Source: an uncultured Gammaproteobacteria bacterium (GTDB lineage: Bacteria; Patescibacteriota; Patescibacteriia; Magasanikbacterales; GWA2-37-8). From it: 64,000 nucleotides of DNA. Positions 1-64,000 of this stretch are shown here, piece after piece. The stretch spans positions 163,850 to 227,849 of the forward strand of contig CAYZGX010000001.1 in NCBI GenBank assembly GCA_964478235.1. Direction: 5' to 3'. The translations under genes were made by a program, and so were the position numbers. The notes below the pieces were generated by a model. The model made no database searches. It saw only the letters and a list, made by a program, of their open reading frames with translations, and had not been told where the DNA came from. Within the stretch, counting starts at the first letter, position 1. Every line of letters starts with the position of its first letter.

Positions 1-640
1 AGAAATAGCGGTTGGTGGCAGTCCACGGTGCTTGTAGGTATTCCACAGTGAATCAATCCCCCGCTCTTGATCGGTAGTATACACGTCGCCAGTTCTGTCG
101 ACAAAATAATGAACACTCGAATCAACCTGCAACGCCCAACCAATACCAATACGACGCCATAAAATATCAGCAATCATTTTACGACTTTCGAGCGTTCGTG
201 CTTCACGTTCTACAATACTCGCCATGATTATCACTTCATCCATCGTCACCCCACGAGCTTTGGCAATCGCTCGCATCTCATCGGTAATTTGCATGTCACG
301 CAAATCACTAAATCGCTTAATCACTTCGGCGACGGTTGATCCTTTATAAAAACGAACCGTCTCGGGCGCCAGCCAACCTTCTTTGTTGTTGTTAGCGAGT
401 GGTTTTCCTGTAACCGCATAAACATCAGCGGTCGTTGAAGCTACTCCTTGTTTTACCAAATACTCGGCCACATCACGCAGATTCCAACCAGGAATAAGTG
501 TAATCGTAATTTCTTCGCGCGGCACAAACACCACCGGCGGCGGCGTTGGATTAGCGGTTTCATAGAGCTTCCAGGCCAAAAAAGGCGCTGTCGCCAAAAT
601 AAAAACGGTGGTAGCTAGAGCTTTTGCGTTGAAAGACATA
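1..640 (-). CDS. mltG: Endolytic murein transglycosylase MltG (YceG family), N-terminal part; C-terminus lies beyond the window start
   Basis: Reverse-strand translation starting at the ATG at 640-638 gives MSFNAKALATTVFILATAPFLAWK..., a TM anchor followed by a YceG/MltG-like body (SIVEREA, GLPPT motifs). The frame stays open to position 1. Confidence 0.7.
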
Positions 641-644
641 CGCG

Positions 645-1331
645 TTATTCGCTCCAATTGTCGCGGGCCCAAGCTAAACGCTCTGGCACACCAATATCTA
701 TCCACGGAAGATCCGACTGATACACATACAGGCCAGTCATATTTGGAAAGACGTCATACTCAATACTAAACGACTTGGCTTCAGGAAAATATTTTTTAGC
801 TTGTTCGGTAAACAGGTAAATACCACCATTAATATATCCTGGCTCATGACGACCTTCTTTTTCTTTAAATTCTTTGAGATGAAAATCACCTTCATACGAC
901 AAAGTGCCATATGACGCTGCATCATCTACTCGTGTAGCTAAAATAAGCCCGTCACTCGCTAGATCAAGACGACTAGCCATGGCAGTCAAATCAACGGTGG
1001 TGAGTACGTCGCCATTTAACACAATCACTGGTTCGTGTTGGTTAGTAACGTGTTCCCAAGCAAATTTAATCGCTCCACCTGTTCCCAAACGCTCTTCTTC
1101 AATTGCATAGATAAGCCGAACACCAAGATGAGATACACCAATTGTTTCAAACAATACTTTTGAGAGATGACCAGCGGCCAAAACCACCTCGGTAATACCT
1201 AATTTTTTTAGTTTTTCCAATTGCCAATCAAGGACAGTGCGTCCTTTAATTTCTAGAAGTATTTTAGGAATATTTTTAGTGATTTCACCGAGTCGAGTCG
1301 ATAAACCTCCACACAAAATAATAGCCTGCAT
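645..1331 (-). CDS. Sugar-phosphate nucleotidyltransferase (NTP_transferase family, e.g. mannose-1-P guanylyltransferase / glucose-1-P thymidylyltransferase-like)
   Basis: N-terminal MQAIILCGGLSTRLGE...IPK matches the G-x-G-T-R-L pyrophosphorylase signature. Length 228 aa. Confidence 0.8.
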   Translation of the reverse strand: MQAIILCGGLSTRLGEITKNIPKILLEIKGRTVLDWQLEKLKKLGITEVVLAAGHLSKVLFETIGVSHLGVRLIYAIEEERLGTGGAIKFAWEHVTNQHEPVIVLNGDVLTTVDLTAMASRLDLASDGLILATRVDDAASYGTLSYEGDFHLKEFKEKEGRHEPGYINGGIYLFTEQAKKYFPEAKSFSIEYDVFPNMTGLYVYQSDLPWIDIGVPERLAWARDNWSE

Positions 1332-1338
1332 AGCGTAT

Positions 1339-1863
1339 TTAAAAAAACAAAACGAGTAAATACCAGCTAAACGATGTAAGAAGAGCGGCTACAGAAAAAC
1401 CGCCAACAATATCAAATGGGTAATGAGCCCCGGCAAAAACCCGACCAAACGAAACCCATACTGCTAAAATTGGAAACACCTCAAAACCCGGAACAGTGAA
1501 CAAAAAACCAAGGCCAGTGACGAGCCAAGCCGTCATAGCATGATCAGATGGAAACGACTTCGCTCCAAGCGGAGTATAAAGCATTTTTGTTTCTGGGTGC
1601 GATACAAACGGACGAGGTTCGTGAACTAACAGGCCAATTATATAATTAATCCCCCACCCGACAAGCCAGGCGACAGCGAGCCAAGCAACCGGCACAAACG
1701 TCGCCCGTACATCACCAGACACGCTATAGAGCCCGCCAGCTACAAACCAACCAACTAGGGCAAAAATGACCCATTCAGCACCAGCACGACCAAAAGCATC
1801 CAGCCAGCGAAAACGGCCTTGAAGATTGTTGATTTTGCGAAAAAATTCAAAATTATAGTCCAT
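1339..1863 (-). CDS. PAP2-family membrane phosphatase (undecaprenyl-diphosphatase-like)
   Basis: Polytopic membrane protein carrying the PAP2 tripartite motif (HEPRPF ... PSDHA ... GAHYPFDIVGG). Confidence 0.7.
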   Translation of the reverse strand: MDYNFEFFRKINNLQGRFRWLDAFGRAGAEWVIFALVGWFVAGGLYSVSGDVRATFVPVAWLAVAWLVGWGINYIIGLLVHEPRPFVSHPETKMLYTPLGAKSFPSDHAMTAWLVTGLGFLFTVPGFEVFPILAVWVSFGRVFAGAHYPFDIVGGFSVAALLTSFSWYLLVLFF

Positions 1864-1984
1864 AGAATGAGTAGGCGTATCTTACCATTGCGGTCAGCTC
1901 CTGGCAATGGTCAAAAAACACCTTAATCTTGAAAAAAAACCCGATAACTGCTACACTACGGACACCTTTTGCGCAAACCACAAT

Positions 1985-2058
1985 GCGCCTGTAGCTCAGT
2001 CGGTAAGAGCACTACCCTTATAAGGTAGGGGTCGGTGGTTCGAGTCCACCCCGGCGCA
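1985..2058 (+). tRNA. tRNA-Ile (anticodon UAU)
   Basis: Cloverleaf read by eye: acceptor GCGCCTG/CCGGCGC with one T6-C67 mismatch, D-arm GCTC-AGTCGGTAA-GAGC, anticodon stem CTACC/GGTAG with loop CTTATAA (TAT), T-arm GGTGG-TTCGAGT-CCACC. CCA is not encoded. Confidence 0.7.
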
Positions 2059-2071
2059 CACTATTCATACT

Positions 2072-3061
2072 ATGACCAAAAAAATAACCATAACCGAAGA
2101 CGACCACAGCAAACGCCTCGACATTGTACTTGCTGAGAAGCTCGAAGTGAGTCGTTCCCAAGTGCAGAAAATGATTGATGCTGAGCAAATCACCGTCAAT
2201 GGCAAACAACCAAAAAAAGCCGGCGATACCATGAAAGAAGGGTACATCGTTGTAATTGATGAAAAAAAGGAAACGACCAAAACCGCCAAAAAAAGTCACG
2301 TCGTCAACCAACCAATTCCAAGCAAGACTCGTTCCAAAAAAGCTCTAGTTCCCAAAGTTATCTCCGAAACTCCAGATTTTGTAGTGATTGAAAAACCAGC
2401 TGGCCTCTTGGTACACCCTACCCAAGCCGAAGAAGAAAACACTCTCACCAACTGGCTCCTCAAACAGTACCCAGAAATTAAAAAAGTCGGCGACGATCCA
2501 ACTATCCGCCCTGGTATTGTTCATCGCCTCGACAAAGAAGCCTCTGGTCTAATGGTTATCGCTCGAACACAAAAAATGTTCGACCACCTCAAAGAGCAAT
2601 TTAAAAACCGCACCGTCAACAAAGAATATTACGCTTTGGTTCACGACCGTGTCGAGCGCGACGAAGCGACTATCAATTTTCCGATTGCTCGCAGCGGCAA
2701 TACCGAACGCATGGCCGCCCGCCCAGCCAATGAAAACGGCCTTGGCGACGACGAAAAGGACGCTGTCACCGATTTCATCGCCGAACGTCACTTCAAAAAC
2801 TTTAGTTTACTTCGCGTCACCATTCATAGCGGGCGCATGCACCAAATTCGTGTTCATATGCTCGCCTACAACCATCCTATAGTTGGCGACCCACTCTATT
2901 TCCAGAAAAAACGTCGTCGCACTTTTGATGAGCGCCTCGGCCGCCTCTTCCTGCATTCCACCTTACTTAGCTTCACCGATCTGAGCGGTCAAAAGGTCTC
3001 TTTTGAATGTGCACTCCCCCAAGAATTGCGAGATTTCTTAGAAACACTCGTTGTTGTCTAA
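2072..3061 (+). CDS. RluA-family 23S rRNA pseudouridine synthase (RluD-like) with N-terminal S4 domain
   Basis: S4-like N-terminus (RLDIVLAEKLEVSRSQVQKMI), catalytic HRLDKEASG motif, Lys-rich linker insert. Confidence 0.8.
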   Translation: MTKKITITEDDHSKRLDIVLAEKLEVSRSQVQKMIDAEQITVNGKQPKKAGDTMKEGYIVVIDEKKETTKTAKKSHVVNQPIPSKTRSKKALVPKVISETPDFVVIEKPAGLLVHPTQAEEENTLTNWLLKQYPEIKKVGDDPTIRPGIVHRLDKEASGLMVIARTQKMFDHLKEQFKNRTVNKEYYALVHDRVERDEATINFPIARSGNTERMAARPANENGLGDDEKDAVTDFIAERHFKNFSLLRVTIHSGRMHQIRVHMLAYNHPIVGDPLYFQKKRRRTFDERLGRLFLHSTLLSFTDLSGQKVSFECALPQELRDFLETLVVV

Positions 3062-3065
3062 TCCT

Positions 3066-3638
3066 ATGCCCGGCCTTTTTGTTATCATCTCTTCTCCTTC
3101 TGGTGGCGGTAAAGATGTTGTTATCAACAGCCTTATCAAACGCCTCCCGAAGACAACCCGACTCATCACGACCACCACTCGCGAACCTCGCCCCGGCAAC
3201 AAAGAAGGTGTAGACTATTTTTTCACCACCAAAGATATTTTTGAAAAACGTATTGCCAACGGTGATTTTCTCGAATACAACAACTACGCTGGCAACTACT
3301 ACGGCACGCCAAAAAAATATCTAGAAGAACTCTTAGCTACCAACGATGTCGTGTTAAGCCAACTCGAGGTCAACGGCAAACACGCCCTCGATAAACTCGG
3401 CTTTGCCCACCTAGCCATCTTTATGCTCCCTGACAGCCTCGACAACCTTAAAAAGCGCATTGAGCGCCGTGGAGGCATCACCCCAGAGGTTATCGCCGAG
3501 CGCCTCAAAATAGCCGAACGAGAAATCGCCGCTTCCTCAGATTATGACTACCGAATCGTCAATGTGGAAGGGCAATTACCTGAAACTATAGCCAAAATCG
3601 AGGAGATTATTACCTCCGAACTAGCCAAACGAGGGTAG
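3066..3638 (+). CDS. gmk: Guanylate kinase
   Basis: P-loop SPSGGGK plus TTTREPRPGNKEGVDYFF...NGDFLEYNNYAGNYYGTP. Start taken at the ATG at 3066; the ORF track begins at a TTG at 3051. Confidence 0.85.
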   Translation: MPGLFVIISSPSGGGKDVVINSLIKRLPKTTRLITTTTREPRPGNKEGVDYFFTTKDIFEKRIANGDFLEYNNYAGNYYGTPKKYLEELLATNDVVLSQLEVNGKHALDKLGFAHLAIFMLPDSLDNLKKRIERRGGITPEVIAERLKIAEREIAASSDYDYRIVNVEGQLPETIAKIEEIITSELAKRG

Positions 3639-3698
3639 GCTTGACAAAAAGCCCACATTTAGCTAGAATAGCGTCACTCTATTACTTATCATCGTTTT

Positions 3699-4025
3699 AT
3701 GACCGAAGCTACGAAGCAAGTCCTCAAAGCAGGCATGGTGGTCAAAATTCACCAAAAAATCAAAGAAACTAACACTAAAGGCGAAGAAAAAGAACGTATC
3801 CAGATCTACGAAGGTACGATCATCAACGTTCGCCATGGTAACGAAATTGGCGCCACCATCACTGTTCGCAAAGTAGCCGACGGTATCGGTGTTGAGCGTA
3901 TCTTCCCTATCAACGCTCCAGTTATTGCCAAAATCGAAGTTATCAAAACATTCGATGTCCGCCGCGCCAACCTCTCCTACCTCCGTGGAGACTTCAAACG
4001 CAAAATGAAAGAAACTACTAAATAA
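3699..4025 (+). CDS. rplS: 50S ribosomal protein L19
   Basis: 108 aa; the core ...EGTIINVRHGNEIGATITVRKVADGIGVERIFPINAPVI...RRANLSYLR matches the bL19 family. Confidence 0.85.
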   Translation: MTEATKQVLKAGMVVKIHQKIKETNTKGEEKERIQIYEGTIINVRHGNEIGATITVRKVADGIGVERIFPINAPVIAKIEVIKTFDVRRANLSYLRGDFKRKMKETTK

Positions 4026-4033
4026 TCTTCAAC

Positions 4034-4063
4034 AAAAAAACCTGCCAACTGGCAGGTTTTTTT
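4034..4063. terminator. Bidirectional intrinsic terminator between rplS and uvrA
   Basis: A-run, hairpin CCTGCC-aact-GGCAGG, T-run. It serves the convergent rplS (+) and uvrA (-) genes. Confidence 0.6.
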
Positions 4064-4074
4064 GTTATGCTTAT

Positions 4075-6903
4075 TTATAAATATTTCCCGGTCCAACTCT
4101 TTTTATTTTTCTTTACTTCAGCCGGGGTGCCTTCGGCGACCACTTCCCCACCACCTTTACCGCCTTCTGGGCCCATATCAATCACCCAATCAGCTGAGCG
4201 GATAACATCAAGGTTGTGTTCAATCACAAGCACCGAATTACCTTTGGCGACCAACTGCGACAACACCTGGAGCAAACGTTTGGTATCTTCAAAATGCAGA
4301 CCAGTGGTTGGCTCATCAAGAATATATAAAGTATTGCCAGTAGAAGCGCGGGACAATTCTTGCGCTAATTTAATACGCTGCGCTTCACCGCCCGAAATAG
4401 TAGTCGCTGGCTGACCAAGTTCAACGTAGCCGAGACCCACTTCGCGAAGCACATTAAGTTTATCAGCAATCGCTGGAAACTCGCTAAAGAAACTATAGGC
4501 TTCTTCCACTGTCATCTTGAGGACATCAGCAATATGCTTGTTATGATATTTAATTTCGAGTGCTTCTTGATTATAGCGCAAACCATTACATTCATTACAC
4601 TCCACAAACACATCAGCCAAAAACTGCATTGGAATACGAACATAGCCTTCGCCAGCACACGCTTCACAACGCCCACCTTTTACATTGAAACTAAATTTAC
4701 CAGCATCATAGGAGCGCATGCGAGCTTCGGTGAGCGAAGCAAACAAATCGCGAATAAGGGTAAACACACCAGTATAAGTCGCTGGATTGGAACGTGGTGT
4801 TCGGCCAATTGGTGACTGGTCGATGGCAATAACTTTATCAATATTAGAAATGCCTTTGATACTTTTGTGTGCGCCCGGCTCATCTTTGGCACGATAAAAA
4901 TACTTAGACAAAGCTTTACTCAAGATATCGATAATCAAAGTAGATTTACCAGAACCAGACACACCAGTTACCGCCACTAATTTTTGAAGTGGAATCTCCA
5001 CATCAATATTTTTGAGATTAAACGCCTTAGCCCCAGTAATAATAAGAGATTTTGGCGGCAATTTAGCTGTCGCCTGTTTCTTTTTGAGACTGCGATATTC
5101 TTCGCTAATATCAATACGACCGCTCAAATACTCAGCCGTTAACGATTTTTTGTTTTTCTTAAACTCAGCCAATGTACCTTGGGCAATAATTGTTCCGCCA
5201 TAGACACCAGCACCCGGACCAACATCAATGATGTAGTCAGCTTCTTCCATCATCGCTGGATCGTGCTCTACCACCAAGACAGAATTGCCTAAATCACGGA
5301 GGTATTTAAGTGTTTTAATCAGTTTATCGTTATCACGAGGATGCAAACCAACTGACGGCTCATCCAAAATATAAATAACCCCGGTCAAACCAGCTGATAG
5401 CTGACTCGCCAAGCGAACACGGGTAACTTCACCACCAGACAAAGTATTCATCGAACGACTTAAGTGGAGGTATCCTAAACCAACCTCATCGAGATGTTCC
5501 AAACGAGGCATGATTTCTTTGAGCACAGGCTCAACCACTTTAGTTTGAATATTTTTACTCACCCCTTCGGTAGCTTTGCTAAAAATTTTCTTAAGAGCGA
5601 GCAAACTTTCTTCCACACTCATCGCCGCCATATCAGCAATAGTATATTCACCGATTCGAACAGCGAGCGATTCAGCTCGCAAGCGTTTACCTTGGCACAC
5701 CGGACAAATGCGCTCGCGCATGTATTGCTCAATTTCTTTACGAACGTATTCAGAGTTAGTCTCCAAATGCTTTTGCATCAAATCTGGAATAACCCCGGCG
5801 TAGGCAGCCTTTTTCCCTTCCACCTCATACAGCTCAGAGCCGCTACCATACAAAACAATATCCAATACTTTAGCTGGTAAATCACTAATCGGAGTATGAA
5901 CAGAAAAGCCATACTTATCAGCTACTTTGCTGAGCATTTTCTGATACCAACTCTGGTTGCCGGTAATGCGGGTCCACGGCTGAATCGCCCCTTCGGCCAA
6001 GGTAAGCTTGGTATTAGGGATAACCAACTGCGGATCAACTTCCATCGTTACACCAAGGCCAGTACAGCGAGGACACGCGCCGTAGGGGCTATTAAAACTA
6101 AAACTACGCATGTCGAGGCTCGGCATCACTTTGCCACATTTTGGACACAAACCAATAGTGGAAAAAAGTGTTGTCGTTTCATCACTCAAAACACGCACCA
6201 AACCGTTAGACAAATCCACCGCTGTTTCAACAGCCTTTGTCGGATCTTCTTTTTTAATATTAAGGATTTTGCCAACTAATAAATCAACGGTAAACATCTC
6301 TGACGCTGGAAACTCCATCTCCACAACTTCATTAATTTTTACCAAATCACCGTCGATGCGTACCCATTCATAACCTGATTTTTCAATCTTTTCAATCAAC
6401 TCTTTTTTATCCACCACACCTTCACGAACGAGCGGTGAAAAAATACAAACTTCTTTACTTTTACGAGCAATCTCACGAACCCGCTCCACAATTTCACCAG
6501 TAGAATACAATTTCACTGGAACATGACAATCAGGACAATGCTGAGTACCGACACGAGCAAAAAGCAAACGGAGATAGTCATAGATTTCCGTCACCGTACC
6601 AACAGTGGAGCGAGGATTTTGAGTAGAAACTTTTTGGTCAATCGCAATGGTCGGCGACAAACCATCAATTGCGTCAACATCGGGCTTATCTTGCACATCC
6701 ATAAACTGACGAGCAAACGACGACATTGATTCGGCATAGCGGCGCTGACCTTCGGCGTAAATAGTGTCAAAAGCTAAACTTGATTTACCTGAACCAGACA
6801 AACCAGTGACCACAACTAATTTATTTTTTGGAATATCGATCGAAACGTTTTTCAGATTATGCACCCGAGCTCCCTTAACTTTAATCATGTCCATAACAAA
6901 CAA
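4075..6903 (-). CDS. uvrA: Excinuclease ABC subunit A
   Basis: 942 aa with two ABC ATPase modules (Walker [10 protein letters not shown] and [14 protein letters not shown] signatures) and UvrA zinc-finger cysteines. Confidence 0.95.
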
Positions 6904-6925
6904 AGCTATAAAAAATATACATTAA

Positions 6926-8383
6926 TTATTGAGCATAACTACCTTGCGGGTAAGTGCCCGAATCATTCACCACAGCCTCAACTGCTGTTCCGTCGAGATC
7001 GGCATTAGCCGTAATACCCGAAGGTAGCTGATCAAGCGGGAAATAATCTTTAATCGTGACTTGTTTATCCCAAACGCCAACCACTGCTGGGCCAGTATGA
7101 TCTTTGTAACCCACCACAAATCGGGCATCTTTACGGATAGTGTAATTAATATCCAACTCCCCGGTCAGGATAAACCCAACCAGCTCACCTTGTGAGCTAG
7201 AACACCAATCAGCCGGCCTGTAGGCATCAGTGAGGCTACTAAACATGGTTTCGTACGTATTAAACGTTCCTCCTTCACGTGTTACCACTTGATATCCTTC
7301 AGATCCCCCGCCCCATTCTTCATTGTCACCAATAGTCAGTTTGTTGGTGGCTGAATTTCGGCACACCCCATAAAAGGTAAAGGCGTTATCATCAAGCCAA
7401 TCTTTTGAGCCAATATTACTCCAATTGATTGGCAACTTAGCTGCCACCTGATCACTAAACGATGTCACCGCAAACCGCAAGAAAAGCTGGCCAGCCTTAC
7501 AACCATAGCGCATTTTTGCTCCTTCTGGAGTTTTCTTTTGCGGGTCATCAGCGTCAAGCTCTACACATGACGTACCAGCATTACAAACATTACCAAAACA
7601 AGTAGCGTCGCCACCTTCGGTCATGTAAAATCGGTGGCCACAATAAAATTTAGAGGTTTTAACTTCGCTGTACGGCAGGTCATATTTAATGGAAACATCT
7701 GGGGCTGGAATAGCGCTTATCTGATCGGTATATTCGCCAGCAAAATGAAACGAGGTAGTATCCGGAGCCCCAGTACAAAACTGCGGAACCATTGCTTGCG
7801 GACGAACCATCCAGGTTTGCGGCAAGCGAAACGCCACCAATGTCGGATTAACTGTTTGTAAAATAAAATACGAAGAGTACGCGATAAATAACCCAATTAA
7901 GGCCCCACCAATCCGACTCTTGGCACTCGAAATCGCTTCAGAATTGCCAGCCGAGGAGACCCATTGAATACCAGCAACAATAAGCACTAACACTGCCAAA
8001 ATAGCCGCAATACCAATCGCGTAGGTATAGTTAATTTGTAAAAATTCACCAATATTAGAAAATTCACTCTTCCCGCCAAAACTAATTTCTGTTTTGGTTT
8101 TACCCGAAGGCAGGCATTTTCCCCATTCACTGTCGCCACTTCCACCTTTACAGAGCCCCTCATTGGCTACAAAACCACCAACAGCTTGAGCGTATTCTTT
8201 ACTACCCGCTTGCAGTTGCGAAAAAGACTTGCCAGCGAGTTGTTGCGCCACAATTTCTTGGCAAGCCGAACGTTGCCAACATAAAGCGTTGAACTCTGGA
8301 ATACTGGTCTCGGCTTTTACGACCGAACCACCAATAAATAATGAAGCGAGGGTGCACAGGCCAAACACGAAGTGTTTTGACAT
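6926..8383 (-). CDS. Cysteine-rich secreted/surface protein with internal two-helix membrane hairpin (unknown function)
   Basis: Start chosen at the ATG giving the signal peptide MSKHFVFGLCTLASLFIGGSVVKA (the ORF track extends to 8473). More than 18 Cys residues lie in the extracellular domains. The central segment YAIGIAAILAVLVLIVAGIQWVSSAGNSEAISSAKSRIGGALIGLFIAYSSYFIL is a helix-loop-helix hairpin reminiscent of VirB2/TrbC-type pilins. Confidence 0.5.
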   Translation of the reverse strand: MSKHFVFGLCTLASLFIGGSVVKAETSIPEFNALCWQRSACQEIVAQQLAGKSFSQLQAGSKEYAQAVGGFVANEGLCKGGSGDSEWGKCLPSGKTKTEISFGGKSEFSNIGEFLQINYTYAIGIAAILAVLVLIVAGIQWVSSAGNSEAISSAKSRIGGALIGLFIAYSSYFILQTVNPTLVAFRLPQTWMVRPQAMVPQFCTGAPDTTSFHFAGEYTDQISAIPAPDVSIKYDLPYSEVKTSKFYCGHRFYMTEGGDATCFGNVCNAGTSCVELDADDPQKKTPEGAKMRYGCKAGQLFLRFAVTSFSDQVAAKLPINWSNIGSKDWLDDNAFTFYGVCRNSATNKLTIGDNEEWGGGSEGYQVVTREGGTFNTYETMFSSLTDAYRPADWCSSSQGELVGFILTGELDINYTIRKDARFVVGYKDHTGPAVVGVWDKQVTIKDYFPLDQLPSGITANADLDGTAVEAVVNDSGTYPQGSYAQ

Positions 8384-8478
8384 ACTGTTTACCAATAAAG
8401 AATAACTTTTTGTCGCTACAGACTGTAGCACACAAACGAGGTTTTGACAATGCTGACAGGTAAACCCGAACAATCGCC

Positions 8479-9234
8479 TTATTTATTCAAATAAGACGTG
8501 AGGTATTTTTGCCAGACAGTAAAGGGAATGGCTCCTTCTACCTTTTGACCATTTACAAAAAATGTCGGTGTTCCCACAACTCCACTACGGACGCCTTCCA
8601 AATAATCACGGCGAACTTTTTCGGCCGTTGCTGGATTGTCTAAGCATAATGTAAGCGGGCTGTACTCCAAATCTACCGCTGTCGCAATAGTATACACAGC
8701 TTCATCAGACAACGCTTCAGGGAGGGCTTCTTGATTAGCAAACAACCAATCGTGGAGCGGCCAATACCTGTTTTGAGCATAAGCACATTCAGCTAGCTCA
8801 GCTAATTTGGTAGCTCCCGGATGAAGTGTTTCTACTGGAAAATGACGAGTGATATAGGTGACACTGGTGCCATACGAAGACAGCACCTGTTTCATAACCG
8901 GCGCCGCAACACGACAATTTGGACATTTAAAATCAATGAATTCAACAATCACAATCGGAGCGCCTGGACGGCCAAGCATTGGACTTTTGGAATTATCAAG
9001 CTCTACCGACCCAGCCACAGCCGAGGTATGAGGCAAAGCATCAGTAAACTGCCCACGCCACTCAAGAGCTACTCCCGGGGTGGCGCCATGAGAGATCTGC
9101 CACCAATAACGAAGAGTGAACCCAATAATACAAAGAAGGAGGGCGCTAAACAAAAAACCAACGACAATGAGGACTATCCCCCACCATCGCTCAAACCATC
9201 GTCGTTTTGCTGGCGCCTCACTATCAAACGGCAT
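8479..9234 (-). CDS. Membrane-anchored DsbA-family thiol:disulfide oxidoreductase
   Basis: N-terminal TM helix followed by a thioredoxin fold with a CPNC active site (IVIVEFIDFKCPNCR) and DsbA-like C-terminal half. Confidence 0.75.
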   Translation of the reverse strand: MPFDSEAPAKRRWFERWWGIVLIVVGFLFSALLLCIIGFTLRYWWQISHGATPGVALEWRGQFTDALPHTSAVAGSVELDNSKSPMLGRPGAPIVIVEFIDFKCPNCRVAAPVMKQVLSSYGTSVTYITRHFPVETLHPGATKLAELAECAYAQNRYWPLHDWLFANQEALPEALSDEAVYTIATAVDLEYSPLTLCLDNPATAEKVRRDYLEGVRSGVVGTPTFFVNGQKVEGAIPFTVWQKYLTSYLNK

Positions 9235-9295
9235 AAGCTATTTATTAAGGAGTAGTATAACAAAAAAAGCCTCACCTGACTACTTCTGGTATTCA

Positions 9296-9324
9296 TTGAC
9301 AAAAAGACAAGCCTTTGGTATACT
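9296..9324 (+). promoter_or_regulatory. Sigma70-like promoter upstream of secG
   Basis: TTGACA (9296-9301), 17-nt spacer, TATACT (9319-9324). Confidence 0.5.
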
Positions 9325-9362
9325 TCTTTATAAGTTATTAGTTTTGAAAAAAGGCATTTTAT

Positions 9363-9581
9363 ATGCGTGAAACGATTCTCAACATCACTCAAATTGCTCT
9401 GTCATCTGTTTTGATCCTTATTATTGCCCTACAGCAAAAAGGCTCTGGCATGGGCGCGCTCCTTGGCGGCTCAAGCAATGTCTATAGCACCAAACGCGGT
9501 CTCGACAAGGTGCTCCATATTACCACTATCGTTATTGCAGCTGTTTTCTTGGCTGTTTCTCTCGCTCGCGTATTCTTCTAA
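9363..9581 (+). CDS. secG: Preprotein translocase subunit SecG
   Basis: 72 aa with two TM segments around a Gly-rich loop (KGSGMGALLGGSSNVYSTKRGLDK), typical of SecG. Confidence 0.75.
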   Translation: MRETILNITQIALSSVLILIIALQQKGSGMGALLGGSSNVYSTKRGLDKVLHITTIVIAAVFLAVSLARVFF

Positions 9582-9632
9582 AGCAGTCGCCACTTCACAG
9601 TTGCGACTCATTATTTAGGCTCATGTTTCCAC

Positions 9633-11588
9633 ATGGTTTGGAGCAAGCTTCTTTCACGGTTGAAAACTAAAAAGCCGTCGCTTCCTAGTTATCAAGATCT
9701 GGACAAAAAACTGGTAAAAAGCACGCAAACCTCCCAATTTCCAAAATTGGCACAATTAAAATACGTCCAACATTTTTTGTCTTCCTCCGAGAAAAAAACC
9801 GCCTTGGCAAGCCTACTTGTCTTTGCTGTAAGCAGTCTTGCCCTTGCTGGCATGCAGTTTGCTCAAAAGATTGAGCAGGTACCAGCAGTTGGCGGCGAAT
9901 ACAGCGAAGCCATGATTGGTCAGCCAAAATACATCAACCCTCTTTTCTCGGCCGCAAGCGATGTTGACGCTGATATAACCAGTCTCGTCTACGACGGATT
10001 ATTCCGTTATAACCAAGATGAAAAGCTCGAACCAGCTTTAGCTGAAAGTTACACCATTAGTGTTGATCAAAAAAGCTACGATATCACCCTTCGCTCAGGC
10101 CGCACCTGGTCAGATGGCGAACCGGTCACCATTGATGATGTTATTTTTACCTTTGAAACACTTCAAAACCCAGAGGTCGGCAGCCCCCTTCTTCTAGCTT
10201 TTCAAGATGTCGCTATAACCAAAGTAAACGATACCACTGTTCGCTTCACTCTCAAGAGCCCTTACGCCCCCTTTATGAGCAGTCTCACTGTTGGTATCTT
10301 GCCCGCCCATATTTGGGGTAGCACCTCGGCCAACAGCCTCAAATTGGCTAGCCAAAACCTCCAACCTGTTGGATCTGGTGAGTGGAAGTTTAGCAAACTT
10401 CTCAAAGACGAAAGCGGTCGAGTGACCAGCTACACCTTGGAACGCAATGAAAATTATCAAGGTAAAAAACCATACATCAACACGCTACGTTTTGTTTTCT
10501 TTGATGAATACCGTGAAGCAATTGACGCCATGCGCACCGACACCAGTCTGTCGCTCAGTTTTGTGCCTCACGCTCTTGAAAGTAAGCTTAACAGCAAAAC
10601 AACTCAAATCGTCCCAATCACTTTGCCACAATACACAAGCCTGTTTTACAACCAAACCAACCAGCCACTACTAAAAGACGACGCACTTCGCCAAGCCCTA
10701 GCTCTCGCCACCAATAAAGAACAATTGGTTAAAGATGCTCTTGGCAACTACGGCAAGGCTATTGACTTCCCTATTCTAGAAGGCAGTGTTGGTTATTTTG
10801 CTACCAGCTCAAAAATAAGCTTTTCCATCGAACAAGCTAATGCTTTACTCGACAAAAAGTGGACTCGTATTCAGCCTGAAGAGTATTTTAACCTGGCCAC
10901 AACCAGTCTCTTCAAAAAAAGCCAGCCTGAAATTGAAGCCTTTAAGCAAGCTAATAGCTCCACTCCAGAAAAAGGCATTGAATTTGAAACACAATTGCGT
11001 GACGAAGCCATTGCTACTGTACGCAAAACAATGGACCCATCACAAACGTTTTATCGTAAAGATAAAGATGGTGCAGTTTTAGAAATCAGCCTGACTACCG
11101 CTGACAATCCAGAATACAGTCGAACTGCTGAGCTAATTGCCCGCATGTGGCAAGAAGCTGGTATCAAAGTAAGTGTCCAAAAAATTAACACTCAACAAAT
11201 TGTCCAAGTGGTTAAAAAACGCAACTACGAAACACTACTCTACGGCGAATTAATCGGTTTTGATCCTGATCCGTTCCCATTCTGGCATTCCTCACAAGTA
11301 ACCAGCCCAGGGCTTAATGTGGCCAACTACAGTAACCGCACGGCTGACAAACTGCTCGAAGAAGCTCGAGCCACAACTGATGAAAAAAAACGCGGCGATT
11401 TATATCGACAATTCCAAGAAATTCTGGCCAAAGATATGCCTGCCCTGTTTTTATACACCCCAACCTACAGCTTTGCTGTTTCGACCAATATCAAAGGGGT
11501 GACCAACAAAACTATCAATACTCCGGCCGATCGCTTCATCGGTATCGAAGACTGGTACGAAAAAACAACCTGGCGTTTTAAACGCTAA
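9633..11588 (+). CDS. Membrane-anchored ABC transporter substrate-binding protein, family 5 (oligopeptide/dipeptide-binding type)
   Basis: N-terminal cytoplasmic tail plus one TM, then an SBP_bac_5-like body (YTLERNENYQGKKPYINTLRFVFFDEYREAIDAMRTD). No permease gene is adjacent. Confidence 0.6.
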   Translation: MVWSKLLSRLKTKKPSLPSYQDLDKKLVKSTQTSQFPKLAQLKYVQHFLSSSEKKTALASLLVFAVSSLALAGMQFAQKIEQVPAVGGEYSEAMIGQPKYINPLFSAASDVDADITSLVYDGLFRYNQDEKLEPALAESYTISVDQKSYDITLRSGRTWSDGEPVTIDDVIFTFETLQNPEVGSPLLLAFQDVAITKVNDTTVRFTLKSPYAPFMSSLTVGILPAHIWGSTSANSLKLASQNLQPVGSGEWKFSKLLKDESGRVTSYTLERNENYQGKKPYINTLRFVFFDEYREAIDAMRTDTSLSLSFVPHALESKLNSKTTQIVPITLPQYTSLFYNQTNQPLLKDDALRQALALATNKEQLVKDALGNYGKAIDFPILEGSVGYFATSSKISFSIEQANALLDKKWTRIQPEEYFNLATTSLFKKSQPEIEAFKQANSSTPEKGIEFETQLRDEAIATVRKTMDPSQTFYRKDKDGAVLEISLTTADNPEYSRTAELIARMWQEAGIKVSVQKINTQQIVQVVKKRNYETLLYGELIGFDPDPFPFWHSSQVTSPGLNVANYSNRTADKLLEEARATTDEKKRGDLYRQFQEILAKDMPALFLYTPTYSFAVSTNIKGVTNKTINTPADRFIGIEDWYEKTTWRFKR

Positions 11589-11609
11589 GCTTGTTGAAAG
11601 ATACAAAAA

Positions 11610-11691
11610 GCGGACGTGGCGGAACTGGTATACGCGTACGTCTCAGAAGCGTATGGAGCAATCCTTGAGGGTTCGAGTCCCTCTGTCCGCA
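11610..11691 (+). tRNA. tRNA-Leu (anticodon CAG), type II with long variable arm
   Basis: Acceptor GCGGACG/TGTCCGC, 3-bp D-stem with long loop, anticodon stem TACGT/GCGTA, loop CTCAGAA, 13-nt variable arm, T-arm GAGGG-TTCGAGT-CCCTC. Confidence 0.8.
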
Positions 11692-11747
11692 CAAACATTA
11701 CTCATCCCCTGTTTTTCCTCTCTTTTAATTTACGGAAAAGCGGTTAA

Positions 11748-13673
11748 TTGTATGTTTTATTTATGATGTTATCGAAAGATACACCAACAACTCCTCCAAT
11801 GCCGAGCCCAAGCTCGCCTGGAGACAAATCACAAAGTCGTCGCCCTCGCCGAGCGCCTTATGCGCCAAACCGCGAACGAACGACTAATTTTGCAATTCCG
11901 GCTCACGTCGGACCTCGCGCCACCAGTGGCCCAAGCCCCTACCGCTCCACTCGAGCCACCAGCGGCCACACTATGCGTGTTGAACCAACCAAAGTTGCAG
12001 CTGGTCCAAATGAGAAAAAACTACGAGTCGCTGTGCTTGGCGGTCTTGAAGAAATCGGTCGTAACTGCACCCTCATTGAATACGGCGATGATATTATTAT
12101 CATCGATTTAGGGCTTCAATTCCCTGAAGAAGACATGCCTGGTATTGATTACATCATTCCAAACATGAGCTATCTTCGTGGAAAAGAAAAAAATATCCGC
12201 GGGGTAATTATCACTCATGGTCACTACGATCATATCGGTGCCATTCCTCACGTTATGCCGCTCCTCGGCTATCCGCCAGTTTTTGCTTTGCCAATTACTG
12301 CTGGCATTATCAAAAAACGCCAAGAAGATTTTAAAGACGTAAAACCTTTAAATATTCACTTAGTCAAAAGCTCCGACAAATTACAACTTGGTAGTTTGGG
12401 TGTAGAATTTTTTCACTTGAACCACAACATCCCTGACTCCACCGGTGTTGTTATTCGCTCTCCAGAAGGCACCATCATCCATACTGGTGACTGGAAATTC
12501 GATTACCAACCGACCGGCGAAATGCCAGCTGACTTACAACGCATTGCTCAAATCGGCAGTGAAGGTGTGCTCGCCCTCTTGAGCGACAGTACCAACGCTT
12601 CTCAGCCAGGTCATCAAGTCTCGGAAACAGAAATTGCTCACAATCTCGAAGATATTTTAATGAAGGCTCCAGGCCGAGTTATTATCGGTACCTTCGCTTC
12701 ATTACTGTCTCGTATCAAACAACTTATCGAAATCTCTGAAAAAATGGGTAAGGTTGTCGCTCTCGGTGGTTTTAGCATGAAAAGCAACGTGGAAATCGCC
12801 AAAGAGCTCGGCTATATGAAATTTAGCCCAAAAACCTTGGTAGATTTGCGCACCATCAACAAATATCCTGACAACAAAGTTGTTATCATCTGTACTGGTG
12901 CCCAAGGCGAAAAGAATGCTTCTTTGATGCGCATCGCTAATGGCGAACATCGCGATGTAAGCCTTATTCCAGGCGATACTGTCGTGTTCTCCTCTTCGGT
13001 TATTCCAGGCAACGAGCGCACTGTGCAACGCCTCAAAGACACCTTGTTCCGCAAGGGTGCTGACGTTATCCATTACCAAATGATGGACGTACACGCTGGT
13101 GGTCATGCGAAGACCGAAGATGTGAAACTCATGATTCGCCTCCTCAACCCAAAATACTTCGTACCAATTCACGGCAACCACTTCTTGCTGGTCTACAACG
13201 GTCGTGTCGCTTCATCACTCGGTATGAGTAAAGATAAAATTTTCATTGCCGACAACGGCCAGGTGATGGAATTCAAACAAGGCGAAGGTGTACTTACCAA
13301 AACAAAATTACCGACTGACTACGTCTTTGTGGACGGTCTTGGAGTATCTGACGAAACCAACGTGGTGGTTCGCGATCGCCAAGTATTGGCCGAGGATGGT
13401 ATGGTGGTAATTATCGCCACCGTTGATAGTAAAACCGGCAAACTTATCCAAAATCCTGATATTATCTCGCGCGGGTTCGTCTTCCTCAAGAGCCACAAAG
13501 AGCTCATTGAAGACATGCGTCATCGCGTCAAAAAATTAATTGTTGAATCTGACCCAACAACTTGGGCTGACACCAATTACATCCGAAATAAAATCCGCGA
13601 TTACGTTGGTCAATTCCTCTTCACTAAGACGGAAAAACGCCCAATGATCTTGCCGGTTGTTATCGAAGTCTAA
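11748..13673 (+). CDS. rnj: Ribonuclease J (metallo-beta-lactamase / beta-CASP)
   Basis: KKLRVAVLGGLEEIGRNCTLIEYGDDIIIIDLG start of the MBL domain, HxHxDH motif VIITHGHYDHIGAIP, beta-CASP and C-terminal domains. About 85 aa of Pro/Arg/Ser-rich sequence sits upstream of the conserved core, so the true start may be internal. Confidence 0.9.
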   Translation: MYVLFMMLSKDTPTTPPMPSPSSPGDKSQSRRPRRAPYAPNRERTTNFAIPAHVGPRATSGPSPYRSTRATSGHTMRVEPTKVAAGPNEKKLRVAVLGGLEEIGRNCTLIEYGDDIIIIDLGLQFPEEDMPGIDYIIPNMSYLRGKEKNIRGVIITHGHYDHIGAIPHVMPLLGYPPVFALPITAGIIKKRQEDFKDVKPLNIHLVKSSDKLQLGSLGVEFFHLNHNIPDSTGVVIRSPEGTIIHTGDWKFDYQPTGEMPADLQRIAQIGSEGVLALLSDSTNASQPGHQVSETEIAHNLEDILMKAPGRVIIGTFASLLSRIKQLIEISEKMGKVVALGGFSMKSNVEIAKELGYMKFSPKTLVDLRTINKYPDNKVVIICTGAQGEKNASLMRIANGEHRDVSLIPGDTVVFSSSVIPGNERTVQRLKDTLFRKGADVIHYQMMDVHAGGHAKTEDVKLMIRLLNPKYFVPIHGNHFLLVYNGRVASSLGMSKDKIFIADNGQVMEFKQGEGVLTKTKLPTDYVFVDGLGVSDETNVVVRDRQVLAEDGMVVIIATVDSKTGKLIQNPDIISRGFVFLKSHKELIEDMRHRVKKLIVESDPTTWADTNYIRNKIRDYVGQFLFTKTEKRPMILPVVIEV

Positions 13674-13685
13674 GCCAACCAAACA

Positions 13686-13716
13686 AAATACCACTCGCGA
13701 CCGAGTGGTATTTTTA
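13686..13716 (+). terminator. Intrinsic terminator after rnj
   Basis: Hairpin ATACCACTCG-cgac-CGAGTGGTAT followed by TTTTT. Confidence 0.55.
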
Positions 13717-13833
13717 TACACTTTTCTGTGGATAAGTAGCCCTGGTGTAAAGTAGAGGGAGACGTGCTATACTCACTGTAACAACCACAGTCTGTAGTAA
13801 AAAAAAGCTAAAAAAGATACTACTGGTAGTGTT

Positions 13834-14031
13834 ATGACCGTTCCATTCAAAGAATACCGCTGTACCACCTGCCACAAATTATTGTTCAAAGGCTGGCTGG
13901 TAGAAAGCGCTATCGAAATTAAATGCAAAGGCTGTCACGAAATGAACACCATTGAAGCTAGCAGTGCCGACGCTTTCATGTGTGGCATTCTCCCCTGCCC
14001 TAATCGCATACCAGTCAAACCAAAAAAATAA
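13834..14031 (+). CDS. Small Com-like zinc-ribbon protein (CxxC...CxxC)
   Basis: 65 aa. YRCTTCHKLLFKGWLVESAIEIKCKGCHEMNTIE resembles the Mu Com family (RCxxCxKLLfk...IEIKCxxC). It has its own extended -10 promoter (TGcTATACT at 13765-13773) and a downstream hairpin (14050-14085). Confidence 0.45.
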   Translation: MTVPFKEYRCTTCHKLLFKGWLVESAIEIKCKGCHEMNTIEASSADAFMCGILPCPNRIPVKPKK

Positions 14032-14106
14032 CACCTGAAGCTCAAACACGAAGCTCACCCACAAGGGTGAGCTTTATTTTTAAAAAACATTCAACACCAC
14101 ACCACT

Positions 14107-15942
14107 ATGTCGCACGACAAAAAAACAATGGTCGACGTTAGCCAAACAATTGACGAGTATCTTGATAAAAGCGATTGGCGGGTCAACGCCAACTCCAACC
14201 AAGGATTTTCACTTGGCGGGATGATCCTCAATATGGCTGGCAAAGTGACGGCCAACTACTGGCTGTCTCACGTCTATCCAAGCGAAGTCGGCGAAGCTCA
14301 TCGGAGTGGCGACATCCATATTCATGACCTTGATATGTTTTCTGGCTACTGTGCTGGCTGGAGCTTGCGCGCCCTCCTCGAGCAAGGCTTTAACGGTGTA
14401 CCAGACAAAATTGAATCAGGTCCGCCAAAACATCTTTCATCGGCCATCGCTCAAATGATTAATTTCTTGGGTACTCTCCAAAACGAATGGGCTGGAGCTC
14501 AAGCCTTCTCTAGTTTTGATACCTTCCTCTCACCATTTGTAAAAAAATATGAGCTAGAGTTGCGTGATACTATCAAAAAATATGGCATGCAATTTGAAAA
14601 TGAAGAAACCAAAGAAAAATATATTGCGAACGATGTCTATCAATACGTCTACCAAAACATGCAGTCATTTGTCTTTAACCTCAACATTCCTTCACGCTGG
14701 GGAACACAAACGCCGTTTACCAACATCACACTTGATTGGGATTGCCCCGCCGACCTCAAAGAAAAACGCCTCGTATTAGCCGGTAAGCCTTATGACTATA
14801 CCTACGGCGAACTCGAGCCGCAAATGGACATTATTAACCGAGCTTTTATTGAGGTGATGAGCAAAGGTGACGCTAAAGGACGAACCTTCACCTTCCCTAT
14901 TCCGACCTACAATATTGGTAAAGATTTTAAATGGGACGACCCAAAAAACCTCGCTCTCTTTGAAATGACTGCCAAATACGGCACCCCGTATTTCCAAAAT
15001 TTCATCAATTCAGAGCTAAACCCCGGAGATGTTCGCTCTATGTGCTGTCGTTTACAACTCGATCTCAAAGAACTGCGTAAACGTGGCGGCGGGCTTTTTG
15101 GCTCGGCTGAAATGACCGGATCAATTGGGGTGGTCACCATCAACGCCGCTCGCATCGGCTACACCAACCGTGGAAACAAAGAGGGTTTTTACAACCAAAT
15201 AAATCATCTCATGGAGCTGGCCAAAACCTCCCTCGAGATGAAACGAGTCGTTGTTCAAAAATGGATTGACGCCGGGCTCTTCCCCTTCACCAAACGCTAT
15301 CTCGGCTACCTCAAAAACCATTTCTCAACTATCGGCATCAACGGGTTAAACGAGGCTATTCGTAATTTCTCGAACGACACTGAAAATATTACTACTCCAA
15401 ACGGTCAAAAATTTGCCGAAGACGTATTGGTATTCATGCGTACTAAACTTCAAGATTTCCAAACCGAAACACGCAATCTCTATAACCTAGAAGCCACCCC
15501 GGCCGAAGGCGCCACCTACCGCTTTGCCAAAGAAGACCAAAAGAGGTTCCCTGATATTTTTCAAGCTGGCACCTACGAAGCACCCTACTACACCAACTCT
15601 TCACAAATCCCGGTCGGTTTCACCGACGATGTCTTTGAAGCGCTTCTACTCCAAGACAAACTCCAAACAAAGTACACTGGCGGGACAGTGCTCCACTGTT
15701 ATATGAGTGAAAAAATCAGCAGTCCCGAAGCTTGTCGAAATCTAGTGAGAAAAATCTTAAACAATTTCCGCCTACCCTATATCACTATCACCCCGACATT
15801 CTCCATTTGTCCAAAGCACGGCTATTTAACCGGAGAATACGACTTTTGCCCGCGCTGCGACGCCGAAAACGGACTACAACCTGGTGTTCACTTTGATACC
15901 ACCATGCGTAATAAACACCGCAGTCTTATCCCTCAATTATAA
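14107..15942 (+). CDS. nrdD: Anaerobic ribonucleoside-triphosphate reductase NrdD (class III RNR), catalytic body and zinc ribbon; ORF terminates before the glycyl-radical motif
   Basis: 611 aa. Class III RNR core (CCRL, finger-loop cysteines) and a C-terminal zinc ribbon ICPKHG...FCPRC. The ORF stops 27 aa later without the RVxGY glycyl-radical motif. Confidence 0.9.
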   Translation: MSHDKKTMVDVSQTIDEYLDKSDWRVNANSNQGFSLGGMILNMAGKVTANYWLSHVYPSEVGEAHRSGDIHIHDLDMFSGYCAGWSLRALLEQGFNGVPDKIESGPPKHLSSAIAQMINFLGTLQNEWAGAQAFSSFDTFLSPFVKKYELELRDTIKKYGMQFENEETKEKYIANDVYQYVYQNMQSFVFNLNIPSRWGTQTPFTNITLDWDCPADLKEKRLVLAGKPYDYTYGELEPQMDIINRAFIEVMSKGDAKGRTFTFPIPTYNIGKDFKWDDPKNLALFEMTAKYGTPYFQNFINSELNPGDVRSMCCRLQLDLKELRKRGGGLFGSAEMTGSIGVVTINAARIGYTNRGNKEGFYNQINHLMELAKTSLEMKRVVVQKWIDAGLFPFTKRYLGYLKNHFSTIGINGLNEAIRNFSNDTENITTPNGQKFAEDVLVFMRTKLQDFQTETRNLYNLEATPAEGATYRFAKEDQKRFPDIFQAGTYEAPYYTNSSQIPVGFTDDVFEALLLQDKLQTKYTGGTVLHCYMSEKISSPEACRNLVRKILNNFRLPYITITPTFSICPKHGYLTGEYDFCPRCDAENGLQPGVHFDTTMRNKHRSLIPQL

Positions 15943-15965
15943 CTTACTTACCAACTAAATAATCT

Positions 15966-16169
15966 ATGGAAAACACTACTACACCAACCAGAACTCGTTG
16001 CGAAATTTGGACTCGTGTTATGGGTTATCATCGACCGCTATCACATTTTAATATCGGAAAAAAATCAGAGCACATCTCACGCAAGCACTTTACCGAATGC
16101 GTTTCAGCCAATAGTATTTTTATCAAAAAATACGCTCACCTTGGCCAACCACTCTACACTACTCGCTAA
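15966..16169 (+). CDS. nrdD: NrdD C-terminal glycyl-radical domain encoded as a separate 67-aa ORF in another frame (gene fragment or split gene)
   Basis: TRTRCEIWTRVMGYHRPLSHFNIGKKSEHISRKHF carries the class III RNR glycyl radical signature (RVxGY...NxGKxxE...R). It lies in frame 0 whereas the nrdD body is in frame 1. Confidence 0.6.
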   Translation: MENTTTPTRTRCEIWTRVMGYHRPLSHFNIGKKSEHISRKHFTECVSANSIFIKKYAHLGQPLYTTR

Positions 16170-16175
16170 GCTACT

Positions 16176-16880
16176 ATGCTTATTTCTGGCATACAACCTT
16201 TTACCTTGCTCGATTACCCTGGAAAAACCGCGTGCGTTGTCTTTTTGCCAGGTTGTAATTTTAGATGTGGCTACTGCCACAACAAGGAGTTTGTTTTACC
16301 AGAAAAAATAAAAGAGCTTCAAGGAAACTTTATCGATGAAGAGGTGGTCTACAATTTTCTCATCAACCGTCGCGATTTACTTGATGGCGTAGTTATTTCC
16401 GGAGGCGAGCCAACTATGATGCCTGACCTCATTCCCTTCATGCAAAAAATAAGACGACTAGGCTTTTCGGTGAAACTAGACACCAACGGCAACCGACCAG
16501 ATGTCATCACCAAAGCACTCGAGCTTCGTACCGTTGACTATATTGCCATGGATCTTAAGACCGACCTCCCCACCTATACCGCACTTGTAGGAAACGGCGC
16601 CAAAAAAGATGCGCTCGAACAAAGTATTAGCATTCTCCTCAACAGTCCGATTGACTACGAGTTCCGCTCCACCATTATCAAAGAAGTTCACTCAGACGCT
16701 ATTCTTGAAAGGATGGCTCAAGCTATCGCTGGAGCTAAACACTGGTATTTACAAAATTTCAGACCAGAAAACACTCTAGCTCCACACTTTGCCAACTACC
16801 ACCCTTTTGAAGAAGTAGAACTCAAAAAAATAGCTGAATATCTCAGCCCCTACGTACACAAACTAACTATTCGCTCATAA
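16176..16880 (+). CDS. nrdG: Anaerobic ribonucleotide reductase activating protein (radical SAM)
   Basis: N-terminal LLDYPGKTACVVFLPGCNFRCGYCHN carries the CxxxCxxC radical-SAM cluster motif typical of NrdG. Confidence 0.9.
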   Translation: MLISGIQPFTLLDYPGKTACVVFLPGCNFRCGYCHNKEFVLPEKIKELQGNFIDEEVVYNFLINRRDLLDGVVISGGEPTMMPDLIPFMQKIRRLGFSVKLDTNGNRPDVITKALELRTVDYIAMDLKTDLPTYTALVGNGAKKDALEQSISILLNSPIDYEFRSTIIKEVHSDAILERMAQAIAGAKHWYLQNFRPENTLAPHFANYHPFEEVELKKIAEYLSPYVHKLTIRS

Positions 16881-16886
16881 ATAAAA

Positions 16887-16916
16887 ACCCGGTCGCAGAA
16901 AGCGATCGGGTTTTTA
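16887..16916. terminator. Intrinsic terminator after nrdG (also facing the 3' end of rnpB)
   Basis: Hairpin CCCGGTCGC-agaa-GCGATCGGG followed by TTTTT. Confidence 0.6.
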
Positions 16917-16918
16917 AG

Positions 16919-17361
16919 TGTTTACAGCAATAAGCCGAATTTTGTTCCCCTTACGGGGTGATAATCATTTCTCTTGCCGGTACATTGCTATACCGATCAT
17001 CTGCCCGTCCTAAAGCTTTTAAGCTGACAGATATACTAGCGAGCGAACTTTCCGAGGCTATACCTGATGTATAGACACGCTGCTCTTGCACCAGATAGGG
17101 TTTAGCACTTGCTCTCTATTGCTAAAGAGCCGAGTAGAGTAGCTGTAGTCTTAAGAACAACAACTCCCCTACACTTTTCACCTTTCATCCCGATTATAGC
17201 CGGAATTAGTATTGTCTCTGTGCCACTGTCCCGAAGCGGATATTGCTATACGCCTGGTGGAGGTTATCCACTATCCTTGTCCCAATAGGTAGCGATAAAA
17301 ATTGGGGGTGTTCGGACTTTCCTCGACGACCCAAAGGTCGGCGCGATTATCTACTGTAAAC
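16919..17361 (-). ncRNA. rnpB: RNase P RNA, bacterial type A
   Basis: The reverse strand contains CGAGGAAAGTCCGAACAC (CR-I/P4), GGATGAAAGGTGAAAAGTG (P10-P12 GGGUGAAA region) and ACAAAATTCGGCTTATTGCTGTAAAC (CR-V ACAGAAnnCGGCUUA), with a P1 pairing to the 5' GTTTACAG. A promoter lies immediately upstream. Confidence 0.8.
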
Positions 17362-17367
17362 GGGCGT

Positions 17368-17396
17368 AGTATAGCACAAAAAGGGCTTTTTGTCAA
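17368..17396 (-). promoter_or_regulatory. Sigma70-like promoter for rnpB
   Basis: On the minus strand: TTGACA (17396-17391), 17-nt spacer, TGcTATACT (-10 at 17373-17368). The RNA 5' end GTTTACAG begins 6 nt downstream. Confidence 0.5.
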
Positions 17397-17459
17397 GGTT
17401 TGACCGGGAGAAAAAAACAGCGTACACTACTAATACTTTATGTCTCTTGTCTTTGACCC

Positions 17460-18878
17460 ATGAAGCGTCTTGAATTAGCCCTCACCGTTCTTCTTTTACC
17501 GCTTGACTACTGTCTTATCGTCTTAGCTGGGCTCACCGCCTACAGCTTGCGCTACACGTCATTTATTACGGCTATCCGCCCGATTCTTTTTGATTTATCA
17601 TTTGAAAAATTCTTACCCATCCTCCTCGTTGTCGCCTTGGGTTGGGTAGCTATTTTTGCTTTTTCCGGGCTCTATCGCACCAACCCTAACCGCAAACTGG
17701 CTCGTGATATTAACAAAATTATCATGGCCTGCTCCACCGGATTTGCCGGTATTGCCATTTATTTATTCTTTACGCTTCAAAAATTTGACTCCCGCTTCCT
17801 AGTTCTCACTAGCTGGATTCTTGCTATCATCTACGTCAGCTTAGGGCGCATCCTAATGCGCGGGGTTCGCAGCCTCTTCTATCGCTTTGGCCTAGGACTG
17901 CGTAAAACAGTGATTGTCGGCAACGAAACAATTGCTGAAACTATTAAAACCGCTCTTCTCGAAGAACCTCGCCTTGGCTACCGCATCACCGGCACCTATA
18001 CTAATTTTTCTGAACGCACCAAAAAAGAACTGCTCAAAAATATTCCTGACGAATTTATTCTTTCCAACCCTCGTGGCGACGAAAACGAAACACTGTCAGC
18101 TGTTGAATTTTGCAACGAGCACCATATCACTTTTAAATATTCTGCCGACCTCTTCGCCACCATCTCAAGCAACATGAGCGTGTCCACTATTGCTGGTATC
18201 CCCATTATTGAACTTCGCCGCACTCGTTTATCCGGCTGGGGCCGCGTTTTTAAACGCACCGTTGATATCGTCGGCAGTCTAGTCTTCATCATCATATTGT
18301 GGCCATTTTATATTATTACTGCCCTATCTATCCTGCTTGAAACCGGTCGCCCAGTTATTTATCGCAACGAACGAGTTGGTCAATACGGTCGAAAATTCTT
18401 CACCCTCAAGTTTCGCTCTATGTACCAAGCGCTCTCCACTGGCACACAATTTGGTGCCTCTGGCGAAAAAGCTCTCAAAGAAGAAGCTAAACTTATCAAA
18501 ACCAGCAGCGTCAAAAATGGTCCTGTTTACAAAATACAAAACGACCCTCGAGTCACTCCCTTTGGCCGTTTTATCCGCCGGTGGAGCATTGATGAGCTTC
18601 CGCAGTTTTTCAACGTTCTCAAGGGTGATATGAGCCTCGTTGGCCCTCGCCCACACCAACCTCGTGAAGTTGATCACTACGAAACACACCATAAAATTGT
18701 TTTAGCGATCAAACCGGGAATAACCGGTATCGCTCAAATCTCTGGTCGAAGCAACTTAAGCTTTGAAGAAGAGATTCGCCTTGATACCTTCTATATCGAA
18801 AACTGGAGTTTACTTATGGACATCATTATTTTGTTAAAAACTCCTTTTGTTGTACTTCTGCGCAAAGGTGCCTGGTAA
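17460..18878 (+). CDS. Undecaprenyl-phosphate sugar-1-phosphate transferase (bacterial sugar transferase, WbaP/ExoY-like)
   Basis: N-terminal multi-TM region, then a C-terminal bac_transf domain ([24 protein letters not shown] ... SLVGPRP ... KPGITG). Confidence 0.9.
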
Positions 18879-18887
18879 CATTTCCCT

Positions 18888-20006
18888 ATGAAGATAGCCC
18901 TAGTCCATGACTATCTTGCTCAAGACGGAGGGGCGGAGCGAGTTTTAAAAGCATTTCACGAGCTGTGGCCACAAGCTCCTATTTTTGTATTGTTCTACGA
19001 CAACAAAAAAATAACCGATTTCTCCACAGCTACTATCAACGAATCGTTTCTCAAACACGTTCCTGGTATCTATACTCATTTTCAGTGGTATCTCCCACTC
19101 ATGCCTTTGGCTACTGAAAAATACAACCTCGACGCCTTTGATGTTGTTCTCTCTTCTACTAGTGCCTTTGCCAAAGGGGTTATCACCCCTCCACACACCA
19201 TTCATATCTCCTACTGCCATACTCCAGCACGCTATTTATGGAGTGATACCCACCACTACGTTGACGGACTTCCCTACAACCGACTCGTGAAGTCTATTTT
19301 GCCAAGGTTTATCTCCAAAATGCGTTTGTGGGATAAAATGAGTGCTGATCGAGTTGATGTTTTTATCGCCAATTCAAAGACTGTTCAATCACGTATTAGC
19401 AAATACTACCGTCGTGACAGCACCATTATTCACCCCCCAGTTGATGCCCAAAAACTTCGTCTTAGCCCCACTGTCGAAGATTATTTTGTAGCCGGCGGAC
19501 GTCTTGTTCCCTACAAACGCATCGACCTGGTCATTCATACCTTCAATCGCCTCGGTTGGCCACTTAAGATTTTCGGTACCGGCCCTGAATTAAAACGGCT
19601 CCAAAGAATTGCCAAACCAAACATCACTTTCTTAGGGCGAATTAACGACGAAGAAAAAGCCGAGCTTCTCAGCCGGGCTAGCGCCTTTATCCATCCGCAA
19701 GTAGAGGATTTTGGAATAACCGCTGTTGAAAGTATGGCCTCAGGACGTCCAGTTATTGCCTTTTCCGAAGGTGGAGCTCTCGAAACAGTTGTCGCCCGAG
19801 AAACCGGCCTCTTCTTCACCGAACAAACCTGGGAATCACTGCTCGACACACTCCTCACCTTCAACAAAAATACTTGGGATAGCGCTCGCATCCGAGAACA
19901 CGCTCTCCAATTCGACTTGAGCGTTTTTAAAAACGCTATCAATAGTCACGTCACCGACCGATTTGAAGAATTTAAACGCGGTGTCACCCAACCAACTCTT
20001 GTATAA
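18888..20006 (+). CDS. Glycosyltransferase family 4
   Basis: MKIALVHDYLAQDGGAERV N-terminus and an E-x7-E motif (EDFGITAVESMASGRPVIA). Confidence 0.85.
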   Translation: MKIALVHDYLAQDGGAERVLKAFHELWPQAPIFVLFYDNKKITDFSTATINESFLKHVPGIYTHFQWYLPLMPLATEKYNLDAFDVVLSSTSAFAKGVITPPHTIHISYCHTPARYLWSDTHHYVDGLPYNRLVKSILPRFISKMRLWDKMSADRVDVFIANSKTVQSRISKYYRRDSTIIHPPVDAQKLRLSPTVEDYFVAGGRLVPYKRIDLVIHTFNRLGWPLKIFGTGPELKRLQRIAKPNITFLGRINDEEKAELLSRASAFIHPQVEDFGITAVESMASGRPVIAFSEGGALETVVARETGLFFTEQTWESLLDTLLTFNKNTWDSARIREHALQFDLSVFKNAINSHVTDRFEEFKRGVTQPTLV

Positions 20007-20009
20007 CCT

Positions 20010-21149
20010 ATGCATATCGGGATAGATCTGCGATCACTCGAACAAACTGAGCAAACTGGTGTTGGCGTGTTTACTCGTGATTTAGTTGAGACACTTGCGA
20101 CCGTTCTCCCTAAAAATTCATTGGTTGGGTTTGTTAATAAAGGCAGTAAAAAACTTTCCACCCTACCTCAATTTTCATCACGCCTCTCCACTAAACTGCT
20201 TAACACCAGCCTCCTAACAACCAATCACCCACACCTTGATAGATTGCTTGAAGAAAAAGCTCAATTGGACAAACCGCTCGATTTTTTTATCTCTCCCAAC
20301 AGTCATTTTACCAGCATCTCTCCTCAGACTCACCACATCCTGGTGATCCACGATATTGCCTTTGCCCTCTTCAAAGACTACTACACGCTCAAACAGCACC
20401 TCTGGCACCGACTCGTCAATCCAGCAAAACAAAGCTCAGCGCAAAATACCCATCTGGTTGTACCGTCGCACAATACAAAACGCGATGTGATTGATTATTT
20501 CAACATTAGTCCCGAAAAAATAACTGTCATTTATCCGGGCACACCTCTCACCAAAACAGAACCGTCTTCAACAGAAAAAATTCGTGAAAAATATAACCTA
20601 CCTCCCCGTTTTATTTTAGCTCTCGGCACCAACGAGCCGCGAAAAAATACCCCAGCCCTACTTCAAGCCTACGAACAGGCTGCACACAAACTCCCCCTCC
20701 CCTATGCACTAGTCATCGCCGGGGCAACCGGTTGGAAAAACACAGCCACCGAGCGCTCTATTAGCCAATCGGCGGTCAAAAAAAATATCCACATGATTGG
20801 ATATGTGGACGAAACGGATAAAGGCGCCCTCCTTCGTGAAGCCAGCCTCTGTATTTACCCCTCTTTTTATGAAGGGTTTGGCTTTCCAGCACTCGAAGCA
20901 ATGCAGGCCGGCACACCAGTTATCGCAAGCAACCGTTCATCGCTTATGGAAGTCACTGGTGCCTCAGCCTATGCCATAAACCCACACCATCCCGAAGAAA
21001 TTGCCGAGGGTATTTTTCGCCTACTAACCGATACTCAACTACGAAACAACCTGATCGCACAAGGAAAAACTCAAGCCGATCTTTTTTCATGGAAAAAAGC
21101 TGGTGAAGAATGGGCTGAACTGTTTAAGCGATTACAGAGAAAGATCTAA
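20010..21149 (+). CDS. Glycosyltransferase family 4
   Basis: Signature YEGFGFPALEAMQAGTPVIAS. The start lies 1 nt after the previous GT4 stop. Confidence 0.85.
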   Translation: MHIGIDLRSLEQTEQTGVGVFTRDLVETLATVLPKNSLVGFVNKGSKKLSTLPQFSSRLSTKLLNTSLLTTNHPHLDRLLEEKAQLDKPLDFFISPNSHFTSISPQTHHILVIHDIAFALFKDYYTLKQHLWHRLVNPAKQSSAQNTHLVVPSHNTKRDVIDYFNISPEKITVIYPGTPLTKTEPSSTEKIREKYNLPPRFILALGTNEPRKNTPALLQAYEQAAHKLPLPYALVIAGATGWKNTATERSISQSAVKKNIHMIGYVDETDKGALLREASLCIYPSFYEGFGFPALEAMQAGTPVIASNRSSLMEVTGASAYAINPHHPEEIAEGIFRLLTDTQLRNNLIAQGKTQADLFSWKKAGEEWAELFKRLQRKI

Positions 21150-22421
21150 ACCAGACAAAACATCAGCTAATGTTGGGAAAAGTGTAAACAACACTAACAC
21201 TACACTGACAATAATCAAGCGGATGATTGATTCCCACGTAACAAAGGCATAAAAAAATTTTCCTGCTCGAGACTGTTCTGGCAAACCAAGAATTTTTCCT
21301 TTTCGAAGCAATAACACCAAGAAAATAAGGATAATCGGTAAAAGCATGCCGTTGACCACCTGCGCAAAAATCATAATTTGGAACAAAGACACGAATGGCA
21401 ATAACGTAAAAATACAGCTTAGGCCAATAGTTACTGCCATCAAGCCGTAAAATACCCGGGCTTCTTTCCAGGTTGTATCCATACCATGCTCAAACCCAAA
21501 AGCTTCACAAATAGAGTAGCTCGTCGTAAGCGGTAAAATAAAAGCACCCAAAAGCGACGCAAAGAAAAATCCAACACCAAAAATAATCATCGCCGCCGAA
21601 CCAAGAATTGGTGTCAGGGCACGGGCTGCCGTTGATGCCGACTCCACTACCACACCGTGATCATACAAAACTTCTTTAGTGGTTATCATAATAGCTCCTG
21701 CAATCAGACAGGTAAAAAAAGCACTAATATACACTTCAATTTTTTGAAGACGATACTGTTCATGACTCGTTCCTTTATCAACCACGTACGACTGAATAAA
21801 AAATTGTCCCCACGGGGTAATAGTGGTGCCCATCACACCAAGTAGCGCCATCAAAAAAGCATAGTCAGCCGGCAAACTAACCGTCAAACTTTCCCGAGCC
21901 ACCTGTACCCAATCAGGTTGACTCATTACTGCCGAAATAATATAGACGAGCAAGAAAAGCGAGATGGTCATAAAAAAGCGCTCTGCCCGCTTAAACGAAC
22001 CTTTATACAGAAGAACCCAGACCAAAACACCAAAAAAAGGCACGGAAATCCATTTACTAATTCCAAACAATTCGAGTGCTGCTGCAATACCAGCAAACTC
22101 AGAAGTTGTGACGGCTAAATTCGCAAAAAATAACGTAGCAATGGCTAAAAACGTCCAACGAATATTAAACTGCTCGCGAATGAGGGCGGACAAACCTTTA
22201 CCGGTGAATACCCCGAGACGAATACCGATCTCTTGAGTAAAAGCGAGGGTGATGAAGTTGACCACTAAAACCCAGAGCAATCCATAACCAAAACGAGACC
22301 CGACGAACGAATAGGTACTAATCCCGCCAGCATCATTATTGGCCGTCCCAGCAATCAAGGCTGGCCCAAAAACAGCCAACGAAGCCATGATTTTCGAGGT
22401 TGTTGACTTAAAAAAACGCAT
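21132..22421 (-). CDS. NRAMP-family transporter with non-canonical metal-site motifs
   Basis: Eleven or twelve TM helices. TM1 region AGTANNDAGGISTYSFVGSRFGYGLLWVLVV is Nramp-like but lacks DPGN. The TM6 region GVMGTTITPWGQFF lacks the MPH Met and His. Confidence 0.8.
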   Translation of the reverse strand: MRFFKSTTSKIMASLAVFGPALIAGTANNDAGGISTYSFVGSRFGYGLLWVLVVNFITLAFTQEIGIRLGVFTGKGLSALIREQFNIRWTFLAIATLFFANLAVTTSEFAGIAAALELFGISKWISVPFFGVLVWVLLYKGSFKRAERFFMTISLFLLVYIISAVMSQPDWVQVARESLTVSLPADYAFLMALLGVMGTTITPWGQFFIQSYVVDKGTSHEQYRLQKIEVYISAFFTCLIAGAIMITTKEVLYDHGVVVESASTAARALTPILGSAAMIIFGVGFFFASLLGAFILPLTTSYSICEAFGFEHGMDTTWKEARVFYGLMAVTIGLSCIFTLLPFVSLFQIMIFAQVVNGMLLPIILIFLVLLLRKGKILGLPEQSRAGKFFYAFVTWESIIRLIIVSVVLVLFTLFPTLADVLSGLDLSL

Positions 22422-22432
22422 ACATCCAGAGA

Positions 22433-23638
22433 TTAAGCTTCGGGGTATAAAAACCGCATCACATCATCAATTGTCACCATACCGAGCAGACGATGTTTGG
22501 TGTCAACAACAGCGGCCGTGTACAAATCGTATTTAGTCATGGTGCGCACCACATCACGAATACTATCTTCAACCTGCAAAACAGAGATGGGGTGATCTTT
22601 GGGAATTAAATCACTCAATAATTGAGCTGGCTCAGAAATAAGTAACCGACGAAGCGATACCGCTCCTCTAAACGTACCGTTAGCATCAACCACGTACACA
22701 TACAAAAGCGAGCGCATTGATTTGGAACGAAGTTTAATCTCCTCTAGTGTTTCTGCCACTGTCCAATCAGGCTGAACTTGCACCATGTCAGTAGTCATAA
22801 GACCGCCAGCTGAGTCATCTTTATACACCAAAAGACGCTCAACATTACCAAGCTTACGATCAGGTAATTGTGCGAGCACTCTTTTAGCCTCTTGTTCAGG
22901 CAACATTTGAATCAAATCAGTCAGCTCGTCAACTGGCATTTTTTCCAAAATGTCAGCGGATTTTTCAGGGCCGAGGCGACTCACCAAAATCTTCTGACGG
23001 CGGGGATCAAGCTCTTCGAGCACTTGCGCTGCTGTATCGTGATCAAGCGAAGTCACCAGGCGTGCCCCATGCTTAGCGCTTAAATCTTCAACAATGTTAG
23101 CTAAATCAGCCGGATGTAACCGAATTAAATCATTAGACAGCGAATCAACACGCAGAGCCCCCTTCACTCGCTGAGCTTTACGCCAATCAATCAAATTAAC
23201 TTTAAAGAAATCAAAGACATCCAAGAGATCGACGCCTAAACGACGTAAGATTGCTTTAAAACTCACATCAATACCAAGCACCGACATCTGATCACGAAAT
23301 ACTCCTAATTTTAAATCGTTCACTCGGACAACACGCGCTCCATCAATATCTACAATCTGTTCATCAATAATATCTCTATCTAAAAAAACACAGTCTTCAC
23401 TCGGAGCTGTTTCCGGAATGGCGTGTTCTGGATTTTTCAAAGTAATTTCAGCATTACCAAGATTGGCCACAAATGAAAATGGGATAGCCTTATCCCCACG
23501 ACGAGTGGCCACAACTAAAAACAGGAGCGGAGCATACCGACCTGGTTTAGGATCTATTAAAATGTCTTTTAGACGCCCGACTACCGTATCTGCGCTGTCT
23601 CGCACCTTCAGGCGAAGTAATTGACTAAAATACATCAT
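22433..23638 (-). CDS. MgtE N-terminal domain plus CBS-pair protein without transmembrane domain (cytosolic Mg2+-sensor-like module)
   Basis: PRC-barrel-like N-terminus, MgtE_N helical domain (ILEKMPVDELTDLIQMLPEQEAKRVLAQLPD), then two CBS domains. No hydrophobic C-terminal domain. It lies 11 nt upstream of the Nramp gene on the same strand. Confidence 0.75.
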   Translation of the reverse strand: MMYFSQLLRLKVRDSADTVVGRLKDILIDPKPGRYAPLLFLVVATRRGDKAIPFSFVANLGNAEITLKNPEHAIPETAPSEDCVFLDRDIIDEQIVDIDGARVVRVNDLKLGVFRDQMSVLGIDVSFKAILRRLGVDLLDVFDFFKVNLIDWRKAQRVKGALRVDSLSNDLIRLHPADLANIVEDLSAKHGARLVTSLDHDTAAQVLEELDPRRQKILVSRLGPEKSADILEKMPVDELTDLIQMLPEQEAKRVLAQLPDRKLGNVERLLVYKDDSAGGLMTTDMVQVQPDWTVAETLEEIKLRSKSMRSLLYVYVVDANGTFRGAVSLRRLLISEPAQLLSDLIPKDHPISVLQVEDSIRDVVRTMTKYDLYTAAVVDTKHRLLGMVTIDDVMRFLYPEA

Positions 23639-23797
23639 AAAAAGCTACCCGTAGTATACTCGCCTTAAGACAAAAATACAACTACAGACAAGGTGGATAG
23701 AATACTCTATTTTGGCTAATTTGTCAATAAAAAAGGCTTATTTGCCGGCTGGGCTAGCCAAGTAGAGGAGCATCTGGCATACTTACGGGAAGACTCT

Positions 23798-24925
23798 ATG
23801 CGTATTGGAATTGACGCTCGCATGTATGGCTCAGCCCAAGGTGGTTTAGGGCGCTACATTGAGCAACTACTTATCCATCTAGAAAAACAGCTTACCGACG
23901 AAGAAATGGTTGTTTTTTTACGTCGCGACAATTTTAACGCCTACCAGCCAACCCACAAAAACATCACCAAAGTCCTAGCTGACATCCCCTGGTATGGTTG
24001 GCGCGAACAACTACTGTTACCCAAAATTATTACCGCATCAAACGTTGATGTAATGCATTTTCCTCATTGGAACGTACCACTGCGCTATAACCAGCCATTC
24101 GTTGTCACTGTCCACGACTTGCTCCTCCTGCACTTCCCCACTCGCGAAGCGAGCACCCTTGGACCAATTACCTACATGCTTAAAAACTGGGTTTTTAAAC
24201 GCGTCTTGCGTCACGCTGTCGCCTCTTCCCGCCTCATTATCACTCCTAGCGACTACACCAAACAAGATATCGTCAAAACACTGGCTATTTCTGAAAAGAA
24301 AATACATGTTACCAAGCAAGCAGCGACTGTTTTTGCTAAAACCACACCAAAATCATTGGATCACTACGGAATTACCAAGCCATTTGTCCTCTATGTCGGT
24401 GTAAGCTACCCCCACAAAAACCTCGACACACTCCTCACTGCCTGGACATTATTTGAAAAAAAATACGGTACCGATTACCAGCTTGTTTTGGTTGGAAAAG
24501 AAAATTTCTTTTATCGTCGACTGCTCAAAAGCGCCACTGCCAAGGCTTGCCAAGGGCTGGTGTATACCAATTTTGTTCCTGATGAAGAATTACCAAAATT
24601 CTACCAAGAAAGTCGTCTCTACGTACTCCCAAGCCTCTATGAAGGTTATGCTTTACCAGCACTTGAAGCTATGGCCTATAACCTGCCAGTAGCTTCCTCG
24701 AACGCCACCTGCCTACCAGAGGTGCTGCAAGACGGGGCTCTCTACTTTGATCCAACCAACCCTGATTCAATCGTCTCAGCCTTATTTCAAGGGCTTACTA
24801 ACGAGTCAACTCGTCAAAAATTAAAAGAAAATGGAGCTCAAATCGTGGCCAGCTACCAAGCTCACGACCTTGCCCGAAAAACCCTTGCTCTCTATCACCA
24901 AGCAGTGGATAACCAGACCCTCTAA
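23798..24925 (+). CDS. Glycosyltransferase family 4
   Basis: MRIGIDARMYGSAQGGLGRY N-terminus and YEGYALPALEAMAYNLPVASS signature. Confidence 0.85.
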   Translation: MRIGIDARMYGSAQGGLGRYIEQLLIHLEKQLTDEEMVVFLRRDNFNAYQPTHKNITKVLADIPWYGWREQLLLPKIITASNVDVMHFPHWNVPLRYNQPFVVTVHDLLLLHFPTREASTLGPITYMLKNWVFKRVLRHAVASSRLIITPSDYTKQDIVKTLAISEKKIHVTKQAATVFAKTTPKSLDHYGITKPFVLYVGVSYPHKNLDTLLTAWTLFEKKYGTDYQLVLVGKENFFYRRLLKSATAKACQGLVYTNFVPDEELPKFYQESRLYVLPSLYEGYALPALEAMAYNLPVASSNATCLPEVLQDGALYFDPTNPDSIVSALFQGLTNESTRQKLKENGAQIVASYQAHDLARKTLALYHQAVDNQTL

Positions 24926-25011
24926 ACGAGTTCCGAAAAACAACAAAATAGTGTATACTATAAGGGTGAACACATTTTTTGTTTCGCTTGTCAGCATTAA
25001 TCGTGTAGCTC

Positions 25012-27621
25012 ATGTCATCCGCTCATAAGAGAGTCCAATTACGACGCTGCCAGGGTTGTAATAAACCCGGCCACAATCGCGCTCGCTGTACCGCCCCTCT
25101 CAGCGCTGTTGTGTCGACACTCCAAAAAACTATCACCAAATCACCTCGCGTTCAAAAAACTGAACCGACCGTTGTTGTTGCTAACAAAACTATTCCAACT
25201 ACCCCACCTGCCCCTCAGACATCCCGGCACCTCAAAATGTTCGTCCACCATGTTGATTCCCGCCCAGAACACTCTCCACATGTTGTAAACCTACGCTCCA
25301 AAAACGACATTAGTTGGAAAAAAACAACTGCCGCCTCTCCAGAAAAAAACGATTCACTCTATCACACCTATCATCAAACAATTGTCGAAGAAGCGACCAC
25401 GCTCCCGCCAATAACCACACTACCAATTTCATTACTACCAGTTTCTAAAGAACCCGGCGCTCTTCGTTCTTGGTTCAAAAAAATAACAACAAAGCCAACC
25501 CAATCCGACGAAGCAGTTTTTTCTGTAGAGCTACAAAAAACCTCTCCTCGACCAACAACGATTACCCCTAATCAAAATTTTCAGTTAGAGAAAACACCAT
25601 CTCTAACAGATCGCTGGCAGAATCTTACCCAGATGCTTCCTGGTGCCAAGCGTCTGGTGGCCGCTGGAACACTCTTAGCAATACTCGTCAGTGTTCCTGG
25701 TCCAGCATATGGCTATTACCAAGATATTTTAAGCACTAAAGCCTCAGTTATCAAAGATTCAAGCGAAGCTTTTTTAGCTCTTCAAGACTCCACCATCGCT
25801 TTAAAGCAAGCTGATTTCTCTAGAGCTGAAATAGCCACCGCCCAAGCTCTCGGCAAATTTAACACGGCTTTAAGCGCCCTCAACGACCACCGCTTCATTG
25901 AAACGTTGACCAGCATTATCCCTACCGTCGGCGGATCACTCGAGAGCCGACAAAAGATTCTACTAGCCGGTCAAGAAATTACCGTTGGCAACAGCTATCT
26001 ATTACAAGGCCTCAAAAAAGATGCTACTACTGGCGGATTTTCTAGCCACCTACAAACAGTCATCGAAAATCTCCACCTCGCTATTCCTAACTATGAAAAA
26101 GCTGCTCAAAACTTAGCCGAGGTTGACCCAAAAACACTTCCTATTGAATACCAAGCACAATTCGGAGATTTTCGTCGCCTCATGGGCAGCGTGCTTAGCG
26201 ATTTTAAAACTATCGACAGTGTCGGTTCATCATTTTTGGATATTTTTGGGACCAAAGGTACTCGACGCTATATCATTGTTTTCCAAAACCCAGCTGAACT
26301 TCGTCCAACTGGTGGTTTTATGGGAAGTTTTGCTGTGCTCACCGTCAAAGATGGAGCAATCACTAAGATGACTGTTCCTCCAGGCGGAACGTATGACCTC
26401 CAAGGACAGCTACGCAAAGTTGTTGAGCCTCCTACCCCCCTACTTCTTTCCAACAAACGTTGGGAATTCCAAGACGCCAACTGGTTCCCAAGCTTCCCGG
26501 TAAGTGCTGAAAAAATAATGTGGTTCTATCGCAACAGTCTCGGCGAAAGCGTTGATGGAGTTATTGCTATCAATGCCTCTGTTTTGGAACGCCTACTCAG
26601 CATTATGGGCCCAGTGACCGATGAAAAACGTGCTGTCACCCTACACAGCGACACCGCTCTCGCGACTATTCAAAAAATTGTTGAAGAAGGTCCAGAAAAA
26701 CAGATTAACAAACCAAAACAAATTATCGCTGATTTGGCTCCTGGGCTGGTAAAACAAATTAGCACGGCCAATACCGCTCAAATCATTCCTCTTTTAACCG
26801 AACTCCAAGAGGCTTTAGAACAAAAAGAAATCCAGGCCTATTTCACCGATGGAGAAGTGCAGAACACTATCAAAAACCTTGGTTGGTCGGGCGAGCTGGT
26901 TGCCACCAATAAAAACCAGGATTATGTTATGGTCGTCAACACCAATATTCAAGGCGAAAAAAGTGACGCCAATATATCTCAAACAGTGAGCCACCAATCA
27001 GTAGTAGCTCAAGACGGAACTATCACCAACACCGTCACTATTACTCGTCGTCATAATGGTACAAAAGGTGAAAAATTATACGGCACTACCAATATTAACT
27101 ACCTACGCTTATACGTTCCAGAGGGAAGCTCACTACTCAGCGCCAGTGGTTTTATGTGGCCCGACGAAAAAGCCTTCCGCGCTCCGCTAAAGTGGGCTGA
27201 GAAAGACACTCTTCTCACCGCCGTTGAAGATGAACAGTCTATCGACAGCGAAACTGGCACCAGAGTGACCAATGAGCTTGGAAAAACCGCTTTTGGCAAC
27301 TGGGTTATTACCGAACCAGGCAGTGAAAGCACTGTCAGCTTCACCTACCGCCTGCCATTCAAAATCCGCCCAATCATTGAACAAAAAACTGCTTGGGAAA
27401 AAGTCGTAGCCCCACTCACCAATCCAATCGCTCGTTACCAACTGATAGCTCAACGACAATCAGGATCGCTATCGACCTTTGATAGTCAGGTTATTTTTAC
27501 CAGCGACTGGCACCCCTACTGGCAAGAAGGCGAGAATATGACCCTTGCCACCAATGGCGCTCGTATCGCTCCAACCAACCTCACCAAAGATACCGTGTGG
27601 AGCTTGGTGATGCAGCGCTAA
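25012..27621 (+). CDS. Large membrane-anchored protein: N-terminal CCHC zinc-knuckle and Thr/Pro-rich cytoplasmic region, single TM, large extracytoplasmic domain (DUF4012-like, tentative)
   Basis: 869 aa. CQGCNKPGHNRARC at residues 13-26, TM at about residues 215-235, extracellular region with RYIIVFQNPAELRPTGGFMGSFAVL. Confidence 0.55.
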   Translation: MSSAHKRVQLRRCQGCNKPGHNRARCTAPLSAVVSTLQKTITKSPRVQKTEPTVVVANKTIPTTPPAPQTSRHLKMFVHHVDSRPEHSPHVVNLRSKNDISWKKTTAASPEKNDSLYHTYHQTIVEEATTLPPITTLPISLLPVSKEPGALRSWFKKITTKPTQSDEAVFSVELQKTSPRPTTITPNQNFQLEKTPSLTDRWQNLTQMLPGAKRLVAAGTLLAILVSVPGPAYGYYQDILSTKASVIKDSSEAFLALQDSTIALKQADFSRAEIATAQALGKFNTALSALNDHRFIETLTSIIPTVGGSLESRQKILLAGQEITVGNSYLLQGLKKDATTGGFSSHLQTVIENLHLAIPNYEKAAQNLAEVDPKTLPIEYQAQFGDFRRLMGSVLSDFKTIDSVGSSFLDIFGTKGTRRYIIVFQNPAELRPTGGFMGSFAVLTVKDGAITKMTVPPGGTYDLQGQLRKVVEPPTPLLLSNKRWEFQDANWFPSFPVSAEKIMWFYRNSLGESVDGVIAINASVLERLLSIMGPVTDEKRAVTLHSDTALATIQKIVEEGPEKQINKPKQIIADLAPGLVKQISTANTAQIIPLLTELQEALEQKEIQAYFTDGEVQNTIKNLGWSGELVATNKNQDYVMVVNTNIQGEKSDANISQTVSHQSVVAQDGTITNTVTITRRHNGTKGEKLYGTTNINYLRLYVPEGSSLLSASGFMWPDEKAFRAPLKWAEKDTLLTAVEDEQSIDSETGTRVTNELGKTAFGNWVITEPGSESTVSFTYRLPFKIRPIIEQKTAWEKVVAPLTNPIARYQLIAQRQSGSLSTFDSQVIFTSDWHPYWQEGENMTLATNGARIAPTNLTKDTVWSLVMQR

Positions 27622-27656
27622 ACGCTGTCCGTTCATTATTAGGGTTATTTATTTGT

Positions 27657-29522
27657 ATGCAACATCATAAAACCGCCCCTGCTTCTGATACTCCGCCTGA
27701 CGAGAAAAAATCACATCATCGTTTTACCAAAAAAAGAGCTTCTTCAGAAAATACCGACGAAGTCTACAGTGAAAAAAACATTGATCACACCATAGCTGCT
27801 ATTTATCAAGACGATAATGGTGAAATTCCTAATATGCAACGCATGACTATACAACGAAGCGGTTCTTTTGCGCGTTTTTTCACCTTTATCTTTTTAATCG
27901 GTATCGTCGGGGCAGTTTTGGCTTGGACCGGTTTCTTTTTCCTACCAAACAGCGACACCTCTCGCGACCAAGTCAGCTTAGTTTTTGAAGGTCCAAGCAC
28001 TGTTGAGCTCGGAGCTACCACCACCTTTAAACTAGTCTATGGAAACGATGGGACAGTTGATGTTACCAAACTCACTCTCAACGTCTATTACCCAGAAGGT
28101 TTCTACTTTATCACCAGTTCGAAGCCAACCTCTAATGCTGGTCGAAACGAATGGAAATTAGCCGATCTCTCTATCGGAAAAAATGCCGAACTACTCATTA
28201 CTGGTAAATTTTACGGCACACCTGATGAACAAAAGTCGTGGCGCGCTTTTTTAAACTATACCCCAACCAACTTTAATTCTGAACTACAAAAAATTAGTGC
28301 TAAAAATGTCATTATCGGCGACTCCCCCCTCTCTCTCACTATGTCCGGCCCAGACAAAGCTTCAATTGGTGTAGACGCGGCCTATAGTTTTGCTATTGAA
28401 GCCGACACCGATTGGAAAGGGCCACTTTTATTGGTACCACTTGTTCCAACCAACTTCCAAATTTCTTCATCCTCACCAGCGCTTGATAAAAACGGTCGTT
28501 GGAATGTTGTCTTTACCACTTCCACCCCTCGCCCACTCTTTAGTTTGCGTGGTCGTTTCAAAGATAGTACGGTCACAAGCACTATCAAAGCTAATCTGTA
28601 CGTTTCTATTCCAACATCAAACCAACTATTCGCCGTTGCTCACACTGAAATTACTCCAGAAATTGCTAAAAACTCCATTCCTTTTGCCACCGCTATCAAC
28701 GGCACAACCCAAGACTTTGACTCTCACCCTGGAGAAAAATTGGCTATCACTGTCAATCTCAAAAACACTTCGCCAGACGTGATGAAAAACGCCACTATTA
28801 GTCTTATTTTTGATGCCCCTTCAGTCAAACGAGCAAGTGCTCTTAGTTGGGGACAAATCAGCGACAAAAATGACGGTGTCATTGTTGGCGAACAAGTCAG
28901 CGACACTCTTCGACGCGGCACTATCACCTGGACCAGCAAACAAATTCCAGCACTAGCTCAAATTCAACCAAACAGCACCATTACTTTTGACCTCGCCCTG
29001 CCCATCAAAGACACTCGTGACTTTGACTTTAGCACTAGTAAAGAAAATACTATTAAAGTCGTTACCAACGCCACCTATCTTGATAAAACCAACACGACAA
29101 TTTCCACCGCAGCGAGCCCAATCACCATCACCCTTATTAGCGATCTCGCTTTTGAAAACCGAGACTCGGTGACCACTAATAGCCAAAGCAAAGAGGAACA
29201 TGCTGTTTCCTGGGTACTCACCAATAGTTACCACGATTTGAAAGATATCACTGTCACTGCCGATATCTATGGCGACACCACTTTCCTCGCTGGATCAACA
29301 TCTGGCGGATCAATGGTCTTCTCAGCCAAAGACAAACGCATCACCTGGACTATCCCTTCCATGCCTGAAAGCATTGATGTAGCCAACGGCACCTTCACCC
29401 TAGTCGTCAACGCGAAAAACCCAACTCAAAATACCTTACTTTCTAAAGTAAAAATCGAAGCCACTGACACTGTGGCCGGAAAAAAGATACTTCTATCTGG
29501 CAATGAAATAAAGCTTAAATAG
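27657..29522 (+). CDS. Membrane-anchored surface protein with repeated beta-sandwich (Ig/CARDB/DUF11-like) modules
   Basis: Start taken at the ATG at 27657 (the ORF track extends to 27597, overlapping the upstream gene). Cytoplasmic tail, TM FFTFIFLIGIVGAVLAWTGFFFL, then about 500 aa of repeats of the form LTLNVYYPEGF / ITVNLKNTS / ITVTADIYGD. Confidence 0.5.
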   Translation: MQHHKTAPASDTPPDEKKSHHRFTKKRASSENTDEVYSEKNIDHTIAAIYQDDNGEIPNMQRMTIQRSGSFARFFTFIFLIGIVGAVLAWTGFFFLPNSDTSRDQVSLVFEGPSTVELGATTTFKLVYGNDGTVDVTKLTLNVYYPEGFYFITSSKPTSNAGRNEWKLADLSIGKNAELLITGKFYGTPDEQKSWRAFLNYTPTNFNSELQKISAKNVIIGDSPLSLTMSGPDKASIGVDAAYSFAIEADTDWKGPLLLVPLVPTNFQISSSSPALDKNGRWNVVFTTSTPRPLFSLRGRFKDSTVTSTIKANLYVSIPTSNQLFAVAHTEITPEIAKNSIPFATAINGTTQDFDSHPGEKLAITVNLKNTSPDVMKNATISLIFDAPSVKRASALSWGQISDKNDGVIVGEQVSDTLRRGTITWTSKQIPALAQIQPNSTITFDLALPIKDTRDFDFSTSKENTIKVVTNATYLDKTNTTISTAASPITITLISDLAFENRDSVTTNSQSKEEHAVSWVLTNSYHDLKDITVTADIYGDTTFLAGSTSGGSMVFSAKDKRITWTIPSMPESIDVANGTFTLVVNAKNPTQNTLLSKVKIEATDTVAGKKILLSGNEIKLK

Positions 29523-29525
29523 CAA

Positions 29526-29559
29526 CAAAAATCCCCTGACTTTGTCAGGGGATTTTTTA
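29526..29559. terminator. Bidirectional intrinsic terminator (surface-protein gene / miaA)
   Basis: ATCCCCTGAC-tttg-TCAGGGGAT flanked by an A-run and a T-run. Confidence 0.6.
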
Positions 29560-29560
29560 T

Positions 29561-30487
29561 TTATAACAGAAATTTTTTTACCATCTCTCGAACATTCTTC
29601 ACCTCATCTGGGTTCACCCATTGAATACGCTTATCTCGTTTAAACCAAGTAATCTGCCGTTTCGCGTAGCGGTGTGTATCTTGTTTAATTGATTCAACCG
29701 CGGCTTCCAAAGTCATAGTTTCGCTCAGATAAGCTCCAATTTGTTTATAGCCAATACTACTCATGCTTGGCAAATTCCAACCGTATTTTTGTTTAAGTAA
29801 TTTTTGAGTTTCTTTCACCAAACCATTTTCTATTTGAGCATCAATAGCCTTGTCTATGCGTGCGTATAAATCAGGCAATTCACGCTTTAACCCTATCTGC
29901 AGAGCCTCAAACAGTGGCTTAGCGAGCGAACGTTGTTCGGCAAACGATTCCCCCGTCAAAATCGCCACTTCAAGAGCGCGAATAACCCGGCGAGGATTCT
30001 GCCTATCAACCTGTTCAAAACTTTTTGGGTCAACTTTTTTAAGGAGTAGTAATAATTCCTCCAATGGTTTTTCTTCAAGCGAACGTCGAAGCGTTTTGTT
30101 TGGCGGAACAGACGGCATAGATAGATTGTCAACAATTGACCATACATAGAGCCCTGTCCCCCCAACAACAATCGGCACTTTTCCACGAGACACAATGTCA
30201 TTAATATGCGTTACCGCTCGCTCTTTATACTCTGCCAAACTCATCTCATGCCCCGGATCAACGCAATCCATCATATAGTGAGGAATGCCGTCAACCATAA
30301 ACACTTGCTCTCCACGAACTGCCTTCCACACACCATCGGGTTTGGCAGTGCCAATCGTCATTTTGGTATACACCTGACGCGAGTCAGCCGAGACAACTTC
30401 ACCGTTGAATTCTTTGGCTAATGACAAACCAAGAGCGGTTTTTCCGCTCGAGGTCGCGCCAACAATAACAATAATCTTTGGTAGCAT
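29561..30487 (-). CDS. miaA: tRNA dimethylallyltransferase
   Basis: MLPKIIVIVGATSSGKTALGLSLAKEFNGEVVSADSRQVY P-loop N-terminus and conserved MiaA body. Confidence 0.9.
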   Translation of the reverse strand: MLPKIIVIVGATSSGKTALGLSLAKEFNGEVVSADSRQVYTKMTIGTAKPDGVWKAVRGEQVFMVDGIPHYMMDCVDPGHEMSLAEYKERAVTHINDIVSRGKVPIVVGGTGLYVWSIVDNLSMPSVPPNKTLRRSLEEKPLEELLLLLKKVDPKSFEQVDRQNPRRVIRALEVAILTGESFAEQRSLAKPLFEALQIGLKRELPDLYARIDKAIDAQIENGLVKETQKLLKQKYGWNLPSMSSIGYKQIGAYLSETMTLEAAVESIKQDTHRYAKRQITWFKRDKRIQWVNPDEVKNVREMVKKFLL

Positions 30488-30497
30488 TTGGACTATT

Positions 30498-32252
30498 TTA
30501 ACGTGAAATTCGCTGTTTTGTTTCAGAGATTACTCGTTCTACAAAAGCAGCTTGTGTCATTTTGATTTGCTCTTCTTGACCACGAACGCGAATCATCCAT
30601 TCTTCGCCAGCCAATTCTTTGTCACCTACCACAACCACATACGGAATCTTTTGACCGGCGGCATTACGAACTTTTTTACCAATTGTTTCATCAGCACTAT
30701 CAATACCAACGCGAATACCTTGTTCATCAAGCTGTTTTTGAAGAGCAACTGCTCCTTCAACATGCTTTGACGACACCGGCAACAGCTGTACTTGTACTGG
30801 GGCCATCCATACCGGGAAAGCACCGGCATAGTGCTCGATCAGAATGCCCATAAAACGCTCTGGAGAGCCCACCAAAGCGCGATGGATCATAATTGGGTGT
30901 TTCTCCTGTCCATCAGAATCAACATAGGTCAAACCGAAACGTACTGGCATATTCATATCCAGCTGAATCGTCGAGATCTGCCATTCACGACCAATTGAGT
31001 CAGTCGCCATAATATCCATTTTCGGACCATAGAAGGCCGCTTCCCCAAGCGCTTCTTTAAAAGTAATACCGTTTCGTTCCAACAGTGCTCGGAGAATGCT
31101 TTCTGCCTTTTCCCAAGTACTATCTTCACCCAAATATTTTTCTTTATGTTCTGGATCGCGAAGCGACAAGCGAATCCAATAATTTAGACCATACGTGGTG
31201 AGCGCTTGCTTAATAGCAATAAGAACATTATTAAATTCTTCCTCAATTTGATCTTCGCGACAGAAACAATGGCCATCATCTTGAGAAAAACAACGTAGGC
31301 GGGTGAGGCCAGACAGCTCACCTGGTCGCTCATCACGATAGAGGTTCGAAAAATCAGCAAAACGAAGCGGTAAATCTTTATAACTGCGCTTCTGTGAAGC
31401 ATAAATCTGCGTATGCTGGGGGCAGTTCATTGGCTTCAGATAATACTGTTCATCAGAATAGTGCGACTTTACCTCAAGCATGTCATCTTTATATTTATCG
31501 TAGTGACCAGACACCTTGAATAGCTCTGCTTTGTTAATGTTCGGTGTGTGCACCTCTTGAAAACCAATCTTTTTGTTAAGTTCACGGGAATAATTAGCGA
31601 TAGCATTACGCACTGTCGTACCTTTTGGAGTAAAAAGTGGCATCCCTGGTCCAACCAACTCAGAGATAACAAACAAATCTAGTTCTTTGCCAAGCTTGCG
31701 ATGATCGCGCTTCTTGGCTTCTTCCAACATATTCAAATACACTGCCAACTCTTTGCGATTAGCAAACAACAAACCATAAATACGGGTCAACATTTCATTC
31801 TTTTCGTCCCCGCGCCAGTAGGCACCAGCCACTTTGTGGAGTTTCAAACCATCAAGCGGAATCTCTTTGGTGTTGTCAGTATGACCACCACGACACAAAT
31901 CAGTAAACGGACCAGATTCATACAGAGTAAGCGTTTTACTTTCGCCCGCAAACTCATTAATCAAATCTAATTTAAACGGCTGGTCTTTTTCAAACTGCTT
32001 TGCTTCATCCACCGACACTTCTTTGCGCACAAAAGCATGACCACCCTTAGCAATTTCCTTCATTTTTTCTTCAATTTTTTCCAAATCATTTTCCGAAATA
32101 GACACGCCAGCTGGAAATTTAAAATCGTAATAAAAACCAGTTTCAATCGTTGGGCCAATCGCCAACTTTGTTCCTGGATACAATTCCAAAACAGCAGCCG
32201 CCAACATATGAGCCGCTGAGTGTCGTGCGTTGTCTAGTTTTTGTACATCCAT
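30498..32252 (-). CDS. thrS: Threonine--tRNA ligase (lacks N-terminal TGS domain)
   Basis: 584 aa. Editing domain HSAAH motif, class II aaRS motifs, and anticodon-binding C-terminus. Confidence 0.95.
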   Translation of the reverse strand: MDVQKLDNARHSAAHMLAAAVLELYPGTKLAIGPTIETGFYYDFKFPAGVSISENDLEKIEEKMKEIAKGGHAFVRKEVSVDEAKQFEKDQPFKLDLINEFAGESKTLTLYESGPFTDLCRGGHTDNTKEIPLDGLKLHKVAGAYWRGDEKNEMLTRIYGLLFANRKELAVYLNMLEEAKKRDHRKLGKELDLFVISELVGPGMPLFTPKGTTVRNAIANYSRELNKKIGFQEVHTPNINKAELFKVSGHYDKYKDDMLEVKSHYSDEQYYLKPMNCPQHTQIYASQKRSYKDLPLRFADFSNLYRDERPGELSGLTRLRCFSQDDGHCFCREDQIEEEFNNVLIAIKQALTTYGLNYWIRLSLRDPEHKEKYLGEDSTWEKAESILRALLERNGITFKEALGEAAFYGPKMDIMATDSIGREWQISTIQLDMNMPVRFGLTYVDSDGQEKHPIMIHRALVGSPERFMGILIEHYAGAFPVWMAPVQVQLLPVSSKHVEGAVALQKQLDEQGIRVGIDSADETIGKKVRNAAGQKIPYVVVVGDKELAGEEWMIRVRGQEEQIKMTQAAFVERVISETKQRISR

Positions 32253-32253
32253 A

Positions 32254-32446
32254 TAATTAAACAGTTAAAAATATAAATAAAAATCCCGATACACCAAAAA
32301 AAGGTCTATCGGGGTCATTGTTAAGCACAAGGACGGTTCCACCCGAAAATTTCACTTAATACCTGTATTTGTACATACTGACAAGAGTGGTACCATATTC
32401 TGACCTGGTCAGAACTGGGCTGGTTCTTGTGTAAAACGTATGGGTA
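32254..32446 (-). promoter_or_regulatory. Putative T-box leader with intrinsic terminator upstream of thrS
   Basis: The minus-strand RNA contains AAAUUUUCGGGUGGAACCGUCC (T-box-like GGGUGGnACCG), then hairpin CCCGAUA...UAUCGGG plus a U-run just before the thrS ATG. ACC (Thr) codons occur in the upstream stem region. Confidence 0.4.
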
Positions 32447-32452
32447 TCCCCT

Positions 32453-32481
32453 AGTGTACAAAGGAGGAGTAGAACTGTCAA
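32453..32481 (-). promoter_or_regulatory. Sigma70-like promoter for thrS leader
   Basis: On the minus strand: TTGACA (32481-32476), 17-nt spacer, TACACT (32458-32453). Confidence 0.45.
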
Positions 32482-32512
32482 GAAAAAAGACTGCTCTTTG
32501 CAGTCTTTTTGT
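32482..32512. terminator. Bidirectional intrinsic terminator downstream of the 32520-33656 gene
   Basis: A-run, AGACTGC-tcttt-GCAGTCT, T-run. Confidence 0.55.
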
Positions 32513-32519
32513 ATACTTA

Positions 32520-33656
32520 TTATTTTACATTTTTAACCACCACTCGGATACGATCAGGCGAGGTCGGCGCCCCACTCATCCACGACGGAGAGAATTTTAC
32601 ATCCACCCCAACAACATGGTCGAGGCCGAGGACATATCGCTGGATTTCTTCCTTGGTTTTACTAACAAAATTGGTTGGTGCTAATTTTTCTACATTTGCA
32701 TCAAGGGTCACCAGGGCATCTTGAGCCACCTGAAGCTCGGCTGTGCCGTCTTTAAGACTGAACGACGAAACAGATACTGTTGGTTTTTTATCAGCTGCTA
32801 AAAATTTCTCTGCTGTAAGATCAATTTTACTAGAAACTTCACGGGCAATTCTATCGGTGAGATCTTTAGCGTTGTACATCACTACCACGAGGGTACTGGT
32901 ACCACTTACGTCAAAGGCAGCCACCTGATCACCAGCCGAAGCTGATGCTCTAGCGCTCTGACTAGCAATACTAACACTCACTTCTATCCCGTCGGTCGCT
33001 AATGTTTTCAAAAAGGCTTGTTTTACTTTTTCTTTATAATTATTTTCAGCGCTAGTGATATCGTCTTGGCTAAGCACCGCCACTGTCTGCGATCCACCAA
33101 TCATTGCTGCCTTACTTTCAGCGTAAATTGTCTTTTGTTTTACTTCGATCAAACCTGGGATAGTAAAGGTAGTCGGAGCAACATCACCGAGAGGACCCGG
33201 CTGGTCAGCATAGACCGGCACAGTCACCTGGCCTTGTGGTGGCACAGTGGTATTAACCGATAAACGGAATAACACGCCGGTTGGTGACAACAAACGAGTT
33301 GTTTTAACGAGCGGCTGAGCTAAACCGGTTTTATTATAAATAATCACTTCACCTTTTGAGGTACCAGCAACTGATTTAGTGCCAGTTGGCTGGTATTTTT
33401 CAGTATGAGAAAAAATAGTTGAGGTAACACTTCCCGGCATCGAGCCTGGCTTAACCCCTTCTTGGCTCAACGTAACGTTGAGAGTCACCTTTTTAGCATC
33501 TTCTTTAGCAACAATCGTAACTTCCGCTTTCTTGGACGTGATAAAAATAACCACTCCCAAAAGAGCAATGGTTATCAATAAAAATGACACTGCGACTATC
33601 TTATACCACTCCGGGGACGAGTCCCCCGAATTGGTTGACATACGATGTGTTATCAT
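32520..33656 (-). CDS. Hypothetical membrane-anchored protein (N-terminal TM, Ser/Thr/Val-rich extracytoplasmic domain)
   Basis: 378 aa. TM helix IVAVSFLLITIALLGVVIFI. No recognisable catalytic motif. Sits downstream of pilB. Confidence 0.5.
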   Translation of the reverse strand: MITHRMSTNSGDSSPEWYKIVAVSFLLITIALLGVVIFITSKKAEVTIVAKEDAKKVTLNVTLSQEGVKPGSMPGSVTSTIFSHTEKYQPTGTKSVAGTSKGEVIIYNKTGLAQPLVKTTRLLSPTGVLFRLSVNTTVPPQGQVTVPVYADQPGPLGDVAPTTFTIPGLIEVKQKTIYAESKAAMIGGSQTVAVLSQDDITSAENNYKEKVKQAFLKTLATDGIEVSVSIASQSARASASAGDQVAAFDVSGTSTLVVVMYNAKDLTDRIAREVSSKIDLTAEKFLAADKKPTVSVSSFSLKDGTAELQVAQDALVTLDANVEKLAPTNFVSKTKEEIQRYVLGLDHVVGVDVKFSPSWMSGAPTSPDRIRVVVKNVK

Positions 33657-33715
33657 AGAAATGCGGTTGCCCCGTTAGTATAGCACAAAAAAGGGCGTTT
33701 GTGGTGTGGACAAGC

Positions 33716-35470
33716 TTATTCTGTCACCCGGAAGATTTCGTCAATAGTGGTAATCTTGTCGAGCGCCTTGAGTAAACCATCCTGAGCCATGGTCACCATG
33801 CCGTTTTTAACGGCAATTTCCTGAATAGTATACTCCGATAAGTTACCGCTCAGAATAATTTCTTCAATTTCCTTGTTCATCGTAAAAATCTCATAAATAC
33901 CAATACGACCCTTATAACCGATATTACTACACACCTCACAACCTTTGCCTTTATAAAAATGCAGGTTGTTCATATCGACATTCTTCTGCTCAGCTGGCGG
34001 CAAGGTGGTGAGTAGTTGTTTTACTTTTTCCATTTTCTCAGCTGGCGGAGTATCCTCTACAATGCAATTACTACAAATACGGCGCACCAAACGCTGGCCA
34101 ATCACCGAATTGAGGGACGGTGCCAAAAGAAACGGCCGAACCCCCATCGATAAAAAGCGCGGCAAGGCACCAGAAGCGCTATTGGTATGAATAGTAGATA
34201 ACATCAAATGACCAGTCAAAGCAGCCTGAATAGCAATTTCCGCCGTTTCTAAATCCCGGATTTCACCAACCATACAAATATCTGGATCTTGGCGTAAAAT
34301 ACTGCGTAAGCCTTTGGCAAAAGTATAATCTCGTCCTGGATCAACCTGACTTTGGTTAATCCCCTCCATTTTAATTTCAATCGGATCTTCCAGGGTAATA
34401 ATTTTTACCCCTGGTTTGTTGAGGGTGCGTAAAATTGCGTACAACGTCGTGGTTTTACCACTGCCAGTTGGACCAGTGGTAATAATCATACCATTTGGTC
34501 GTTCAATTTCTTTTTTGAGACGATCATGAGCGTCACCACGCAAACCAAGCTCATCAAACGTCACCCCTTTACTACCGCTGTGCAAAATACGCATAACCAC
34601 ACTCTCCCCATGAATAGTCGGAAGTGTAGAAACACGAATATCGAGACCGCCTGAGGGCAGCTGAAGGGTCACACGACCATCTTGCGGACGATCCGTCACG
34701 TTTAACTTTAACGCTGCCAAAAGCTTGATACGCGATATAAATCGTTTCCACTGCTCTTTTGGAAGCATGGTAATGTCGTGTAAAATACCATCAATACGAT
34801 AGCGAACTGCAATGCCACCCTCTTCAGCTTCAACGTGCATATCTGAAGAACCGAGCTTAATAGCTGACGCCACCATCAGTGTCAAAATATCAGTGATCGA
34901 AACATTAACAAAAGCTTGTTTTAAACTATCCAAGTTATTAATGCCTACATTATAGCGATTCATTTCTTCTTCGCTAATAATCACGTCTTTGGTGACTGGC
35001 TTATAAATAGGCAGCGTGGCGTAGAGAGCAATAATTTTCTGATAACTACGCTCAGAAATAAGGTAAACTTGAACATTAGAACCTTGTTTAGCCGCTAAAT
35101 CCGCTCTAATCTGTTCAACTCCTGGTGTGGCCGCGAGCGCCCCGATACGCGCCTGTTCATTGGAAAAATAAAAACAAATGGCTTTTTCTTTTTCAGCCAC
35201 CTCTTGAGGGATTGCTCGAAGAGCTTCCGAAGAAACTGGAAAATTTGTGAGATCAATGTAGGGCAGCCCTGCTTGTGCCGCCTGTGTTGCCACCTGTTCC
35301 TCTTTATCACGAACCGCAATTTCATCCATCTTATGCTGAAAGGCGTCACCGGCACTCGTGCCAGCCGGCGTATGCGAAGAAGGCGCCCCTGCTGGAGCAG
35401 TCGCCGCCGGCGCAGCGCCAGAGGCTGGCTTTTTTTTCACCAAATCATTAATCGATGGGAAATCAGACAT
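33716..35470 (-). CDS. pilB: Type IV pilus assembly ATPase PilB / GspE family
   Basis: GspII_E N-domain, Walker A GPTGSGKTTTLYA, Asp and His boxes, C-terminal tetracysteine CSNC...CEVC. Confidence 0.9.
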   Translation of the reverse strand: MSDFPSINDLVKKKPASGAAPAATAPAGAPSSHTPAGTSAGDAFQHKMDEIAVRDKEEQVATQAAQAGLPYIDLTNFPVSSEALRAIPQEVAEKEKAICFYFSNEQARIGALAATPGVEQIRADLAAKQGSNVQVYLISERSYQKIIALYATLPIYKPVTKDVIISEEEMNRYNVGINNLDSLKQAFVNVSITDILTLMVASAIKLGSSDMHVEAEEGGIAVRYRIDGILHDITMLPKEQWKRFISRIKLLAALKLNVTDRPQDGRVTLQLPSGGLDIRVSTLPTIHGESVVMRILHSGSKGVTFDELGLRGDAHDRLKKEIERPNGMIITTGPTGSGKTTTLYAILRTLNKPGVKIITLEDPIEIKMEGINQSQVDPGRDYTFAKGLRSILRQDPDICMVGEIRDLETAEIAIQAALTGHLMLSTIHTNSASGALPRFLSMGVRPFLLAPSLNSVIGQRLVRRICSNCIVEDTPPAEKMEKVKQLLTTLPPAEQKNVDMNNLHFYKGKGCEVCSNIGYKGRIGIYEIFTMNKEIEEIILSGNLSEYTIQEIAVKNGMVTMAQDGLLKALDKITTIDEIFRVTE

Positions 35471-35479
35471 AAACTCCTA

Positions 35480-36508
35480 CTATTTTCGACGCTTAAAACC
35501 AAACCAATGGAGCACTCGACTCGAAACACCTTCATGGTGCATTTTAATAAACATGTACATCCAACTGCTAGTGATAAAAGCGTGAAAAATACCGCCAACA
35601 ATGGCAATAATTAAAACATATAGTGCGAGTGTGGCGTAAATACCAAAAGCAATAAGCGAAGTAAAACCAGTGGCTGCGCCAACCAAAGTGAGGATAACTG
35701 ATGGGGTCAAAATCCACAAACCACCAAAGATAAAGGCCATCATCAAAGCAATACTCAAAATCAACTCAATAATAGCGAGCTCCAAAGAAACCAGTACGTG
35801 ATGTTCAAAAAGCAGACGGCCTTTGGTAATGGCTGTGCCAAGGCTATTTTCGTCGTGAACAATGTAACCGGAAGCATATTTTGCAATAGTCGAAACGGCA
35901 AAAGCTACCACAAAACCAGCTGAGAAAATAAGCGCGTTAACATAGAACGCTCCCCAACCAAGCAAATTATTACCGCTAAAAGCAACTAATAGATAACCGA
36001 CAGCTAAAAAATTGACCGCTAAAACAAATCGTTCTAACACTTTCATTCCGAGCAGACGCCAAAAATGTTTCACCCCTTTATGCCACGAGCGCGAGGTAGT
36101 CGGAGTGCGACCGAGAAGCGAAAAAGCCCCAGTACTCGCCGCGATCAAAGCCCCTTCAGCTGCCACTGACACTAAAATAACTAAGACAAGAACAGCCAAA
36201 AGTACCACCAAAAGCCAGAGCGACCAAACGTTCAAAAATGGCGACCACAAATAAGATGATGCTAGCAGTGACCAGTCTGACAAATGTAGTAAACGGTTCT
36301 CATCAATCGCCAGAACTCTCCCCACAAAATTTGGTAGACCGAATTGGCCAACCAACGCCGATAATAAACCGAAAATCCACAAAATTTTAGTGTGCCAGAC
36401 GAGTTGCCAGGCTTTTGTCAGCGCTTGTCGATATGTTGGCTCCAACATACATGAAGAAATAGTTACTAAGTAACGACTAGTATAGCACATTTTAACTAAA
36501 CAAACCAA
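35480..36508 (-). CDS. Hypothetical polytopic membrane protein
   Basis: Eight to nine predicted TM helices and no PilC/GspF signature. The start may lie at an internal Met (MLEPTYRQ). Confidence 0.45.
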   Translation of the reverse strand: MVCLVKMCYTSRYLVTISSCMLEPTYRQALTKAWQLVWHTKILWIFGLLSALVGQFGLPNFVGRVLAIDENRLLHLSDWSLLASSYLWSPFLNVWSLWLLVVLLAVLVLVILVSVAAEGALIAASTGAFSLLGRTPTTSRSWHKGVKHFWRLLGMKVLERFVLAVNFLAVGYLLVAFSGNNLLGWGAFYVNALIFSAGFVVAFAVSTIAKYASGYIVHDENSLGTAITKGRLLFEHHVLVSLELAIIELILSIALMMAFIFGGLWILTPSVILTLVGAATGFTSLIAFGIYATLALYVLIIAIVGGIFHAFITSSWMYMFIKMHHEGVSSRVLHWFGFKRRK

Positions 36509-36553
36509 AAAAATCCCCCACCGTTAGGTGAGGGATTATAAACACGGACAAGA

Positions 36554-38425
36554 TTAACCAACAATTTCAATTCCAGGACCGCTAGTATTCTTTGTTTGCG
36601 GTACACCCATAAGTTTTTCGATCTCTTCTTGTTCAATCGTTTCTTTTTCAATTAAAGCTGCGACCAATCTGTCGACCGTAACTCGATTATCCGCCAAGAT
36701 TTTCTTAGCTCGAGCTTCCGCCTCATTCACCAACTTCTTAATTTCTCGATCAATCTCATCAGCGGTAGCATCGCTATAATCACGACCTTCATGCATTTCA
36801 CGGCCTAAGAAAATTGGCTCGTCGTGCGACCCAAAGGTGCGCGGGCCAAGTGTGGTGCTCATACCGTAACTGGTCACCATTGCTCGAGCAATCTTAGTCG
36901 CCGTACGCAGGTCACTCGAAGGACCAGTTGAGAGTTGGTCGTCGCCAAAAATCATTTTTTCAGCCACATACCCACCCATCGACATCGCCAAATCGTCTTT
37001 AAATTGCGCTAAAGTATGGTAATTTTTATCTTCCGACGGCATCTTTAAAGTATAACCACCAGCTGACCCGCGAGATATAATAGAAACTTTGCGAACCGGA
37101 TCACAGTTTGGCAGTAAATAACCAACAACTGTATGCCCTGCTTCGTGATACGCTGTCATTTTCTTATCTTTATCAGTCATCACTCGACTCTTACGTTCTG
37201 GGCCAAGAAGAACTTTTTCAACACTTTCTAAAATTTCAATTTCGCCAATTTCTTTTTTCTCACGACGTACGGTGAGAATAGCTGCTTCGTTCATCAAATT
37301 AGCCAAATCAGCCCCAGAAAAACCAGGCGTGCGTTCCGCCAAACGACGAATGCTGATTTCTTTAGCAAGTTTTTTACCTTTAGCGTGTACCACCAAAATT
37401 TCTTCACGATCAGCAATATCCGGCAAATCGACAGTTACTCGACGATCGAAACGACCCGGACGAAGGAGAGCCGGATCAAGCACGTCAGGACGATTGGTGG
37501 CCGCCATAATAATGACGCCAAGATTTGGTTCAAAACCGTCCATTTCCACCAAAATTTGGTTGAGTGTCTGCTCGCGCTCATCATGCCCACCACCCAAACC
37601 AGCACCACGACGGCGACCAACAGCATCAATTTCATCAATAAAGATAATCGCTGGCGCAGCTTTTTTAGCTTTAGCAAACAAATCACGAACACGACTAGCC
37701 CCAACACCAACAAACATTTCCACAAACTCCGAACCACTCATATGAAAGAATGGTACATTGGCTTCACCAGCCACTGCTTTGGCCAAGAGCGTCTTGCCAG
37801 TACCTGGGCTACCCATCAAAAGAACACCTTTAGGAATTTTTGCCCCCATATCAGCAAATTTTTTCTGATCGCGCAAAAACTCTACCACTTCAGCCAATTC
37901 TTGTTTAGCTTCTTTGGCACCAGCCACGTCAGCAAAAGTTTTTTTATCTTTATCATCAACTCCGGCTTGGCGAGGATTGCTTGAACCGAAGCCCATCGCT
38001 TTGTTATTCATCCCTTGCATGCCACGAGTGGTGAAATAGAAGAAAACCATGATTAAAATAAGCGGTAATAAAGCCGGCACTAAATTAGCTGCCCAAAATT
38101 TCCAAGAACTATCACTTTTTACTTCCACTTCAATCCCCTGACGAGCTTGTTCGCTCACTCCGTAGTTCTCCATAATCTGACCAAACGAATCACCAACTTC
38201 TTTGGTGACTTCTTGTTGGCGAGCTTGTTCATCTTTAAGGGTAACAAGCAAGGTATTGCCAGTAACAGTGACTTTCTTGACCTTGCCGGCGTTGATTTGT
38301 TCAACCAACGTGCCAACACCGATAATCTCTGGCTTCTTACTGCCATCACGCAAGTAGGTAAGACCACCGGCGATCAAAAAAAGAACGAGAAAGATGACGA
38401 TAAAATTCTTAAGAAATGACTTCAT
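36554..38425 (-). CDS. ftsH: ATP-dependent zinc metalloprotease FtsH
   Basis: N-terminal TM, AAA module ([23 protein letters not shown]), SRH, HEAGH zinc site. Start taken at MKSFLKNF; the ORF track extends to 38464. Confidence 0.95.
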
Positions 38426-38536
38426 AAAACAACGGTTCACAAATGCGGATAGCTCCACATTCAATACATAAAGTTAAGCTATCGTACCTAAACTGAGGCA
38501 AAAAAGCAAGTCTTTGGCCCAAGGCCTTAATAACAA

Positions 38537-38565
38537 AAGCCCCGCGAGGGCGGGGCTTTGTCTAG
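38537..38565 (-). terminator. Intrinsic terminator after rpsA
   Basis: Minus strand GCCCCGCCCTCGCGGGGC hairpin followed by a T-run. Confidence 0.55.
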
Positions 38566-38574
38566 CCTGATTAC

Positions 38575-39753
38575 TTAGGCTTTTTCTTCGTCTTTTACAG
38601 CTTTTTTAGCTGGTTTTTTGACTTCTTTTTCTTCTGAAGCTTCAGCCGCTTTCTTTTCAGTAGCCTTGCGACCACTCTTGCCTTTCACGCCGGCAATTTT
38701 GAGGCCAAGGCGATGATCAGCTGGTTCAAGAGATACGATTTCAAATTCGATTTCTTGACCGATTTTGAATTTATCACCCAAGTTATTAATTGGCTCATCA
38801 GACAATTCAGAGATATGAGCCAAACCATGGATATCGCGATCAAGGCCAACCATCAAGCCAAAAGACTCAATCTTCAAAACCTTACCGGTTACCTTGTCAC
38901 CAACTTTATATTTATCTTTAACACTCTTCCAAGGATCGTCAACAATGCGTTTAACAGAGAGGTAGATCTTAGAATGATCGAGCTGGATAATTTGAGCTTT
39001 GACCTTGTCGCCAACCTTGAGAACATCTTTTGGATGATCAATACGTTGCCAAGCGATTTCGGAGATGTGGACCAAACCTTCCAAACCCTGACCAAATTTG
39101 ATGAAAGCACCAAATGAAGTGAGAGCACTGATTTCGCCTTCTACCACGTCACCTACTTTATAGGATTCAAGCACTGCTTTTTGAGAATCTTCCCAAACAG
39201 CACGCTCGGAAACGATGAGTTTCTCCTCAGTTTCGTTGACGTCAATAACTTTTACTTCAATTTCTTTACCAACCATCTCGCGCAATTTTTCCAAAATGCG
39301 GTTCTTGTCGCCACCAGCTACACGAGGGTAGTTGTCTGGAGACAATTGAGATACTGGCATAAAGCCATTGAGGGCTTCTACCTGAAGCATTAAACCACCT
39401 TTGTTAGCTGCGGTGATTTTGGCTTTGAGGGTAAGACCGTCTTTCATCCATTTCTTCATGCTGTCCCAAGCTTTTTGGTAACCAGCAATACGGAAGGACA
39501 ATTCCATTTCACCATTCTCATTTTCGAGGTCGGTGACGGTTGCTTCAACTTCATCCCCTACTTTAAGGGAAGAATATTCGCGAGATTCAGCGAATAATTC
39601 ACGACCGCGGACAACGCCGGTGGTCATACCTTCGATATCGATGTGGATTTCGCCACGTTCGACCGAAATAACTTTGCCTTTGATAACATCATTTACCGCT
39701 GGGACGTGCATCGTCTGAGCTGCAAACAACGTTTTAAAGTCCTGATGTGCCAT
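38575..39753 (-). CDS. rpsA: 30S ribosomal protein S1 (four S1 domains, Lys-rich tail)
   Basis: Repeated S1 OB-fold motifs (GxV..I...GaFV) and a C-terminal KKAAEASEEKEVKKPAKKAVKDEEKA tail. Confidence 0.9.
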   Translation of the reverse strand: MAHQDFKTLFAAQTMHVPAVNDVIKGKVISVERGEIHIDIEGMTTGVVRGRELFAESREYSSLKVGDEVEATVTDLENENGEMELSFRIAGYQKAWDSMKKWMKDGLTLKAKITAANKGGLMLQVEALNGFMPVSQLSPDNYPRVAGGDKNRILEKLREMVGKEIEVKVIDVNETEEKLIVSERAVWEDSQKAVLESYKVGDVVEGEISALTSFGAFIKFGQGLEGLVHISEIAWQRIDHPKDVLKVGDKVKAQIIQLDHSKIYLSVKRIVDDPWKSVKDKYKVGDKVTGKVLKIESFGLMVGLDRDIHGLAHISELSDEPINNLGDKFKIGQEIEFEIVSLEPADHRLGLKIAGVKGKSGRKATEKKAAEASEEKEVKKPAKKAVKDEEKA

Positions 39754-39861
39754 AGAAACAAAAAAACGCTTTTTAACCTATCCCGGTAAAATCCGGCAAG
39801 CCGGTGGGATTCAGTGCTCTTCTCTAGGGTGGAAAAGCTTCATTTCTTTATTTGTGAGTGG

Positions 39862-39889
39862 AGTATAGCATACCCCCTTAAAAAGTCAA
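39862..39889 (-). promoter_or_regulatory. Sigma70-like promoter for rpsA
   Basis: Minus strand: TTGACT, 16-nt spacer, TGcTATACT. Confidence 0.45.
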
Positions 39890-39931
39890 GGATAGCCCCT
39901 AAAAACCCCTTTTTACCCACTGGAGGCAGTC

Positions 39932-39960
39932 TTGCCGTCTTCCTATATATATGCTAAAAT
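39932..39960 (+). promoter_or_regulatory. Sigma70-like promoter for the 40005 gene
   Basis: TTGCCG, 17-nt spacer, TGcTAAAAT. Confidence 0.4.
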
Positions 39961-40004
39961 ACGTCTGTTAAAAACAAGCGTGAACTTATTGAAATTAAAC
40001 TTCT

Positions 40005-40622
40005 ATGCATATCTCCTGGCTCGGTCAAACCGCTATCAAACTTCAAACCAAATATCTCGACGAGGATGTCACTGTCGTTATTGATGCCTACAAACCTGAT
40101 ACCGGCGAGTTCCCTCGCAGTCTCACCCCAACCCTCGCTCTCTTCTCCAAAGGCACCGATGATGCTATCACGTTATCCGGCGACCCGTTCATCATGAGCA
40201 GTCTCGGCGAGTGCGAACTCAAAGAAGTTATGGTGACCGCTTTTCCAAGTGAAAACGGCAACATCATCTTCAAATTAAATAGCGAACAAATGAACATTGT
40301 TCACTTAGGTCGCCTCAACAAAAAACCTGAATTATCTGAGCTCGAAAAAATTGGCTCCATTGATATTTTAATTGTTCCAGTTGGCGGCGCGCCAAATTAT
40401 CTATCCGATGAAGATGCTGCCAGTCTCGTCACCGCTCTTGAGCCACGCATTGTTATCCCTGTTGGCTTCCAATGCGACAGTGATCCAAAAGCCAAACCGG
40501 TAACCGACTTCATCAAGGAACTTGGTTTAAAACCAGAAATCACCGACAAAAAAGTTATCGTTAAGAAAAAAGATCTCCCTCAAGAAGATATGAAATTGTA
40601 TCTACTTGAGAAAAATATCTAA
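40005..40622 (+). CDS. MBL-fold metallo-hydrolase (Lactamase_B_3-like)
   Basis: MHISWLGQTAIKLQT...VVIDAY resembles the M-K-I-T-W-L-G-H start of the metal-dependent hydrolase family. 205 aa. Confidence 0.55.
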   Translation: MHISWLGQTAIKLQTKYLDEDVTVVIDAYKPDTGEFPRSLTPTLALFSKGTDDAITLSGDPFIMSSLGECELKEVMVTAFPSENGNIIFKLNSEQMNIVHLGRLNKKPELSELEKIGSIDILIVPVGGAPNYLSDEDAASLVTALEPRIVIPVGFQCDSDPKAKPVTDFIKELGLKPEITDKKVIVKKKDLPQEDMKLYLLEKNI

Positions 40623-40626
40623 CCGT

Positions 40627-41073
40627 ATGCCAAAAAAAGGCGCACCACTCAACGAAAACGAGGCAGAAACAATGCCTGGTTTAGTGTTGACGCAAAGCGC
40701 TTTGGACGAAGAAGGTGAAACTCCACTCACCCCTCGAGAAAAAATACTATCAAGAAGCAAAGCCTACAATACAGGCAATCGCCGATTTATGTGGACCAGT
40801 GTGGGGGTCATTGTTCTCGCTATCGTTGGTTTGTGGGGCTATGCGCTCGCTAGTCAATTTAGTTTTATTGATTGGTCAAAATCAAGCGAAGCCAGACTCA
40901 TCGCCAACACCCGTCGCGACTGGGAAACACTCTTTGACGAAAAAGCTTCTATTAAAGATACTGTTCAGGTTGGGATTAACACTTTAGTTGGGAAAATTAA
41001 AAGCGAAGAAACGGTTCTTCCGGTTACCACCACAACGACCACCACTCTAGCAACCACTACACTATCATTATAA
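40627..41073 (+). CDS. Hypothetical membrane-anchored protein with Thr-rich C-terminus
   Basis: Single TM (WTSVGVIVLAIVGLWGYALA) and a TTTTTTLATTT tail. Start taken at the ATG at 40627 after the upstream stop. Confidence 0.4.
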   Translation: MPKKGAPLNENEAETMPGLVLTQSALDEEGETPLTPREKILSRSKAYNTGNRRFMWTSVGVIVLAIVGLWGYALASQFSFIDWSKSSEARLIANTRRDWETLFDEKASIKDTVQVGINTLVGKIKSEETVLPVTTTTTTTLATTTLSL

Positions 41074-41130
41074 AACCCTGCCATCTCAGTACCGCTTCCG
41101 GTAACGAGATTCTAGTGTTTTAATGAAAAA

Positions 41131-43602
41131 TTGTGTATGCAAGGTAAGCTTGAATTGTCATCAGGAAATATTGGAGCTTTGACTCCTGCCCCTATCGTCG
41201 ACGAAGTCCGCAAATCATATTTGGAATATGCGATGAGTGTCATCGTTTCCCGCGCTCTGCCCGATGTTCGCGACGGCTTGAAACCAGTTCATCGTCGTAT
41301 TCTCTATGCGATGTGGAACATGGGCCTTCGCCACACCGCTAAATACCGCAAATCAGCCCACGTAGTCGGTGAAGTGATGGCTAAATACCACCCACACGGT
41401 GATGCTGCTATCTACGACTCCATGGTTCGTATGGCACAAGATTTTGCCATGCGCCACCAATTGGTTGATGGCCAAGGTAACTTCGGCTCGATGGACGGCG
41501 ACAGTGCCGCTGCCTACCGCTATACCGAAGCCCGCCTCAAAGCAGTCGCTGCCGAAATGCTTCTTGATATTGAAAAAAATACCGTCAACTTCACACCCAA
41601 CTACGACGGCTCCCACCAAGAACCAAGCGCTCTTCCTACCAAAATCCCCAACTTACTCTTGAACGGCACCATGGGTATTGCCGTTGGTATGGCCACTTCT
41701 ATTGCTCCGCACAACCTCAATGAATTGTGTGATGCAGTTGCTGCCTTAATTGAACAGCCAAAAACCAGTGTTGAAGAAATTTGCGAAATCGTCAAAGGCC
41801 CAGACTTCCCAACTGGCGGTATTGTCTATGGCAAAAAAGATATTGCTGCAGCCTATGCCACTGGCAAAGGCGGTGTCGTGATTCGTGCCAAAGCTGAAAT
41901 CGTTGAAGCCAAAAACGGCTCATTCCAAATTATCATCACCGAAGTTCCCTACCAAATCAACAAATCGGTCTTACTCGAAAAGATCGCTGATTTGGTACAA
42001 GAAAAGAAAATTGAAGGTATCAAAGACTTACGCGATGAATCCAACAAGGATGGTGTTCGCGTCGTTGTTGATTTGAAAAAAGATTCCTATCCAAAAAAGA
42101 TTTTAAACCAGCTCTACAACCTCACCGACCTCCAAACTACCTTCCACTACAACATGTTGGCCTTGGTAGATGGTATTCAACCTCGCATTTTGAATATCAA
42201 AAACATTTTAGAAGAGTTTATCAAACATCGCCAAGTAGTTATTCGCCGTCGTACCGAATTTGACCTGGAAAAAGCCAACGACCGTGCCCACATCTTGGAA
42301 GGTTTGCAGATGGCGCTCGACAAAATTGATTTGGTTATCAAAACTATCCGCGCTTCTGCCGACAAAGAAGAAGCTAAAGTTAATTTGATTAGCAAATTTA
42401 AATTTAGCGACCGCCAAGCATCCGCTATCTTGGAAATGCGCCTCCAACAACTTGCCAACCTCGAAGCGCAAAAGATTGAAGATGAATTAAAAGAAAAGAA
42501 AGCTCTCATCAAAGAATTAGAATCTATTTTGGCTTCTGCTGCCAAAATTATGAGCATCATTAAAGCCGAAACCAAAGAAATCAAAGAAAAATACGGCGAG
42601 GAACGTCGCACTCAAATTATCGCTCATGGTGTCAAAGAGTTCACCACCGAAGATTTGATTCCGAACGAACCAACGGTCGTCATGGTCACCACCGACGGCT
42701 ATGTCAAACGCATGCCACCAGACACCTTCAAACAACAGTCTCGTGGCGGCAAGGGTGTTATCGGCGTCACCACCAAAGAAGAAGAGTCAGTAGATCAACT
42801 CATCACCACCAACACGCATGACAACATGCTCTTCTTCACCAACCGTGGTCGCGTCTTCCAGCTCATGGCCTACGATATTCCACAAGGTAGCCGCACTGCC
42901 AAAGGCCAAGCCCTCGTCAACTTCCTCCAGCTCGCTCCAAACGAAAAAGTCACCGCTCTTCTCCCAATGAGTGACATGACTCGCTATAAATTCTTAATGA
43001 TGGCAACCACCAAAGGCAACATTAAGAAGACTCCCCTCGAAGATTTTGCCAATGTTCGTCGCAGCGGTCTTATCGCTATGAAACTCAAGACCGACGACAA
43101 CTTGGAATGGGTCAAACCAACCACTGGTGACGATGAAGTGATGATTGCCACCAAAGCTGGTCAAGCTATCCGCTTCAAAGAAAAAGATGTCCGTCCAATG
43201 GGCCGCACCGCGAGCGGTGTCCGTGGTATGCGTCTCAAATCCGAAGATGCGGTGATTGGTATGGATATCGTTAATCCAAAAAATAAAAACTTAGAGTTCC
43301 TCACTATCGGTGAAAACGGTGTTGGAAAACGCACCGAACTTGATGAATATAAGGTTCAAGGTCGTGGTGGTAGTGGTATCAAAACTGCTGACATCACCAA
43401 AAAGACTGGCTGGCTCATCTACGCCAAAGTTATCGATAAAGAAGAGACCAACGAACATGATCTCATGATGATTTCCGCCAAAGGCCAGGTCATTCGCCTA
43501 CCATTCAAATCAATTAATACTTCGGGTCGCGCCACTCAAGGTGTCCGCCTGATGCGCTTCAAAGAAGAAGCTGATATCGTTGCTGGTGTCACCATTCTCT
43601 AA
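41131..43602 (+). CDS. gyrA: DNA gyrase subunit A
   Basis: [28 protein letters not shown], an active-site Tyr region, and C-terminal beta-pinwheel repeats. Confidence 0.95.
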
Positions 43603-43607
43603 TAAAC

Positions 43608-43650
43608 CCAAACAAAAAACCAGTCGCCCAAAGCGACTGGTTTTTAATTT
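43608..43650. terminator. Bidirectional intrinsic terminator (gyrA / tkt)
   Basis: AAAAACCAGTCGC-ccaaa-GCGACTGGTTTTT. Confidence 0.6.
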
Positions 43651-43657
43651 TTTCTAT

Positions 43658-45514
43658 CTAGGCAGTAAGTTTTTTTACCGCCGCCACAATCGCTAGCGCA
43701 TCAATGCCAGAATATGCTAGCAACTCATCACTTGCTCCACTGTGCGGCACTTTTGTCACCGCCAAATGTTCAAACTGAGCCCCTGAGCTTGCGAGCAACC
43801 CCTTCACCGCCTCACCAAGCCCACCTTCAACAAAATGATCTTCAACCACAACAATTTTTCCAGTATCGCGGGCAGCTTTTTCCAAAGTAGTGCCATCCAA
43901 AGGTTTAACACTATACGCATCAATAACGCGCACAGCTATCCCCTGCTTGTGCAATTCATCACAGGCTTTAAGTGTCTCATGGACAGTAACACCAGCCGAA
44001 ACAATCGTCACCACATCTGCCGTACTAGAGCGCAAAGTTTTACTGCCACCGGCGATAAACAGCTCATCTGACCGATACAACACCGGCGTATCACGACGAG
44101 TGGTGCGGATATAGGTAATACCTTTGTTATGAGCCGCTACTTCCACCAACTTGTCGGCCGAAGTGGCATCCGACGGATAGAGCACCGTACTTCCGAGCAA
44201 CCCTCGAAACAAAGCAATATCTTCAAGCCCCATCTGCGAAGCACCATCTTCGCCAATCGACACCCCGGCGTGCGACCCAACAAACGTCATCGTGACATTA
44301 GCATACTGCGCCATACGAATTTGATCATGTGCTCGCGAAAAGAAAGCGGCAAATGTCGATACAAACGGCATATACCCCCGACGCGCCAAACCAACAGCTG
44401 CCCCTACCATATTTTGCTCAGCGATAAACATTTCAAAAAAACGCTTCGGGTGTTCGTGCTTAAAAGCTTCCGCCCCCGTAGAATTACTGGTTTCCGCATC
44501 AAGTACAACCAACTTAGGAAAAGCCGATGCCAAACGACACAATGCCGGGCCGTAGGCTTTTCTCGTCGCCACCAATTCCTGTGGTCCATATGACACGCTG
44601 GCTAAATCGTAGACTTTAGTGTCAGTTTGTTCTTTAGAAGAATACTTAAGAGAAACCGTACGGTGCGGAATCATTCCCCGCACACCAACATTAACTGTTT
44701 TAAGAGCCAACACCGCCTGCTCAGCCTCAGCCGGCGACAAAGCTTTACCATGCCAACCTTCTTTATCTTCAATAAAGGCGACGCCTTTACCTTTTATAGT
44801 TTTAGCAATGATCATTACCGGTTGTTTTGTTTCTGCCACTGCTTTAGCGAGAGCGTCGCTAATCGCCTGAACATCATGACCGTCAACCACAATCGTTTTC
44901 CAGCCAAAAGCCCACGCTCGGCGCTCATGCTCAGCCACATCATGCCCAAACATTGTTTCACCGCGCTGTCCCAAACGATTAACATCCAAAATAGCTACCA
45001 AATTACCTAATTTATAATGAACGGCCAAGTTCATCGCCTCCCAATTCGACCCTTCAGCCATTTCGCTATCCCCTAGCAAAACAAAGGTCTTTGTTGGAAC
45101 TTCATCAAGATACTTGGCAGCCAAAGCCAAACCAACTCCAATCGACAATCCTTGCCCTAATGAGCCAGTTGGCGCTTCGGTAAAGGGAAATTGCATAGTT
45201 GGATGTCCTTCTAAACGACTTTCCAACTGACGCAACGTTACCAATTCTTGTTCAGTAATCGCCCCGGCAACAGTATATAACGAATACAAGAGTGGCGCAG
45301 CATGTCCTTTGGAAAAAATCAGGCGATCGTTAAGGGGGTGTTCTGGATGTTTGAGGTCGGCGTGAAAAAAACCACCAAACATCAGGGTGGTCATGAGGTC
45401 GGTGGCTGACAAAGAAGATGTCAGGTGTCCTGATCGAGCCGCTGTAGTGGCACGGATACTAAAATAACGCACCAAGACGGCTAATTCTTCTATTTTTTTT
45501 CTCCCAATATGCAT
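43658..45514 (-). CDS. tkt: Transketolase
   Basis: ThDP-binding N-domain (SGHLTSSLSATDL, GSLGQGLSIGVGLA), Pyr domain, C-terminal domain. 618 aa. Confidence 0.9.
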   Translation of the reverse strand: MHIGRKKIEELAVLVRYFSIRATTAARSGHLTSSLSATDLMTTLMFGGFFHADLKHPEHPLNDRLIFSKGHAAPLLYSLYTVAGAITEQELVTLRQLESRLEGHPTMQFPFTEAPTGSLGQGLSIGVGLALAAKYLDEVPTKTFVLLGDSEMAEGSNWEAMNLAVHYKLGNLVAILDVNRLGQRGETMFGHDVAEHERRAWAFGWKTIVVDGHDVQAISDALAKAVAETKQPVMIIAKTIKGKGVAFIEDKEGWHGKALSPAEAEQAVLALKTVNVGVRGMIPHRTVSLKYSSKEQTDTKVYDLASVSYGPQELVATRKAYGPALCRLASAFPKLVVLDAETSNSTGAEAFKHEHPKRFFEMFIAEQNMVGAAVGLARRGYMPFVSTFAAFFSRAHDQIRMAQYANVTMTFVGSHAGVSIGEDGASQMGLEDIALFRGLLGSTVLYPSDATSADKLVEVAAHNKGITYIRTTRRDTPVLYRSDELFIAGGSKTLRSSTADVVTIVSAGVTVHETLKACDELHKQGIAVRVIDAYSVKPLDGTTLEKAARDTGKIVVVEDHFVEGGLGEAVKGLLASSGAQFEHLAVTKVPHSGASDELLAYSGIDALAIVAAVKKLTA

Positions 45515-45527
45515 ACGCTCCTAATAA

Positions 45528-46691
45528 CTACTTGGTTTGTAAAAATGTATATAACGCCCGAAGAGCTTGCTCTGTTACCACCTCTTCGCCACCAAATGAA
45601 AAGCGAACATATCCTGTATATCCAAAAGCACTCCCTGGCACCATTGCAATATTTCCTTCTTCCAACACTCGCTCGCAAAAAGCGACATCATCTTTTTCTT
45701 GAACTCCCAAAGAGCTGAGCGGCACAAAGGCGTAGAGGCCAGCTTCGGGTGGTGTCAGTGGTGAAAACAACTCTGAAAAAACTGCTACAAAATGATTACG
45801 TCGAGCTTCCATGATCGTTCGAACCTGCGTCTGTACCACCTCAGCTGATTCCAAAGCTCCAAGCACAGCCCACTGGCTCACACTCGATGTCCCGGTAGTA
45901 CTCTGACCTTGGATAAGTGTTACTCGTTCAACCACGTCGCATGGCGCCAAAACAAATCCCACTCGCCAGCCAGTCATCGCAAAATGTTTGGAAGCACTTT
46001 GAATAATAATGACGTTATCTTTATGTTCAAGAAACGAGCCACAAGATACAAACTCACGTCCATCATACGTTAACCCACTATAGACTTCGTCTGAAATAAC
46101 AATCACTCCTCGCTCCTTAGCAAACGCTAGCAACTCAGCCAACTCTTCTCGAGAATATAACGAACCGGTCGGGTTGCCAGCATTATTAAGAAAAATAATC
46201 TTCGTTCGCGAAGTAATTGTCTTCTTAAACAATTGCAGGGAGAGTTTAAAACCAGTTTCTGGACTAGCGACAGCAGTAATTGTTGTTCCACCAAATAATT
46301 CCACAATACTCGTATACGACACCCAGTATGGTGCCACAACCATTGCCTCAACTCCTGGCTCAACCAGAGCCTGGCAGACGGCGTACAACCCAAATTTTCC
46401 ACCACAGGTGACAACACACTCCTCAGGAGAAAATCGTGACTGATAAGCGGTGTTGACCCAAGCGGTCATAGCCGAACGAAGCTCAGGAATGCCGGCTACC
46501 GGAGTATATTGGGTTTTGCCTTCGCGAATAGCCTTTTCAGCTCGCGCCACCACCGCTTGATGTGGAGCAATAACCGGCTCGCCCACGCTAAGATTATGGA
46601 CAAAAATTCCTTGGGATTTTTTGTAAAGAGCACGGGTGTTCATGGCGACCGTGGCACTCGGTTCAACCTCCGTCAAACGAGAAAAATGCAT
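45528..46691 (-). CDS. Pyridoxal-phosphate-dependent aminotransferase, class I/II (aspartate aminotransferase-like)
   Basis: PLP-lysine motif SASKHFAMTGWRVGF and class-I aminotransferase fold. Confidence 0.8.
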   Translation of the reverse strand: MHFSRLTEVEPSATVAMNTRALYKKSQGIFVHNLSVGEPVIAPHQAVVARAEKAIREGKTQYTPVAGIPELRSAMTAWVNTAYQSRFSPEECVVTCGGKFGLYAVCQALVEPGVEAMVVAPYWVSYTSIVELFGGTTITAVASPETGFKLSLQLFKKTITSRTKIIFLNNAGNPTGSLYSREELAELLAFAKERGVIVISDEVYSGLTYDGREFVSCGSFLEHKDNVIIIQSASKHFAMTGWRVGFVLAPCDVVERVTLIQGQSTTGTSSVSQWAVLGALESAEVVQTQVRTIMEARRNHFVAVFSELFSPLTPPEAGLYAFVPLSSLGVQEKDDVAFCERVLEEGNIAMVPGSAFGYTGYVRFSFGGEEVVTEQALRALYTFLQTK

Positions 46692-46750
46692 ACAAACAAA
46701 AGAATCAATAGACCTATACTAGCACATTATTACCCGGTAATACAAACAAA

Positions 46751-46776
46751 AATCACTGCCGGTATCGGCAGTGATT
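46751..46776 (-). terminator. Terminator hairpin downstream of tRNA-Arg(CCG)
   Basis: Perfect stem ATCACTGCC/GGCAGTGAT followed by a T-run on the minus strand. Confidence 0.5.
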
Positions 46777-46782
46777 AAAAAG

Positions 46783-46854
46783 TGCTCTTACAAGGAATTG
46801 AACCTTGATCCCGGACTTCGGAGGCCCGTGTTCTATCCGTTAAACTATAAGAGC
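46783..46854 (-). tRNA. tRNA-Arg (anticodon CCG)
   Basis: Acceptor GCTCTTA/TAAGAGC, anticodon stem CGGGC/GTCCG, loop CTCCGAA, T-arm AAGG-TTCAATT-CCTT. Confidence 0.8.
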
Positions 46855-46864
46855 AGGAGATTGT

Positions 46865-47839
46865 CTAGAAAAACCGCCGGACAAAACGCAGTATCTGATA
46901 AAGCCGATACTGCCACGAAGAAAAAATAAGGTCAAATGTTCCCGGAGCCACCTGAGAAACACCACCAAAACCCATTTTAAACCGAGTCACGCCAGCATAC
47001 TGATGTTTTTCGTCATAAATATACTCCCCGCCTTGATACTTCCCTGGTGCAATTCCAAAAAAATCATAGTGACTATAGCCCAAACGCTTAGCTAATTGCA
47101 TCCCAGCCCACTGTATGAGGTGTGGTGCCATCACCTGGCGATGGGCATAATCCGAAGCACCAAACACATAGGTAAAAACTGTTCCAAAACCAATAAACAG
47201 ACCTGTCGCAACTGGTGTCTCTCCGATATACGCCACGAGCTGTCGGCTAAACGACGAAGCCAAAATATGTTCGTAATGTTTTTTATCATGAAGACGAAAG
47301 CCGTCGCGCTCCCCGGTTTGTTTCATCAAGTTCCAAAAAATAGCCCAGTCTTTTATTTCTTTCACTACCACACCCTTCTTCTCAGCCAAGCGAATATTGT
47401 AGCGAGTTTTAGTGTGCATTGCTGAAAGTAGCGCATCATCGTCACCAAGCGCCAAAAGCACTGTCGCGCTCGGGTTCACATCGTACACTTTAGTATACGA
47501 AGAAAAATATTTTTCAAAAGAAGCTGGCTCAACCCGCCAAAACAAACATTTTTTCTGAATAAAATAGTCAGCAAAAGCCTGGTACACCTCAATATGGCCA
47601 CTGGCCACAACCGGGCCTTTCGGAGAAAAAGCATACTGCCAACCAAACGGTAAACGAGTATAGACAACCAAAGCTTGGGCCACTACCACTTCCCCATCAA
47701 CTGCTTGTAATAATTCTACCCGCTTATCTTCTTCCACTAAAAGACGGGCCCACAAAGAAGATTGGGTGAAATTTGAAAACGATTGTTTGAGAAGCCAGGC
47801 GTCCCAGACAGCTGCTCCTGTGGTAGTCCGAATATCCAT
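46865..47839 (-). CDS. FemAB-family peptidoglycan interpeptide-bridge aminoacyltransferase
   Basis: 324 aa with the two-GNAT-like FemABX architecture. Confidence 0.6.
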   Translation of the reverse strand: MDIRTTTGAAVWDAWLLKQSFSNFTQSSLWARLLVEEDKRVELLQAVDGEVVVAQALVVYTRLPFGWQYAFSPKGPVVASGHIEVYQAFADYFIQKKCLFWRVEPASFEKYFSSYTKVYDVNPSATVLLALGDDDALLSAMHTKTRYNIRLAEKKGVVVKEIKDWAIFWNLMKQTGERDGFRLHDKKHYEHILASSFSRQLVAYIGETPVATGLFIGFGTVFTYVFGASDYAHRQVMAPHLIQWAGMQLAKRLGYSHYDFFGIAPGKYQGGEYIYDEKHQYAGVTRFKMGFGGVSQVAPGTFDLIFSSWQYRLYQILRFVRRFF

Positions 47840-47840
47840 A

Positions 47841-48533
47841 TTATAATTGCGCCGCTACATATGTCGCGATCACCGCCGCTGTCTCACCACGCAAAACCGG
47901 CGCACCAAGCGAACGAACAGTCAGCCCAGCTTGTTTAGCTCGTTCACGCTCAGCCTCGCTCCAACCACCTTCTGGACCCACCAGAAGTGCCACCGAGTCT
48001 GCTGCAGCAACATCATTAGGAGATAATTGTTCTGGAGCAAAATCCAAGAAAAAAGTTGCCTCAGGTTTTACTTCATCAAGTGCTTTTTCAAAAGGTACTG
48101 GTTCGCGAATCACCGGTACCGTACCTCGATGTGATTGCTCACTCGCCTCTTTAGCAATTTTTTCAGTGCGCGCTTTATTAAATCCTAATTTAATGGTTCT
48201 ATCTGTAATCACCGGCACAATTTCAGAAGCGCCAGCTTCAGTAGCTTTTTGAACAACCCATTCAAAATTGTCTCGCTTCAAAAGAGCACAATAAAGGGCA
48301 ACAGTGCGCTTAGAAGCTGGCTTGCTTAATTGCTTTTTAATGATTTTCAAAGAAATTTCTTTAGCCCCAACAGACACAATTTCCGACAACAGCTCTGTTC
48401 CGTCTCCAGGCGCAACAATAATTTGCTCAGCCGGATTGAGATCAAGGACATCTTTAATTTGATGAACCAATTCACGGTCAGTGATACTGAAATGATCATT
48501 AACTGGAGTAGTGGTGACAAAAAAACGATGCAT
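47841..48533 (-). CDS. rsmE: 16S rRNA (uracil1498-N3)-methyltransferase
   Basis: MHRFFV start, PUA-like N-domain, C-terminal SPOUT motif LLVGPEGGWSEAE. Confidence 0.85.
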   Translation of the reverse strand: MHRFFVTTTPVNDHFSITDRELVHQIKDVLDLNPAEQIIVAPGDGTELLSEIVSVGAKEISLKIIKKQLSKPASKRTVALYCALLKRDNFEWVVQKATEAGASEIVPVITDRTIKLGFNKARTEKIAKEASEQSHRGTVPVIREPVPFEKALDEVKPEATFFLDFAPEQLSPNDVAAADSVALLVGPEGGWSEAERERAKQAGLTVRSLGAPVLRGETAAVIATYVAAQL

Positions 48534-48595
48534 ATACGATGCTATCTAAGTAGTTTCAGTGTAGCGCTTGAAGACTTTTCAGTCAAACACCAAAC

Positions 48596-48664
48596 CTGTT
48601 CCCCACACTGTCTTCTAGAAGTAAAAGACACTGTTGGGGTGGGGAGCGCTACGTACGCGCTCCC
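48596..48664. repeat. Two adjacent GC-rich hairpins without U-tracts
   Basis: CCCCACACTGTCTT...AAGACACTGTTGGGG (imperfect) and the perfect GGGGAGCGC-tacgta-GCGCTCCCC. Confidence 0.4.
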
Positions 48665-48684
48665 CGAAACCCTTTCTTGCTCGA

Positions 48685-49668
48685 TCAAACCTCCTTGGTA
48701 TAGAGCTCCCGCAAACGCTCAAGCACGAAAGATCCGCACTCCGGAACCTCATGATACAAACGACCGAGCTCTCCGACTGTATTCGCCTCAGCCATGAGCT
48801 GTCGAACAATCACTTCGAGATGGCCTTTGGCTAGACTACCACGACAGAGGCGGTACACCTGTTTCAGCTGATCAGTGCTCGTAGCGTTGGCAATGAGATT
48901 ATTATGAAGCCTGCCGAGCGCATTCACACCAACTGCACGACCCAAATCACCATAAACAAGATACGCATCCGCCAACGTGGACAACTTCTCAAAATCGTCA
49001 CTGGCCAAAACAAGACAGCGCCCAAAAATTTCACCAAGAACTGATGGCGAAGAAGCTTCCCTGTTGCCAGGACGACTCAAAAACTGAATCCAGTCCGAAA
49101 AAGTCCCGACACGCATCATACGCTTGAAAGCTCGTTCACCAAGCTGGCTGTCTCGACTGAGCGACCAGACAAAGTGCTCATCAGTAAACGACTGGGCGGT
49201 GCGCTCCAAAGAAAACATCAGCTCCGAATACAGAGCACTTCGCTTGTCGATGTTCTCAGAAACATACCGCTTGCCCTGCTTGGTGGTCGCGAGTCGGCAC
49301 AGTCGCTGAAAAGCCAACTTGCCATACTTGGTTTCTGAACCAGCCTCAAAAATGATTTGGTAGTGCCCAAAAGTCCGGGCCGTATTGAAAAGCCGCCTCT
49401 GGAGAACCAGTCGCAGTTTTACATCGGTCACGGTTACCAAAGCCTCAGCAACCGTTCCAAAGGGCTCAGCAGTATCCCGAATCTTCCGAAGCATTACCGC
49501 TTGGAACTCCGGGTCGCTGTTGCCAGCAACTTTGTAAACATCAATCAAATCCTTGAGGATCAGCCCCTTCAAAAGACCAGCCGGCAGAGCATTCTTAGCC
49601 ACCACCACGGCCAGAGCCAAACCAATCCTGGCTACCAAATGTTCAAACCGAGTTTTTTGCTCAGACAT
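48685..49668 (-). CDS. Hypothetical alpha-helical protein (no recognised domain); GC content visibly above neighbours
   Basis: 327-aa ORF preceded by a TTGACA-N18-TATACT promoter. Confidence 0.5.
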   Translation of the reverse strand: MSEQKTRFEHLVARIGLALAVVVAKNALPAGLLKGLILKDLIDVYKVAGNSDPEFQAVMLRKIRDTAEPFGTVAEALVTVTDVKLRLVLQRRLFNTARTFGHYQIIFEAGSETKYGKLAFQRLCRLATTKQGKRYVSENIDKRSALYSELMFSLERTAQSFTDEHFVWSLSRDSQLGERAFKRMMRVGTFSDWIQFLSRPGNREASSPSVLGEIFGRCLVLASDDFEKLSTLADAYLVYGDLGRAVGVNALGRLHNNLIANATSTDQLKQVYRLCRGSLAKGHLEVIVRQLMAEANTVGELGRLYHEVPECGSFVLERLRELYTKEV

Positions 49669-49736
49669 CAGAGACCTCGCTCCGACAACGCGGAGAAGAA
49701 AGAGTAAATTGATAAGGAACGACTAAGAACAGGCGA

Positions 49737-49766
49737 AGTATAGGCTAAAAAAGGCCTTTTTGTCAA
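49737..49766 (-). promoter_or_regulatory. Sigma70-like promoter for the 48685-49668 gene
   Basis: Minus strand: TTGACA (49766-49761), 18-nt spacer, TATACT (49742-49737). Confidence 0.4.
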
Positions 49767-49802
49767 CCTATGCCACCTAAGTAGCAGATCAGCCAGCAGG
49801 TC

Positions 49803-49831
49803 TTGCCAAAACCAAAAGTTTATGCTACACT
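49803..49831 (+). promoter_or_regulatory. Sigma70-like promoter for the rpmF-nusB-rnc operon
   Basis: TTGCCA, 17-nt spacer, TGcTACACT. Confidence 0.45.
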
Positions 49832-49889
49832 ATCGATACTTTTGGTAAATCCTATTACCTATTTTTACTTATAGAGTAACTCCACCCCT

Positions 49890-50069
49890 ATGGGTCTCCC
49901 TGGTCATCGACGCACCTCAGGCGATAAACGCCGCCGCCGCACACATGTTGCGCTTTCCGAACAAAGCGTTAACAAGTGTCCAAAATGCCAGAAACCTGTG
50001 CGCCCACATCGCGCCTGCGCTTTCTGTGGCACCTACCGCGGTCGTCAAGTTGTTAAAGCAACTAAATAA
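49890..50069 (+). CDS. rpmF: 50S ribosomal protein L32
   Basis: 59-aa ORF that is not in the ORF track: MGLPGHRRTSGDKRRRRTHVALSEQSVNKCPKCQKPVRPHRACAFCGTYRGRQVV. It carries the bL32 RRTS..RRR.H motif and a zinc ribbon. Confidence 0.85.
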   Translation: MGLPGHRRTSGDKRRRRTHVALSEQSVNKCPKCQKPVRPHRACAFCGTYRGRQVVKATK

Positions 50070-50091
50070 CCCTCATTAGAATCCTTGTCGT

Positions 50092-50541
50092 ATGTCTAAT
50101 CGCCACTTAGGCCGGTCTATCGCCATGCAATCCCTTTTTGAATGGGATTTCAAAGGCACTCCGACTGCTATTTTGCCGGCGATTATTGATCATAACCTTG
50201 GTGAATTTGCTCCCGGCCTTGAAGAGCGTGAATTTACGCAAAAATTAGTCGACGGTGTTATGGAACACCTTAAAGAAATCGACCAAATTATTGCGAGCTA
50301 TGCTCCAAGTTGGCCAATTAACCAAATCACCATTGTCGACAGAAATATTCTTCGAATAGGTGTTTTTGAACTCAAATTTTCCACCGAAGTTCCGCCGAAG
50401 GTAGCGATTAACGAAGCTATTGAGCTCGCCAAGAGCTTTGGCGGTGCTGCTTCTGGTAAATTTGTAAACGGCGTTCTTGGATCTATGTTCAACGACATGG
50501 TCAAAGAAAACCCAAGCCTCAAAGAAGAAAAACAAGGATAA
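50092..50541 (+). CDS. nusB: Transcription antitermination factor NusB
   Basis: [13 protein letters not shown] start and a NusB helical fold. Confidence 0.9.
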
Positions 50542-50547
50542 AACCGT

Positions 50548-51327
50548 ATGTCTATTAGCGAAACAGTACAATCATTGCCAGAAGTTGTAGCTAAAAACTT
50601 TGCTTCGCTCGAAGCCAAGATTGGTGTTTCGTTTAAAAAACCGGAATACTTGGTACAGGCCTTTGTACATCGCTCATACCTCAACGAAAATCATGATTTT
50701 CCGTTGGGTCACAATGAGCGTTTAGAATTCTTAGGCGATGCTGTCCTCGAACTTGTCGTTACCGAATTCTTATTTGAAGAATACAGTAACCCCGAAGGCG
50801 AACTCACCAACTGGCGCGCTGCTCTCGTTAACGCCAAAATTCTTTCGAGCATTGCCTACGAAATTGATATGGAAGAATACCTCTTCCTCAGTCACGGCGA
50901 AGCCAAAGATGCTGGCACAAAAGCTCGCGACTATATTTTAGCCAATGCCATTGAAGCGCTTATTGGCTCAATCTATATTGACCAAGGCTATACCATGGCC
51001 AAACAATTTATCACTCGCTGGATCTTGATTAAACTTCCGTATGTTCTCGAAAACGGTTTATGGATTGACGCCAAAAGTCGTTTCCAAGAATCTTCTCAGG
51101 AACTGCTCGGCATCACCCCAACCTACAAAGTACTCCACGAAGAAGGTCCGGACCACAACAAAATTTTCCAAGTCGGCGTCTTCTTGGACAAAGAATTAAT
51201 CGCGAGTGGCTACGGCAGCAGCAAGCAAGAAGCACAAACCGAAGCCGCTGAAGCAGCGATTAAAGTAAAAACCTGGAAAGGCCCAAAAATTACTGTTTTG
51301 AAGCGTAATCCAGGAGATCCATTATAA
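50548..51327 (+). CDS. rnc: Ribonuclease III
   Basis: Signature ERLEFLGDAVLELVV and a C-terminal dsRBD. Confidence 0.9.
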   Translation: MSISETVQSLPEVVAKNFASLEAKIGVSFKKPEYLVQAFVHRSYLNENHDFPLGHNERLEFLGDAVLELVVTEFLFEEYSNPEGELTNWRAALVNAKILSSIAYEIDMEEYLFLSHGEAKDAGTKARDYILANAIEALIGSIYIDQGYTMAKQFITRWILIKLPYVLENGLWIDAKSRFQESSQELLGITPTYKVLHEEGPDHNKIFQVGVFLDKELIASGYGSSKQEAQTEAAEAAIKVKTWKGPKITVLKRNPGDPL

Positions 51328-51334
51328 ACCACAC

Positions 51335-51410
51335 GGGTCGCTAGCTCAGCTGGTAGAGCAGATCCCTCTTAAGGATAAGGTCCTGGGTTCGACCCCCAGG
51401 CGACCCACCA
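51335..51410 (+). tRNA. tRNA-Lys (anticodon CUU), CCA encoded
   Basis: Acceptor GGGTCGC/GCGACCC, D-arm GCTC-AGCTGGTA-GAGC, anticodon loop CTCTTAA, T-arm CTGGG-TTCGACC-CCCAG, then ACCA. Confidence 0.85.
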
Positions 51411-51413
51411 ATA

Positions 51414-51450
51414 ACAAAAACCACTTACTAACGAGTAAGTGGTTTTTTAT
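51414..51450. terminator. Bidirectional terminator between two convergent tRNA genes
   Basis: AAAAACCACTTAC-taacgag-GTAAGTGGTTTTTT. Confidence 0.6.
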
Positions 51451-51453
51451 ATG

Positions 51454-51525
51454 TGCTCCCAAAGGGAATCGAACCCCTATCTTCAGGTTCGAAGCCTGAT
51501 ATTCTATCCGTTGAACTATAGGAGC
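51454..51525 (-). tRNA. tRNA-Arg (anticodon UCG)
   Basis: Acceptor GCTCCTA/TGGGAGC (one G-U pair), anticodon stem TCAGG/CCTGA, loop CTTCGAA, short variable arm, T-arm AGGGG-TTCGATT-CCCTT. Confidence 0.75.
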
Positions 51526-51579
51526 GGACTAGACTCAACTGAGTGTAGCAGAAATAGTGTGTTTTATCAAGAGGTGGCC

Positions 51580-52479
51580 CTAAAATACAACCAAACTCTC
51601 AAACACGTCCTGAGCTGAAGATTTTTTTGTTATCACTTTATTCAGCGCGTACAAAAGTGGGAGTTTTTTCTTATCAATTCCTCGAACCAGACGCATAATT
51701 GCCGGCAAAGAACGAGTTCCTTCGCTTGATCCTTCACCGCTTGTTACCAATTTTTTTCCCACCTGATGATTGCGAGAAGAGCTACTAAAGCCGGTAGCTA
51801 CCAAATCTCCGAGCCCAGCTAGCCCCAAAACTACTTGAGGAGACATTTTTTTAAATTGAATAATACTATACATTTCACTAACCGCTTCAGCCACCAACAA
51901 ACCTTTGCGGTTATTCCCCCACCCCAACCCTTCGGCAACACCCAATGTTAGAGCGAAGACATTTTTAAGAACACCGGCCAAAGCAACTGTTTCAGCTTCT
52001 TTGGAATGCAAAACTCGTAGTTTTGTACCGCTAAACAGCTTACTAACCACCTTATAAGCCGAACTACTCGGTATAGCAATAACTCCAGCACCACCAAGAT
52101 CGCTCCGTAATTCTTCGGCAAGCATCGGACCACTAAGTAGTCCCGACGGCTGACCTCGGCGGAGTGTTTCTCGCATAATTGTCGTCACTGTTTTACCCGT
52201 TTTCTCTTCAATACCTTTAGCAATAGTGATGACCGGGGTGGATTTCTTAAGTAAAGGTGCGATAGCCAAAGAAGCTTCGCGCACCGCAAACGATGGAACG
52301 CACAAAAAGACCACCTGCGCGCAAGGAATAATTTCTTCTAATGATTTTTGGTTTGGTACTTTACCCAAAATTGCGTCCCAATACTCCACTTGCACCAAAG
52401 TATTCTGTTTGGAAATAAAAGCACCAATAATTTGCCCCATTGCTCCCGCTCCCATGCAGACAACAGTTGTTTGTTTCAT
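51580..52479 (-). CDS. gpsA: NAD(P)H-dependent glycerol-3-phosphate dehydrogenase
   Basis: N-terminal Rossmann fold VVCMGAGAMG and a GpsA-like C-terminal domain. 299 aa. Confidence 0.75.
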   Translation of the reverse strand: MKQTTVVCMGAGAMGQIIGAFISKQNTLVQVEYWDAILGKVPNQKSLEEIIPCAQVVFLCVPSFAVREASLAIAPLLKKSTPVITIAKGIEEKTGKTVTTIMRETLRRGQPSGLLSGPMLAEELRSDLGGAGVIAIPSSSAYKVVSKLFSGTKLRVLHSKEAETVALAGVLKNVFALTLGVAEGLGWGNNRKGLLVAEAVSEMYSIIQFKKMSPQVVLGLAGLGDLVATGFSSSSRNHQVGKKLVTSGEGSSEGTRSLPAIMRLVRGIDKKKLPLLYALNKVITKKSSAQDVFESLVVF

Positions 52480-52769
52480 ATCAATAGAAATAAATAATAG
52501 ACAGGTTCAGTATAGCGAAAAAAAATGTTTTATACAAAAATATTTTTTACCAAAAAAAAGTCGGCTGTGTATAACTTTACTTGCATCTATTTATTTATTT
52601 CGCATTTAACCGTATAATACTCACAGGTCGAAGAAGTTTTTTTACAGCGATGCTTGTCTTGTAAAAAAATACTTCACAAAATTTTTTCTCGCGTTCGCGA
52701 GGTTAGAAAAAATATTTTTATCTCTACTCATTTTTTACGAGTAGGCAAAAGATTAAGGAGGTGGCAACT

Positions 52770-52859
52770 ATGGCAAAGAAGAAAAAAGCTAAGAAACCAG
52801 CTAAGCGTAAAGCTACCAAGAAAAAAGCTAAAAAAGGTGCTAAGAAAAAGAAACGCTAG
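52770..52859 (+). CDS. 29-aa lysine-rich small protein (MAKKKKAKKPAKRKATKKKAKKGAKKKKR)
   Basis: Perfect SD AAGGAGG 9 nt upstream of the ATG, a structured AT-rich leader, and an intrinsic terminator immediately downstream. Confidence 0.45.
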   Translation: MAKKKKAKKPAKRKATKKKAKKGAKKKKR

Positions 52860-52867
52860 TTGTTAGT

Positions 52868-52902
52868 AAAACCAATCGCCTCAAGCGATTGGTTTTTTTG
52901 TT
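52868..52902. terminator. Bidirectional intrinsic terminator (micro-ORF / 52914 gene)
   Basis: AAACCAATCGC-ctcaa-GCGATTGGTTTTTTTG. Confidence 0.55.
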
Positions 52903-52913
52903 ATTTTAGCCAA

Positions 52914-54182
52914 TTAAAGTAGCTCTTTGTGAACAGGATTATGGTACTCTCCACCTGATAAAACACGAACCTCTCCATACACACCGTCATATCCTGGTGT
53001 AACACTCAATGTACCTTCACGCATGTTCTTAATGCCAAGCGCAATTTTTGTATATGGCGTATTTTTTTCAATCTCGGCAATCGAAGCATGAAGTAAAATA
53101 AAAAACTCAGCGCCAAGTTTTGAAATAAGACTATCATATTCCTTGGCAACTCGTTTACTCGCCACACCAACCTCAAAACTCTCAGCAATAATTTCTCGAA
53201 GCGGTACAATATAGCGATGTGGAATAATTCTTTTGGCTTGAGTCGAATTTTGTCTATCAGCCAAAGCCTCTACCCGGTGCATCACCCCAATCGTAAGAGG
53301 TTTTTTACATTTTGGACACAGTAATTTTTCACGCTTTGCTTCTTCTGGGGTCAAACTAACTTTGCACGGACGATGTCCATCGTGGTGGTACATCCCCTCT
53401 TCAGGATAAAACTCAATCGTATACGCAAAACGATTTGTATCTTTTTCTTTTAAGATGCGGCGAATCTCGTCGTAAGTAATGACTGATTCTTTTTCAAACA
53501 AAAGAACATTAGCTTCGCGAGCTAACTTGTCGAGGCTGTGGGCATCAGAGTTGGAAATAAGAGTGATGCCATCAAGAGCGCTGAGACGCTGATTCATGGT
53601 AGGGTCACTAGACAGTCCTGTTTCAATCGCAAAAATCTCCGGGGTGTATTCCTCAAAACACGCTTCCAAGCTGTCATAACCCGATTTTGAGCCAAATACA
53701 GCAAACCACGGGGTCCAAGCATGGGCTGGAATGACCATTATCCGCGGATCAATGCCAACCGCTATCGCCACTATCTCTTTAGCTGGGATACCCATAATCG
53801 GGCGACCGTCAGAGCGAAGGTTGGCCCCTCTCGCTTCGAGCGCTTGGTTAAAAGCTTTAGCCGACGCCAAACTAGGAGCAAAAATAAGCAGATGAAGGCG
53901 ACGGGTTTTGTCTTTGTGCTTATATACCACCGAAATTTCAGTGCCGATAATAAATCGAGTAGGGCTAGCTTTATTTTTCAAACAAAACAAACCACTCTCC
54001 CCAACCTCTTCGAGCTCTCGCTCAATAGATGCAAACCACAACGGATGGGTAAAATCTCCCGTTGACACCACCTGAATACCTTTTCGCTCACAAGCCGCTG
54101 CAATGTTTGGTAATTCCAGCTGTTTGGAACATGCTCGAGCATATTTAGAATGAATATGAAGGTCAACAATCGCTTCAATCAT
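52914..54182 (-). CDS. PHP-domain protein with C-terminal zinc ribbon, endonuclease Q-like (TIGR00375-type)
   Basis: MIEAIVDLHIHSKYARACS PHP metal motif, further His/Asp clusters, and CPKCKKPL. 422 aa, which fits the EndoQ size. Confidence 0.45.
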   Translation of the reverse strand: MIEAIVDLHIHSKYARACSKQLELPNIAAACERKGIQVVSTGDFTHPLWFASIERELEEVGESGLFCLKNKASPTRFIIGTEISVVYKHKDKTRRLHLLIFAPSLASAKAFNQALEARGANLRSDGRPIMGIPAKEIVAIAVGIDPRIMVIPAHAWTPWFAVFGSKSGYDSLEACFEEYTPEIFAIETGLSSDPTMNQRLSALDGITLISNSDAHSLDKLAREANVLLFEKESVITYDEIRRILKEKDTNRFAYTIEFYPEEGMYHHDGHRPCKVSLTPEEAKREKLLCPKCKKPLTIGVMHRVEALADRQNSTQAKRIIPHRYIVPLREIIAESFEVGVASKRVAKEYDSLISKLGAEFFILLHASIAEIEKNTPYTKIALGIKNMREGTLSVTPGYDGVYGEVRVLSGGEYHNPVHKELL

Positions 54183-54186
54183 ACAG

Positions 54187-54855
54187 CTATGACAAAAACT
54201 GGCCCCAGGATTCTGGAATCGGAGTACTAGCCGTCACCCGCTCATCGGTGGTAGCAGTAGAAAAAGTCAAAGACGTAGCACATAGCGCCAACGATTTATC
54301 AGCGTTGGCTTCTGGAGCACCATATTTTACATCACCAACAATCGGACAGCCGATCGTCGACAGCTGAGCCCGAATTTGGTGCGATCGTCCAGTGCCCAAC
54401 TGAATTTTAAGAAGAGAAAAATGATTATTTTTTTTAACCACTTCGTAGTGCAAGTCGGCTCGTTGAAAATCTGGTTTTTCAACTGGAGAAATAAGCACTT
54501 TATTCTTATCTTCTTCTTTTTTAATATAATGAACGATAGTATCAGCCTGTTTTGGTGGGTGACCAACAACCAAAGCGTGATATATCTTTTCCACGGTATG
54601 CGCTCGAAACTGCTCTGACAAACGACCAGCTCCTTTAGAAGTTTTACCAAAAACAATCACCCCAGAAACAGGGCGATCGAGACGGTGCACTAAGCCAAGA
54701 AAAACTTTTCCAAGTTTATGATATTTATTTTTGAGGTAATACTTCACTTCATCCATGAGCGTCGCGTCGCCGGTGTCGTCGCCTTGCACCAAAACACCAG
54801 CCGGTTTGTAAACAGCAATAGCATGGTTATCTTCGTACAATACCTGTAAATCCAT
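54187..54855 (-). CDS. RluA-family pseudouridine synthase
   Basis: Catalytic motif HRLDRPVSGVIVFGKT. 222 aa. Confidence 0.85.
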   Translation of the reverse strand: MDLQVLYEDNHAIAVYKPAGVLVQGDDTGDATLMDEVKYYLKNKYHKLGKVFLGLVHRLDRPVSGVIVFGKTSKGAGRLSEQFRAHTVEKIYHALVVGHPPKQADTIVHYIKKEEDKNKVLISPVEKPDFQRADLHYEVVKKNNHFSLLKIQLGTGRSHQIRAQLSTIGCPIVGDVKYGAPEANADKSLALCATSLTFSTATTDERVTASTPIPESWGQFLS

Positions 54856-54858
54856 AAA

Positions 54859-55761
54859 TTAGAGCGAACTCCAGCGTGCAAAAATACCACACGGCAACAA
54901 ACGATCACTTTTTGACTCTTGAATAGTGAGTTCCCCCACTTCAATCTCGCCACCAAGGCCTTCTACCACTTCAGCCAGGTTATTTTTATACGCCAAAGCT
55001 GAATACCCAGAGGCATAGCCATTAATGAGTACAAAAAGAGGTTTATCGGATAAGATTTTTTTACACAAATCTAACAATATTGGAAAGTGTTCTTCAATTT
55101 TCCACACTTCGCCATTTGGACCATGTCCAAAAGCTGGCGGATCCATAATAATACCGTCATATTTCCGTCCACGCTTAATCTCGCGCTTCACAAATTCAAC
55201 AGCATCATCCAAAATCCAACGAATCGGCTTGGCGGCTAAATCCGAAGCAGTGGCATTGTCGCGCCCCCAGCCAATCGCCGTCTTTGAACCATCCACGTGG
55301 CACACTTCAGCGCCAGCTTGAGCAGCAGCTAAGCTCGCCCCGCCAGTGTAGCCAAACAAATTTAACACCTGCACCGTTCGTCCGGATTTTTTAATCTTCT
55401 CTCGCATCCACTGCCAATTTTGAGCTTGCTCAGGGAATAAACCAGTGTGTTTAAATGGTGATAATTTGATGTACATGCGCAATCCTGCAAAAGCAATATC
55501 CCAGCGCTCTGGGACCACAAATCGAGTTTTCCAAGCAGTGTCTTTACCCGAAGCCAAACCGCCTTTGGTCATCGTTTTTTCACGATTAAAATAAGCGTCG
55601 GCTTTGTTCCAAGTCGCTTCTGGCAAACGTTTTTTCCACAAAGCTTGTGGATCAGGGCGAGTGATGATGATTTTTCCATAGCGCTCCATTTTTTCCCCGT
55701 CGCCACTGTCTAGAAGTTCGTAATCGTCACTAGCTATCGTTGAAACAATTGAATAATCCAT
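54859..55761 (-). CDS. Class I SAM-dependent rRNA methyltransferase (RlmI/RlmK-like)
   Basis: Motif I VLNLFGYTGGASLAAAQAGA. RlmI-type C-terminal MTase with a short N-terminus. Confidence 0.75.
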   Translation of the reverse strand: MDYSIVSTIASDDYELLDSGDGEKMERYGKIIITRPDPQALWKKRLPEATWNKADAYFNREKTMTKGGLASGKDTAWKTRFVVPERWDIAFAGLRMYIKLSPFKHTGLFPEQAQNWQWMREKIKKSGRTVQVLNLFGYTGGASLAAAQAGAEVCHVDGSKTAIGWGRDNATASDLAAKPIRWILDDAVEFVKREIKRGRKYDGIIMDPPAFGHGPNGEVWKIEEHFPILLDLCKKILSDKPLFVLINGYASGYSALAYKNNLAEVVEGLGGEIEVGELTIQESKSDRLLPCGIFARWSSL

Positions 55762-55769
55762 ACAAAAAA

Positions 55770-56495
55770 TTATTTTCCAGTATACTCTATTTCACTTTCA
55801 TCTAATCGTTTGAGGCCTTCACCGCTGATTGCTTGTTCATGGGCGTGAGCGACCAAGCCGGGTAGGCGCCCTACCAAGAAAAACCCTTTAGCTAGTTCGG
55901 CTGGATACCCCATATCAAGAATAATCGCCGCCATCGCCCCATCGATATTGATCGGTAGTGGTTTAGAGGTTAACGATTGCAATTCTTTGCCAAAAGCTAC
56001 TGCTAAAGCACAATGTTGTTTATAAAAACCGGTCTTTTTTGCCAAAGCCAAGAGTGTTTTAGCTCGCTCATCGACAGCCAGCACCTTGTGCCCATAGCCC
56101 GGTACGCGAACCTTAGCATCTTTGAGTCGTTTTGCCAACCCTGCCAAGTCACGCTCGTGGATATACGCCTCAAAAAAATGCCCGGCACCCTCTATGGCCC
56201 CACCATGAAGCTCGCCGAGAGCTTGGACCCCAGCCGAGACCGCAGTATGAAGGCTATTACCCGTTGAAGCCACCGTGCGAGCAACTGTCGCCGACGGAGC
56301 GCCGACCCCATGATCAATTGCTGCCACAAACAACGCATTTAGCATTTTAGTTTGTTTAGCACTTGGCATTGATCCGGTCCACAAAAGAGCAATAACTTCA
56401 ACAAAACTCTTTTGTTGAATAAGAGCTGTTAATTTTTTACCACGAATACGTTCCCCTTCTTCGGTAATCTGCGTCAAAGCTGTTTTCCATTGCAT
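55770..56495 (-). CDS. Stand-alone citrate-synthase C-terminal-domain protein (citryl-CoA lyase-like)
   Basis: 241 aa. LGELHGGAIEGAGHF (HGGA catalytic His) and RVPGYGHKVLAVDERAK (GYGH catalytic His plus acidic residue) correspond to the citrate synthase catalytic triad region. The large N-terminal CS domain is absent. Confidence 0.7.
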   Translation of the reverse strand: MQWKTALTQITEEGERIRGKKLTALIQQKSFVEVIALLWTGSMPSAKQTKMLNALFVAAIDHGVGAPSATVARTVASTGNSLHTAVSAGVQALGELHGGAIEGAGHFFEAYIHERDLAGLAKRLKDAKVRVPGYGHKVLAVDERAKTLLALAKKTGFYKQHCALAVAFGKELQSLTSKPLPINIDGAMAAIILDMGYPAELAKGFFLVGRLPGLVAHAHEQAISGEGLKRLDESEIEYTGK

Positions 56496-56504
56496 ACAAA
56501 TACA

Positions 56505-57449
56505 TTAATAATTATAGCGATCATTATAACGATCTCGACGAAACACCCATTTAAGGATCAAATATAGAACAACGATACTCAGCACTGCTGCTGCCACCCG
56601 TTTTGGCTCATTATTATCAGTAATCACGAGCCAGCCTCGTTTCATTCCTTCAAAATAAGGCGCCGCTACAGCTGTATACTCTTTAAACTTGTAGTACCAA
56701 GCCTCGCCTTGGGCAATCGCTGACTTTGTTTGATTATACGCTGAGGTAATCCTGCCGGCGGTTGTTGTGATGGTTGAGGCAACATCTTCGGCCCTATTTA
56801 ACAGCTGACGGTTTTTATCCAACACTTCTTGGAAAGACGATTCGTCAGTTGTCGAAGTATTTTGCGGAGAAGCGGTGAGCATGGCCACAATTTTTTCACC
56901 CAAGACTTGTGGAGATAATTTCTTTTTTGCTCCGTCATCTACAACTTCCAAAGCAACCGACCCCAAAACAACATTGGCAATAGCCCCCGATCCAGCTGAG
57001 CCAGCAGCGGCCACCTGATCAACCGTTACTGGAGTAGCTGTTTTTGCTCCCAAAGTGAGCGGCGAGCCAGTAGAGCGGACTGTTTGTTCCAATGGAACCG
57101 TTGAAGTAGCTCCAGACAGCGTTCGTGCCAGAAGCGATTCCAATCGAGCTTGGACAGCATGCTCTCCTGAACTCGGTTGCCAGACAGCTTTAAGCTGAAC
57201 AGCCTGCTCTTTAGTCAAAGATGTAAAAGGGGTGGTGGTAATAAGCGTTTCATTGTCATAAAACCCCACCACACCATCAAGCAATGGATAGTCGTTATTA
57301 ATAACAACTGTATACAAAGTTATTGGTTGGGAAGCAGAAAAGGTTGTTGTCGAAAACCACAGACCAGTGCTTGGCACAAACCCAACAGTCGCCGCAGAAA
57401 CGGCGTTTGGGAATAAAAATAAAGCTAATACTACGAGAATACTACGCAT
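56505..57449 (-). CDS. Hypothetical secreted protein with signal peptide and C-terminal TM anchor
   Basis: Start at MRSILVVLALFLFPNAVSA, 4 nt after the upstream stop. Ser/Thr/Ala-rich body and C-terminal hydrophobic anchor AAAVLSIVVLYLILKWVF. Confidence 0.5.
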   Translation of the reverse strand: MRSILVVLALFLFPNAVSAATVGFVPSTGLWFSTTTFSASQPITLYTVVINNDYPLLDGVVGFYDNETLITTTPFTSLTKEQAVQLKAVWQPSSGEHAVQARLESLLARTLSGATSTVPLEQTVRSTGSPLTLGAKTATPVTVDQVAAAGSAGSGAIANVVLGSVALEVVDDGAKKKLSPQVLGEKIVAMLTASPQNTSTTDESSFQEVLDKNRQLLNRAEDVASTITTTAGRITSAYNQTKSAIAQGEAWYYKFKEYTAVAAPYFEGMKRGWLVITDNNEPKRVAAAVLSIVVLYLILKWVFRRDRYNDRYNY

Positions 57450-58332
57450 ACGGCTGTACCAATTGTACCAGGTCTTCATAGCGCTCGGCAATCATAACCC
57501 CAACTGCATTCAAAGCTTTTTCTTTTTCCTCAGCCCCCTGCCCTTTAGCGACAATCGCTCCGGCGTGGCCAACATTCATCCCTTCTGGAAAAAGAGTAGC
57601 AAATTTTCCACCGATATATATCGCGAGCGGCTTGGTAAATTCTTTTTTCTTAATCGCTTCAATAATTTCAAACTCATAACTTCCACCATGTTCACCAAAA
57701 ATAGCTACGACTTTTGTCGCCGCATCTTTTTCAAATAGACGAAGTAAATCAGCGTAGGTGGTCCCCATAAGTAGATCGCCACCTACATGGACAGCAGCGC
57801 TCTGACCCAAACCAGCTTGGCGCATTTGCCAAGACAACTCATTTGTCATGCCGCCAGAGCGAGAAATAACCCCCACACTTCCCGGCTGAAAAATCTTATC
57901 AACCAAAGGCCCGCCAACCACCCCGATTCTCCCCACACCCGGAACGATAAAACCAAGAGAACTCGGACCAATAATACGAATATTTTTTTCTTTAGCCGCA
58001 GCCAAACAATAGGCTGTGTCTTTAATTGGAATACGCTCTACAATAATATTAATCAATGGAATACCAGCTTCTACCGCCTCTAAAATAGCGGCTTTGGCAG
58101 CAAACGGAGGCACGTAAATCGCTGTGGTATTCACTTCTGGAAAATTTTCCAGGGCTTCGGCAACAGAATTAAAAACAGGGCGACCTTCCACTTCTTGTCC
58201 ACCTTTTTTAGGGGTCACACCACAGACCACTTGAGTATGGTATTCACTCATTGCTTTCACTGCTTTTTGCCCCTCTTTACCAGTGATACCCTGAATAAGA
58301 ACTTTTGTTTTATCAGACAATAAAATACCCAT
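57442..58332 (-). CDS. Succinyl-CoA synthetase alpha-subunit-like protein (CoA-binding plus phosphohistidine domain; SucD / CcsB / AclA N-terminal-like)
   Basis: VLIQGITGKEGQ CoA-binding motif, VISRSGGMTNE, and the phospho-His loop MNVGHAGAIV. Confidence 0.85.
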   Translation of the reverse strand: MGILLSDKTKVLIQGITGKEGQKAVKAMSEYHTQVVCGVTPKKGGQEVEGRPVFNSVAEALENFPEVNTTAIYVPPFAAKAAILEAVEAGIPLINIIVERIPIKDTAYCLAAAKEKNIRIIGPSSLGFIVPGVGRIGVVGGPLVDKIFQPGSVGVISRSGGMTNELSWQMRQAGLGQSAAVHVGGDLLMGTTYADLLRLFEKDAATKVVAIFGEHGGSYEFEIIEAIKKKEFTKPLAIYIGGKFATLFPEGMNVGHAGAIVAKGQGAEEKEKALNAVGVMIAERYEDLVQLVQPYA

Positions 58333-58333
58333 A

Positions 58334-59566
58334 CTAACGACCTAAAGAATGAAGATGGTTTTTTAAAACCTTGCTGGCCTGATCTATCTTTTTACGAAAA
58401 ACTGCTAATTGCCCTACATCATCAAGCGCCGTCTCATCAGACAGCGAGAGCATTTCCGCCAGTTCACTATCTATTTTTTTACCAAACATTTTATTAAACA
58501 AACCTTTCTGAGTAGCAAGCACTTTTTCTCTCAACTTCACATACTCGGCGTAAGCATCCTTGGCATACAATTGAGCTTCAGCGATTTTTCTTTTTTCTTG
58601 AGCTTGTTTTTTTTCTTGTTGGCGAGTGTCATAGCGTGACACAACATCACCAAGTAAAACATCGTCAGGAAAAGCTTCGGCCAAACGTTTCACCAAATGA
58701 CCGCGAACAACTTCTCCAGTTTGACTATGTAATTTTTGAATAATACTCAATAAATCATCTTTAGACTGAAGTTTACCCTGAAACCACCGACCCAAATCAG
58801 TTTTTGGCTTAAAATCAGCTAACGCATATTTTTTACCAGGCTCTGGAGTGACAATAGTTATAGTTAAATCTTCTGCTGGCACGTCAGGCACCCGAGCATC
58901 TCGCACACCGATAATCGCTCGACGATCTTGTAGTAAATCAAGCACCGAAGCCACCCCGCTACCAGCCCCAGAAGTCGGTAGTGTTATTTTATTAACATTC
59001 CCATCTTGAAGTGCGTCGATTGTCTGCAAAAGCATATCTCGGAAATGACCAGGCTGATAGACATGTTCAGAAATAAAAACTGGATCAGCCAAATGACGAT
59101 CCTGTTCACGTTTCATGCCTTCGTAATTAACCTGATCATTTTTAAGTGTAGCGAAAGACAAACCAAAACCAGACTCACGCTGTAATTGCTTTCGAGAAGC
59201 CCCCTGAACAACGAGCTCAGCCCGACTTGTCCCATCAAGCCCAGAAACAAGGGCTGTGTGAAGCACTGTCAAAACATCACCTTCACGTACCACCGCAGCA
59301 ACAGGCTCTCGACGTCCACCATCACCAACTAAACTTCGTGTGGTTTCAAAAACATAGGTGCCTGCAGGTTTTTCACCGACAAATTTCTGAAAATTACCAC
59401 CATCTCCTCGTCTTGAATATTCTATTCCCTGCCAGGTAGACGGAGAAATATCTTCACTAACCTCAAAAACACTAGTATCTTTTTTTTCAGACGAGGTAGT
59501 TTCTTTTTTTGCCTGAAATTCTTCATGAGCTTCAGGAACAAGCGGGGATTGATGTTCTCTAGGCAT
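58334..59566 (-). CDS. Hypothetical cytosolic protein (410 aa) translationally coupled between the sucC-like and sucD-like genes
   Basis: No recognised motif apart from the Gly-rich LPTSGAGSGVASVL. It lies 3 nt after the sucC-like stop and 1 nt before the sucD-like start. Confidence 0.5.
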   Translation of the reverse strand: MPREHQSPLVPEAHEEFQAKKETTSSEKKDTSVFEVSEDISPSTWQGIEYSRRGDGGNFQKFVGEKPAGTYVFETTRSLVGDGGRREPVAAVVREGDVLTVLHTALVSGLDGTSRAELVVQGASRKQLQRESGFGLSFATLKNDQVNYEGMKREQDRHLADPVFISEHVYQPGHFRDMLLQTIDALQDGNVNKITLPTSGAGSGVASVLDLLQDRRAIIGVRDARVPDVPAEDLTITIVTPEPGKKYALADFKPKTDLGRWFQGKLQSKDDLLSIIQKLHSQTGEVVRGHLVKRLAEAFPDDVLLGDVVSRYDTRQQEKKQAQEKRKIAEAQLYAKDAYAEYVKLREKVLATQKGLFNKMFGKKIDSELAEMLSLSDETALDDVGQLAVFRKKIDQASKVLKNHLHSLGR

Positions 59567-59569
59567 AGG

Positions 59570-60724
59570 CTAAACAATTAAACGAGCTAAAATACCAGCT
59601 GTATCGCTCATTGAAGTTTCTTTGCCAAAAAAATGCATCATAAGACCATTGCGCTCAGCGCACGATTTCATAAGCCGCATTCCTTCTTCTTCAAATGGAC
59701 CGGCTCGACGGATCACAATTGGATAGTTTGGTTTAATCTCATCAAGTGCGTCCACAATGCCATGAAATGTCTCGGCAATATTGGTGAAATTAGCTACTCC
59801 GCCGGCAATCCACAAACCTCGAAGCCCCGGCTTTGATAAAACAATTTTAGCCAGCTCGCGCACCTTTTCACGTGGCGGATTACCAGAATATTCCGTATAA
59901 TTTGCCGGCTTAAGACCGGCCTTAATAAGCGCATCCATATTAGCAATACTCGCTCCCCCACCAGAAAACAAAATAGCAATATCCCCGTCCATTTCAATAT
60001 ATTTACCAGCTGTTCCACGGTAATACCCCTCACCTTCATCAATCTTTTTTACTGCCACCTCTCGCTCGGTTGGCAACCGCCCCATCATGGTACGTGGCTC
60101 AAGCTGGCTCCACTCTTCATGACGATAAAAAGCATCTTCATCGAGAGCAATTTTAGCATCCGCAGCCACATACCTGCCATCGGTTGTGATAATAAGTGGA
60201 TTAATTTCAATTTGACGAGTGTCCTCGGCTAAAAAACAATTCCAGATTTTTTGAAAAATATCACTCTTTGGCAACAAAGGGCTCAACACCTCTGATACAC
60301 GAATATCAAGTGGTGCTCGGACAATTTTTTCAGCCGACACCTCTTCAATATCCATACCACCCTCACGAGAATAGAGTATCATTGGTTGCTGCGAGGTAGT
60401 GTTATAGACTATTGAAACATATTCTTCTCGAGCAATAACTATTTTTTCTTCTACAAGTGCCGAAGCAACATGCTGACCACGAATCGTAGTGGTAAAAAGC
60501 TGGTTGCACGCTCGAACAACCTCGTCAGCTGACGAACAAAAAACTATACCATTATTTTTTCCGCGCTTACCAGACAATACTTGCGCCTTAACAACCACCT
60601 CAGAGATGCCAAGCGCGCTATACAAAGAAGCAGCATCATCACCACGACGAACAACAACTCCTTTTGGGGTAGTAATACCGTATTTTTGAAGTAATTGCTT
60701 GCCTTCAAATTCGTATAAATTCAT
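59570..60724 (-). CDS. Succinyl-CoA synthetase beta-subunit-like protein (ATP-grasp; SucC / CcsA / AclB-like)
   Basis: MNLYEFEGKQLLQKYGITTP, ATP-grasp lysine VVKAQVLSGKRGK, and ligase-CoA domain SGGGASIANMDAL...WIAGGVANFTNIA. Confidence 0.85.
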   Translation of the reverse strand: MNLYEFEGKQLLQKYGITTPKGVVVRRGDDAASLYSALGISEVVVKAQVLSGKRGKNNGIVFCSSADEVVRACNQLFTTTIRGQHVASALVEEKIVIAREEYVSIVYNTTSQQPMILYSREGGMDIEEVSAEKIVRAPLDIRVSEVLSPLLPKSDIFQKIWNCFLAEDTRQIEINPLIITTDGRYVAADAKIALDEDAFYRHEEWSQLEPRTMMGRLPTEREVAVKKIDEGEGYYRGTAGKYIEMDGDIAILFSGGGASIANMDALIKAGLKPANYTEYSGNPPREKVRELAKIVLSKPGLRGLWIAGGVANFTNIAETFHGIVDALDEIKPNYPIVIRRAGPFEEEGMRLMKSCAERNGLMMHFFGKETSMSDTAGILARLIV

Positions 60725-60728
60725 ATTC

Positions 60729-61061
60729 TTAAAAATTCAAACGAAATTCCACACCATATTTAGCAAATCCAAACGACTCGTACCATGAATGGAGTTCATC
60801 TTTGCCATAACGGCTCGTACACAAAAGTTTATAGCAGGCTTGAGCACGAGCTTCGGCAATAACTTCCTCCACCAATTTGCGCCCAATCCCTTTTTTTCGA
60901 GATGACTCAACTACAAATAAGTCTTCTAACAGACCAAACGGCTCTTCGTGTAAATCGTTGTGCAAAATATACAAAAAAACCCGACCAACTACTTGGCCTT
61001 TTTCTTTGGCTTCAAATCGCACGCCACGAGCTTTGGTAACTATCTTTTTTTCAATGTTCAT
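60729..61061 (-). CDS. GNAT-family N-acetyltransferase
   Basis: 110 aa with acetyl-CoA-binding motif RKKGIGRKLVEEVIAEA. Confidence 0.75.
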   Translation of the reverse strand: MNIEKKIVTKARGVRFEAKEKGQVVGRVFLYILHNDLHEEPFGLLEDLFVVESSRKKGIGRKLVEEVIAEARAQACYKLLCTSRYGKDELHSWYESFGFAKYGVEFRLNF

Positions 61062-62026
61062 ACAAGTACTTTCTTAAATATCTCACCTAATCGTTCTTTG
61101 CTGAGACCGCCGCCATCACGTTCAAACGGATAGCCAAACATCATGTAGCGCTCTTTCAGCACCTCGACATCTCGCGTTGCCACCCCCCACTTTTTCTCTT
61201 CATAAAATCGCCGCTCTTTAGCACCCAAATCAGCGGTGTTATAAATAACAATATTAATCGATCGTGGAACATAGCGCTGGAGCGCTTCAACAAAACCAGC
61301 CATCGTAGTTGGACCAAGCTCCCCCTCCGCCTCATAACCATTACCAACCACATAAACTAGTTTCGCCTTTGATTGTTTAAGCACTTGTTTCACCTCAGGA
61401 ATAAGCAAACTCGGAATAATACTCGTATACAAACTACCTGGACCTAAAATAATATAATCAGCCTGGCGAAGTGCCTCTAAAGCAGGTTGATACGCTCTCA
61501 CTCCTTCAGGTTTTAGCCAAACACTGGTAATTGTCTTACCTCGCTCCTCTCGAGAAGGCCGGTCAATTGCCACTTCAGTGGTTTGCTCTGTGCCATCATT
61601 CAACTCAGCGTGAAGCTGGGTATTTTCCAGTGTCACTGGCAATACTGGCCCAACACATTCAAGAGCTTGCGACAAAGCCAAAAGAGCATCGGGATATTTT
61701 TTATCCGAATACTGGCTCGCTAAAATCAAAAAAAGATTTCCTAAATTATGTTGACTAAGAGCTCCAGCATCAGTAAATCTTTTTTCATAAAAAATCTGAC
61801 GCAACGTATAATAATCATATTTTGACATTGCCAAAAGCGCCCGCAAAATATCTCCCGGCGGCAGTGTAGAAAACTCTTTACGAAGTCGGCCAGATGATCC
61901 GCCCGAGTCACTCATTCCAATCACCGCTGAAACAGAAAATTGTACCCCACTTCGACGCAGCGCCAAAAGAGATACGGCCGCTCCGTTCCCCCCACCAATA
62001 ACTACTACATTTTTTACTTTGGACAT
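61058..62026 (-). CDS. YvcK / CofD-family protein (gluconeogenesis factor, UPF0052)
   Basis: VVVIGGGNGAAV and IILGPGSLYTSIIPSLL motifs. Confidence 0.8.
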   Translation of the reverse strand: MSKVKNVVVIGGGNGAAVSLLALRRSGVQFSVSAVIGMSDSGGSSGRLRKEFSTLPPGDILRALLAMSKYDYYTLRQIFYEKRFTDAGALSQHNLGNLFLILASQYSDKKYPDALLALSQALECVGPVLPVTLENTQLHAELNDGTEQTTEVAIDRPSREERGKTITSVWLKPEGVRAYQPALEALRQADYIILGPGSLYTSIIPSLLIPEVKQVLKQSKAKLVYVVGNGYEAEGELGPTTMAGFVEALQRYVPRSINIVIYNTADLGAKERRFYEEKKWGVATRDVEVLKERYMMFGYPFERDGGGLSKERLGEIFKKVLV

Positions 62027-62027
62027 A

Positions 62028-62705
62028 CTATACTAATCCTAACAAACCATATAATCGAGGGTCTGTAAGCGTTGGCACGCTGGCATCCGCTAAAGAAAAA
62101 TCACCTTTACTCCATTTTTCGTTAATAACTGCTATACAAGGAATTCCCGCTCCTTTAGCTGACAAAACGCCGTTGACCGAATCTTCTATCACCACACATT
62201 CTTCAGGTTTAAGCTCTAACAAATCCAGCGTGTAGCGATAAATTGCTGGATCTGGCTTACCAATATAATTAACATGGTCCGACGAGACTAGTTCATCAAT
62301 TTTTCCTTGCCACCCCATCCGTTCCACAATCATGGTAATACGATCAATCGAAGAACCAGAAGCAATTGCTGATTTTTTTCCTACTTTTTTAACTGCGGTA
62401 ATAAGCTCCGTTGCTCCAGGCAACGCTTGAGCTTTATAAGTGTAAATGGTCTCACTCGCCCGATTTTTTTCAGTCAAAAGCTCTTCCACCGAAGCGTTCA
62501 AACCAAATTCTTCTTTTAGAAGAGCGACGGATTCGTGCAAACTTCGCCCAGTGACTTTTTGGGCGTGTTCTGGTGTCAGGAGAATATTATATTTATTCAA
62601 AAACTCTGTCTCTGCTGTCACCCAATGCAATTCGCTATCAATGAGCGTGCCGTCCATGTCAAAAATAACTGCTTTAATACTCATACTTTTATTCAACAGT
62701 AACAC
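62028..62705 (-). CDS. HAD-superfamily hydrolase (beta-phosphoglucomutase-like)
   Basis: Motif I AVIFDMDGTLIDSE and later HAD motifs. Confidence 0.8.
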   Translation of the reverse strand: MLLLNKSMSIKAVIFDMDGTLIDSELHWVTAETEFLNKYNILLTPEHAQKVTGRSLHESVALLKEEFGLNASVEELLTEKNRASETIYTYKAQALPGATELITAVKKVGKKSAIASGSSIDRITMIVERMGWQGKIDELVSSDHVNYIGKPDPAIYRYTLDLLELKPEECVVIEDSVNGVLSAKGAGIPCIAVINEKWSKGDFSLADASVPTLTDPRLYGLLGLV

Positions 62706-64000
62706 TTTTAGCTAAATTACGGGGTCTATCAACATCTCGACCGAGCGCCACCGCCATATGATAGGCGAACAGCTGAAGTGGAATAGTGGCCACTAGCGGT
62801 TCCACCAATTCCATTGTTGGTGGAATATACACCACATCATCGGCCAATTCACGAGCCGCCTCATCACCTTCGGTGGCAATAACAATGAGCGGGGCTTTAC
62901 GAGCGCGAATTTCTTCAATATTACTACGCATTTTATCGTAAAGCTGATTTTTAGTAAGGATAGCAACCACCGGAAAATCTGGCGACAACAGAGCGATTGG
63001 TCCATGCTTCATTTCGCCTCCTGGATACGCTTCGCTATGAATATAACTTATTTCCTTTAATTTAAGTGACCCTTCTAGGGCAACTGGGTACAAACTACCC
63101 CGCCCCAAATACAAAAAATTAGGGTATTTCTTATATTTTTCAACTAATTGCTTCATGGTGTCGCTCAACCTAAGGGCGGCAGTCATTTTAGCTGGCACTT
63201 CTTGAAGGGCTTTTATCAGACGCTCTCCGGTTGCGAGCGACACTCGACGAGTTCGCCCAAATTGCAAAGCATACATCAAAAGCACCGCTATCATATTAGT
63301 ATACGCCTTTGTTGAGGCGACGGCGAGCTCTGGACCAGCGTGGATATAGGTACCACCATCAGTCTCGCGAGCAATAGTAGAACCGACGACATTCACCACC
63401 CCGCGCACAAAAGCCCCTTTTCGCTTGGCTTCACGGAGAGCAGCCAAGGTGTCAGCTGTTTCACCCGACTGGGACACTCCAAAAACAAGGGTGTGTTTAT
63501 CAATAATCGGATCACTATAGCGAAACTCACTAGCGATTTCCACTGTTGTCGGAATACCAGCTAGCCGCTCAAAAGCATACTTCCCCACCAACGACGCATA
63601 CGAAGCTGTCCCGCAGGCAATAAGGATAATTCGATTCACCTGATGCATTTCCTCTTCGGTCATATTAAGACCGCCCAAATGAGCTGTACCATCTTTTTCA
63701 ACCAGTCGCCCGCGCATTGCATCTTGGATAACGGTTGGCTGGTCAAAAATCTCTTTTAACATAAAATGTGGGAAACCGTTTTTTTCTGCTTCCGCTTCAT
63801 TCCAAGTTATATGCTCCGCTTGTTTAGTAATTTTTTCATCTTTAAGGTTAGTTATGTCTGCTCGATCAGGTGTAATAATTGCAATTTCTCCATCATCAAG
63901 AAAAATAACATTTTGAGTATAAGCGAGCATCGGCGAGGTATCAGACGCAACATAATATTCTTTTTCACCGACTCCGATCACCAACGGACTGCCTAAACGG
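62689..64000 (-). CDS. glmS: Glutamine--fructose-6-phosphate aminotransferase (isomerising), C-terminal two-thirds; N-terminus beyond the window end
   Basis: Two SIS domains and the characteristic C-terminus NLAKSVTVE. The reading frame is open through position 64000. Confidence 0.9.
   Translation of the reverse strand, partial: RLGSPLVIGVGEKEYYVASDTSPMLAYTQNVIFLDDGEIAIITPDRADITNLKDEKITKQAEHITWNEAEAEKNGFPHFMLKEIFDQPTVIQDAMRGRLVEKDGTAHLGGLNMTEEEMHQVNRIILIACGTASYASLVGKYAFERLAGIPTTVEIASEFRYSDPIIDKHTLVFGVSQSGETADTLAALREAKRKGAFVRGVVNVVGSTIARETDGGTYIHAGPELAVASTKAYTNMIAVLLMYALQFGRTRRVSLATGERLIKALQEVPAKMTAALRLSDTMKQLVEKYKKYPNFLYLGRGSLYPVALEGSLKLKEISYIHSEAYPGGEMKHGPIALLSPDFPVVAILTKNQLYDKMRSNIEEIRARKAPLIVIATEGDEAARELADDVVYIPPTMELVEPLVATIPLQLFAYHMAVALGRDVDRPRNLAKSVTVE

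What the first reader, a model, noticed from the sequence alone, without database searches (positions are those of the whole stretch)
6926..9234. Cysteine-rich secreted protein with a pilin-like membrane hairpin, adjacent to a membrane DsbA-type oxidoreductase
The 6926..8383 product has a cleavable-looking signal peptide and more than 18 cysteines. They occur in paired contexts (LCWQRSAC, LCKGGSGDSEWGKC, CFGNVCNAGTSC, YGCKAG, GVCRN, WCSSS), typical of disulfide-stabilised extracellular domains. It also has an internal helix-loop-helix hydrophobic hairpin (LIVAGIQWVSSAGNSEAISSAKSRIGGALIGLFIA) resembling VirB2/TrbC-type pilin or conjugative-pilus subunits. The next gene on the same strand (8479..9234) is a TM-anchored thioredoxin-fold protein with a CPNC active site (DsbA/BdbD-like). 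The pair looks like a dedicated oxidative-folding module for an exported, possibly surface-filament or host-interaction protein. For an organism of this apparent lifestyle such a Cys-rich exoprotein is unusual.
Basis: partly seen in the sequence, partly recalled or inferred. Interest (0 to 1): 0.55.

Follow-up and report, generated by a model that had tools for sequence, protein, structure and literature searches.

The report
Pilin-like surface protein with DsbA partner
In an ultra-small (Patescibacteria, Magasanikbacteria-type) bacterium, a conserved gene pair encodes a membrane protein built on a conjugation-pilin-like helical hairpin that displays two disulfide-bonded outer domains, plus the thioredoxin-fold enzyme that most likely forms or repairs those bonds. 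Both parts are known kinds, but their strict pairing and this domain layout have not been described.

Summary
The genes are real, but both lie on the minus strand, so the DsbA-like gene (8479-9234) is upstream of the Cys-rich gene (6926-8383). The 485-aa product has 13 cysteines (12 in the mature protein), not more than 18. All 12 are conserved in at least 88 of 93 homologues, and two pairs are lost only together. The hairpin matches Pfam T4SS_pilin (PF18895), the VirB2-like family of Patescibacteria. It is embedded between a 4-Cys N-terminal ectodomain and an 8-Cys beta-rich C-terminal ectodomain with no significant PDB fold match.

In GTDB species representatives, 59 of 59 full-length family members have the DsbA-like gene immediately upstream and 54 of 56 have uvrA immediately downstream. 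The block sits among housekeeping genes, with no T4SS genes nearby. Divergent relatives keep the hairpin and the DsbA neighbour but swap the ectodomains.

Unexpectedly, 31 of 75 partner oxidoreductases have CxxS/T instead of CxxC, from at least 11 independent changes. The window's copy is CPNC.

Best reading: a hairpin-anchored, disulfide-stabilised surface protein (a modular VirB2-like pilin) served by a dedicated thiol-disulfide oxidoreductase or isomerase. This is a new variant of known kinds and moderately interesting.

The parts
8479..9234 (-). Gene for a membrane-anchored DsbA/BdbD/MdbA-type thiol-disulfide oxidoreductase (251 aa)
   Evidence: PF13462 at 84.4 bits and PF01323 at 53.9 bits. 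Nearest solved relatives are 3gyk, BdbD 3eu3 and the DsbA-named chain 4pwo. It is immediately upstream of the hairpin gene in 59 of 59 full-length family loci.
9112..9186 (-). N-terminal TM anchor of the oxidoreductase (aa 17-41), preceded by KRRWFER
   Evidence: Hydropathy peak of 3.05. The basic N-flank predicts an N-in orientation with the catalytic domain outside (inference).
8914..8925 (-). Active-site CPNC codons (C104-P-N-C107)
   Evidence: Read from the sequence. C104 is invariant in 75 of 75 orthologues. C107 is replaced by S or T in 31 of 75.
8384..8478 (-). 95-nt spacer between the two genes, with a promoter-like site at 8450-8422
   Evidence: TTGTCA-17-TACAGT, 9 of 12 matches; consensus match only. 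In relatives the called-gene gap ranges from an 11-nt overlap to 16 nt.
6926..8383 (-). Gene for the 485-aa Cys-rich, hairpin-anchored protein (ATG at 8383, stop at 6926-6928)
   Evidence: 97 homologues, with E-values down to 0. The start was chosen by alignment with homologues. The AF2 model has pLDDT 88 and pTM 0.79.
8312..8383 (-). Sec signal peptide (aa 1-24, predicted cleavage VKA|ETS)
   Evidence: Sequence inspection, hydropathy and model helix 2-17. No lipobox, LPxTG or class III pilin motif.
8054..8311 (-). N-terminal ectodomain (aa 25-110) with four conserved Cys (35, 41, 78, 90)
   Evidence: C35, C41 and C90 are invariant and C78 is present in 92 of 93. Small alpha/beta domain in the model.
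7835..8053 (-). VirB2/T4SS_pilin-like helix-loop-helix membrane hairpin (aa 111-183). The Pfam match covers aa 118-177, which is 7853-8032.
   Evidence: PF18895 above gathering score. Model helices 111-143 and 148-178. It is the most conserved region of the protein, at 65% mean identity. G138, G146, K155 and G164 are invariant.
6929..7834 (-). C-terminal beta-rich ectodomain (aa 184-485) with eight conserved Cys
4075..6903 (-). uvrA, co-directional and 22 nt downstream. Probably co-transcribed, with no functional link implied.
   Evidence: Translation. UvrA is immediately downstream in 54 of 56 family loci. No strong terminator-like site lies between the genes.
4030..4067 (.). Bidirectional terminator-like hairpin that ends the unit after uvrA
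   Evidence: 16-17 pairs followed by a T-run on both strands.
9254..9282 (-). Promoter-like site upstream of the DsbA-like gene, in the divergent spacer shared with secG
   Evidence: 9 of 12 matches; consensus match only.

Best explanation
The locus is a core-genome transcription unit, DsbA-like -> hairpin protein -> uvrA, of a Magasanikbacteria-type Patescibacterium.

Shown:
- The 485-aa product has a Sec signal peptide, a 4-Cys N-terminal domain, a VirB2/T4SS_pilin-family helical hairpin and an 8-Cys beta-rich C-terminal domain.
- All 12 mature cysteines are conserved and behave as pairs.
- A TM-anchored DsbA/MdbA-type thioredoxin-fold protein is always encoded immediately upstream.

Inferred:
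- After Sec export and signal-peptide cleavage, the hairpin sits in the membrane with its short basic loop (AKSRIG) in the cytoplasm. Both Cys domains are then outside, next to the catalytic domain of the anchored oxidoreductase.
- The oxidoreductase forms and/or reshuffles about six disulfides in this one main client. Other exported proteins in the window have 0-1 Cys.
- The hairpin is far more conserved than a passive anchor needs to be (65% identity against 17-31% for the C-domain, with invariant Gly and Lys). It therefore probably mediates specific helix packing: self-assembly or docking to a membrane machine, as VirB2 pilins do.
- The fast-evolving, lineage-swapped ectodomain is the exposed business end, for host or envelope contact.

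In short, it works like a modular pilin: a VirB2-like polymerisation or anchoring module carrying a grafted disulfide-stabilised surface domain, with its own folding catalyst. The F-plasmid TrbB/TraF proteins and the Cys-rich TraN, TraU and TraH are a comparable arrangement.
For: - Architecture.
- Cys conservation, co-loss of two pairs and even parity in 88 of 93.
- Cys enrichment of 2.68% against 0.59% (P about 1e-5), while the exported SBP (651 aa) and other signal-peptide or TM ORFs have 0-1 Cys.
- Gene adjacency: 8 of 8 genomes with called genes, and 59 of 59 full-length plus 13 of 17 divergent loci among GTDB species representatives. This includes lineages where uvrA is no longer adjacent, namely Uhrbacteria L078 and L086, Buchananbacteria L084, and L088.
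- Conserved hairpin against variable ectodomain.
- Ectodomain replacement on the same hairpin at the same genomic position, with 30-44-Cys repeat domains and a VanY/Peptidase_M15 domain in L088.
- The hairpin superfamily is very large, with 40,470 representatives at E<=1e-3 and 599 at E<=1e-30.
- Literature. VirB2-like pilins are part of an essential T4SS in Saccharibacteria (PMC10633639; PMC12857230) and are widespread in Patescibacteria (PMC12102498). MdbA-like oxidoreductases are CPR-enriched (PMC6744442). A Magasanikbacteria genome carrying this family (L040, KKQ41219.1) also has a VirB4-TrsD-VirB3 cluster (PMC12102498 Table S3). For F-plasmid TrbB/TraF and Cys-rich Tra clients, see PMC11315126.
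Against: - No T4SS gene was found among the window ORFs scanned, nor within 8-10 kb in 8 related genomes. No second hairpin gene is in the window.
- The protein is four to five times larger than a canonical VirB2 pilin.
- The whole neighbourhood (RNase J, SBP, SecG | DsbA, X, UvrA | L19, Gmk, RluD) is syntenic. Within Magasanikbacteria, adjacency alone could therefore be inherited gene order.
- 31 of 75 partner proteins lack the resolving Cys while their neighbours keep 12-41 Cys, so classical DsbA-type oxidation cannot be the universally conserved activity.
- Two DsbA-adjacent hairpin proteins in L084 have only 0-2 Cys.
- Disulfide geometry could not be read from the model because no coordinates were available.
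- Localisation, oligomerisation and function are untested.
Confidence: 0.55

Rival explanations
1. It is a housekeeping envelope protein. The hairpin is only a membrane anchor unrelated to any T4SS, and the ectodomains act in cell-wall or envelope biogenesis rather than in host contact. The DsbA-like protein still folds it.
For: It has a core-genome position among housekeeping genes and is essentially single-copy in every species representative. No T4SS genes are nearby. One positional relative carries a VanY/Peptidase_M15 cell-wall domain on the same hairpin (L088). There are no relatives on plasmids or viral contigs.
Against: The hairpin is the most conserved part of the protein, with invariant Gly and Lys residues, which is more than a passive anchor needs. 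The ectodomain is fast-evolving and swapped between lineages, which is typical of exposed interaction surfaces rather than conserved enzymes. No catalytic family matched this C-domain.
Confidence: 0.2
2. It is a true polymerising pilin. It is the major or a minor/tip subunit of the Patescibacterial T4SS pilus, so each incorporated subunit decorates the filament with a 300-aa head domain.
For: It belongs to Pfam T4SS_pilin. It has the same topology as VirB2, with a cleaved signal peptide, two helices and a basic loop. Magasanikbacteria with this family have a VirB4-TrsD-VirB3 cluster, and the published table lists no pilin gene beside it. Modular pilins with grafted domains are known for type IV pili (PMC8179133, title and abstract listed).
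Against: Extra domains at both ends of every subunit would be hard to fit into a VirB2-type helical lattice if it were the major subunit (inference from published pilus structures, not tested here). The gene is not in a T4SS cluster. There is no experimental evidence for any T4SS pilus in this lineage.
Confidence: 0.12
3. The pairing with the DsbA-like gene is inherited synteny without functional coupling. The cysteines would then be oxidised spontaneously or by another enzyme, or some would bind metal.
For: The whole block is syntenic across Magasanikbacteria. 41% of the neighbours lack a full CxxC. Two DsbA-adjacent hairpin proteins have 0-2 Cys (L084).
Against: The adjacency survives where flanking synteny breaks: L001 has a different upstream gene, and L078, L084, L086 and L088 have lost the uvrA adjacency. 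The nucleophilic Cys104, the cis-Pro and the C150/C197 pair are invariant or nearly so in the partners, so a thiol-active function is under selection. In relatives with called genes the gaps are tiny or overlapping; the window's own gap is 95 nt. This is the only Cys-rich exported protein in the window.
Confidence: 0.1

Closest known systems
VirB2-like pilins of Patescibacteria (Pfam PF18895 T4SS_pilin), such as the essential pilin array in the Southlakia epibionticum T4SS cluster
   Same: The same Pfam family for the helix-loop-helix module, a signal peptide followed by two hydrophobic helices with a short basic loop, and the same phylum (PMC10633639, PMC12102498).
   Different: Here the hairpin is embedded in a 485-aa protein with two disulfide-rich ectodomains. 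The gene is single-copy in a housekeeping block next to a DsbA-like gene and uvrA, not in an array beside virB4. The family member in Magasanikbacteria GW2011_GWA2_37_8 (KKQ41219.1) is not among the VirB2 hits listed for that genome in the 2025 survey.
Canonical VirB2/TrbC conjugative pilins (Pfam PF04956)
   Same: The same topology, with weak but recurrent sequence similarity. 12 of 26 hairpin modules hit PF04956, with a best E of 2e-5.
   Different: It scores below the PF04956 gathering score (14.7-18.5 against 27.9 bits). It is four to five times larger, there is no adjacent VirB3, VirB4 or VirB6, and no sequence match to any solved pilin.
DsbA/BdbD/MdbA thiol-disulfide oxidoreductases of monoderm bacteria, and the CPR-enriched MdbA-like family fam000318 of Meheust et al. 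2019
   Same: A thioredoxin fold with an inserted helical domain, CPxC, a cis-Pro loop and an N-terminal membrane anchor. The family was previously proposed to fold pilins in CPR (PMC6744442).
   Different: The proposed client here is a VirB2-like hairpin protein rather than type IV or sortase pilins. No VKOR or DsbB is nearby. In 41% of orthologues the motif is CPxS/T, against 11% without CxxC reported for the CPR family as a whole.
F-plasmid TrbB (CXXC disulfide isomerase) and TraF (thioredoxin fold without CXXC), with their Cys-rich clients TraN, TraU and TraH
   Same: A secretion or pilus system that carries its own thioredoxin-fold folding factor for Cys-rich extracytoplasmic components, including variants without a full CXXC (PMC11315126). 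There is a weak NCBIfam hit to TrbB, E 0.024.
   Different: There is no significant homology to TrbB or TraF. This is a monoderm, chromosomal, core-genome setting with a single apparent client encoded next door.
Modular type IV pilins (such as Streptococcus sanguinis PilB)
   Same: The concept only: a pilin module with a functional domain grafted to its C-terminus (PMC8179133, title and abstract listed).
   Different: A different pilin class. There is no class III signal peptide or G|FTLIE motif here, and the assembly machinery is unrelated.

Membership tests
T4SS_pilin / VirB2-like pilin (PF18895) | Profile match at or above the Pfam gathering score | tested here: met
   26.9 against 26.6 bits on the full protein and 30.2 bits on the isolated module. 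All 26 hairpin modules of family members and relatives match, with a best E of 6e-15.
T4SS_pilin / VirB2-like pilin (PF18895) | Cleavable signal peptide followed by two hydrophobic helices joined by a short basic loop | tested here: met
   Signal peptide aa 1-24. Helices 111-143 and 148-178 in the AF2 model. KD hydropathy is 2.18 for aa 119-140 and 1.58 for aa 158-178. The loop is SSAKSRIG, with K155 invariant and R157 in at least 90%.
T4SS_pilin / VirB2-like pilin (PF18895) | Small single-module protein (mature pilin of roughly 70-120 aa) | tested here: not met
   485 aa, with an 86-aa N-domain and a 302-aa C-domain flanking the hairpin.
T4SS_pilin / VirB2-like pilin (PF18895) | Encoded in or next to a T4SS gene cluster (VirB3, VirB4, VirB6, TrsD) | tested here: not met
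   None among the window ORFs scanned. None within 8-10 kb in 8 related genomes with Pfam-annotated genes.
T4SS_pilin / VirB2-like pilin (PF18895) | Polymerises into an extracellular pilus | not testable with these tools
   Needs microscopy, proteomics or multimer modelling.
TrbC/VirB2 (PF04956) | Profile match at or above the gathering score (27.9 bits) | tested here: not met
   14.7 bits on the full protein and 18.5 bits on the module.
DsbA/BdbD/MdbA thiol-disulfide oxidoreductase | Thioredoxin fold with an inserted helical domain (DsbA-type profile) | tested here: met
   PF13462 at 84.4 bits over profile positions 3-163 of 165, and PF01323 at 53.9 bits. PDB sequence hits to BdbD 3eu3 and 4pwo.
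DsbA/BdbD/MdbA thiol-disulfide oxidoreductase | CxxC active site | tested here: met
   CPNC at aa 104-107 in the window. Across orthologues only 44 of 75 have CxxC and 31 of 75 have CxxS/T, so the feature is not conserved family-wide.
DsbA/BdbD/MdbA thiol-disulfide oxidoreductase | cis-Pro loop opposite the active site | tested here: met
   T222-P223 in GTPTFF. TP is present in 73 of 75 orthologues. The cis conformation itself is inferred.
DsbA/BdbD/MdbA thiol-disulfide oxidoreductase | Extracytoplasmic catalytic domain | tested here: inconclusive
   There is a single N-terminal TM segment (aa 17-41) after a basic stretch. The orientation is predicted, not measured.
DsbA/BdbD/MdbA thiol-disulfide oxidoreductase | Re-oxidising partner (DsbB or VKOR) in the genome | tested here: inconclusive
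   None among the Pfam-scanned ORFs of the 64-kb window or within 8-10 kb in relatives. The rest of the genome is not available.
Type IV pilin | Class III signal peptide with G|[FM]T[LI][IVL]E | tested here: not met
   The regular-expression search found no match.
Sortase-assembled Gram-positive pilin (the classical MdbA client) | C-terminal LPxTG sorting signal | tested here: not met
   No LPx[TSA]G motif in the protein.

The most novel reading that the evidence does not exclude
The thioredoxin-fold partner may not be a classical DsbA. It could instead be a client-dedicated, quinone-independent folding and assembly factor that needs only its nucleophilic cysteine. It would work as an Eug1p/ERp44-style isomerase or mixed-disulfide chaperone, or be charged by small-molecule disulfides, which would explain at least 11 independent CxxC to CxxS/T changes. 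Its client would be the Magasanikbacteria version of the Patescibacterial T4SS pilin: a modular VirB2-like subunit that carries the host-recognition head and is encoded in the core genome away from virB4. If so, the pair would be the lineage's principal host-attachment determinant and a handle on how quinone-less CPR bacteria make disulfides.
Probability: 0.2. Interest if true: 0.75.

Novelty: new variant of a known kind. Interest (0 to 1): 0.5.

Why it matters
VirB2-like pilins are part of a T4SS that is essential for the epibiotic life of the only genetically tractable Patescibacterium. What they do is unknown, and Gram-positive-type T4SSs normally have no pilin.

This locus shows three things. 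First, the pilin hairpin is used in one large CPR lineage as a conserved module carrying interchangeable, disulfide-rich surface domains. Second, it comes with its own thiol-disulfide enzyme in a strictly conserved gene pair. Third, that enzyme repeatedly loses the cysteine that classical disulfide oxidases need.

This gives a defined two-protein system that can be expressed heterologously. It could be used to test how quinone-less ultra-small bacteria fold extracellular proteins, and which surface proteins are candidates for host recognition. The 2025 survey's table does not list the family member in at least one genome that carries it, so counts of pilin-less T4SS loci in ABY1 may need revisiting.

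Tried and rejected
- The afdb50 library was unavailable, so annotated AlphaFold relatives were not checked.
- Model coordinates are not exposed, so disulfides could not be mapped in 3D. I used Cys co-loss and parity instead.
- A profile of the hairpin against PDB sequences gave no pilin hit.
- A word-indexed homologue search with the hairpin alone found nothing. With the C-domain alone it found only two family members, so neither says anything about the domains outside this family.
- There are no relatives in IMG/VR viral contigs or PLSDB plasmids. I therefore rejected a mobile-element origin.
- The Rfam scan found no RNA feature in 6926-9234.
- I rejected the longer TTG-initiated ORF (to 8473), because homologues align from the ATG at 8383.
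- Sequence inspection suggested that L080 (second copy) carries a VanY-like domain and L086 an NlpC/P60-like domain. Pfam did not confirm either. Only the VanY domain in L088 was confirmed.
- The supplementary tables of Meheust 2019 could not be searched for fam000318 neighbours.
- A lone VirB2 hit (gene 380, KKQ40626.1) in the 2025 T4SS table for Magasanikbacteria GW2011_GWA2_37_8 is not this family's protein, which is KKQ41219.1.
Full report
**1. Observation**

The two ORFs exist as described, at 6926..8383 and 8479..9234, but both are on the minus strand. The thioredoxin-fold gene is therefore upstream of the Cys-rich gene, and uvrA (4075..6903) follows 22 nt downstream on the same strand.

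The ATG at 8383 is the right start. Homologues align from this Met, and the longer TTG ORF adds unaligned residues.

The cysteine count is wrong. The 485-aa product has 13 Cys. C10 lies in the signal peptide and is not conserved. The 12 mature Cys are at 35, 41, 78, 90 and at 203, 248, 262, 267, 273, 295, 341, 394.

The enrichment is still real. Cysteine is 2.68% of the protein against 0.59% in the other 49 ORFs of the window. It is the highest of all 50, with Poisson P about 1e-5. Other exported or membrane proteins in the window have 0-1 Cys, for example the 651-aa solute-binding protein.

**2. The Cys-rich protein**

Hydropathy and an AlphaFold2 model built on 93 sequences (pLDDT 88, pTM 0.79) give the following layout:

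| Region | Residues | Features |
|---|---|---|
| Signal peptide | 1-24 | predicted cleavage VKA\|E |
| N-domain | 25-110 | small alpha/beta domain, 4 Cys |
| Hairpin | 111-183 | two long helices (111-143, 148-178) joined by a short basic loop |
| C-domain | 184-485 | mainly beta, 8 Cys |

The hairpin is the only TM pair, so this is not a polytopic protein. With a cleaved signal peptide and two TM helices, both Cys-bearing domains fall outside the cell. This topology is inferred, not measured.

Pfam places the hairpin in T4SS_pilin (PF18895). The score is 26.9 bits against a gathering threshold of 26.6 on the full protein and 30.2 bits on the isolated module. There are sub-threshold hits to DUF6112 and to TrbC/VirB2. 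All 26 hairpin modules taken from family members and divergent relatives hit PF18895, with a best E of 6e-15, and 12 hit TrbC, with a best E of 2e-5. There is no LPxTG, lipobox or class III pilin signal.

**3. The family**

The word-indexed search found 97 homologues of 450-600 aa. Almost all are from Candidatus Magasanikbacteria or unclassified Patescibacteria, and NCBI names several of them 'pilin'. A profile search of 1.84 billion cluster representatives found 599 proteins at E<=1e-30, 12,621 at E<=1e-10 and 40,470 at E<=1e-3. This means a sizeable full-length family nested in a very large hairpin superfamily.

Conservation of the cysteines over 93 aligned sequences at 27-50% identity:
- All 12 mature Cys are present in at least 88 sequences.
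- C248 and C262 are lost together in 3 of 3 cases.
- C341 and C394 are absent together in 4 sequences (C341 is missing in 4, C394 in 5).
- The mature Cys count is even in 88 of 93.

This is the signature of intramolecular disulfides. I could not map them in 3D because model coordinates are not exposed.

Conservation is very uneven along the protein:

| Region | Mean identity to the window protein |
|---|---|
| Hairpin module | 65% |
| N-domain | 39% |
| C-domain (three segments) | 31%, 17%, 24% |

The cytoplasmic loop and second helix are the least variable stretch. G138, G146, K155 and G164 are invariant.

**4. Genomic context and co-conservation**

In eight distinct genomes with called, Pfam-annotated genes, the layout is always the same: DsbA-like (PF13462) -> family protein -> UvrA on one strand. 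The homologues there are 26-36% identical. The DsbA-to-family gap ranges from an 11-nt overlap to 16 nt.

The flanks are secG, an SBP_bac_5 gene and RNase J on one side, and L19, Gmk and RluD on the other. L001 has L31 and RF-1 upstream instead. No VirB4, VirD4, VirB6, VKOR or DsbB lies within 8-10 kb.

A scan of one genome per GTDB species returned 80 loci. I searched their six-frame ORFs with HMMs built here:

| Locus type | DsbA-like immediately upstream, same strand | UvrA immediately downstream |
|---|---|---|
| Full-length family members | 59 of 59 | 54 of 56 |
| Divergent loci (mostly only the hairpin matches) | 13 of 17 | 8 of 16 |

The DsbA link therefore outlasts the uvrA link. Examples are Uhrbacteria L078 and L086, Buchananbacteria L084, and L088.

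These divergent positional relatives keep the signal peptide and the hairpin but carry different ectodomains. Several have 30-44 Cys in repeat-like modules (L072, L075, L077-L079, L087, L090). L088 carries a VanY/Peptidase_M15 domain, at 31.8 bits against a threshold of 25. A counter-example is L084, where two tandem hairpin proteins with 0-2 Cys still follow a DsbA-like gene.

The family has no relatives in IMG/VR viral contigs or PLSDB plasmids. The window contains no second hairpin gene. In the window, the only strong terminator-like hairpin lies after uvrA at 4030-4067. Promoter-like sites lie upstream of the DsbA-like gene and in the 95-nt spacer (consensus matches only).

**5. The thioredoxin-fold partner**

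The 251-aa protein has these features:
- An N-terminal TM segment (aa 17-41) after a basic stretch.
- A DsbA-type thioredoxin domain: PF13462 at 84 bits, PF01323 at 54 bits.
- The active site CPNC at aa 104-107.
- A TP (cis-Pro) loop.
- A second Cys pair, C150 and C197.

Its nearest solved relatives by sequence are 3gyk, B. subtilis BdbD (3eu3) and a 250-aa chain deposited as 'DsbA' (4pwo, 4pwp). Assigning 4pwo/4pwp to a Corynebacterium MdbA rests on my own recall, not on that output.

The unexpected result came from aligning the 75 partners that sit directly upstream of a hairpin gene:
- 44 have CxxC.
- 31 (41%) have Cxx[S/T], mainly CPNT, CPNS, CPYS and CPFS.
- C104 is invariant in 75 of 75.
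- TP is present in 73 of 75.
- C150 and C197 are present in 75 of 75.
- No compensating Cys appears in the CxxS/T class.

Fitch parsimony on a neighbour-joining tree needs at least 11 independent changes from a CxxC root. The neighbouring hairpin proteins keep 12-41 Cys regardless of the partner's motif.

The resolving cysteine is therefore repeatedly dispensable. A classical DsbA cycle needs both cysteines and a DsbB or VKOR plus quinone. That cycle cannot be the universally conserved activity. An isomerase or mixed-disulfide chaperone role, or oxidation driven by small-molecule disulfides, fits better across the family. This is inference from general thioredoxin-fold enzymology. The window's own copy is CPNC and may act classically.

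**6. Comparison with what is known**

- Meheust et al. 2019 (PMC6744442) reported a CPR-enriched, membrane-anchored MdbA-like oxidoreductase family. It has CxxC in 89% of members and VKOR as its third most frequent neighbour. They proposed it folds type IV pilins.
- Wang et al. [quoted passage not shown]
- Quinonero-Coronel et al. 2025 (PMC12102498) found VirB2-like proteins (PF18895, PF04956) in 1,948 assemblies, near virB4 in 1,135, often as arrays. A term search of the main text found no mention of thioredoxin or oxidoreductase neighbours, or of uvrA; multi-domain VirB2-like proteins were not raised in the passages I read.
- Their Table S3 for Magasanikbacteria GW2011_GWA2_37_8 lists VirB4-TrsD-VirB3 (genes 794-796) and one distant VirB2 hit (gene 380, KKQ40626.1). 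The family member from that same assembly (L040, KKQ41219.1) is not listed. Genomes with this family therefore do have a T4SS elsewhere, and that survey's table omits the family member in at least this genome.
- F-like plasmids offer a functional precedent. The CXXC isomerase TrbB and the CXXC-less thioredoxin-fold TraF serve Cys-rich T4SS proteins TraN, TraU and TraH (PMC11315126).

**7. Interpretation**

Firmly supported:
- This is a conserved Magasanikbacteria/ABY1 gene pair: a TM-anchored thiol-disulfide oxidoreductase and a signal-peptide-bearing protein.
- In that protein, a VirB2-family hairpin carries two ectodomains whose conserved, co-varying cysteines almost certainly form about six disulfides.

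Likely:
- The oxidoreductase acts mainly on this client. The evidence is strict adjacency beyond general synteny, very small gaps or overlap in relatives, and the fact that it is the only Cys-rich exported protein nearby.

Inferred:
- The strongly conserved hairpin mediates specific assembly, either self-association or docking to the T4SS.
- The fast-evolving, lineage-swapped ectodomain is the exposed interaction surface. This makes the protein a modular VirB2-like pilin.

It does not meet the membership criteria of a canonical pilin on size or on T4SS-cluster location, so I describe what it works like rather than filing it as a pilus subunit.

Rivals:
- An envelope-biogenesis protein with the hairpin as a mere anchor.
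- A true polymerising pilin.
- Adjacency without function.

**8. Verdict**

One important complication is the recurrent loss of the second active-site cysteine in orthologous partners.

The components are known kinds. The strict pairing, the core-genome position, the modular architecture and the monothiol drift are, as far as the searchable literature shows, undescribed. I rate it a new variant of a known kind, with interest about 0.5.

Noticed in passing
window 55770-60724 (-): A cluster that looks like an ATP-citrate-lyase or citryl-CoA-synthetase/lyase set. It contains a 241-aa protein matching only the C-terminal part of citrate synthase, a SucD-like CoA-binding/ligase protein (296 aa), a 384-aa ORF that starts like SucC but was not scanned by Pfam, and two ORFs with no Pfam hit. 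This is unexpected in a phylum described as lacking the TCA cycle.
   Followed up: no
L011-L090 and A3/dsba alignment: 41% of the DsbA-like proteins paired with hairpin genes have CPxS/T instead of CPxC, from at least 11 independent changes. The nucleophilic Cys, the cis-Pro and a second Cys pair stay invariant or nearly so.
   Followed up: partly
L088:5444-6478 (+): A T4SS_pilin hairpin fused to a VanY/Peptidase_M15 (D-Ala-D-Ala carboxypeptidase-like) domain, directly after a DsbA-like gene. The pilin hairpin is therefore used as a carrier for cell-wall enzymes as well.
   Followed up: partly
L032:5613-8885 (+); L084:684-2500 (+); L089:2466-6612 (+): Tandem duplications of hairpin proteins. 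L032 has two full-length copies after one DsbA-like gene. L084 (Buchananbacteria) has two copies with 0-2 Cys. L089 (Paceibacterota) has three copies and no DsbA-like gene on the contig.
   Followed up: no
record titles of L011, L015, L016, L018 and others: Many MAGs carrying this Magasanikbacteria-type locus and synteny are titled 'uncultured Gammaproteobacteria bacterium', including a 1.23-Mb chromosome, OZ246405.1. The record titles appear to be placeholders or mislabels.
   Followed up: no
window 32520-36508 (-): A T2SSE/PilB-type ATPase (33716-35470, 398 bits) flanked by two ORFs with no Pfam hit (378 aa and 342 aa; the former has a hydrophobic N-terminal segment). These are probably type IV pilus genes.
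   Followed up: no
window 4030-4067: A near-perfect bidirectional terminator-like hairpin (16-17 pairs, T-runs on both strands) between the convergent uvrA and L19 genes.
   Followed up: no
window 16915-17362 (-), 14107-16880 (+): RNase P RNA class A (141 bits), next to an anaerobic ribonucleotide reductase and activase pair (NrdD/NrdG-like by translation). Five tRNAs lie elsewhere in the window.
   Followed up: no
L040 / P0115 (KKQ41219.1): The family member in Magasanikbacteria GW2011_GWA2_37_8 has an extra Cys-containing N-terminal extension of about 140 aa. It is absent from the VirB2 list for that genome in the 2025 Patescibacteria T4SS survey.
   Followed up: partly

Follow-up and report, generated by a model that had tools for sequence, protein, structure and literature searches.

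In the textbook view, each glycyl-radical enzyme is a single chain bearing its own radical glycine, and the sole exception is GrcA, a backup for pyruvate formate-lyase. A 2026 review named the formate lyases as the only glycyl-radical enzyme class with stand-alone glycyl-radical proteins, and the small subunits of BSS, HPAD and MASS as HiPIP- or rubredoxin-like iron proteins that never bear the radical glycine (PMC13450708). Among the ribonucleotide reductases (RNRs), reviews confine split enzymes to class II; NrdJa/NrdJb of Pseudomonas aeruginosa and other Proteobacteria is a split class II RNR of which both pieces are required (Crona et al. 2015, PMC4520616). Breaks in phage RNR genes are recent and lineage-specific, and stem from introns, inteins or homing endonucleases (Dwivedi et al. 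2013, PMC3653736). Neither a split NrdD nor a stand-alone NrdD glycyl-radical protein was described in the open-access literature searched on RNRs and glycyl-radical enzymes, and an obligate two-subunit class III RNR architecture is not recognised in it.

The window (the whole 64-kb stretch of DNA analysed here) contained an nrdD large subunit gene (ORF1), a small subunit gene (ORF2) and nrdG, all on the forward (+) strand, at 14107..15942, 15966..16169 and 16176..16880, respectively. ORF1 encodes 611 aa with a predicted catalytic alpha/beta barrel and zinc ribbon, ORF2 encodes 67 aa with a glycyl-radical loop in a frame that differs from that of ORF1, and nrdG encodes a radical-SAM activase that matched the NCBIfam model TIGR02495 (NrdG2) with 185.9 bits (cut-off 131). 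An earlier sequence-only reading of the same DNA had given the coordinates, frames and translations of the ORFs and had placed the motif RVMGY...NIGKKSE in the separate ORF2; all of these were correct on re-checking. Both ORF1 and ORF2 matched class III RNR models only, and a scan of 10 large ORFs of the window (515-942 aa) revealed no other RNR.

ORF1 matched the NrdD family models over the catalytic barrel. The match to Pfam NRDD (PF13597) had E=5.9e-174 and covered profile positions 2-531 of 562, while the scores against NCBIfam NF006126 and TIGR02487 were 986 bits (cut-off 548) and 463.7 (cut-off 326), respectively. ORF1 aligned with residues 101-609 of Thermotoga maritima NrdD (4COI), with the alignment ending at CPVCG, and the zinc ribbon was the last part of ORF1 covered by both the NRDD profile and the PDB alignment. 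The four putative zinc ligands C568, H571, C581 and C584 (CPKH...CPRC, 15808..15858, +) all lie on the large subunit, align to the T. maritima ribbon as a predicted metal site, and were invariant columns in the alignment of 11 large and small subunit pairs. The finger-loop motif MCCR at aa 312-315 in the translation (15040..15051, +), the predicted thiyl-radical cysteine site, was unchanged in 11/11 of these pairs; the double-cysteine finger-loop motif of NrdD is defined in PMC9669993. The translated C-terminus was ...FCPRCDAENGLQPGVHFDTTMRNKHRSLIPQL*, with the stop 23 aa past the zinc ribbon and no glycyl-radical motif. The radical glycine (RVxGY) was thus not on the barrel polypeptide and was found instead at Gly20 of ORF2 (RVMGY, codon at 16023..16025, +), the predicted radical-bearing residue. 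The NRDD profile was divided accordingly, with positions 2-531 on ORF1 aa 29-588 and positions 532-562 on ORF2 aa 11-42.

The Pfam and NCBIfam matches of ORF2 were NrdD models only. Its family has the conserved core RTRCEIWTRVMGYHRPLSHFNIGKKSEHISRKHFTECxxAN..F...Y, in which Gly20 was an invariant column, preceded by an N-terminal leader of 5-25 aa that varies across the family ('MEN' included). Comparison with relatives showed 24-28 synonymous and 0 non-synonymous codon changes, a pattern that points to strong purifying selection. With the window ORF2 as query, 341 homologues were obtained, and the best 120 of the 341 were all stand-alone proteins of 53-82 aa; a Pseudomonas small ORF used as query gave 4087 clusters (90% identity). 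The best 120 matches of each small-ORF query were all 49-90 aa long. A PDB search with the small-subunit profile gave no match, probably because the profile is too short and the solved NrdDs are too distant. RefSeq annotates the small ORF (e.g. WP_003174546.1), and the database names for the 50-80-aa ORF are 'hypothetical protein', 'oxidoreductase' and 'anaerobic ribonucleoside-triphosphate reductase', the last one being misleading. AAGGAG-type Shine-Dalgarno sites were present 6-9 nt 5' of the small-ORF ATG in Proteobacteria, so that relatives have signals for independent translation, while no Shine-Dalgarno site was seen upstream of ORF2 in the window or in other Patescibacteria.

The region between the two nrdD pieces had been described in the sequence-only reading as a 104-nt insert bounded by GAAAAC direct repeats. 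The hexamer was confirmed at 15865-15870 and 15969-15974, and removal of 15871..15974 fuses the two frames as claimed. The segment consisted of the conserved coding tail (69 nt) with its stop codon, the 23-nt spacer and codons 1-3 of ORF2. GAAAAC is a common hexamer: the window had 36 copies, where shuffled sequence gave an expectation of 65. By arithmetic (C(325,2)/4096), any 330-nt stretch should hold about 13 repeated hexamer pairs, and relatives at 87% identity had GAAAAT/GAAAAT or GAAAAC/GAAAAT at the two repeat positions. Since the direct repeat does not exceed chance expectation and is unconserved in relatives, the 104-nt segment is not a discrete element, and the proposal of an insert does not hold.

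The 23-codon C-terminal tail of ORF1 (GLQPGVHFDTTMRNKHRSLIPQL; 15871..15942 with its TAA stop, +) had 12 synonymous and 1 non-synonymous codon changes against relatives, with differences by codon position of 1/1/13, and on this evidence it is coding sequence under purifying selection. The tail had no homology to fused NrdD, while a related motif, ELG[IL]xGERYDxxYRxxYxS, was found in other Patescibacteria. It was 23 aa long in the window and ranged from 0 to 50 aa in relatives; the large subunit of locus L035 had no tail and ended in ...CDDEN*. The intergenic spacer between ORF1 and ORF2 (23 nt, 15943..15965, +) diverges freely among relatives at a length of 22-23 nt, and the ORF2 frame is shut by a TAA at 15960-15962, two codons ahead of the ORF2 ATG. 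No promoter- or terminator-like site was found in the spacer, and Rfam families gave no match with E<=1 in and around the gap (15400..16600). As a separate observation, a long large-subunit tail and a long C-terminal extension of the small subunit did not strictly co-occur, the exceptions being L035, L044 and L061.

Split nrdD was present in 72 of the 76 classifiable related GTDB species loci, which belong to several phyla. The split clade took in Patescibacteria and many Gamma- and Betaproteobacteria, cultured Pseudomonas, Stutzerimonas and Halomonas among them, as well as some Elusimicrobiota, Chloroflexota and Verrucomicrobiota. Isolates with the split included Pseudomonas proteolytica DSM 15321, Halomonas socia NY-011 (complete genome), Billgrantia species and Stutzerimonas. 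The small ORF was in the frame of the large ORF in about 28% of loci (near the chance expectation of 1/3), the distance between the two ORFs ranged from 8 to 960 nt, and nrdG lay immediately 3' of the small ORF in 71/78 related loci. An opposite-strand PIN/MazE toxin-antitoxin pair was found between the two nrdD pieces in L038, and a 23S_rRNA_IVP gene in L061. The motifs CPxCDxE (large subunit) and R[TQ]RCE (small subunit) were specific to split forms. The sequence-only reading had suggested looking for the same interruption in independently assembled relatives, and it was found there: an identical ORF2 protein was on 11 contigs (JGI and Logan samples), an identical ORF1 protein was on JGI and ENA contigs, and further relatives with the split had only 87% DNA identity to the window. 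Large subunits without a radical domain in other Pseudomonas were 666-675 aa long; nrdD of P. aeruginosa PAO1 (PA1920) encodes a protein of 675 aa, a length that fits these subunits. Relatives of the large subunit were also intein-rich, with representatives of 1000-1900 aa that had several matched stretches. A rough NJ tree of NrdD points to a single large split clade, an actinobacterial re-fusion in it, and other split lineages. The occurrence of the split is far beyond chance. Judged by these comparisons, the two nrdD pieces are separately conserved coding sequences whose arrangement is kept across phyla, and the split is genuine and ancient and is conserved in thousands of bacteria.

A structure model was obtained with AF2 from a concatenated ORF1 and ORF2 chain and an unpaired alignment of the collected proteins and fused homologues. 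The model had a pLDDT of 89.2 and a pTM of 0.91, with pLDDT >90 for the radical-domain core of ORF2, while the ORF1 tail (pLDDT 46-62) and the small-subunit C-terminal extension were of low confidence. The best structural matches were the NrdDs of Prevotella copri and T. maritima, with TM-scores of 0.74-0.77, and the predicted fold agreed with 8P2S and 4U3E. The modelled ORF1 and ORF2 are thus compatible with the canonical class III reductase fold; because the chain was concatenated and fused homologues were in the alignment, the model shows compatibility of fold and not binding of two chains. In single-chain NrdD, the glycyl-radical domain already behaves as a mobile unit and disorders as a whole (PMC11226230).

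The intact operon of nrdD-large, nrdD-small and nrdG very probably encodes a two-polypeptide class III RNR in which the small subunit is obligate. The 611-aa subunit would provide the catalytic barrel, the finger-loop cysteines and the entire zinc ribbon. The 67-aa subunit would be made independently from its own ATG and would supply the beta-hairpin bearing the radical glycine Gly20, docking non-covalently in the barrel at the position of the C-terminus of single-chain NrdD. NrdG would install the radical on a small subunit that may be free or already docked, and we infer that assembly of the large and small subunits is perhaps aided by CPxCDxE on the former and R[TQ]RCE on the latter. A possible advantage is that oxygen-induced cleavage at the radical glycine would cost only a replaceable protein of about 7 kDa, and the small subunit may in this respect be a built-in counterpart of the role of GrcA for pyruvate formate-lyase. 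A more tentative proposal, which we hold to be possible but rather doubtful, is that a large clade of class III RNRs are obligate heteromers with an exchangeable radical subunit of 50-80 aa, activated by NrdG off the enzyme and serving as a spare part that alone would have to be replaced after oxygen damage.

Other explanations of the locus were weighed against the two-polypeptide reading. The small protein could be a GrcA-like spare for a single-chain NrdD encoded elsewhere, with the truncated large ORF having another role or none. GrcA/YfiD and T4 Y06I are stand-alone glycyl-radical proteins that can rescue a damaged enzyme (PMC13450708), and the view of this genome is limited to 64 kb. This explanation is nevertheless very improbable, as nearly every locus has the small ORF directly between a radical-less large ORF and nrdG, the two pieces meet in the NRDD profile with no gap or overlap, and the 10 large window ORFs scanned hold no other RNR. 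The small size of patescibacterial genomes also speaks against it. The sequence-only reading had further offered a genuinely split enzyme, with the radical domain either made as a separate polypeptide or reached by recoding; the former part is strongly supported, while the latter fails on the variable frames and gaps, the Shine-Dalgarno sites and the inserted genes. In detail, a ribosomal bypass of about 104 nt (AAC to AAC) or a frameshift would yield a single-chain NrdD, and identical Glu-Asn codons (GAA AAC) do precede the would-be take-off and landing points, with a gap length that is not a multiple of three. When compared with T4 gene 60-type bypass, matched AAC codons were present, but the codon after take-off is GGA and not a stop, the gap is not non-coding (the skipped stretch evolves as coding sequence, with its 12 synonymous changes against 1), and the geometry is not conserved, with random frames, gaps of 8-960 nt and opposite-strand genes in some gaps. 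The small-ORF N-terminus, 'MEN' included, is variable in the family, proteobacterial relatives have a Shine-Dalgarno site and ATG, and the ORF2 frame is closed by the TAA two codons ahead of its ATG, all of which make translational joining very improbable.

Viewed alone, the locus resembles a frame-disrupted gene, and the sequence-only reading had accordingly considered a small inactivating insertion or duplication that would leave nrdG an orphan. Decay into a pseudogene is extremely improbable, since thousands of lineages from different phyla share the break point, the catalytic and zinc-binding residues are intact and invariant, purifying selection is strong, with near-only synonymous change in the tail and ORF2, and relatives keep nrdG in the operon. 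A short-repeat artefact of assembly or consensus, also raised there, has nothing in its favour but the 6-nt repeat, which is unable to misassemble 104 nt; more than 10 independent assemblies (JGI, ENA and Logan), from different samples and pipelines, have the same structure, and finished genomes of isolates show the split too, as do RefSeq proteins such as WP_003174546.1, so that the probability of an artefact is negligible. The recurrence of the split, the variation of frame and gap, the Shine-Dalgarno sites and the interposed genes together exclude artefact, pseudogene and recoding. It is likewise hardly conceivable that the ORF1 tail and the ORF2 N-terminus are halves of a split intein that ligate the proteins post-translationally: the relatives of the large subunit are intein-rich (the 1000-1900 aa representatives), but the tail of 23 aa (0-50 aa in relatives) and the leader of 5-25 aa are far shorter than natural split inteins, the tail does not start with Cys or Ser, and the L035 subunit is tail-less. 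Four further candidates were tried and rejected, namely a group I or II intron (the gap is too short and has no Rfam match), stop-codon readthrough (ORF2 is in a different frame), a frameshift (the TAA at 15960 closes the ORF2 frame), and a mobile insertion with target-site duplication (the repeat is unconserved and there are no inverted repeats).

If the two-polypeptide reading is confirmed, the radical cofactor of an essential enzyme would be a separate small protein in a very large cross-phylum family, and a peptide-sized natural NrdG substrate would make it directly testable how the activase reaches a normally buried glycine. It would also offer an explanation for the tolerance of class III RNR to oxygen damage in facultative and micro-oxic bacteria. 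Annotated 'NrdD' proteins of about 600-700 aa would be incomplete alone and the 50-80-aa ORF would be essential to the enzyme, and studies of Pseudomonas, Halomonas and candidate-phyla bacteria by heterologous expression, knock-out or metabolic reconstruction would need to take in this small ORF.

Comparison with known systems showed that the locus shares with single-chain NrdD/NrdG (T4, E. coli, T. maritima and Prevotella copri) the barrel, the MCCR-type finger loop, the zinc ribbon, the RVxGY...NxGKxxE radical loop and an adjacent radical-SAM activase. It differs in that the radical loop appears to be carried by a polypeptide of its own (50-80 aa) that is translated independently, in that the large chain here ends in a lineage-specific tail, and in the motifs CPxCDxE and R[TQ]RCE of the split forms. 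Like BSS beta/gamma, HPAD gamma and MASS beta/gamma/delta, the small subunit would be a small polypeptide partnering the catalytic subunit of a glycyl-radical enzyme. The phage 'genes-in-pieces' RNRs (Aeh1 nrdA split by mobE and some phage nrdD) also consist of consecutive ORFs and can stay active (PMC3653736), but the nrdD break here is ancient, at one fixed site, in cellular phyla and normally without a mobile element. The small ORF resembles GrcA/YfiD and T4 Y06I as a small stand-alone glycyl-radical-loop protein; those receive their radical from the cognate activase and can fill the barrel of a large partner. The analogy with GrcA drawn in the sequence-only reading is useful but incomplete, as the homology of GrcA is to the C-terminal part of pyruvate formate-lyase and not to NrdD, and GrcA backs up an enzyme with its own radical domain, which the partner lacks in the window and in 72/76 related loci; since the partner here has no glycine of its own, the small protein would be an obligate subunit and not a spare. 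In NrdJa/NrdJb, as here, an RNR of single-chain type is present as two adjacent genes of the same operon with a fixed cut near the C-terminus, and as in a two-gene split RNR the ORF1 and ORF2 profile pieces abut at 531/532 with no promoter- or terminator-like site between the genes. NrdJa/NrdJb is, however, a class II, cobalamin-dependent enzyme, and NrdJb bears a redox cysteine pair and a zinc finger, while the small subunit of this locus would bear the radical cofactor itself.

The nrdD gene of the window was distributed over two forward-strand ORFs, followed by the gene for its radical-SAM activase. ORF1 (14107..15942) encodes the large subunit of 611 aa, which ends in ...FCPRCDAENGLQPGVHFDTTMRNKHRSLIPQL, while ORF2 (15966..16169) encodes a small protein of 67 aa in a different frame that includes RTRCEIWTRVMGYHRPLSHFNIGKKSEH; nrdG, coding for an NrdG2-type activase by NCBIfam, starts at 16176 on the same strand. 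These coordinates and translations confirmed the sequence-only reading that nrdD and the glycyl-radical motif lie on separate ORFs in different frames. Positions 2-531 of Pfam NRDD matched ORF1 residues 29-588 and positions 532-562 matched ORF2 residues 11-42, a clean cut that was also seen with the NCBIfam NrdD equivalogs, and T. maritima NrdD (4COI) could be aligned with ORF1 as far as the 4COI CPVCG zinc-ribbon motif. No promoter- or terminator-like sites were found between ORF1, ORF2 and nrdG. Just upstream of nrdD, a 65-aa zinc-ribbon ORF (13834..14031, +; Pfam Zn_ribbon_Com, E=2.6e-07), retained in the 87%-identical relatives L001-L006, was separated from the nrdD start by a strong terminator-like hairpin (11 pairs and a T-run) at 14050..14075. 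This upstream element could be a small regulator or attenuator.

The split had been read as an inactivating insertion, an assembly artefact, or a genuinely split or recoded enzyme. An artefact was contradicted by independent JGI, Logan and ENA sources with the same structure: the ORF2 protein (67 aa) recurs unchanged on 11 contigs from separate samples in JGI and Logan, and the ORF1 protein (611 aa) on contigs from JGI and ENA. Several such contigs were only ~87% identical to the window in DNA, with the architecture unchanged. Between these lineages, the last 23 codons of ORF1 (15871..15942 with the stop) differed by 12 synonymous codon changes and a single non-synonymous one (differences by codon position 1/1/13), ORF2 showed 24-28 synonymous and 0 non-synonymous changes, and the 22-23-nt spacer (15943..15965) diverged freely. 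Both frames are therefore translated and constrained, which argues against an inactivated gene. The GAAAAC repeat that had been taken to flank a 104-nt insert (15871..15974) is present, but has no evidential value, since 36 copies of the hexamer were counted in the window, below the number in shuffled sequences, and relatives carry GAAAAT or mixed versions at both sites; by arithmetic estimate, ~13 repeated hexamer pairs are expected by chance in any 330 nt. Most of the supposed insert is translated, constrained coding sequence, and neither it nor the repeat carries meaning.

Recoding, the other half of the third reading, was rejected together with introns and split inteins. Bypass, frameshift or readthrough would have to join pieces whose relation varied from locus to locus: the small ORF was in the frame of the large ORF in ~28% of split loci (chance expectation 1/3), and 8 to 960 nt separated the large-ORF stop from the small-ORF ATG. 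Proteobacterial small ORFs had their own AAGGAG-type Shine-Dalgarno site 6-9 nt 5' of the ATG; none was found before patescibacterial small ORFs, including that of the window, where a TAA two codons 5' of the ATG closes the ORF2 frame. Unrelated, inserted genes stood between the large and small genes at two loci from related genomes, an opposite-strand PIN toxin/MazE antitoxin pair in L038 (2520..3479) and a 23S_rRNA_IVP family gene in L061 (3041..3434), and nrdG lay directly downstream in 71 of 78 loci. An intron was discarded because no Rfam element was found between ORF1, ORF2 and nrdG. A genuinely split enzyme was thus the sole survivor among the three readings.

The split was widespread. 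A scan of GTDB species genomes gave 80 loci, of which 76 could be classified; 72 were split and 4, all from Actinobacteria, were fused. Split loci occurred in isolate genomes of Pseudomonas proteolytica, P. cedrina, P. lactucae, P. petroselini, Halomonas socia (complete genome), several Billgrantia, Thiocapsa, Alloalcanivorax and Nitrincola, and in MAGs of Elusimicrobiota, Thermoflexus, Terrimicrobiaceae and Holosporaceae. ORF2 retrieved 341 homologues, the best 120 of which were all stand-alone proteins of 53-82 aa with a nearly invariant core and a variable N-terminal leader, including its 'MEN'; the named sources among those listed were Magasanikbacteria, Uhrbacteria and other Patescibacteria. 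A Pseudomonas small ORF retrieved 4087 clusters at 90% identity (best 120 all 49-90 aa). The databases already annotate such ORFs: in Stutzerimonas stutzeri and the P. fluorescens, P. chlororaphis and P. corrugata groups, RefSeq has entries of 51-55 aa (e.g. WP_003174546.1) under the names 'anaerobic ribonucleoside-triphosphate reductase' or 'oxidoreductase'. Among the closest 150 large-subunit representatives (50% identity), at least 65 ended 0-44 aa past the ribbon CxxC and carried no glycine motif.

Many of these 150 were 1000-1900 aa long owing to inteins, with 3-6 separately matched stretches each, which implies several inteins per large-subunit gene in candidate-phyla bacteria; ORF1 of the window contained none. 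A second C-terminal variant without the glycyl-radical domain (P0142, P0159, P0161, P0194 and P0202) ended in ...HEFCPYPHTEE(D/E)LERFG... and lacked the second CxxC of the zinc ribbon. Several MAGs among L012-L040 labelled 'uncultured Bdellovibrionales' or 'Gammaproteobacteria' had nrdD loci that clustered tightly with Patescibacteria-type sequences and had no Shine-Dalgarno sites, and these taxonomic assignments appear doubtful.

A rough neighbour-joining tree of the barrel regions, which is not robust, placed the window inside a large, entirely split clade of Patescibacteria and Proteobacteria. Four fused actinobacterial NrdDs (L067, L073, L086 and L088, from Streptomyces, Occultella, Bifidobacteriaceae and Cellulomonadaceae) nested within the proteobacterial part, which suggests that the actinobacterial form arose by secondary re-fusion of the two genes. 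Further split lineages were interspersed with fused ones outside the main clade.

The finger loop of ORF1 retained its double cysteine (MCCR, aa 312-315), the type linked to thioredoxin-type reduction (PMC9669993), and the zinc ribbon its ligands C568, H571, C581 and C584; all of these residues were invariant among aligned split pairs. The window protein (cf. 14107..14400) lacked the ~90-aa ATP-cone-like N-terminal extension (MPIYKIQKRNGxIVDF...) of nearly all related ~700-aa large subunits (L012-L091), and may lack ATP/dATP on/off regulation. ORF1 and ORF2, modelled with AlphaFold2 as one joined chain from an unpaired alignment including fused homologues, gave a mean pLDDT of 89.2 and a pTM of 0.91, with >90 in the radical-domain core, 46-62 in the tail and leader and ~66 in the small-subunit C-terminal helix. 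The closest structures were Prevotella copri NrdD (8P2S_B, TM-scores 0.74/0.77), T. maritima NrdD and T4 NrdD. The model shows that the two pieces could rebuild the canonical fold; being a joined chain, it does not imply binding between chains. Split pairs shared the motifs CPxCDxE, closing the large-chain ribbon, and R[TQ]RCE, opening the small-chain core; fused actinobacterial forms had neither the acidic nor the basic pair, and the motifs may form an electrostatic clasp in place of the covalent link. As the whole glycyl-radical domain of single-chain NrdD is highly mobile and disordered in the inhibited state (PMC11226230), a detachable version appears plausible by analogy.

The locus very probably encodes a two-subunit class III RNR with the radical glycine on the small protein. 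The three genes would be co-transcribed, and the small subunit would be translated from its own start, in Patescibacteria possibly by termination-reinitiation. NrdG would act on the small subunit, free or docked, by taking a hydrogen off Gly20, and the docked hairpin would pass the radical on to the cysteine of the finger loop, a transfer that is established chemistry in the class III family. Exposure to oxygen breaks the chain of glycyl-radical proteins at the glycine; here such damage would cost only the ~7-kDa subunit, a speculative benefit.

No description of this split NrdD architecture was found in the open-access full texts searched, and earlier mention elsewhere is possible; the locus is apparently one member of a widespread, hitherto undescribed family. 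Split RNRs have been described for class II alone. A 2026 review of glycyl-radical enzymes assigns small subunits to HPAD, BSS and MASS and to no others, and stand-alone glycyl-radical proteins solely to the formate lyases (PMC13450708); split nrdD in phages has been ascribed to introns, inteins or endonucleases (PMC3653736). The nearest counterparts are single-chain NrdD/NrdG, the split class II NrdJa/NrdJb (Crona et al., PMC4520616), phage genes-in-pieces RNRs, the iron-containing small subunits of BSS, HPAD and MASS, and GrcA/YfiD and T4 Y06I. The rescue of pyruvate formate-lyase by GrcA parallels a replaceable small subunit (PMC13450708), but the small NrdD protein, unlike GrcA, would be obligate.

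Follow-up and report, generated by a model that had tools for sequence, protein, structure and literature searches.

The threonyl-tRNA synthetase gene thrS in the 64-kb stretch of DNA analysed here (hereafter the window) is very likely preceded by a transcription attenuator of the T-box type that senses tRNA and is specific for tRNA-Thr. A T-box riboswitch was proposed for this leader in the initial annotation, and we find support for it in the antiterminator and terminator folds, in the threonine codon, in the linkage to thrS and in the related leaders. Each of the two alternative folds is present and conserved, with covariation, and neither the identity nor the position of the threonine codon changes. 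Binding of tRNA, sensing of its charging state and read-through are what we infer for this leader. Several textbook parts are missing, and it looks like a minimal T-box variant.

Our comparative analysis is based on 31 distinct leaders of the window type, collected from DNA of CPR/Patescibacteria (Magasanikbacteria-like), 7 of them via the ThrRS protein and 24 via a DNA pattern. In all 31 the specifier triplet is ACC or ACU and the bulge carries UGGA.

The transcription unit and the regulated gene

The features that define the unit are the following.

32483..32505, minus strand: intrinsic terminator, GACUGCAAAGAGCAGUC and then U6, belonging to the upstream gene of 378 aa
32453..32481, minus strand: sigma-70-type promoter, with TTGACA (-35) at 32481-32476, a spacer of 17 nt and TACACT (-10) at 32458-32453
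30498..32252, minus strand: thrS, threonyl-tRNA synthetase, 584 aa, with Pfam domains tRNA_SAD, tRNA-synt_2b and HGTP_anticodon

The promoter TTGACA-N17-TACACT, which matches the consensus at 10 of 12 positions, indeed lies before the thrS ATG on the minus strand as annotated, and the leader between them, put at about 190 nt in that annotation, measures about 195 nt. Among the related leaders TTGACA is found about 50 nt 5' of the insert anchor in every case (31/31), the full -35/-10 pattern is present in 23 of the 31, and the end of the -10 element is separated from the insert anchor by 19-32 nt. Given that the upstream gene has its own terminator (32505-32483), the thrS leader forms a separate transcription unit. 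The interval 32253-32520 of the initial annotation also covers this upstream terminator. The leader folds more stably than its shuffled versions (z = -3.65; none of 200 shuffles equals it).

Among the 24 large annotated ORFs of the window thrS is the sole synthetase gene, and miaA (29561-30487) comes next after it. The encoded ThrRS is without the N-terminal TGS domain and has its closest homologues in Candidatus Magasanikbacteria. Linkage to this gene is strict: for all 26 related leaders with sufficient DNA on their 3' side, the gene that follows is thrS, on the same strand, and the ThrRS proteins behind the related leaders are 43-100% identical. The initial annotation considered that a thrS T-box would be noteworthy in this lineage, and the host does belong to an unusual lineage, CPR/Patescibacteria.

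The decoding domain and the two alternative folds

The RNA elements of the leader, from 5' to 3', are listed below.

32374..32442, minus strand: decoding domain (truncated Stem I), consisting of P1a, an internal loop and P1b
32442-32438 / 32378-32374, minus strand: helix P1a, CAUAC / GUAUG, from the fixed-register pairing test
32437-32431 against 32380-32379, minus strand: Stem I internal loop, GUUUUAC against CA
32430-32425 / 32386-32381, minus strand: helix P1b, ACAAGA / UCUUGU, from covariation
32392..32423, minus strand: specifier-loop insert, with CCAGCCCAG at 32423-32415, P2 at 32414-32398, U at 32397 and AUGGU at 32396-32392
32414-32398, minus strand: insert hairpin P2, UUCUGAC-CAG-GUCAGAA, of variable sequence
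32388..32391, minus strand: specifier, the threonine codon ACC at 32391-32389 and a conserved purine, A, at 32388
32347..32373, minus strand: linker UACAAAUACAGGUAUUAAGUGAAAUUU, which holds the conserved A-rich string (A)AAGUGAAA
32309..32346, minus strand: antiterminator (discriminator core), from the unconstrained fold and the relatives
32346-32342, minus strand: 5' strand of A1, UCGGG
32341-32335, minus strand: T-box bulge of 7 nt, UGGAACC
32334-32314, minus strand: helix A2, GUC.UUGU-GCUUA-ACAA.GAC
32313-32309, minus strand: 3' strand of A1, CCCGA
32268..32313, minus strand: intrinsic terminator, the hairpin CCCGAUA-G-ACC-U7-GGU-G-UAUCGGG at 32313-32285 and then AUUUUUAUUUAUAUUUU at 32284-32268

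The helices of the decoding domain are well supported by the relatives. P1b is paired throughout (100% in 30 sequences) and shows compensatory changes in 5 of 5 pairs. For P1a, comparing the longest helix with shuffles (6.5 vs 5.8 bp) is uninformative in such AT-rich RNA and a fixed-register test was used instead; in 13 sequences 97% of the positions are canonical in the fixed register vs 20-46% when the strands are slid. The covariation score of the decoding half as a whole is 0.643 vs 0.235 in shuffles, none of 500 reaching it, and falls to 0.09-0.17 when slid.

The ACC codon that had been pointed out in the upstream stem region lies within GGUACCACU at 32394-32386. Together with its purine (ACC-A) it stands directly 5' of the 3' strand of P1b, after an A.C closing mismatch, thus at the 3' edge of the loop, in agreement with TBDB, whose rule has the specifier bulge end, on its 3' side, in the codon and one purine (PMC7778990). 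In a metagenome search that did not prescribe the triplet, the 30 real matches had ACC in 29 cases and ACU in one, other triplets occurring only in two GC-rich chance matches; ACU is also carried by L015, a leader found via its ThrRS protein. The proposed specifier, which the initial annotation had suggested looking for, is always a threonine codon among the relatives.

The specifier loop of the window is split by the insert CCAGCCCAG-hairpin-AUGG, which retains U-ACC-A and, judging from the alignments, is lineage-specific. Its anchors CCAGCCCAG and AUGGU are identical in the 7 protein-found and the 24 pattern-found leaders; invariance of both anchors and of the T-box core is partly built in, since 24 of the 31 were found by a pattern containing them. 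The pairing of P2 is 88%, each of its 5 tested pairs has compensatory changes, its length varies from 9 to 62 nt among the relatives, and its loop sequence is not conserved. The Stem I internal loop is asymmetric in most relatives, GUUUGUAC / GGA, where the window has GUUUUAC / CA; the relatives' GGAGC resembles the 3' strand of a canonical K-turn, and their 5' strand is without UGA. We considered a pseudoknot between this J5 loop (GUUUGUAC) and the conserved ACAAAUU but discarded it: in the window and in L082 J5 differs with no compensating change, and J5 is absent from one subgroup of leaders.

In the linker a string similar to AAAAG-Y-K-AAA is kept in 28 of the 31 leaders, and for this reason the purines of Stem III may have survived in window-type leaders without their hairpin. 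Between P1a and the T-box the alignment shows no helix that is conserved and would correspond to Stem III. A Stem III formed by AAAUU/AAUUU is ruled out, as L081 and L107 are unable to form it.

The T-box core, which the initial annotation had recognised in the 3' part of the leader, is GGGUGGAACC, within the string AAAUUUUCGGGUGGAACCGUCC at about 32352-32331. An exact search of the 64-kb window for its form GGGTGGNACCG gives a single match; if one mismatch is tolerated the number rises to 4, where 1.9 are expected, and by itself the sequence motif is therefore not significant. The fold is more informative. When the RNA is ended before the 3' strand of the terminator, the unconstrained minimum free energy structure is A1, the UGGAACC bulge and A2 (-11.3 kcal/mol), and the canonical antiterminator architecture is found in 30 of the 31 related leaders. 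Five pairs of A2 show compensatory changes. A1 (GGG/CCC) and the bulge are strictly invariant in the relatives, and covariation is therefore silent on both. The closing pair of A2 is G-C in 31/31 window-type leaders (25/25 in the count of the covariation tool).

The predicted terminator hairpin CCCGAUA...UAUCGGG, or CCCGAUAGACC-U7-GGUGUAUCGGG, is likewise present at 32313-32285 with -17.6 kcal/mol, followed by the U-rich AUUUUUAUUUAUAUUUU. Its distance from the start codon requires correction: it was given as about 25 nt before the ATG, but 33 nt separate the end of the hairpin from the ATG, and about 16 nt the end of the U-rich tract. Of the 31 relatives, 30 have a hairpin with a U-run; the hairpin is 96% paired, with compensatory changes in 7 of 11 pairs. 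CCCGA is common to the 3' strand of A1 and the 5' strand of the terminator. Thus an antiterminator can be drawn and is exclusive with the terminator, as the initial annotation had asked to be checked, and on average over the relatives it is the less stable of the two folds (-14.6 vs -18.4 kcal/mol).

Taken as a regulatory device, the leader would work in the following way. Transcription would start a few nt 5' of P1a, and the short Stem I, made up of P1a, P1b and the internal loop between them, would display ACC and its purine to the GGU anticodon of tRNA-Thr. If this tRNA is uncharged, its 3' NCCA would pair with UGGA in the 7-nt bulge and stabilise A1/A2; with the antiterminator formed, RNA polymerase would continue into thrS, probably also into miaA. 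With charged tRNA-Thr, or with none, the stabler terminator would take CCCGA, and transcription would stop at the U-tract before the thrS start codon.

Since the variable base of UGGN is A in all leaders, the cognate tRNA-Thr is predicted to have U73 as its discriminator base. None of the five tRNAs encoded in the window, all of which carry A73, is tRNA-Thr. No tRNA-Thr gene was found in about 86-120 loci, within ~9 kb to the left of the window, where our walk reached the nusG-rplK cluster, or within ~6.5 kb to its right. EF-Tu, sought by tblastn in all collected DNA as a lead to tRNA-Thr, gave no match.

Relation to known T-boxes

The covariance-model scan suggested in the initial annotation gives a divided answer, with nothing in the window and matches below threshold in sister leaders of other CPR bacteria, with E down to 9e-8. 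In the window the Rfam T-box model (RF00230) has no match at its gathering score of 93 bits and none at E<=10 on the 501-nt leader region; at gathering there is also no T-box match in 17 CPR loci. The best match to any window-type leader reaches 18 bits (E 2.5). Sister CPR thrS leaders with the specifier in a terminal loop, on the other hand, are matched over the full length of the model at 28-49 bits, which is below threshold: 49.3 bits for L063 (E 9e-8), 39.5 for L044, 37.6 for L062, 36.1 for L007, 35.4 for L013 and 28.5 for L045. In these alignments about 75 nt of Stem I are deleted to 4-8 nt, and L063 is aligned to the canonical K-turn. Weak matches to other families were discarded. Those of Trp_leader, STnc230 and C0465 in the leader region align terminator hairpins only, the Trp_leader and sRNA matches covering just the hairpin and U-run of the upstream gene, and those of the threonine operon leader (RF00506) in relatives are located downstream of thrS and come from terminator hairpins alone.

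The two groups of leaders are connected by the hybrid L086/L087, which is without the insert, has the apical loop CUACCAA and shares with the window type the lower helices and the CGGGUGGAACCGUCC...GGACCCCG discriminator. Via this hybrid the window type is continuous with leaders recognised by the T-box model of Rfam. In a strict screen of about 894 kb, mostly CPR DNA plus Bacteroidota loci, in which we demanded a 4-nt A1 complement and a terminator with U-run, all 46 T-box-like elements were leaders of thrS operons with UGGA; elements on other genes are possible, because the screen misses about half of the known terminal-loop leaders.

The closest known system is the class I T-box (RF00230), in particular the reduced glyQS type, which is likewise without Stem II. 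The window leader has in common with it the T-box sequence GGGUGGNACC, an antiterminator of A1, 7-nt bulge and A2 opposed to an intrinsic terminator, a Stem I loop with the codon and a purine at its 3' edge, and an aminoacyl-tRNA synthetase gene under control. In Firmicutes thrS is among the genes most commonly regulated by T-boxes (PMC2494555), and apical-loop specifiers and a 7-nt bulge with UGGN-NCCA pairing are established T-box features (PMC7583486, PMC7778990).

The leader differs from class I in being short, as was noted in the initial annotation, the reason being that it is without distal Stem I, Stem II and Stem III. The interdigitated T-loop platform of distal Stem I is lacking, hairpin P2 being the sole distal element of the window-type Stem I, and with the -10 element ending 19-32 nt before the insert there is no space upstream for a long Stem I. 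The review PMC7583486 describes the elbow-binding platform as essential in transcriptional T-boxes, and a long Stem I as generally required by them. Further differences are the absence of a canonical K-turn sequence on the 5' strand, the absence of a Stem III hairpin, closure of A2 by G-C and not by G.U, the conserved insert inside the specifier loop, scores below the Rfam reporting limits, and a host from CPR/Patescibacteria and not from Firmicutes.

Two of these differences concern the sensing of the amino acid. According to PMC7583486, Li et al. 2019 described a discriminator domain in which Stem III is flanked by purines, 5'-RRRxG ... AA-3', and in which the G.U pair closing A2 is the steric sensor of the aminoacyl group. 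Among our CPR leaders with a terminal loop, those outside the Magasanikbacteria-like group have Stem III and GAAACU, and the Magasanikbacteria-like L020, L085 and L086 have no Stem III hairpin. Several other CPR leaders (L001, L007, L013, L040, L044, L052) close A2 with G.U; some terminal-loop leaders that Rfam does recognise close it with A-U, U-A or G-C.

The class II translational T-boxes of Actinobacteria (ileS, 'ultrashort Stem I'), as presented in PMC7583486, have in common with the window leader a short Stem I and the absence of the elbow platform. Their specifier is in the apical loop, likewise in sister CPR leaders and in L086 (7-nt CUACCAA), while in the window this loop is interrupted by the inserted hairpin and the output is a terminator with U-run, not Shine-Dalgarno sequestration. 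In the ileS case an S-turn in Stem II and the IIA/B pseudoknot are said there to compensate, by supporting anticodon binding (Sherwood et al. 2015); in the alignment of window-type leaders no Stem II or pseudoknot is evident. Finally, the threonine operon leader (RF00506) also exerts threonine-related control by an intrinsic terminator in the leader, but the window has no Thr-rich leader peptide.

Alternative readings and significance

Beyond the T-box reading itself, we tentatively suggest that CPR/Patescibacteria carry an unrecorded lineage of transcriptional T-boxes on thrS, whose Magasanikbacteria-like branch may have kept just the codon, the bulge and the terminator, without elbow platform, Stem II, Stem III hairpin or G.U gate, with the insert supplying the lost function; in our opinion this broader proposal is less likely than not to be right. 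If it is correct, CCAGCCCAG-hairpin-AUGG would either touch the tRNA in a new way or imitate, inside the leader, the CCA end of tRNA. For the latter, CCA-G-CCC is complementary to GGG-UGG of the T-box (predicted duplex -8.9 kcal/mol), and the insert would keep the T-box closed until displaced by tRNA. Our full-text literature search returned no paper on T-boxes in CPR/Patescibacteria; the collection searched is limited, and this is no proof of novelty.

The most serious objection is that the element is a T-box-derived attenuator that has lost the sensing of aminoacylation, being now constitutive, dependent on polymerase speed or still able to bind tRNA-Thr by way of the codon and perhaps of the NCCA end. 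We regard this as unlikely, and equally so its corollary that the leader would report total tRNA-Thr or growth rate and not charging. The objection draws on missing parts, as charged and uncharged tRNA would not be told apart if Stem III, its purine latch and the G.U steric gate are lacking: the Stem III hairpin is absent from the window type and from L020, L085 and L086, the G-C closure of A2 in 31/31 leaders leaves no G.U 'primary steric sensor' (PMC7583486), and there is no elbow-binding platform. Yet UGGAACC and GGG/CCC of A1 have stayed invariant across ThrRS proteins that are 43-100% identical, which argues that contact with the acceptor end is still under selection. The A-rich string resembling the flanking purines of Stem III also speaks against a loss, being kept in 28 of 31 leaders, and since CPR leaders recognised by Rfam may have A-U, U-A or G-C in the closing position, G.U may not be obligatory.

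The thrS gene of E. coli is autoregulated through mimicry of the tRNA-Thr anticodon arm. Like the window leader, its operator belongs to the same gene and uses the recognition logic of tRNA-Thr in leader RNA, and the insert does hold UGGUA (U-GGU-A in AUGGUACCA), which is the core of the anticodon loop of tRNA-Thr(GGU). That the window element is such a ThrRS-binding, self-repressing operator is nevertheless very improbable. The E. coli operator is bound by protein, acts on translation and exposes an anticodon-like loop, whereas the window element displays a codon, has a T-box bulge and ends in a terminator. Its GGU is on a junction strand and not in a 7-nt hairpin loop, with pairing to the upstream CCA possible; the sister leaders with a terminal loop are without any GGU and display the codon ACC instead; the terminator is situated between the element and the start codon, with no operator over the ribosome-binding site; and the T-box core, the bulge and the alternative folds would be left unexplained.

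We give next to no credence to ribosome-mediated attenuation, in which translation of a leader peptide would govern the terminator, for the 14-codon ORF that starts with AUG GUA CCA in AUGGUACCA has just two threonine codons and no run of them, is not conserved in length or frame, lacks a preceding Shine-Dalgarno sequence and changes by substitutions that compensate helix P1b and are not synonymous, nor to a chance resemblance, which the frequency of the bare core would allow and which 31 conserved leaders, covariation and the exclusive linkage to thrS exclude.

T-boxes serve as the model case for RNAs that recognise which tRNA is bound and whether it is charged. To our knowledge, almost nothing is known about gene regulation in CPR/Patescibacteria, and our analysis extends T-box regulation to this group, whose very small genomes host a covarying minimal T-box family. 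Standard pipelines miss the thrS leaders of CPR bacteria: the Rfam gathering score is 93 bits, and the class II model of TBDB was restricted to Actinobacteria and to sequences that the class I model had detected before. Alignments of window-type leaders could seed a covariance model for the annotation of metagenomes.

In the present structural view, Stem III, the purine string and the G.U wobble are needed to sense the amino acid. A family with codon, 7-nt bulge and terminator only is a natural minimal system for testing which parts are required and by what they can be replaced, and if the pared-down reading is true, the accepted minimal requirements for the sensing of tRNA charge by RNA would need revision.

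The thrS leader and its surroundings in the window

The initial annotation proposed T-box control of thrS, and the parts on which it relied are indeed present: a TTGACA-N17-TACACT promoter, a T-box-like string, an intrinsic terminator with a U-rich tail and, in the upstream stem region, the ACC-containing GGUACCACU. The leader before the thrS ATG is about 195 nt long (minus strand), and its neighbours are as follows.

32505-32483, minus: terminator of the upstream 378-aa gene, GACUGCAAAGAGCAGUC followed by U6
32481-32453, minus: promoter-like site TTGACA-17-TACACT, 3' of that terminator
30498-32252, minus: thrS, a 584-aa ORF with Pfam tRNA_SAD, class II core and HGTP anticodon domain

The 64 kb contain a single exact copy of the core GGGTGGNACCG; if one mismatch is allowed there are four against 1.9 expected, which is not rarer than chance. 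The motif by itself is therefore no proof, and the argument has to come from structure and comparison. Compared with its shuffles, the leader has the better fold (z = -3.65). At full length it favours the terminator, CCCGAUAGACC-U7-GGUGUAUCGGG with a U-rich tail (-17.6 kcal/mol), while RNA ending before the terminator 3' strand and folded without constraint gives UCGGG / bulge UGGAACC (7 nt) / GUC.UUGU-GCUUA-ACAA.GAC / CCCGA (-11.3 kcal/mol). The CCCGA strand is common to both, so that terminator and antiterminator are mutually exclusive, and this is exactly the T-box logic described in PMC7583486. The 5' half consists, in order, of P1a (CAUAC/GUAUG) as lower helix, an internal loop that is asymmetric, an upper helix P1b (ACAAGA/UCUUGU) and a specifier loop, A-CCAGCCCAG-hairpin-U-AUGGU-ACC-A-C, in which ACC-A lies directly 5' of the P1b 3' strand.

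The product of the upstream gene (32520-33656, minus) has no Pfam match and is encoded between a PilB-like T2SSE ATPase (33716-35470, minus) and thrS; relatives keep this succession (T2SSE, 378-aa protein, thrS, miaA). Elsewhere, a bacterial class A RNase P RNA (16915-17362, minus; 141 bits) has a number of sizeable insertions when aligned to the model. A tRNA-Ile(UAU) gene lies at 1985-2059, plus (ARAGORN; Rfam tRNA, 69 bits). Such a tRNA is an uncommon means of reading AUA in bacteria, and it suggests that this genome may be independent of the lysidine (TilS) route. A cluster resembling ATP-citrate lyase or citryl-CoA synthetase/lyase, unexpected for a CPR genome of reduced metabolism, occupies about 55500-60724 (minus; locus L124, 9787-14741).

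59570-60724, minus: protein with Pfam ATP-grasp_2 and Citrate_bind
58334-59566, minus: 410-aa protein with no Pfam match
Remainder of the cluster: a CoA_binding/Ligase_CoA protein, an unknown protein of 324 aa and a short protein with Citrate_synt

Relatives and covariation

The window ThrRS is nearest to proteins of Candidatus Magasanikbacteria and other Patescibacteria (CPR). Among 80 thrS loci of species-representative genomes, 17 CPR-like ones have GGGUGGAACC (at most one mismatch) about 330 nt or less 5' of thrS; no Bacteroidota locus does, except for two imperfect matches, probably due to chance. Most of the 17 leaders display ACC plus A in the 7-nt apical loop (CUACCAA) of a short hairpin, and have a clear Stem III followed by GAAACU just 5' of the T-box. 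The 5' half of the window leader, unlike this terminal-loop type, is shared with two loci, L015 and L021. Closer relatives (L081, L082, L085-L090) were retrieved by exact-protein look-up. Window-type leaders precede thrS at L081 and L082 and a phosphoribosyltransferase-thrS pair at L088-L090, and a terminal-loop leader precedes an acetyltransferase-thrS pair at L085, where an automatic gene call overlaps the leader. L086/L087 are hybrids: P1a, the internal loop (GUUUGUAC/GGA) and the discriminator sequence are as in the window type, but CUACCAA caps P1b directly. The two types are therefore homologous, and the window type is the terminal-loop type with CCAGCCCAG-hairpin-N-AUGG placed between loop positions 1 and 2, U-ACC-A being kept.

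A metagenome pattern that left the specifier triplet free (CCAGCCCAG N6-36 ATGGT NNN A N34-64 GGGTGGNACC) returned 32 stretches. Two were discarded as GC-rich and devoid of further leader features, in agreement with the few chance matches estimated; in the other 30 the triplet is ACC (29) or ACU (one), and the bulge base, which was also left free, is always A. Adding the loci found through the protein brings the number of distinct leaders to 31. Wherever downstream DNA suffices (26 of 26), thrS follows on the same strand, directly in 22 cases and after one intervening gene in four, and its product is 43-100% identical to the window ThrRS. TTGACA stands about 50 nt 5' of the insert in every leader and the -10 end only 19-32 nt before it; hence the transcript starts at P1a, and a long Stem I could not be accommodated.

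In all 31 leaders P1b pairs 2-6 are canonical, and every one of these positions shows compensatory changes; with two flanking positions counted, the canonical fraction is 0.77, against 0.39-0.51 in shifted registers. P1a differs in nearly every one of the 13 sequences with a common loop, yet in fixed register it is 97% canonical (20-46% when slid). These anchor-based counts agree with a dedicated pair-count tool run on MAFFT alignments, where P1b is 100% and the insert hairpin 88% paired, and covariation in the decoding half reaches 0.643 against 0.235 for shuffles (0/500 attain it) and 0.09-0.17 for slid registers. The antiterminator is 89% paired, with compensatory changes at five A2 pairs; A1 is invariant and thus uninformative. 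The terminator is 96% paired, with compensatory changes at seven of 11 pairs (0.575 versus 0.27). The canonical bulged antiterminator forms in 30/31 leaders (unconstrained fold, RNA ended before the terminator 3' strand); 30/31 also have a terminator hairpin with a U-run after it, and the exception is interrupted by a contig end.

A GNAT acetyltransferase or phosphoribosyltransferase gene lies between leader and thrS at L085 (about 905-1434), L091, L101, L119 and L088-L090 (952-1492); tRNA-Thr charging would then control these genes together with thrS. A 40-100 nt insertion within A2, of the form CUUCG-hairpin-CUUCGGnCCGGCAAGCCGUC..., is shared by four leaders from both types (L020, about 2838-2910; L092, L100, L117); it recalls the A2 insertions (e.g. 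stem Sa) of some T-boxes in PMC7583486. At L029 (2580-2654 and about 2866), labelled Anaerolinea, GGGUGGAACC is likewise present upstream of thrS, with a tRNA-Val(GAC) gene just upstream; a tRNA-Val(GAC) gene is found ahead of thrS, too, in several Microgenomates/Roizmanbacteria loci lacking the T-box core (L016, L023, L036, L043).

Relation to known T-boxes

The Rfam T-box model has no match in the window, nor any at its gathering score (93 bits) in the 17 CPR loci. Permissive thresholds bring out matches, spanning the entire model, to six CPR thrS leaders of the terminal-loop type.

Rfam T-box matches among terminal-loop CPR thrS leaders (locus, score, E-value)
L063, 49.3 bits, 9e-8
L044, 39.5 bits, 7.5e-6
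L062, 37.6 bits, 9.3e-5
L007, 36.1 bits, 2.3e-4
L013, 35.4 bits, 3.3e-4
L045, 28.5 bits, 0.02

In the first three, the Stem III flanks, T-box and antiterminator match, and distal Stem I is reduced by a deletion of about 75 nt; the K-turn motif (GCGAUGA...GGAGC) aligns cleanly in L063 only. The asymmetric internal loop of the window type resembles a K-turn on its 3' strand only. The Magasanikbacteria-like leaders (L020, L086/L087 and the window type) lack Stem II and Stem III as well and fall below Rfam detection, the best window-type score being 18 bits; L085, outside the permissive scan, has likewise lost both stems. This suggests a series from truncated-Stem-I T-boxes widespread in CPR, through a further reduced Magasanikbacteria-like form, to the window form with its insert. 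Weak Rfam Thr_leader matches directly 3' of thrS (L040 4712-4785, L052 4710-4810; both strands, 29-34 bits against a 55-bit gathering score) appear to be bidirectional terminator hairpins rather than threonine leaders.

According to PMC7583486, transcriptional T-boxes "generally" require a long Stem I with an elbow-binding platform, Stem III and the RRRxG...AA purine string are "indispensable", and a G.U wobble closing A2 serves as primary steric sensor for the aminoacyl group. The window type, in contrast, has no elbow-binding platform and no Stem III hairpin (an A-rich AAAAG-Y-K-AAA is kept in 28/31 leaders), its A2 closing pair is G-C in 31/31, and the alignment shows no evident Stem II or pseudoknot. 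A specifier in an apical loop is an accepted feature of T-boxes with a short Stem I, so far translational ones of Actinobacteria (PMC7583486). All leaders here end in a terminator. The truncated-Stem-I model of TBDB was applied to Actinobacteria and to sequences already detected by its class I model only (PMC7778990). The full texts that we searched, a limited collection and no proof of novelty, contain none linking T-boxes to CPR, Patescibacteria or Parcubacteria.

Proposed reading of tRNA-Thr and alternative explanations

We infer that the leader binds tRNA-Thr and senses its charging. The GGU anticodon of uncharged tRNA-Thr would pair with the ACC (or ACU) specifier and its NCCA end with UGGA in the bulge, stabilising the antiterminator and permitting read-through into thrS; otherwise the terminator would form. 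As UGGA is invariant, U73 is predicted in tRNA-Thr, and the prediction is specific, since all five tRNAs of the window have A73. No tRNA-Thr gene was found in the window, in the compared loci or in walks off both window ends. CCAGCCCAG is predicted to pair locally (CCA with UGG of AUGGU, -4.3 kcal/mol) or, with a one-base bulge, with the T-box GGG-UGG (-8.9 kcal/mol), both partners being invariant so that comparison cannot choose between them; in the latter case it would mimic the tRNA 3' end within the leader itself.

Less probably, the element is a T-box relic which no longer senses charging; the missing Stem III and G.U would permit this, but the strict invariance of the bulge speaks against it. 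An operator of the E. coli ThrRS type is a rival; however, the sister leaders display the codon rather than the anticodon, and the element works via a terminator. Leader-peptide attenuation, another rival, is opposed by the lack of a Thr-codon run, conserved frame or ribosome-binding site, and by substitutions that compensate for RNA pairing. Chance resemblance is excluded by the comparative data. In our opinion the folds, the 31 relatives, covariation, the threonine codon and thrS linkage support the T-box reading of the initial annotation: the leader is a variant of the T-box kind, of interest for having kept so little of the canonical form.
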